From positions 1-18,087 of the forward strand of contig JBHJHA010000055.1 of NCBI GenBank assembly GCA_050331235.1: a stretch of DNA of 18,087 bases, read 5' to 3'. A program made the position numbers and the translations under genes. Below are positions 1-18,087 of this stretch, one piece after another. How positions within the stretch are numbered: the stretch's first letter is position 1; the number at the start of each line of letters is the position of its first letter. Under the pieces are notes generated by a model. That model made no database searches, was not told the DNA's origin, and worked only from the letters and a program-made list of their open reading frames with translations. Source of the DNA: Leptolyngbyaceae cyanobacterium (GTDB taxonomy: Bacteria > Cyanobacteriota > Cyanobacteriia > Phormidesmidales > Phormidesmidaceae).

Positions 1-919
1 CAATCGAAAACATGCCCCGCCGATGCCCTACGACTAGCACCCCAATCACCCCACCTTCAATGGCTTGGGGACTGAATGCCTCGCGGGTGATCAAGGCGAT
101 CGCGCCGGGCAAGGCTGGGAGATTAGCCAAGATGACCCACAGGCCCGTCAAGACATACAGACCCGCCATGGTGGGAACGATCGCCCCCGCCACCGTTCCA
201 ATTCGCTGAATCCCCCCAATCATCACCAAACCCACCAGCAGACTCAAGCCCAAACCATATACCCAAGGGTAGCTATCCATCACTGGCCAAACTCGAGCGA
301 TCGCCGACAGCGTCTGGCTCGCCTGAAACATGTTGCCGCCCCCTAAAGCGCCGACGGCACACAAGAGCGCAAAGATCAGCGCCAAGCCTCGCCCCAACCA
401 CCCCCAACCCAGTTTGTCCAACCCCTGCGATAGGTAATACATGGGGCCGCCAGCCACCGTGCCATCCGCTCGCACGGTGCGATACTGCTGGGCCAGCGTG
501 CATTCCACAAACTTGCTCGACATGCCTAAAAAGCCTGCCAGCGTCATCCAAACAACCGCTCCGGGTCCCCCAAGTTGAATCCCGATCGCAACCCCGGCAA
601 TATTGCCCAGCCCAATCGTGGCAGAAAGGGCCGTAGCGATCGCCTGAAAATGGCTAACCTCACCGGCTTCGTCGGGGGTATCATAGCGACCCAACGTCAC
701 TTGAAGCGCATGGTTAAAGGCGCGGACATTAATGAAGCCCATCCGTAATGTGAAATAGATAGCTCCCATCAGCAGCCACAGAATAATCAATGGCAGCTCA
801 CCAATGCTGAAAAATAGGGTCCTTTCAAGGACATTGATGCTGAAATTGAGTGCTTGATCGAACCCTTCGTTGAGCTGGGTCAGGCGGTGGGCAAAGTCAA
901 CAGAGAACAGTACTAGCAA
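1..919 (-). CDS. Alanine/glycine:cation symporter family protein (AgcS/AlsT), 3' end beyond the left window edge
   Basis: Missing from the ORF track because it has no stop in the window. Manual minus-strand translation from TTG at 919 (preceded by AGGAG) gives ...LPLIILWLLMGAIYFTLRMGFINVRAF...GEVSHFQAIATALSATIGLGNIAGVAIGIQLGGPGAVVWMTLAGFLGMSSKFVECTLAQQYR...AFSPQAIEGGVIGVLVVGHRRGMFS. The ALSATIGLGNIAGVA/GGPGA/E-TLAQ-YR signature is typical of the family. Confidence 0.93.
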   Translation of the reverse strand, partial: MLVLFSVDFAHRLTQLNEGFDQALNFSINVLERTLFFSIGELPLIILWLLMGAIYFTLRMGFINVRAFNHALQVTLGRYDTPDEAGEVSHFQAIATALSATIGLGNIAGVAIGIQLGGPGAVVWMTLAGFLGMSSKFVECTLAQQYRTVRADGTVAGGPMYYLSQGLDKLGWGWLGRGLALIFALLCAVGALGGGNMFQASQTLSAIARVWPVMDSYPWVYGLGLSLLVGLVMIGGIQRIGTVAGAIVPTMAGLYVLTGLWVILANLPALPGAIALITREAFSPQAIEGGVIGVLVVGHRRGMFSI

Positions 920-944
920 AGAAACTCCTGAACCAACGCTCTCA

Positions 945-950
945 ATTATA
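945..950 (-). promoter_or_regulatory. Putative -10 element (TATAAT) for the symporter gene
   Basis: Plus-strand ATTATA at 945-950 reads TATAAT on the minus strand, about 25 nt upstream of the TTG start and its AGGAG RBS. No canonical -35, which is common for cyanobacterial promoters. Confidence 0.5.
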
Positions 951-1143
951 GGGAGATTGCCTCACGTTCCCTGACTCAACCGATTGTCAGGCCGCTAAAG
1001 AGTCACCGGCTACTGCAATCTATCAGGGCAGCAATTGACCAAGTTTGCCTCACTGGCTCACATCTTGAGGCGGACAGCAGCAATGGTAGAGAGCGAGCCG
1101 GTCACAGTTCCAGCACGTTTGCTAAGCAGAGATCAGCTAATGA

Positions 1144-3180
1144 CTAACTCAACTTAGTTCTCTCAGACGCTGCTACCTGCAAAACCTGGATGAGCCAAGC
1201 CGTCATCCGCTCCATCGAGTCCGGCGTATGCCAAGAAACCTCCTCGACTAAGCAGGGATATACCGACATCATCTCGGCCGCATAGGCTGCCTGGGTGGCC
1301 GCCATCGTTAGCGTAATCAAAGGCAACGCGGTCAGTTCGGACGACTGGCTGAGTGACTTTAAATAAAGTTCTGGCGTCTCAATATCGGGGTCTAAAACAG
1401 CCACGTCGGCTTTCCAAACCCGCTGCAAAAGACTAGCTTGTCCAATATCATCTACTTCTAAAACGCGACAGCCAAACTCGTGAAAAATATGAGGAAACCT
1501 TTGATTGGTGGATGAGAGTCGCTCCGGCGATCGCAAATAAAGTAGCGTCAAGCGACTGGGCGCTGGCATCGCTGGCGGTGGCTGTAGCAAAACGCTCCCC
1601 AACCGCCCTGTCGGCCACAGAAGCTCACGGTCTACCGGTAGCTTGCCTAAATAAACCGCTAGGGGGGAAGGCACAATACCGATCAGCAAAGTAGCTGTAT
1701 CGGTTAAGGCGCGCTTGAGTGTCTCAAGCTGCTCGTTTGTTCTCTGAATAGGCAACATCACCAAAACCGCAGACAGCGGCAGATGCCTCGCCACCTCGAT
1801 CGCGCCTTGGATGTGTGGCGTGATTAACAACTGGTAGTTGAGGTCATAGGCCTGCTGCCATAGGTCAGCCAACGACTCCTGATCAAGAGGCGCCACTAGC
1901 AGCAAAAACCGGCTATCACGGGTGGCATTTGGTAACGGGGATACAGGCAGTAGCAAGGTCGGTCGTACGACCGCCGACGGCTGCACTGACATGACTAACT
2001 CACCCTGATGCAGTTGTGCCAGCCTGCGGACCAATACCCATTCCAACCAGTGGCCAGTTTCTGACGGTAGCGGTGAGGCAGGCACCGAATGACTAGAAAA
2101 CGGTAACGAGAAAATCGTTTGAGATAGCTTTTCCAAGGGAAAATCAGTAGGTAAATGAGTTAAAACCAAACCCAGCCAGTTATCCCACTGGTTAATCTCT
2201 AGAAGATCTGAGTAGATAACACTATCCGCATCTGTTTCTGAGGACAAAGCCGTCTGCATGAGACACGTCAATATCTGTAAACACCGACTCCGATCCGCCA
2301 CCAACGTCATTGGCGGTGTTGTCTGCAATATCGGCGGTGGCTGATAAGCCGAGAGAGGCTGCTCAATACCAGTTCTCAACACCGCTTGCTGATATGCCTC
2401 CGACCATACATCCTGCAACTCGATCATCTGGGGAACTAAGCGCAGGGAACCGCTTTCTAGCCGACCTAGGTCGATCAGGGTGTTGACCCAAACTGCCAAC
2501 CGCCGGCAGTGTTGCTGAATTAAGCTTGCGTATCGGCTTTGGCGTGGCGTAAGGTTGCCAACTTCTCCCATTTTGAGCAAGCTTGCCAACCCCAATAGTG
2601 AGGTCAGTGGAGTCTTCAACTCGTGCCCCAGATAAGTCAAGAGGGCAGTATTTTGACGTAAGACTACGCTCGAAGACTCATCTCCGGTTTTGATATTGGC
2701 GAAGTCGAGGTCGGCGGTTTGGCGGTCGGTGACTTTGGGGTGCTTTGCCGAGGACTGCATCGCCGCTGCCAAAAACGACGATTTATCCAAGATGCCCTGA
2801 TATCGATTTTGGTCATCAACAATCACCCAGCAGCGATCTGGATTGGCCACCACCTGGTCCACAGCAGCACCGCTCTCAGTTGTCATCACCATGAGCGCTA
2901 GGGTCTCAGACACTTGGTCCAACAGCGATCGCGAAGAGAGCACCACTAATCCTGGTTGAGTAGTTTCGTGGGTCGCTGCCGATACGGAAACATCAGCCGG
3001 ATCGACGAGATGCAGAATCTGATTTAACGCCATACCGCGTACAGGCATCTGGTCTTTATCCACCAAGACCACATAGTCGACACCATTCAGCAAGCAACCT
3101 TCTAGCCACCGGCTCGGTGACTCCGATATCGGGTAAGCAGGGGCAGAGCGGATGAATTGGGCCAATAACGGCATTGTCAT
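1144..3180 (-). CDS. Hybrid histidine-kinase-like protein: degenerate CBS-like N-terminus, HisKA with phospho-His, degenerate HATPase_c, two receiver-like domains (probable pseudokinase)
   Basis: H-box LGHELKTPLTSLLGL (His codon 2623-2625) followed by LIDLGRLESG. The catalytic-domain scaffold is recognisable (ADRSRCLQIL, LVRRLAQLHQGEL) but N, G1 and G2 boxes are missing. C-terminal receiver-like segments include IQGAIEVARHLPLSAVLV and CRVLEVDDIGQA...ADVAVLDP...LPLITLT. Start is ATG 3180 or TTG 3186. Confidence 0.85.
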   Translation of the reverse strand: MTMPLLAQFIRSAPAYPISESPSRWLEGCLLNGVDYVVLVDKDQMPVRGMALNQILHLVDPADVSVSAATHETTQPGLVVLSSRSLLDQVSETLALMVMTTESGAAVDQVVANPDRCWVIVDDQNRYQGILDKSSFLAAAMQSSAKHPKVTDRQTADLDFANIKTGDESSSVVLRQNTALLTYLGHELKTPLTSLLGLASLLKMGEVGNLTPRQSRYASLIQQHCRRLAVWVNTLIDLGRLESGSLRLVPQMIELQDVWSEAYQQAVLRTGIEQPLSAYQPPPILQTTPPMTLVADRSRCLQILTCLMQTALSSETDADSVIYSDLLEINQWDNWLGLVLTHLPTDFPLEKLSQTIFSLPFSSHSVPASPLPSETGHWLEWVLVRRLAQLHQGELVMSVQPSAVVRPTLLLPVSPLPNATRDSRFLLLVAPLDQESLADLWQQAYDLNYQLLITPHIQGAIEVARHLPLSAVLVMLPIQRTNEQLETLKRALTDTATLLIGIVPSPLAVYLGKLPVDRELLWPTGRLGSVLLQPPPAMPAPSRLTLLYLRSPERLSSTNQRFPHIFHEFGCRVLEVDDIGQASLLQRVWKADVAVLDPDIETPELYLKSLSQSSELTALPLITLTMAATQAAYAAEMMSVYPCLVEEVSWHTPDSMERMTAWLIQVLQVAASERTKLS

Positions 3181-3647
3181 ATCCAAGGTTGCTGGCGTTT
3201 CCAGGCTTATGATGGGCTACCGAAATCAACACGAGAGCTGAGAACTGCGTTGAGTCAATGACCTCTCAACGTTCCGACTGATTCTCCTCCGCCGATGCAC
3301 TACCCAAAGCAGGGAGTCATCCCTCTGCCCAATCACTCAGCTCGAAAACACCCTACACTCTACCGATAAACAAAACACCGCTGCTGCCACGCGCGGGTAG
3401 AGATACAATACGAATGATTGAATAAACCATAAAACCCTTTCTTCGTAGGGGCAAGCAAGTCTACTGTTCCTTTGTAGATTCTCGGTCGGCCATTTGTCGC
3501 GTTCATCTGATCGGCAGCCCTGGGTTCCAGATCGATGTCTGACTTGATTCATTACCCTAGGCAACTCTTTCCTAGCTGAGAACTGTTTTAAGCGATATTC
3601 AAAACTCCCTATTTACATTTATTTTTAGTCTTCGAGAGACACTACCC

Positions 3648-4559
3648 TTGCATTCACGATTTCTAGTCGGAGGCTTTACGCCTGACCATTCGTTGCTCCA
3701 AGACGTAAAGCGAGTTTTGGATAGCGAAACCTATTTAATTTACGCGACCCAACAAGTAGGGTCATTTTTGCAATGGATAGAGCGCAATCAACACCGCATT
3801 GACTGTCTCCTCCTCCAGTATTCTGACGAACTGCAAGATCTGATCAATCAGCTCAAGACCCAAAAGATTATCTTGCCGATGTTGCTAATCGACATGGACC
3901 CTGCTGCCAATGAGGAGAACGTAGGCGTTGATATCTCGAATACTCCATCCAGCTGTCAGACCCTAGCGGGTAGCTATCATCAGGAAGTTATCTGCGTCAT
4001 GCAGTCTGAAACTGCACAACTCGACAATTTTATCCAGCAGGCGATCACCCGTTTTTTAGGATTGCAATGCGACCTTAGCCAGACGCTGCCGGCCCAATCT
4101 GAAGCGAAGGAAGATGAGCACCAGATTCACTTGAGCCTTCAGCAGCAGAGACTAGCGGATAAGCTGAGAGAGCGTTTAGGCTACTTGGGCATCTACTATA
4201 AGCGCGATCCCCAACAGTTCGCCCGTCACCTAGAGCCCGCCCAGCGAGAGGAGCTACTTGCGGACTTGAAAAGAAACTATCGTTTCTTGATCCTCAATTA
4301 CTTTAAAGACAGTAGCAGCGTTAACAACGCAATTGACAACTTAGTCAATATGGCTTTTTTTGCAGACATTTCCGTATCAAAAATTGTTGAAATTCATATG
4401 GACTTGATGGATACCTTTGCGAAACAACTTAAGTTAGAAGGCCGCAGCGAAGAGATTCTACTAGACTATCGCTTAACACTTATTGATGTGATTGCGCATC
4501 TATGCGAGATGTATCGCAGATCCATTCCTCGAGAACGACCAGAAAGCAACTCCAAGTAG
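3648..4559 (+). CDS. kaiA: Circadian clock protein KaiA (N-terminal pseudo-receiver plus C-terminal KaiC-binding domain)
   Basis: Highly characteristic C-terminus: QQQRLADKLRERLGYLGIYYKRDP...AFFADISVSKIVEIHMDLMDTFAKQLKLEGRSEEILLDYRLTLIDVIAHLCEMYRRSIPRE. N-terminal IDCLLL pseudo-receiver. 303 aa with a TTG start. Confidence 0.97.
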   Translation: MHSRFLVGGFTPDHSLLQDVKRVLDSETYLIYATQQVGSFLQWIERNQHRIDCLLLQYSDELQDLINQLKTQKIILPMLLIDMDPAANEENVGVDISNTPSSCQTLAGSYHQEVICVMQSETAQLDNFIQQAITRFLGLQCDLSQTLPAQSEAKEDEHQIHLSLQQQRLADKLRERLGYLGIYYKRDPQQFARHLEPAQREELLADLKRNYRFLILNYFKDSSSVNNAIDNLVNMAFFADISVSKIVEIHMDLMDTFAKQLKLEGRSEEILLDYRLTLIDVIAHLCEMYRRSIPRERPESNSK

Positions 4560-4597
4560 TGATTAATACATCGGTGTTGGGCAAACTGCGTACACAG

Positions 4598-4635
4598 TGA
4601 TTTGCTGTTTCGTATTTGCACGAAACAGCAAATCA
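4598..4635. repeat. Perfect 16-bp inverted repeat (stem-loop) between kaiA and the first membrane-protein gene; possible terminator or processing site
   Basis: TGATTTGCTGTTTCGT (4598-4613), loop ATTTGC, ACGAAACAGCAAATCA (4620-4635). Extends imperfectly to 4583-4653 (AAACTGC/GCAGTTT, TAC/GTA, CAG/CTG). No following U-tract. Confidence 0.85.
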
Positions 4636-4658
4636 AAGCGCTGGTAGCAGTTTCGACC

Positions 4659-5882
4659 ATGATACGATTCTCCCTGAGACACTCACAGCAAAAAGCAATT
4701 TTTGCATTTAGTGTTACGCTGACATACCTGTTAGTCATTTTCTATCTTAATTTTCTACAGGGTCCTTCCTGGCGAGACGAAGCCGAATTCTGGTCCTCTA
4801 GTCTCGTCTTTAGCAATCAGCTCATTCCAAGTTTGACTGATCTCAAGACTTATGGCAGCTTAAATACCCCCCTCCCGTTTATTATTTTTGGCTTTTTAGA
4901 ATATCTGTTTGGAGGCGATATTGTTGTCGGCCGTTTACTCAATCTCCTCCTATCGCTCGGTATTATCGCCGCAATTGGTTGGCCTTCAAGCCAGAAAAGA
5001 GGGCGTGCCCTTTTGTGTATGTTTGGGCTATTTTGTTGCCCTTACTACCTTTGGTTGAGTGGGCGACTCTACACCGAGATGATTGCCTGTGTCTGGGTTG
5101 TGATTGGCTTAGCTACATATCTCCGAAACCGTCACTTGCTCGCTAGTGCCGCTTTTGTATTAGCGATCGCCTCTCGCCAATTTATGGTGATATTCCCCGC
5201 TGCGATCGCCACCTATGAATTTCTTTCAGTGAGTCAGGCCTATTGGCAAACCCGGAGAACCAATTGGCAAATCCAGGTACGTTGGTTACTCCCCCTCGCC
5301 GCCTCACTATCGCTATTGGCGTGGTTTACATTATTTCAAGGGATGGCTCCGGCCTCCGCTACAGTTGAGAAGGCTCCTGAAGTGCAAAAGTCGCTGGAGG
5401 CTTCTCATCTAGGAATTGCTGTCAATCATCTATTTTTTGTTGGCAGTTACATCGTTGTGCCAGAGTTAATTTTATTTCCCTCCCAAGCCCCCTTAAAGGC
5501 ATTGAAGGAAAATTGGCAAAAATGGTTAATCATTGCCGTTGCACTATTAATTTTCTGCCTCCTTTTTCCACCGCCAACGAAAGGCCAGGGTATTGTCAAC
5601 GACTTCCGCAGGCTCTTACCCAATGACGCCCTACAGTTAGGCCTAATTTACCTCATGGCGCTGTTTGCCTGTATACGATTTACTAAGCCTGACCTTATGT
5701 TTTGGATCGTAGCCTTTCACGTGATTGTGATGACAAAATCACTTCCCTGGGAACGCTATATCCTTCCCTTAGCTGTTGCTTTTTGGTATCTCAAATCGGT
5801 GTTTCCTAATCTGGTACGACCATCGCTGTTGAGTCAGGCTCACAAAGCAAAGTTCGCGCAGCATCCCATGAAGATCAACTAG
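4659..5882 (+). CDS. Polytopic membrane protein, putative GT-C-fold glycosyltransferase (ALG10/ArnT/PMT-like), paralog 1
   Basis: About 10-11 hydrophobic helices. Acidic DE pair in the first external loop (GPSWRDEAEFW), NTPLPF, RLYTEM, ASRQ and a C-terminal WERYILP. ATG 4659 is preferred over TTG 4602 because it aligns with the paralog's start (MIRFSLRHSQQKAIF vs MVNISINRSQQKALF) and 4602 lies inside the hairpin. Confidence 0.75.
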   Translation: MIRFSLRHSQQKAIFAFSVTLTYLLVIFYLNFLQGPSWRDEAEFWSSSLVFSNQLIPSLTDLKTYGSLNTPLPFIIFGFLEYLFGGDIVVGRLLNLLLSLGIIAAIGWPSSQKRGRALLCMFGLFCCPYYLWLSGRLYTEMIACVWVVIGLATYLRNRHLLASAAFVLAIASRQFMVIFPAAIATYEFLSVSQAYWQTRRTNWQIQVRWLLPLAASLSLLAWFTLFQGMAPASATVEKAPEVQKSLEASHLGIAVNHLFFVGSYIVVPELILFPSQAPLKALKENWQKWLIIAVALLIFCLLFPPPTKGQGIVNDFRRLLPNDALQLGLIYLMALFACIRFTKPDLMFWIVAFHVIVMTKSLPWERYILPLAVAFWYLKSVFPNLVRPSLLSQAHKAKFAQHPMKIN

Positions 5883-5990
5883 CTCCATGATTATCTCATC
5901 AGCACAGCGGAAGTTGACGCTTGCTTGAGTCGTATATGCTTGCGCTAATCAGGGATGCTTTAGGAGGGAAGGTCAAGGGCACTCTCTAGG

Positions 5991-6008
5991 GTTCATATAA
6001 AGTTCATA
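5991..6008. promoter_or_regulatory. Direct repeat GTTCATA-N4-GTTCATA (11-bp period), candidate OmpR/PhoB-family regulator site
   Basis: GTTCATA at 5991-5997 and 6002-6008 in the 448-bp gap upstream of paralog 2. The one-helical-turn spacing is typical of OmpR-family sites. Confidence 0.35.
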
Positions 6009-6143
6009 CAAATGCAAAAGCCTCGTCAAGCTTTGAAGGTTTTCAAGCATTTTGATGGAGATTTATAGTTTATTTAGTTAAATATACGTAATCTCAGGCA
6101 ACGACTATCCAGTAACCTCTTCTGATCATCGGCGCTGTAAAAA

Positions 6144-6159
6144 CAGTTCAAATGAACTG
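6144..6159. promoter_or_regulatory. Perfect inverted repeat CAGTTCA-AA-TGAACTG, candidate operator
   Basis: Seen directly, about 170 bp upstream of ATG 6331. Followed by a second weaker inverted repeat (CCACT...AGTGG, 6161-6180). Confidence 0.35.
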
Positions 6160-6330
6160 CCCACTACTCAAGGGAAGTGGCAAGTCCATGGCTTATTGAG
6201 AAGGGTTCTGGAAGCTGATTGGTAAAGTTTGTTGGCATTTTACGAAGAGGATTAGCTTCGGCACCCCTTAGGACTTGTCACTAAACCATTCTCATATTTT
6301 TACTGCTGTGATATCTCGGGCGCATAGACT

Positions 6331-7599
6331 ATGGTCAATATTTCAATAAACCGTTCCCAACAAAAAGCGCTTTTCCTTTTTTGTGTGACATTAATCTACC
6401 TTTTAGTCGTCACCTATTTGGATTTTTTGAGGGGTCCTTTTTGGTGGGATGAAGGTCCATTTTGGAACTCTAGTCTGACATTTAGCGATCGCCTGATCCC
6501 GACCCTAGAGGATTTAAGGTCATACAACAGCCTCAATACCCCGCTTCCATTTATCATCTTTGGCTTTCTGGAATATCTGTTTGGATCAGGGCGCGGCATC
6601 ATTGCAGGTCGGTTTCTCAACCTGTTCCTATCTATCGGCATGGTCTTCTTGATTGGCTGGCCCAATAAGGAAAGAGGAGGACGGGCCTTGCTATGCCTCG
6701 TTGGCTTATTGATGTGTCCTTATTTTCTCTGGCTGAGTGGTCGATTGTATACCGAGATGGTCGCCTGCACTTGGGTGTTGTTGGGGGTCATTGCCTACTT
6801 GCGTAATCGACCATTGCTCAGCGGATTGATGTTCATTTTGGCCATCGCCTCCCGCCAGTATATGTTGGCGTTTCCAGCGGCGATCGCGACCTATGAATTT
6901 TTACGGGCTAGTCACGACTTTTGGGAAACTCGGGTATTTAACCCACGGCGTCAGTTGAGGTGGTTGGCCCCGGCAATTGCGTCTTTATCGATCTTTGCCT
7001 GGTTTGCCCTTTTTCAAGGCCTAGCTCCAGCGTCTGCCACCGTTGACATGGCTCCGGAGGTCCAAAAAACACTGTGGGCCCTCGAACTCGGCGGAGCCGT
7101 AAACTTCCTGGCATTTATTGGGACTTACATCGTTACTCCTGAGTTCATCTTGTTTCCGCCCAAGACCCCTGTCGCCACCTTTAAACGAGAATGGAAGAAG
7201 TGGCTCATCATTGCATTACTGCTGCTGGTGTTTTGCATTGTCTCGCCCCCTCCGGTGACTGGCAATGGCAATATTGTTAAGCTTGCCAAGCTTCTGCCAG
7301 CACCGATTTTACAGATGGGGCTATATTACGGGCTAGCGCTGTTAGCCTGTATTCGATTTGCTAAACCTGATCTCATGTTTTGGATTGTGGCATTCCACGC
7401 AGCTATGATGACCAAAGCACTGCCATGGGATCGCTACGTGCTGCCATTGGTGATTGTTTTCTGGTATCTGAAATCCTATTTTTCAGATTTAGTCATTCCT
7501 CAGTTTAGCGATCGCTCCAGTACCGGTGCGGAGCATCCCCAGCAGCGGGCCTTAGAGTGTCAGGCTTCTCCTTTGACTTCATCGCTATCGCAAGATTAA
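6331..7599 (+). CDS. Polytopic membrane protein, putative GT-C-fold glycosyltransferase (ALG10/ArnT/PMT-like), paralog 2
   Basis: Colinear paralog of 4659-5882 with identical blocks SLNTPLPFIIFGFLEYLFG, WLSGRLYTEM, LAIASRQ and KPDLMFWIVAFH. Motifs GPFWWDEGPFW and WDRYVLP. Confidence 0.75.
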   Translation: MVNISINRSQQKALFLFCVTLIYLLVVTYLDFLRGPFWWDEGPFWNSSLTFSDRLIPTLEDLRSYNSLNTPLPFIIFGFLEYLFGSGRGIIAGRFLNLFLSIGMVFLIGWPNKERGGRALLCLVGLLMCPYFLWLSGRLYTEMVACTWVLLGVIAYLRNRPLLSGLMFILAIASRQYMLAFPAAIATYEFLRASHDFWETRVFNPRRQLRWLAPAIASLSIFAWFALFQGLAPASATVDMAPEVQKTLWALELGGAVNFLAFIGTYIVTPEFILFPPKTPVATFKREWKKWLIIALLLLVFCIVSPPPVTGNGNIVKLAKLLPAPILQMGLYYGLALLACIRFAKPDLMFWIVAFHAAMMTKALPWDRYVLPLVIVFWYLKSYFSDLVIPQFSDRSSTGAEHPQQRALECQASPLTSSLSQD

Positions 7600-7627
7600 G
7601 CGCCCTAATACAGATACCGTTGCGGCA

Positions 7628-8806
7628 TCAACGCCCTAAGGGAATATGAATGCAAACGGATGTACCTTGACTGGCCTCATTCTGCAGACACATCGGCCAA
7701 CCCATGCGTTCGGCTAATCGGCGACTATTGGCTAAACTCAACCCGACGTTAGCAGCAATAGCCGCCGCCGGAGTCGAGAAAGCCGCCTGTAAATCTGCTG
7801 GAGACATCTCTACATCTGGGTCCTCGATTCTGATGACCAGAGAGTCGCCGTCAGTACCGATCTCTAGGTTGATGCAGCCGTCCTGGGCCGAGTGTTGCAC
7901 CAGATAGATCAAGATATTGGAGACCAAGCTCGATAGAAGACATCTGTCTGTAAAAAGTAGAACGTCACCAACTTCAGGAATCGTCAAAAAGTTAATTTGA
8001 CGACCGTAGGATAAGCGAATTTCTTGGGCCAGGAGAGTACAGATTTCTTGAATGTCGCAGGCTTCAACCAGGGGAACAATTTGGCCATTTTCTAGCGCAT
8101 CCAAGGCGATCGCATCGTCAACCAAACGAGCTAAATGGCTGACAGCTGTTTGAATGCGGCAATGATGCTTTTGTCGCGCCTCATCGCTGAGCTTGGGGGC
8201 ATACATGTCCAAAATCCCCGCTGAGGAAGAAATAATCCCCAGCGGAGTTCGAATCTCATGGCTAATTTGAGTAATCAATTGAGATTTAAACTGCTGTAGC
8301 CGCTGCTCAGCCTCCAGGGCTAGCCGCATTTCCAGCAAGTTAACAATTTGACGACTCAAGGCCCCGAGCGCCTCCTGTTGCTCTTGAGTGAGCGTTCGGG
8401 GCTGATAGTCGATAATACACAGAGTCCCGATCGCCATTCCTTTAGGCGTCACTAGAGAGCAGCCCGCATAAAATCGGATATTAGGCTCCCCCGTAACCAA
8501 AGGATTCTCGCAAAACCGAGGATCTTGTAGCGCATCAGGAACCACCAGGATCGCCTCTGGATGCTGAATGGTATGGTGACAAAAGGCAACTTCGCGGCTG
8601 GTCTCGCAAATATCCAGGCCTGCTTTTGCCTTAAACCACTGTCGGTCACGATCAACCAAGGAAATGAGCGCGATCGGCACCTGACACATCTGAGCTGCTA
8701 GCTTGACTAGATCGTCATAGGCTTGCTCCGGGGGCGTATCGAGGATTTGATAACGATGCAAATCATGTAAGCGCCAGCTTTCATTGTGGAGTGGGAACAT
8801 TGCCAA
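7628..8806 (-). CDS. GAF-domain sensor histidine-kinase-like protein with degenerate ATP-binding domain
   Basis: N-terminal non-photosensory GAF (YQILDTPPEQAYDDL, ALISLVDRDRQWFK, AFCHHTI, DPRFCENPLV, IRFYAG, IGTLCIID). H-box SHEIRTPL (His codon 8258-8260). N box reads NILIYLVQHS, G1 reads IEDPDVEM, G2 reads NVGLSL. Start is TTG 8806 or ATG 8800. Confidence 0.88.
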   Translation of the reverse strand: MAMFPLHNESWRLHDLHRYQILDTPPEQAYDDLVKLAAQMCQVPIALISLVDRDRQWFKAKAGLDICETSREVAFCHHTIQHPEAILVVPDALQDPRFCENPLVTGEPNIRFYAGCSLVTPKGMAIGTLCIIDYQPRTLTQEQQEALGALSRQIVNLLEMRLALEAEQRLQQFKSQLITQISHEIRTPLGIISSSAGILDMYAPKLSDEARQKHHCRIQTAVSHLARLVDDAIALDALENGQIVPLVEACDIQEICTLLAQEIRLSYGRQINFLTIPEVGDVLLFTDRCLLSSLVSNILIYLVQHSAQDGCINLEIGTDGDSLVIRIEDPDVEMSPADLQAAFSTPAAAIAANVGLSLANSRRLAERMGWPMCLQNEASQGTSVCIHIPLGR

Positions 8807-8948
8807 AATCTAGAGAGACCGAAGGTGTTGCTACGCCCAGATTTCCGTCGAGGAAACGCAGCCAAAACAATTGCTGTTGAGTATCGTGCAGGTGCCCAGC
8901 GCTGCCCTAGACTTCCAGTCATCAACCGTAGCAAAACCGTAACTACGA

Positions 8949-10709
8949 CTAGACACTTGAACCTTGCCGCTGCAAGGAGTTGACAAAGGCGGTCGCAGCG
9001 ACGGCGGTCAGTGGTTTGGCAAAAATAAATCCTTGCACCACATCACAACCTAACGACTTGAGATAGGCCAGTTCTTCGCCAGTTTCTGCCCCTTCAGCGA
9101 CGACGTTTAAATTGAGATCATGACTCATGTTCATCACAGCCGCTACGATTTTTTGGTTGGTGTAGCGCTGGTGAATATTTTGCACAAACATCCGATCAAC
9201 TTTAATGGTGTTACAAGGAAATGTGCTCAAGTATTCTAACCCGGCATAGCCCGTACCAAAATCATCGATCGCAATTCGCACGCCCATCTTCTTCAGTTCT
9301 CTTAAGGTCTGAATGGTTCTTCTTTCATTCTGGATCAAGGCTTTTTCAGTAATTTCGAGGCAAAGCAGATGGGGGGATACATGGGTCTTTTGCAAAATTA
9401 CCCGTACGGTGTCGCTGAGTCCTGCTTGAGCTAGCTGCACGGGGGAAAGATTCACCGAAACTCGAATGGGATTTTGAAATTGCTCCTGCCATTGCTTAGC
9501 TTGGCTACAGGCTGTAAATAACACCCAGTTGCCAATTTGATTGATTAGTCCGTTTTCTTCTGCGACCGGAATAAACTTATTAGGAGAAACCCAACCGAGC
9601 TGCTCACTATGCCACCGGACCAAAGCCTCAACGCCAACAACCTGATCTTGGGATAGCTCTAGCTGTGGTTGATAGTACACTTCAAACTCACCTTGCTGCA
9701 GCGCATAGTGGAGCGCATTGGCAATGTCTAATCGCTCAAAGACATTAAGTGACATTTCCGGGCTATAGCAGCGGTAGTGGTTGCCACCTTCTTGCTGCAC
9801 CTTATAAAGGGCGATTTTGGCGTCTTGTAAGATGCTGGACGGAGCAGTGAGTTGCCCGGTTGTTGTCTGGGAAGCGATCGCCGTCGAAGCAATGCCGATG
9901 CTAAACGTCACGTTAACTGTGTGCCCGCTAATCACATAAGGGGCCCGCAGAAAGTTAATCACTCTTTCCGCCGTCTGAGCGACAGGAGCATTTTCAAGAC
10001 TATCTTGGTCAGTCAAAATCACAAATTGGCTATGGCTGGTCCGAAAAATTCTTCTCAGATCAGCGATCGTTTTTGCCTGAGGAAAAATATTTTGGATGCG
10101 TTGAGCCACTAGCTTGATTAAGCTATCACAGTCATCAGTGGCTAAAGTGCTACTCAGAAAGCTGAACTGATCAATTGAAATCACGAACAAAGCAAGTGGA
10201 CTCTCCGCTTTGGTAACTTGCGCTAAAGCTTGGTTAAGAGATAGTTGATTCGGCAATTGAGTAAGCATATCGATCTGGCTCAACTCATCAATTGCGTGTT
10301 CTAGCTGATCGATTTTCTGTTGATAGATCTGAGTAACCGACTGTTTCTTTTTGAGTTGCGCACGCACCGCTGAGACTAAGTCTGAAGGCGAGAAAGGCTT
10401 GGTTAAGTAGTCATTAGACCCCAGAGTCATCCCTTGACGAAAGTCATGTTGAGTCGATTTAGCCGTCAAAAAAATGAATGGCACCTCAGCTAAGGTTGGG
10501 TCTCCGCCTAAAGCCTCAAGGACCTCGTAGCCATTAAGTCTGGGCATATTCACATCACAGACAATCAAATCTGGAGTGTGCTCTTTAGCCAGGTCTAAGC
10601 CTTGCTGACCATGGAGGGCCATGAGCGTCTCAAAGCCCTCCAGCTCAAGTATGTCGTTGATATTCTCCCGGGCTGATTCGTTGTCTTCAATGATGAGAAT
10701 CTTAGTCAT
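8949..10709 (-). CDS. Response regulator with degenerate GGDEF and intact EAL domain (c-di-GMP phosphodiesterase)
   Basis: REC (ILIIED, PDLIVCDVNMP, FIFLTA, DYLTKPF). GGDEF-like domain (DMLTQLPN, SIDQF, FSIGIA) with the active site replaced by RTSHSQF. EAL domain retains YQP, EALVRW, SVNLS, LEITE, DDFGTGY, IKVD, AEGAET and QGF. Start is ATG 10709 or GTG 10715. Confidence 0.94.
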   Translation of the reverse strand: MTKILIIEDNESARENINDILELEGFETLMALHGQQGLDLAKEHTPDLIVCDVNMPRLNGYEVLEALGGDPTLAEVPFIFLTAKSTQHDFRQGMTLGSNDYLTKPFSPSDLVSAVRAQLKKKQSVTQIYQQKIDQLEHAIDELSQIDMLTQLPNQLSLNQALAQVTKAESPLALFVISIDQFSFLSSTLATDDCDSLIKLVAQRIQNIFPQAKTIADLRRIFRTSHSQFVILTDQDSLENAPVAQTAERVINFLRAPYVISGHTVNVTFSIGIASTAIASQTTTGQLTAPSSILQDAKIALYKVQQEGGNHYRCYSPEMSLNVFERLDIANALHYALQQGEFEVYYQPQLELSQDQVVGVEALVRWHSEQLGWVSPNKFIPVAEENGLINQIGNWVLFTACSQAKQWQEQFQNPIRVSVNLSPVQLAQAGLSDTVRVILQKTHVSPHLLCLEITEKALIQNERRTIQTLRELKKMGVRIAIDDFGTGYAGLEYLSTFPCNTIKVDRMFVQNIHQRYTNQKIVAAVMNMSHDLNLNVVAEGAETGEELAYLKSLGCDVVQGFIFAKPLTAVAATAFVNSLQRQGSSV

Positions 10710-11115
10710 GATCACCTGCTCTTTACAGTCCTGTTGCGTGGGGGGGTAGGCAGTTGCCCAGGCTCAAGCTAAGAGCTCTAGACTATCAACGAAGGGGCCA
10801 AGACTGACTTAGAATACATACCTACAAGAAAATTGTGACCTATCGACCCTTACCAGCAATCCGCAAATGCGGCTAAAGCAGTTCATCGTGTCTTCTCTGA
10901 CGCCACTAGCTTGCAGCCATCAGTTTTGTGCGTATATTTACCGAAAGAACCATTCTTGACAGCCAAGGGCACTCGGTTCTCAGTGGGCAAAATCCAAGCC
11001 ATTCTCTTCGGAACGCTCGCTGGACAAAGAAAATACTGGCTTTAAGCACCTAAAGGCTCACCTCAAATCTACGTAAGTATTTTCCTGAGGCTTACTGAGA
11101 GTAGTGAGGCAACTA

Positions 11116-11190
11116 CCCAGTCGGTTGAGACACTCACTCCGCTCTGCCTGACAATGTGGCTGTCTACATTTGCCCCAGTCGGTTAAGACA
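11116..11190. repeat. Pair of 17-bp direct repeats CCCAGTCGGTT(G/A)AGACA
   Basis: Copies at 11116-11132 and 11174-11190, 16/17 identical, 58-bp period, in the intergenic region upstream of the EAL gene. Confidence 0.7.
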
Positions 11191-11287
11191 GCGCGTGACT
11201 CCCTCAATAGACCCCGTTTCCAAAACCTCCGTAGCGGTACGGTACTTGAGGCCGCTTCTCTGTCTAGCACCACCGCAGCCACTAGGC

Positions 11288-12001
11288 TTAGGTCGATGAG
11301 GCACCGTTGTCCTGGAGCAGGTTAAACTTACGCAACACCTGCAGATTGTCTGAGGTGACCATTTCTTGTACATTTGCCACATCCTTCAGGAGGCGCATTT
11401 CGCGGGCGTACTCTTGTTTGAGAATGGTTAAATAGCGGGCTCGCTCGGCATCTGTGCTAGCTTTTCCCAACATGTGCAACGCCAGATTGACATTGCCAAG
11501 GGGTTCGCGTAGGTTCTGGGAGAGTTTAGTTAATAGCGTTTCCTTGATGGTGGCTAGCTCAGAATTTTCTTGAAGCTGTTTCTCAAGACTTTGGGTGCGT
11601 TTAGTTTCATCGTGGTAAGCCCCCATCAGCCTCGCGTGACGGTCTAACCGCACCTTGATAGCTCTGAGCACTTCATTGGGCCGAAAGGGTTTGGTCAAAT
11701 AGTCGTCGGCTCCTGATTCCATGCCTTCTCGTTGATCTAATCGGTCAGCTTTGGCCGTCAGAAAAATGAACGGCGTGTTTTGGGTCTCTGGTTTATCTCT
11801 AAGGACGCTCACCACTTCATAACCATCGATCTCTGGCATCATAACGTCACATAAAACGAGGGCCGGCTGGTGCTTTAGAGCTGCTTCTATGCCTTCGCGA
11901 CCATTGGTCGCAGTGATAACGACAAAATCCTCTAGGGTGAGGATGTCTTCCAGATTGTCGAGGACTGAAGGATCGTCTTCAATAATGAGGATTTTAGTCA
12001 T
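11288..12001 (-). CDS. Response regulator: receiver domain plus coiled coil plus His-less HisKA-like (pseudo-DHp) tail, no catalytic or DNA-binding domain
   Basis: REC MTKILIIEDD...PALVLCDVMMP...FIFLTA...GADDYLTKPF with phospho-Asp, Thr and Lys intact. The tail LSQNLREPLGNVNLALHML mimics an H-box (SHELRTPL) with Q at the His position, and the protein ends soon after. The true start is most likely ATG 12001 rather than 12154. Confidence 0.9.
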   Translation of the reverse strand: MTKILIIEDDPSVLDNLEDILTLEDFVVITATNGREGIEAALKHQPALVLCDVMMPEIDGYEVVSVLRDKPETQNTPFIFLTAKADRLDQREGMESGADDYLTKPFRPNEVLRAIKVRLDRHARLMGAYHDETKRTQSLEKQLQENSELATIKETLLTKLSQNLREPLGNVNLALHMLGKASTDAERARYLTILKQEYAREMRLLKDVANVQEMVTSDNLQVLRKFNLLQDNGASST

Positions 12002-12163
12002 GGTTGAAAATAAGCACCAATTAGGCGCATAAAGGCTGTAATTACATTTCCCGGGAATCGAGGGGGGATGGCCGTTTTTGACAAAATTTGATGCTGTTGC
12101 TGTTAGCAGACTGGGTTGATGTCTGGCTGAGGCTTTATTGGCAGCTTGCTTCACGATTGATTT

Positions 12164-15100
12164 TCAGATTCTTTTGGGGGCGGAGTCTTCTGGCACGTAG
12201 AGCGCAGGCGGGAGATTGAGGGGAAAGCGTAGTGTAAACGTCGTTCCAAAGTTGACTTCGCTTTGGCAGATAATTTTGCCCTGGTGCAATTCGACCAGCT
12301 TTTTGACAATGGAAAGCCCTAATCCGGTCCCTGGGATGTTGCCAACGTTTTGCGCGCGATGAAAAGATTGAAACAGATGCTTGAGGTCATCTTCGGGAAT
12401 GCCGATGCCCTGATCTTGAATCAGGATATCGAAGCTTTGGGGGTGGGTGGTTAGCAGTAAGTAAACTTCGCTTTCGGGACGCGAGTATTTCAAAGCGTTG
12501 GAAAGGAGATTAGTCAAAATTTGCCGCAATAGGCGCTGATCGACCATGACTGGGTAAGCGGGAACGGCATCTACCCGGATATTGATGCGATCGCTGCCGG
12601 TACTGAGGTTGAGTTCTTCCACAATATCCTGACAAAAGTCAAGGATGCGGGTGGATACATACTTCAGCTGCATCTTACCGGCCTCGGCTCGGCTCAGGAT
12701 CAGCATATCTTCTAGCAGTTGGGTCATGTGATTGACCGAGTCTTGGATGCGCATGAAGTGTTTTTGCTGCTTGGCTGAACCGATGCGATCGCCATAGTCT
12801 TGGAGGATGCCCGCCGAAGAAGCAATCACCCCCAGTGGGGTACGAAACTCATGGGAGGTTGTCGAGACAAAACGCGACTTCAGCTCATTGAGCTCTCGCT
12901 CGGCTGCCAGTGCCCTGCGAATTTCGACTTCAGCAGCTTTGCGATCGCTGATATCTTGACAGACGCAGACCAATCCAACACCGGCAATTTGCGTGAGGGA
13001 TACTTCTTGCGGAAATTCGGAGCCATCCTGCCGCACGGCGATCGCTTCCCCTCGCCAATGACCCTGGGCAACCAGATGCGGCAGGATTTTCTGCTCAAAT
13101 CGGGCTACCTCAGCAGCGGTGTAGAGGTTACACCAAGTTTTGCCCAGCAACTCTGAAGCCGGCATATCAAACAGTTGGCAATAGGCCGTGTTTACGAAAA
13201 CATAGCCGCCTTGGTCGTTTAAAATCGCGATGCCGTCACTGGCCGCTTCGATGGCGGCCAACTGTTGTTTCATCGCCTGTTCGGCCTGTTTCCGCTCCGT
13301 CACATTACGAAAGATGCCTCGAGTTGCCACGGGTACACCTTGCTCAATGCGGACGTTGATGTTGCCCTCGAGCTGAACCAAATCACCCGCTTTAGTGCGC
13401 AACACAATTTCAATGCGATCGAGGGAGGTACATTTGCCCTGCTGGATCGCGGCAAAGAGCTGTTGACAATGGGGCAAATTCTCAGCGGCCAGCACATCAA
13501 AGATGGTAAGCGTCTCAAGCTCGGAGAAGGTATATCCCAAGGTTTCTAGCCACGCTTGATTTACAAAGATAAATCGACCATCGGCCATGGAGACGCTCTG
13601 AATCAGGTCGCTGGCGTTATCAAAAAAGTCTTGCAAAACCGCTTTACTCTCCTGTAAAGCCACCTCGGCTTGCTTGCGGTCATTGATATCACGGCGAACG
13701 CAAATGAGGTCCCCCATACTACTCAAGGTTAGGGACAGCTCTTCGTAGAAGGTGCTGCCATCTTTGCGGGTGGCGATCGCCTCGCCTTGCCAATGGCCCT
13801 GGGCTTCTAAAGCCGGAAAGATCTCGGTTTGAAACCGCTTATTTTCAGCCGTAGAGTACAGCTTTGCCCAAGGCTGATCGAGTAACTCGTCGGCAGTTTC
13901 ATAGCCAAACAGCTGGGCATAGGCCTGGTTGAGATAGCAGTGTCGGCAGTCCCGGAGAATGGCCATTCCCTCAATCGCAGTTTCCATCGCTAGGAGTTGA
14001 CGGTGGATCTGCTCGTCGGCCCGCTTGCGATCGGTAATATCCAAAATGACAGCCAAAAAAAGGCGCTCGTCTCCCAGCTCAATCAGTTGAAGATGAATAT
14101 CAGCGGCATATTGAGTCCCGTCAGCCCGTTGATGGATCGCTTCAAAATTAACCTTATCCGTTTTGCACTGTCGTAAAGGCGCGATCATCGCTTCAAAATC
14201 TGCAGTTGTCATCTGAGGTTTGATGTCGACTGGCGTCATCGCCTGCAGTTGCGGCAGGGTATAACCCAGATTATTGAGCGCACCTTGGTTGACGTAGCTA
14301 AAGCGCAGGGTTTCAGGATCAAAAATAAAGATCTCGTTGAGACTGGCCTCAAGCATCCTCAGCAGGCGTGTCCGCTCCGCCTCTGCCCGTTTCCACTCGC
14401 GAATGTCTTCAATCTGGCCAACTAAATACAGCGGCTGCCCATCCAAGTCTTTTACCACGCTGATGTGGGCGATTGCGTCAACTGCGGTGCCGTCCTTGTG
14501 GGCATAACGGTTTTCCAGCGTCACTGCCCCAGTTTTGCTCGTCAAGAGCTGATCGAAAGCGTGGCGACTGGCGGCTCGGTCATCCGGATCGGTTAGCCCG
14601 AGGAAAGTTTGTTCCATGACTTCCTCAGACGTATAGCCCAGCATTTTGTGAAATGCCGCATTGACCATCAAGAATCGGCCTGCTAAATCAGCCGTCACGA
14701 TACCAATGGGGGCGTTGTCAAAGGTTAGCCGCAGGAGATCTTCACTGCGCCGCAGTTGCTCTTGGCTGTGCAGCAGCGCTACATTGCTTTCTAAAAGCGC
14801 CACATTGCTATCAGATAGCTCCTGGGTCCGAGCGGCAACCCGCAGTTCCAGTTGTTCATTAAGCTGCTCAAGGGCAGCCATGGTTTGCAGACGTTCAATT
14901 TCGGCAGCAGCCCGAGCTGCAAAGACTTTGAGGATTTTCTCGACCTGGGATAGGTTTGCGATCGCCTGGGTATCCAAAACGCAAAGAGTGCCAATCGGTC
15001 GGCCGGCGGTATCCAACAGCGCTAGGCCAACGTAGCTCTCCGCCGCAAAAGGCGTCAGACGCTCATCGGGAAATTGGGTTCTCAACCCTTGAACACAGGC

Positions 15101-17668
15101 GTAGGTGTGCTGCTGTAGCGTCAGCTCACAGGGCAGCCCAGGCGTCTCATAGCAAAAACTTGGCCGTAGCTCACCTCGGGAGTAACTGGCTAGCGTCTGC
15201 AGTCGATCGCCCTCGTAAATCGTGACCATAGCGTGGCATACATCCAAAGCAGTCGCGAGATACGTCACTAACGCGTCAAAGAAATGTTCGCCAATCACCG
15301 CTGCCGTTCCCTCGACCACATTATGCAAAGCCGTCTCAGCTTGTCTGTGGGCCAGTTCGGAACGTTTGCGCTGGCTAATATCGCGCACAATCAGTAGTGC
15401 CTCGTCAACTCCAGAAATGGCAATTCGGGCTTCCTGGTAAAAAACCTGGCCGTCGATTTCAAATTCATATTCATAGGTTTGGGGCTGACCGGTCGTGAAC
15501 GCACCCTCGATCTGTCGCCGGTACTCCTGGGCAATATTGGGAGGCAGAACGTCGAAAATTGACCAACTATCGGGCCGCTCGAAGAGCGATATCGGGTTAT
15601 CGTCTCGGGCGGGTAAGCAGTCGAGGTAGGTACCATCACGCTGCAGCCGGATTATGAGATCGGGAATTGCCTCTAGCAAAGCCCGATTAGTCGCTTCGCT
15701 CTGCCGCAATGCCGTCTCTGCTTGGCGCGCTTCGGTCACGTCAATGCCGGTGCCAATCATGTACTCCACCTGACCTTGGGCGTCCAGCAGGGTGGAATTG
15801 GTCCAGGCAATGAGGCGACGATCGCCAGCTTTGGTTAGCCAGTGGTTTTCCGAAACGTCGGGAAAGTCAGCTTGGGGATGGGTCAGCACTGCCTGAATGT
15901 GCTGGCGCACGCGATCGCCTTCTTCAGGGGGAATCAAAAAGTCCCACACAGGGCGTCCTTGGGCTTCTGCGGCGGTGTAACCGGTAAGTCGCTGACAAGT
16001 TTGGTTAAATTGCACAATACATCCATCCGCATCGGACACGACCACCAACGCCCCCGCCGCGTTAACAATGGCGTTGGCAAAGTTACGCTCCTGCTGCAGC
16101 TTTAACTCAGCTTGCTGCCGTTCTTGAATCTCAATTTGCGCCTGCTCATACAGCTGCCCCTGTTGAATCGCGATCGCCAGCTGAGCACTCAAATGATCGA
16201 TCAAGCTTAAGTCGAGTTGTTGCCAAGGCCTGGGAGCGACACAGTGATGCAGGACTAGCAGCCCCCAGAGTTGCCCCTTAGTTACAATCGGTGAAATCAG
16301 ATAGCCTTTGACCTGTAGCGACTCCAAAAACTCGATGTGACAGTCTTGCAAGTTGGCCTGATAAATATTGTCCACGTGGCGCTGGCAACCGTCTAAGTAA
16401 TCGGCTTCTAACCATCGGGGAAAACACACATCTTCGTAGTAGCTGCCCAGGGTAACTTGGAAATTGGGATTGACTGCTTCGGCAATGACCTGACCCCGTA
16501 GATCAGCTCCAAATCGATAGACTAATACGCGATCGCATCGGAGAAACGCCCTTACCTGCTGTACGGCAGCGGTCAATATCGTTAAAAAATCAAACGATTG
16601 ACTCACCTGACGCGAAAACGTGGCTAAAAATTGCTCTCGCTCTGCTCGTTTCTGCAGTTCAGCGATCCGCTCGGCGGCTTGTTGCTCCAGGGTCAAGTTA
16701 CGCCCCAACAGCAAAGCCAATTTCTCATTTTCGAGCGCTTGAATGCGTTGCTGCAGCAAATCCAGGGTGTCATATAGATCAGCCGTATTAAATAGCTGCA
16801 ACATGCTGGTTTGGGTTACAAGCCCAGCTAGAGCCCCCTGAGCATCAGTGATCACCAGCCGCCGAATGCGCTTGGCCTGCATAAGCTGATGGGCAGCCCA
16901 GAGTGTGTCCCCAGGTTGTAGACATTGCAGCGGCGTACTCATCACGTCTGCAGCTGATACCTTTGCCAGGTCCAGTTCTAGAGACTGGAGCTGGACAATG
17001 TCACGCTCCGTCATAATCCCCAATGGTCGAGTCTGACCTGGCCTAGCAACTGCCACTATCACCACACAACTGACCGGCTGTTCAGCCATTTGCTGAGCCA
17101 CGCGCAAGACCGAAGTCGTGCTCTCAGCCTGAACAACTTCGGTCTCCATCACTTCTTCGATCTGACGCAACCTCAAGAGATCCATCAGCTTGAGGAGCTG
17201 CCGCAGACTATGGGGCGTCACGACCCCCAACAGTTGTCCCTGCTGGTCAACAACGGGCAAATGGCGAATGCGTTGCTGCTGCATAAACTGCAGCGTGCCC
17301 AAGACATCACTGAGCTGATCGACCGTTTTAGTCATGACCGTCTTAGTCATGACCTCAGCCACGGTCAAGTCGCGGGGAGATCGGCCCTGAGCTGCCAGTC
17401 GAACCACATCGCGCTCAGTACAGATGCCAACGACTTGTCCCTCGACAGCAACGATCGCGCAGCTAGCTGATATGGCCTGGGGTTGGGTCGTCGCAGCCTC
17501 TGCTGAGACCAGACAGGTATTAAGTGGAGTCTGGCTCATGGCAGCGATCACCGCCATCAGGGGCGTATCTGGGGCTACCACCAAGGGATTGGGAATGATG
17601 GCTTCAGTGACTGCACTCCCAGCAAGCGAGATATCCAATTTGGGAGATGAACTTACCATAGACAACAT
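12164..17668 (-). CDS. Multi-sensor histidine kinase: 4 CBS - DXCF cyanobacteriochrome GAF - 2 PAS - GAF - 5 PAS - HisKA - HATPase_c
   Basis: CBS repeats (GICTERDVV, IRHLPVVD, GIMTERDIV, IRRLVITD). CBCR GAF (CDRVLVYRF, EDVCF, DCHIEFL, LWGLLVLHHC, PRPW). Seven PAS/PAC units ending in D(I/V)(T/S)-type motifs. H-box SHEFRTPL with intact N box (NLLSNALKYS), G1 (DQGIGI), F (LFQSF) and G2 (GTGLGL). Start is ATG 17668 or 17659. Confidence 0.95.
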   Translation of the reverse strand: MLSMVSSSPKLDISLAGSAVTEAIIPNPLVVAPDTPLMAVIAAMSQTPLNTCLVSAEAATTQPQAISASCAIVAVEGQVVGICTERDVVRLAAQGRSPRDLTVAEVMTKTVMTKTVDQLSDVLGTLQFMQQQRIRHLPVVDQQGQLLGVVTPHSLRQLLKLMDLLRLRQIEEVMETEVVQAESTTSVLRVAQQMAEQPVSCVVIVAVARPGQTRPLGIMTERDIVQLQSLELDLAKVSAADVMSTPLQCLQPGDTLWAAHQLMQAKRIRRLVITDAQGALAGLVTQTSMLQLFNTADLYDTLDLLQQRIQALENEKLALLLGRNLTLEQQAAERIAELQKRAEREQFLATFSRQVSQSFDFLTILTAAVQQVRAFLRCDRVLVYRFGADLRGQVIAEAVNPNFQVTLGSYYEDVCFPRWLEADYLDGCQRHVDNIYQANLQDCHIEFLESLQVKGYLISPIVTKGQLWGLLVLHHCVAPRPWQQLDLSLIDHLSAQLAIAIQQGQLYEQAQIEIQERQQAELKLQQERNFANAIVNAAGALVVVSDADGCIVQFNQTCQRLTGYTAAEAQGRPVWDFLIPPEEGDRVRQHIQAVLTHPQADFPDVSENHWLTKAGDRRLIAWTNSTLLDAQGQVEYMIGTGIDVTEARQAETALRQSEATNRALLEAIPDLIIRLQRDGTYLDCLPARDDNPISLFERPDSWSIFDVLPPNIAQEYRRQIEGAFTTGQPQTYEYEFEIDGQVFYQEARIAISGVDEALLIVRDISQRKRSELAHRQAETALHNVVEGTAAVIGEHFFDALVTYLATALDVCHAMVTIYEGDRLQTLASYSRGELRPSFCYETPGLPCELTLQQHTYACVQGLRTQFPDERLTPFAAESYVGLALLDTAGRPIGTLCVLDTQAIANLSQVEKILKVFAARAAAEIERLQTMAALEQLNEQLELRVAARTQELSDSNVALLESNVALLHSQEQLRRSEDLLRLTFDNAPIGIVTADLAGRFLMVNAAFHKMLGYTSEEVMEQTFLGLTDPDDRAASRHAFDQLLTSKTGAVTLENRYAHKDGTAVDAIAHISVVKDLDGQPLYLVGQIEDIREWKRAEAERTRLLRMLEASLNEIFIFDPETLRFSYVNQGALNNLGYTLPQLQAMTPVDIKPQMTTADFEAMIAPLRQCKTDKVNFEAIHQRADGTQYAADIHLQLIELGDERLFLAVILDITDRKRADEQIHRQLLAMETAIEGMAILRDCRHCYLNQAYAQLFGYETADELLDQPWAKLYSTAENKRFQTEIFPALEAQGHWQGEAIATRKDGSTFYEELSLTLSSMGDLICVRRDINDRKQAEVALQESKAVLQDFFDNASDLIQSVSMADGRFIFVNQAWLETLGYTFSELETLTIFDVLAAENLPHCQQLFAAIQQGKCTSLDRIEIVLRTKAGDLVQLEGNINVRIEQGVPVATRGIFRNVTERKQAEQAMKQQLAAIEAASDGIAILNDQGGYVFVNTAYCQLFDMPASELLGKTWCNLYTAAEVARFEQKILPHLVAQGHWRGEAIAVRQDGSEFPQEVSLTQIAGVGLVCVCQDISDRKAAEVEIRRALAAERELNELKSRFVSTTSHEFRTPLGVIASSAGILQDYGDRIGSAKQQKHFMRIQDSVNHMTQLLEDMLILSRAEAGKMQLKYVSTRILDFCQDIVEELNLSTGSDRINIRVDAVPAYPVMVDQRLLRQILTNLLSNALKYSRPESEVYLLLTTHPQSFDILIQDQGIGIPEDDLKHLFQSFHRAQNVGNIPGTGLGLSIVKKLVELHQGKIICQSEVNFGTTFTLRFPLNLPPALYVPEDSAPKRI

Positions 17669-17888
17669 TATTAGTGGCGATCGCGGAAAAGTAGGATGCC
17701 GTCAACCCCCTCCCCCAGCTAACGGGTTGAGTGTCCCAACGACTGAGTTACAGACCGGATCGAGGGAAAAGTATTTTCAATAGCCCAACCATTGCACTTA
17801 GCACTCTGAGACGGCTTTAAATCGGCCAGACTCATCGTGCCAATATGCTTTGACTGCCAGCGTGGATTGTAAAGAGTGACAAGAATTC

Positions 17889-17894
17889 ATTATA
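17889..17894 (-). promoter_or_regulatory. Possible -10 element (TATAAT) upstream of the large kinase
   Basis: ATTATA on the plus strand, about 220 bp upstream of ATG 17668. Hexamer match only. Confidence 0.25.
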
Positions 17895-18087
17895 TTCTCA
17901 ACCCTGGGGCTGCCATAAGCAGGCAAGACTCATCATCTAAATTTGTGGGTAGTGATATTTAGTAAAGGACAGAGGAAATAGCAGGATGGGCAGACTTAAT
18001 GAGCCGCTCCCTGATCAAGCGATTGTATTCGTGAATGAACATCCAAATCGCACCCATATGATTCTCTAGTTTCTTGGAGAACGACAG

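Follow-up and report, generated by a model that had tools for sequence, protein, structure and literature searches.

A canonical kaiA separated from kaiBC in a Leptolyngbyaceae cyanobacterium, most likely a rare gene-order variant of the KaiABC clock

The locus analysed here raises the question of why a kaiA gene stands without kaiB and kaiC behind it, and whether the separated genes would still serve an ordinary clock. The window is the complete contig C55 (18,087 bp) of a Leptolyngbyaceae cyanobacterium, whose assembly (G000) comprises 4.8 Mb in 118 contigs with 95.5% completeness, 0.05% contamination and a genome G+C of 0.526. The initial annotation, made from the sequence of this stretch, had seen a full-length kaiA closely followed by an unrelated membrane protein gene, and it had proposed either a split of the clock cluster in this lineage or an extra kaiA copy, which could allow independent regulation or a different partner. 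The reading that we prefer, with a probability of about three in four, is that a lone canonical kaiA has stayed beside a kinase gene and kaiBC lies elsewhere, that this is likely the outcome of an ordinary rearrangement in an enlarged spacer, and that the products would work together in trans as a normal KaiABC clock.

Table 1. Features of the window around kaiA
Feature	Position	Strand	Basis
HisKA-domain histidine-kinase gene, divergent from kaiA, start codon uncertain	1144..3186	-	Pfam HisKA
Intergenic region between kinase gene and kaiA, 461 bp, where the kaiA promoter would be expected	3187..3647	.	ORF positions; single-copy DNA
kaiA, canonical two-domain KaiA, 303 aa, single genomic match	3648..4559	+	TTG start; Pfam domains, PDB match, tree
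Hairpin, perfect 16-bp stem, 6-nt loop, without U-tract; candidate terminator or RNA-processing stem	4598..4635	+	RNA fold
Membrane protein gene, first of tandem pair, at the usual place of kaiB	4659..5882	+	61% identity to 6331-7599 product
Membrane protein paralogue, second of tandem pair	6331..7599	+	61% identity to 4659-5882 product

That the gene is an intact, full-length kaiA is borne out by its product, in which both Pfam domains score over their cut-offs: KaiA_N (PF21714, E 2.8e-24) covers residues 7-139 and the KaiA C-terminal domain (PF07688, E 3.8e-62) residues 175-296. A PDB search matches the entire product to solved KaiA (E 2e-61), and the C-terminal helices at residues 260-294, which provide the dimer interface and bind KaiC, align to it free of gaps and are almost invariant among 14 orthologues; pN stays well under pS, which is saturated. 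In the KaiA tree the protein is nested among the orthologues of its genus with a support of 100/98, and the NarL-type receiver that characterizes KaiA3 is not present in it, as judged from the lack of a Response_reg match at E up to 0.001. The tree and the domains therefore speak against a KaiA3-like protein, which the initial annotation had considered, and the gene, the only kaiA found in the assembly, is canonical, neither an additional kaiA nor a kaiA3.

Between the kinase gene and kaiA, no sigma-70 consensus site was found by a promoter scan whose counts, like those of the terminator scan, were at shuffle level. The hairpin begins 39 bp past the kaiA stop, and the RNA fold of positions 4557-4662 has a z of -5.2, with equal stability in 0/200 shuffles. 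The 4.8 Mb contain 25 perfect hairpins with a stem of at least 15 bp, this one included, and a second copy of it was not found genome-wide. The gene that follows most likely starts with the ATG at 4659, 99 bp past the kaiA stop, as translation from there gives a product that lines up with its paralogue from residue 1 on, and the distance of less than 100 bp given earlier thus holds. For the tandem membrane protein pair, the sole family match is NF046093 (a cell-surface glycopolymer family), which is weak and far below cut-off; the first product is possibly a GT-C-type glycosyltransferase. It is unrelated to the clock, and in the relatives G007 and G013 its closest homologues are encoded next to a different gene, outside the kai locus. 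Past the pair, signalling genes form a block on the minus strand. A genomic island at the low-G+C stretch (0.43-0.47 at 4-7 kb) was considered as well and rejected, since the membrane protein gene has homologues in 22/60 genomes of the family.

Where, then, are kaiB and kaiC? HMM searches did not find either gene in the window, as had been noted initially, and the same searches across the genome place the kaiBC pair on contig C69 at 8847-10856, in the middle of the contig. KaiC (1023 bits on TIGR02655; 517 aa from the ATG at 10400) is the only KaiC above cut-off, a second match to the kaiC profile being weak and unrelated, and its alignment to solved KaiC takes in the S-T phosphorylation motif and runs to the end of the C-terminal tail. 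KaiB-domain matches are found in three proteins, namely the canonical KaiB of 104 aa encoded directly before kaiC, a SasA-type kinase and a 280-aa protein. As sasA, rpaA, rpaB and ldpA are all present, the genome holds the gene set of a canonical KaiABC oscillator (KaiB1, KaiC1 with phosphorylation motif and KaiA-binding tail, SasA, RpaA), and what deviates is the synteny, with kaiA on C55 and kaiBC on C69. The genome-wide copy search thus returned one kaiA, one canonical kaiB and one kaiC, which contradicts the idea of an extra kaiA copy; with a single canonical KaiC, aligned to the end of its tail, and neither kaiB3 nor kaiC3 found by genome-wide HMM searches, a different partner finds no support either. 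It could still be that the gene is an extra or KaiA3-like kaiA with such a partner and that the cluster copy is absent from the assembly, as a gene could be missed at the completeness given above. However, the 9 kb of assembled DNA upstream of kaiB on C69 are without kaiA, the gene sits at the ancestral position next to the kinase gene, and its product contains KaiA_N without a Response_reg match, so that we regard this explanation as extremely improbable.

The second possibility that has to be weighed is an artefact of assembly or binning, in which kaiA and kaiBC would be adjacent in the organism or would stem from two organisms. The large number of contigs leaves room for such an error, and the kaiA 3' junction, for which a misassembly had been named as a refutation of the split, is spanned by X1 alone, a stromatolite metagenome and possibly the source run; the contig pieces of runs X2 and X3 fail to bridge it. 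In a separate assembly of X1, however, the kaiA region is contained in one contig of 17,972 bp and the kaiBC region in one of 17,478 bp, both with a depth of 10.8, without differences and without a joint at the kai boundaries, which argues against a misassembly, even though this comparison (Logan contigs) is a second assembly rather than independent data. Both junctions are single-copy DNA in the genome, no mobile-element scar or repeat was found at them, the contamination is low, and the kaiA and kaiC trees put the genome in the same subclade. The stronger support comes from the comparison with two relatives: in G001, kaiA and kaiC are 338 kb apart within one contig of 1.7 Mb, and in G010 they lie mid-contig on two contigs. 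An artefact is therefore very unlikely in our estimation, and the split looks real. Of the readings offered at the outset, it is the division of the clock cluster in this lineage that stands, with a single kaiA on C55 and a single kaiBC pair on C69.

How common is such a layout? The family was surveyed with 173 genomes, 163 of which contain kaiA; gene positions were compared, and all doubtful cases but G105 were inspected. The cluster is compact in 145 of the 163, where compact mostly means a kaiC start at most 2 kb downstream and kaiB was checked in part of the cases. In 4 genomes kaiAB is intact and contig ends cut it off from kaiC, in 8, which form one clade of genus g31, kaiAB has stayed together and kaiC has moved, and in 3 (G000, G001 and G010) kaiA is apart from kaiBC. 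G135 has kaiA, with kaiBC not found, and G115 (contig break) and G105 were left unplaced. Three further candidates for a split (G022, G149, G201) turned out to be contig breaks. An even sample across the class comprised 151 cyanobacterial genomes, 134 with kaiA, and in 124 of these 134 the kaiC start lies at most 2 kb downstream on the same strand, which supports the view that kaiA usually sits just upstream of kaiBC. Among the 121 kaiA genomes of this sample that are outside the family, 116 are compact, one has a CRISPR-like array in the spacer between kaiA and kaiB, one shows a contig break, and three have kaiAB apart from kaiC, one of these being a contaminated bin; a kaiA relocated away from kaiBC was found in 0/121. 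Four distant related loci (41-49% identity) all have kaiA, kaiB and kaiC in order. The separation of kaiA from kaiBC is hence rare and, G135 aside, found only in this genus.

Which part of the cluster moved can be read from the neighbours. A homologue of the kinase gene is present upstream of kaiA, again divergent from it, in 35/44 loci with enough upstream DNA, in several families, a count that is biased to two genera, includes 15 loci that trained the profile and two records under one label, and leaves out G236. As the kinase gene is still beside kaiA in all three genomes with a detached kaiA, kaiA is at its ancestral site. The new neighbours at the split loci differ, with a glutathione-transferase (GST) gene at kaiBC in G000 and a lysozyme-like gene in G001 and G010. 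A simple insertion or inversion was rejected, because the two genes on either side of kaiBC in G000 have widely separated counterparts in G001 and G011, and none of the neighbours of the kai loci of relatives maps back to the junctions in G000.

The species tree was built from 21 ribosomal-operon proteins, rpoB having been replaced as a marker since it is broken at a contig end in G000. In this tree the intact genomes G013, G007, G011 and G008 fall between G000 and the split pair G001 and G010. A clade of the three split genomes is rejected by the AU test (p=9e-8), and parsimony on a 35-genome tree requires three changes, two that detach kaiA and one that detaches kaiC. The split between kaiA and kaiBC thus likely arose twice independently within the genus.

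What may have made this genus prone to the break is suggested by the distance between kaiA and kaiB. In the intact members of the genus the spacer measures 296-526 bp in 8/9 cases and 86 bp in the earliest-branching member; across 44 other genomes of the family the median is about 68 bp and at least 290 bp is reached in 2/44, all lengths being derived from alignment-based starts, with errors of tens of bp in some (for G113, 127 vs 4). Both breaks fall within the clade in which the spacer has become this long. Longer spacers occur yet are unsplit in f22 (363-1227 bp), f7 (980 and 4103 bp) and G019 (454 bp), and the link between spacer and split concerns one clade.

According to the accessible text of PMC12916501, RpaA binds the kaiBC promoter at -58 to -36, at TAAA-N7-TTAA, and in the S. 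elongatus-like genome G029 this motif starts 5 bp past the kaiA stop, within a spacer of 86 bp. It is absent, both exactly and with one mismatch, from the 600 bp upstream of kaiB in G000, and also absent before kaiB in most intact members of the genus. A conserved promoter-like block with an extended -10-like site is present about 115-170 bp past the kaiA stop in G007, G008 and G011, and the same block is found upstream of kaiB in the split genomes G001 and G010, with a score reached by 0-1/300 shuffles; the block therefore moved with kaiBC. Upstream of kaiB in G000 it was not detectable (79-107/300 shuffles score equally, and 45/500 with a profile), and the extended -10 site was not found there; in the intact G013 it is weakly detectable (2-50/300 shuffles). 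An octamer upstream of kaiB, which we take to be a HIP1-type motif, occurs once per 740 bp genome-wide and was given no weight.

Two breaks in one genus do not need to reflect selection. As a control, co-directional gene pairs were taken from 800 kb of the G011 and G001 genomes, and their adjacency was checked in G000. Pairs with gaps of 250-600 bp are still adjacent in 26/35 cases, and pairs with gaps below 100 bp in 60/65. Scaled to the tree, about 1.0 break is expected in the long-spacer clade vs the two seen (P(2 or more)=0.27), an estimate that relies on 35 pairs and a single rate for all pairs, and at the rate of tight pairs two breaks have P=0.03. The two breaks are therefore compatible with background gene shuffling, and selection for the split is not needed.

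The main alternative to a near-neutral rearrangement is regulatory rewiring, in which the split was kept as kaiBC came under new control, for example by read-through from the GST gene or by a promoter shared with it, altering the transcription feedback loop or the ratio of KaiA to KaiC. The GST gene is indeed co-directional and 370 bp upstream of kaiB, without a terminator-like site found in between, the block and extended -10 site of the relatives were not found before kaiB, and two origins in one genus face none in the 121 genomes outside the family. Against this, the terminator scan expects about as many sites by chance as were found, and the block is weak even in the intact G013, so that in G000, which is more distant, sequence divergence may account for the missing block. 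Moreover, G001 and G010 retain the ancestral block and have other neighbours, which means that there is no convergence on a partner, and the number of breaks fits background shuffling. We consider rewiring unlikely. Slightly more doubtful is a wider proposal, according to which the linkage would be held mainly by promoter crowding at the kaiA stop, where the RpaA site is placed, an open spacer would permit breakup at the background rate, and kaiBC in G000 would have lost its ancestral promoter and would now depend on a captured promoter or on transcripts that read through from the GST gene, as a naturally rewired feedback loop.

Could the split be a sign of early clock decay? Under relaxed selection the cluster would have fallen apart, and KaiA would be changing in the direction of a damped or hourglass KaiBC timer. 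KaiA of G000 has a long terminal branch in the tree, and in comparison with intact relatives and with G004 as outgroup it carries an excess of lineage-specific changes (chi2 4.4-13.8 in 5/5 comparisons); for KaiC, chi2 exceeds 3.84 in 3/4 comparisons. With G005 as outgroup, however, the excess is absent for both proteins, and the kinase encoded next to kaiA likewise evolves faster in G000, by a factor of 1.3-1.4. As kaiA, kaiB and kaiC are all intact, the C-terminus of KaiA is nearly invariant under a pN far below pS, and input and output genes are kept, decay is improbable.

The reading we prefer, an ordinary rearrangement with a clock that works in trans, would proceed as follows. Where the cluster is compact, the kaiBC promoter would have its RpaA site right at the kaiA stop, so that a break could hardly occur there without harm. 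In the long-spacer clade the promoter-like block lies about 115-300 bp past the kaiA stop, whereby a breakable gap would open. Ordinary rearrangement in this enlarged spacer would then break the cluster at the boundary of two transcription units, and KaiA, KaiB and KaiC made from separated loci would still form a normal KaiABC clock. The available text of PMC3597532 describes that kaiA of S. elongatus has its own promoter and that kaiBC is a dicistronic operon, and according to the accessible part of PMC7205874 kaiBC expressed from a neutral site restores S. elongatus rhythms; a separation of kaiA and kaiBC is therefore tolerable in principle. Since kaiA and kaiBC are predicted to have own promoters, the clock likely still works, and the split is probably near-neutral. 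Independent regulation, which had been proposed as a consequence of the split, would not be a novelty, as separate control of kaiA and kaiBC already exists in S. elongatus.

In its components the system closely follows that of S. elongatus PCC 7942 (KaiA PDB 1r8j, 4g86, 5c5e; KaiC 1u9i), with which it shares a two-domain KaiA of about 300 aa, the lengths of KaiB and KaiC, the conserved KaiC motifs, and SasA, RpaA, RpaB and LdpA, and kaiB and kaiC have stayed together as in the dicistronic operon of that organism. Unlike there, kaiA is not upstream of kaiB, and TAAA-N7-TTAA is missing before kaiB. A precedent for unlinked Kai genes is the KaiA3-KaiB3-KaiC3 system of Synechocystis PCC 6803, where, in the available sections of PMC11372060, kaiA3B3 is described as apart from kaiC3, as it is in Microcystis NIES-843. 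There, however, the break is at the joint of kaiB and kaiC in a paralogous system, whereas in G000 it is between kaiA and kaiB, and KaiA3 has a NarL-type receiver in place of KaiA_N. Strains of S. elongatus that were engineered to carry kaiBC at a neutral site (PMC7205874 and, in its accessible text, PMC12916501) also have kaiA and kaiBC apart and recover the rhythm; these are laboratory constructs with the inducible Ptrc promoter, whereas G000 represents a natural rearrangement.

A natural split of canonical kaiA and kaiBC was not reported in the literature searched, which covers few subscription papers. The accessible text of PMC8113500 calls the kai operon syntenic and mentions no split, that of PMC10812107 describes a fragmented kai locus of Microcoleus that is put down to assembly, and the parts of PMC5520375, PMC13468521 and PMC12000584 that were available contain no report of a natural split. 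The objection that the arrangement might be common and already described thus holds in one respect, as its recurrence in relatives lowers the novelty, and fails in the other, as it is rare and no paper on it was found.

Taken as a whole, the split looks like a genuine change of gene order in a familiar clock, uncommon but repeated, and most likely it is near-neutral and leaves the clock functional. The Kai proteins are ordinary, and what is gained concerns evolution and regulation rather than a new mechanism. Finding kaiA or kaiC on its own in an assembly is accordingly no ground for assuming that the clock was lost or that the gene is a paralogue. It is common to regard kaiABC as a cluster that nearly all cyanobacteria share, a view that is supported by the prevalence of compact clusters outside the family, and natural breaks, between kaiA and kaiB here and between kaiB and kaiC in other clades, are tests of why the linkage persists. 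Split lineages can reveal whether Kai stoichiometry and feedback depend on the genes lying together, or whether the linkage simply follows from regulatory DNA that overlaps.

In eight genomes of genus g31, which belongs to the same family as the source genome and in which these eight form one well-supported clade, kaiC has been relocated while kaiA and kaiB are still paired. The kaiBC unit, which is normally dicistronic, is thus itself broken by the movement of kaiC, and this break is arguably more surprising than the separation of kaiA from an intact kaiB-kaiC pair, as found in the source genome. In four of the eight, including the single-contig assembly G112, kaiC lies beyond the HisKA-domain histidine-kinase gene that is the divergent upstream neighbour of kaiA, and is convergent with this kinase gene. 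The kaiB of G112 seems to be divided over two frames (residues 1-78 and 79-100), which may reflect a sequencing indel in this assembly. Further apparent cases of a kaiA-kaiB pair with kaiC elsewhere occur in family f10, in genomes G236, G222 and G280 (loci L117-L120 and L129-L130); G280 is a contaminated bin that also carries a second, compact kaiABC.

A full-length kaiA is also present in the 99%-complete genome G135, where neither kaiB nor kaiC occurs in the 5.4 kb downstream, and where a genome-wide search with the same queries found none; either the assembly has a gap here or this kaiA is an orphan. In G030, kaiA and kaiB are separated by a 4.1-kb spacer that contains a CRISPR-like array of 46 repeat copies with a period of about 73 bp, together with a 53-bp tandem repeat. 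Long ORFs with a KaiB domain, comparable to the 280-aa protein of the source genome, are found in G006, G009, G120 and G222.

Features of the window and of the compared genomes
Feature	Location	Strand	Remarks
Sodium:alanine symporter gene	window 1-919	-	incomplete, extends past contig end
Kinase gene	window 1144-3186	-	
Tandem pair of multi-pass membrane proteins	window 4659-7599	+	unannotated; weak match to cell-surface glycopolymer family
Signalling block	window 7628-17668	-	GAF histidine kinase, receiver-GGDEF-EAL protein, receiver protein, 1834-aa kinase-like protein
g31 clade with relocated kaiC	L061-L070, L077		G112, G108, G114, G091, G109, G107, G100, G120
G112 kaiB	L061:7485-7783		
G135 kaiA	G135:C21:23247 (L127)		
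G030 kaiA-kaiB spacer	L045:8700-12800		
280-aa protein	L003:1486-2328 (G000:C106)		KaiB-like domain at C-terminal end

Within the window, the membrane-protein pair has homologues in 22 of 60 genomes of the family, and the copy most similar to the membrane protein adjoins a different gene in both G007 and G013. In the 1834-aa kinase-like protein, CBS, GAF and PAS repeats appear to be present when the ORF translation is read by eye. As to the kinase gene, Pfam recognises HisKA only in the copy of the window, and a literature search for this gene returned no match. Its divergent arrangement with kaiA is found across many cyanobacterial families, and it still adjoins kaiA in all 11 split genomes examined within the family. 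We regard it as a candidate clock-linked gene.
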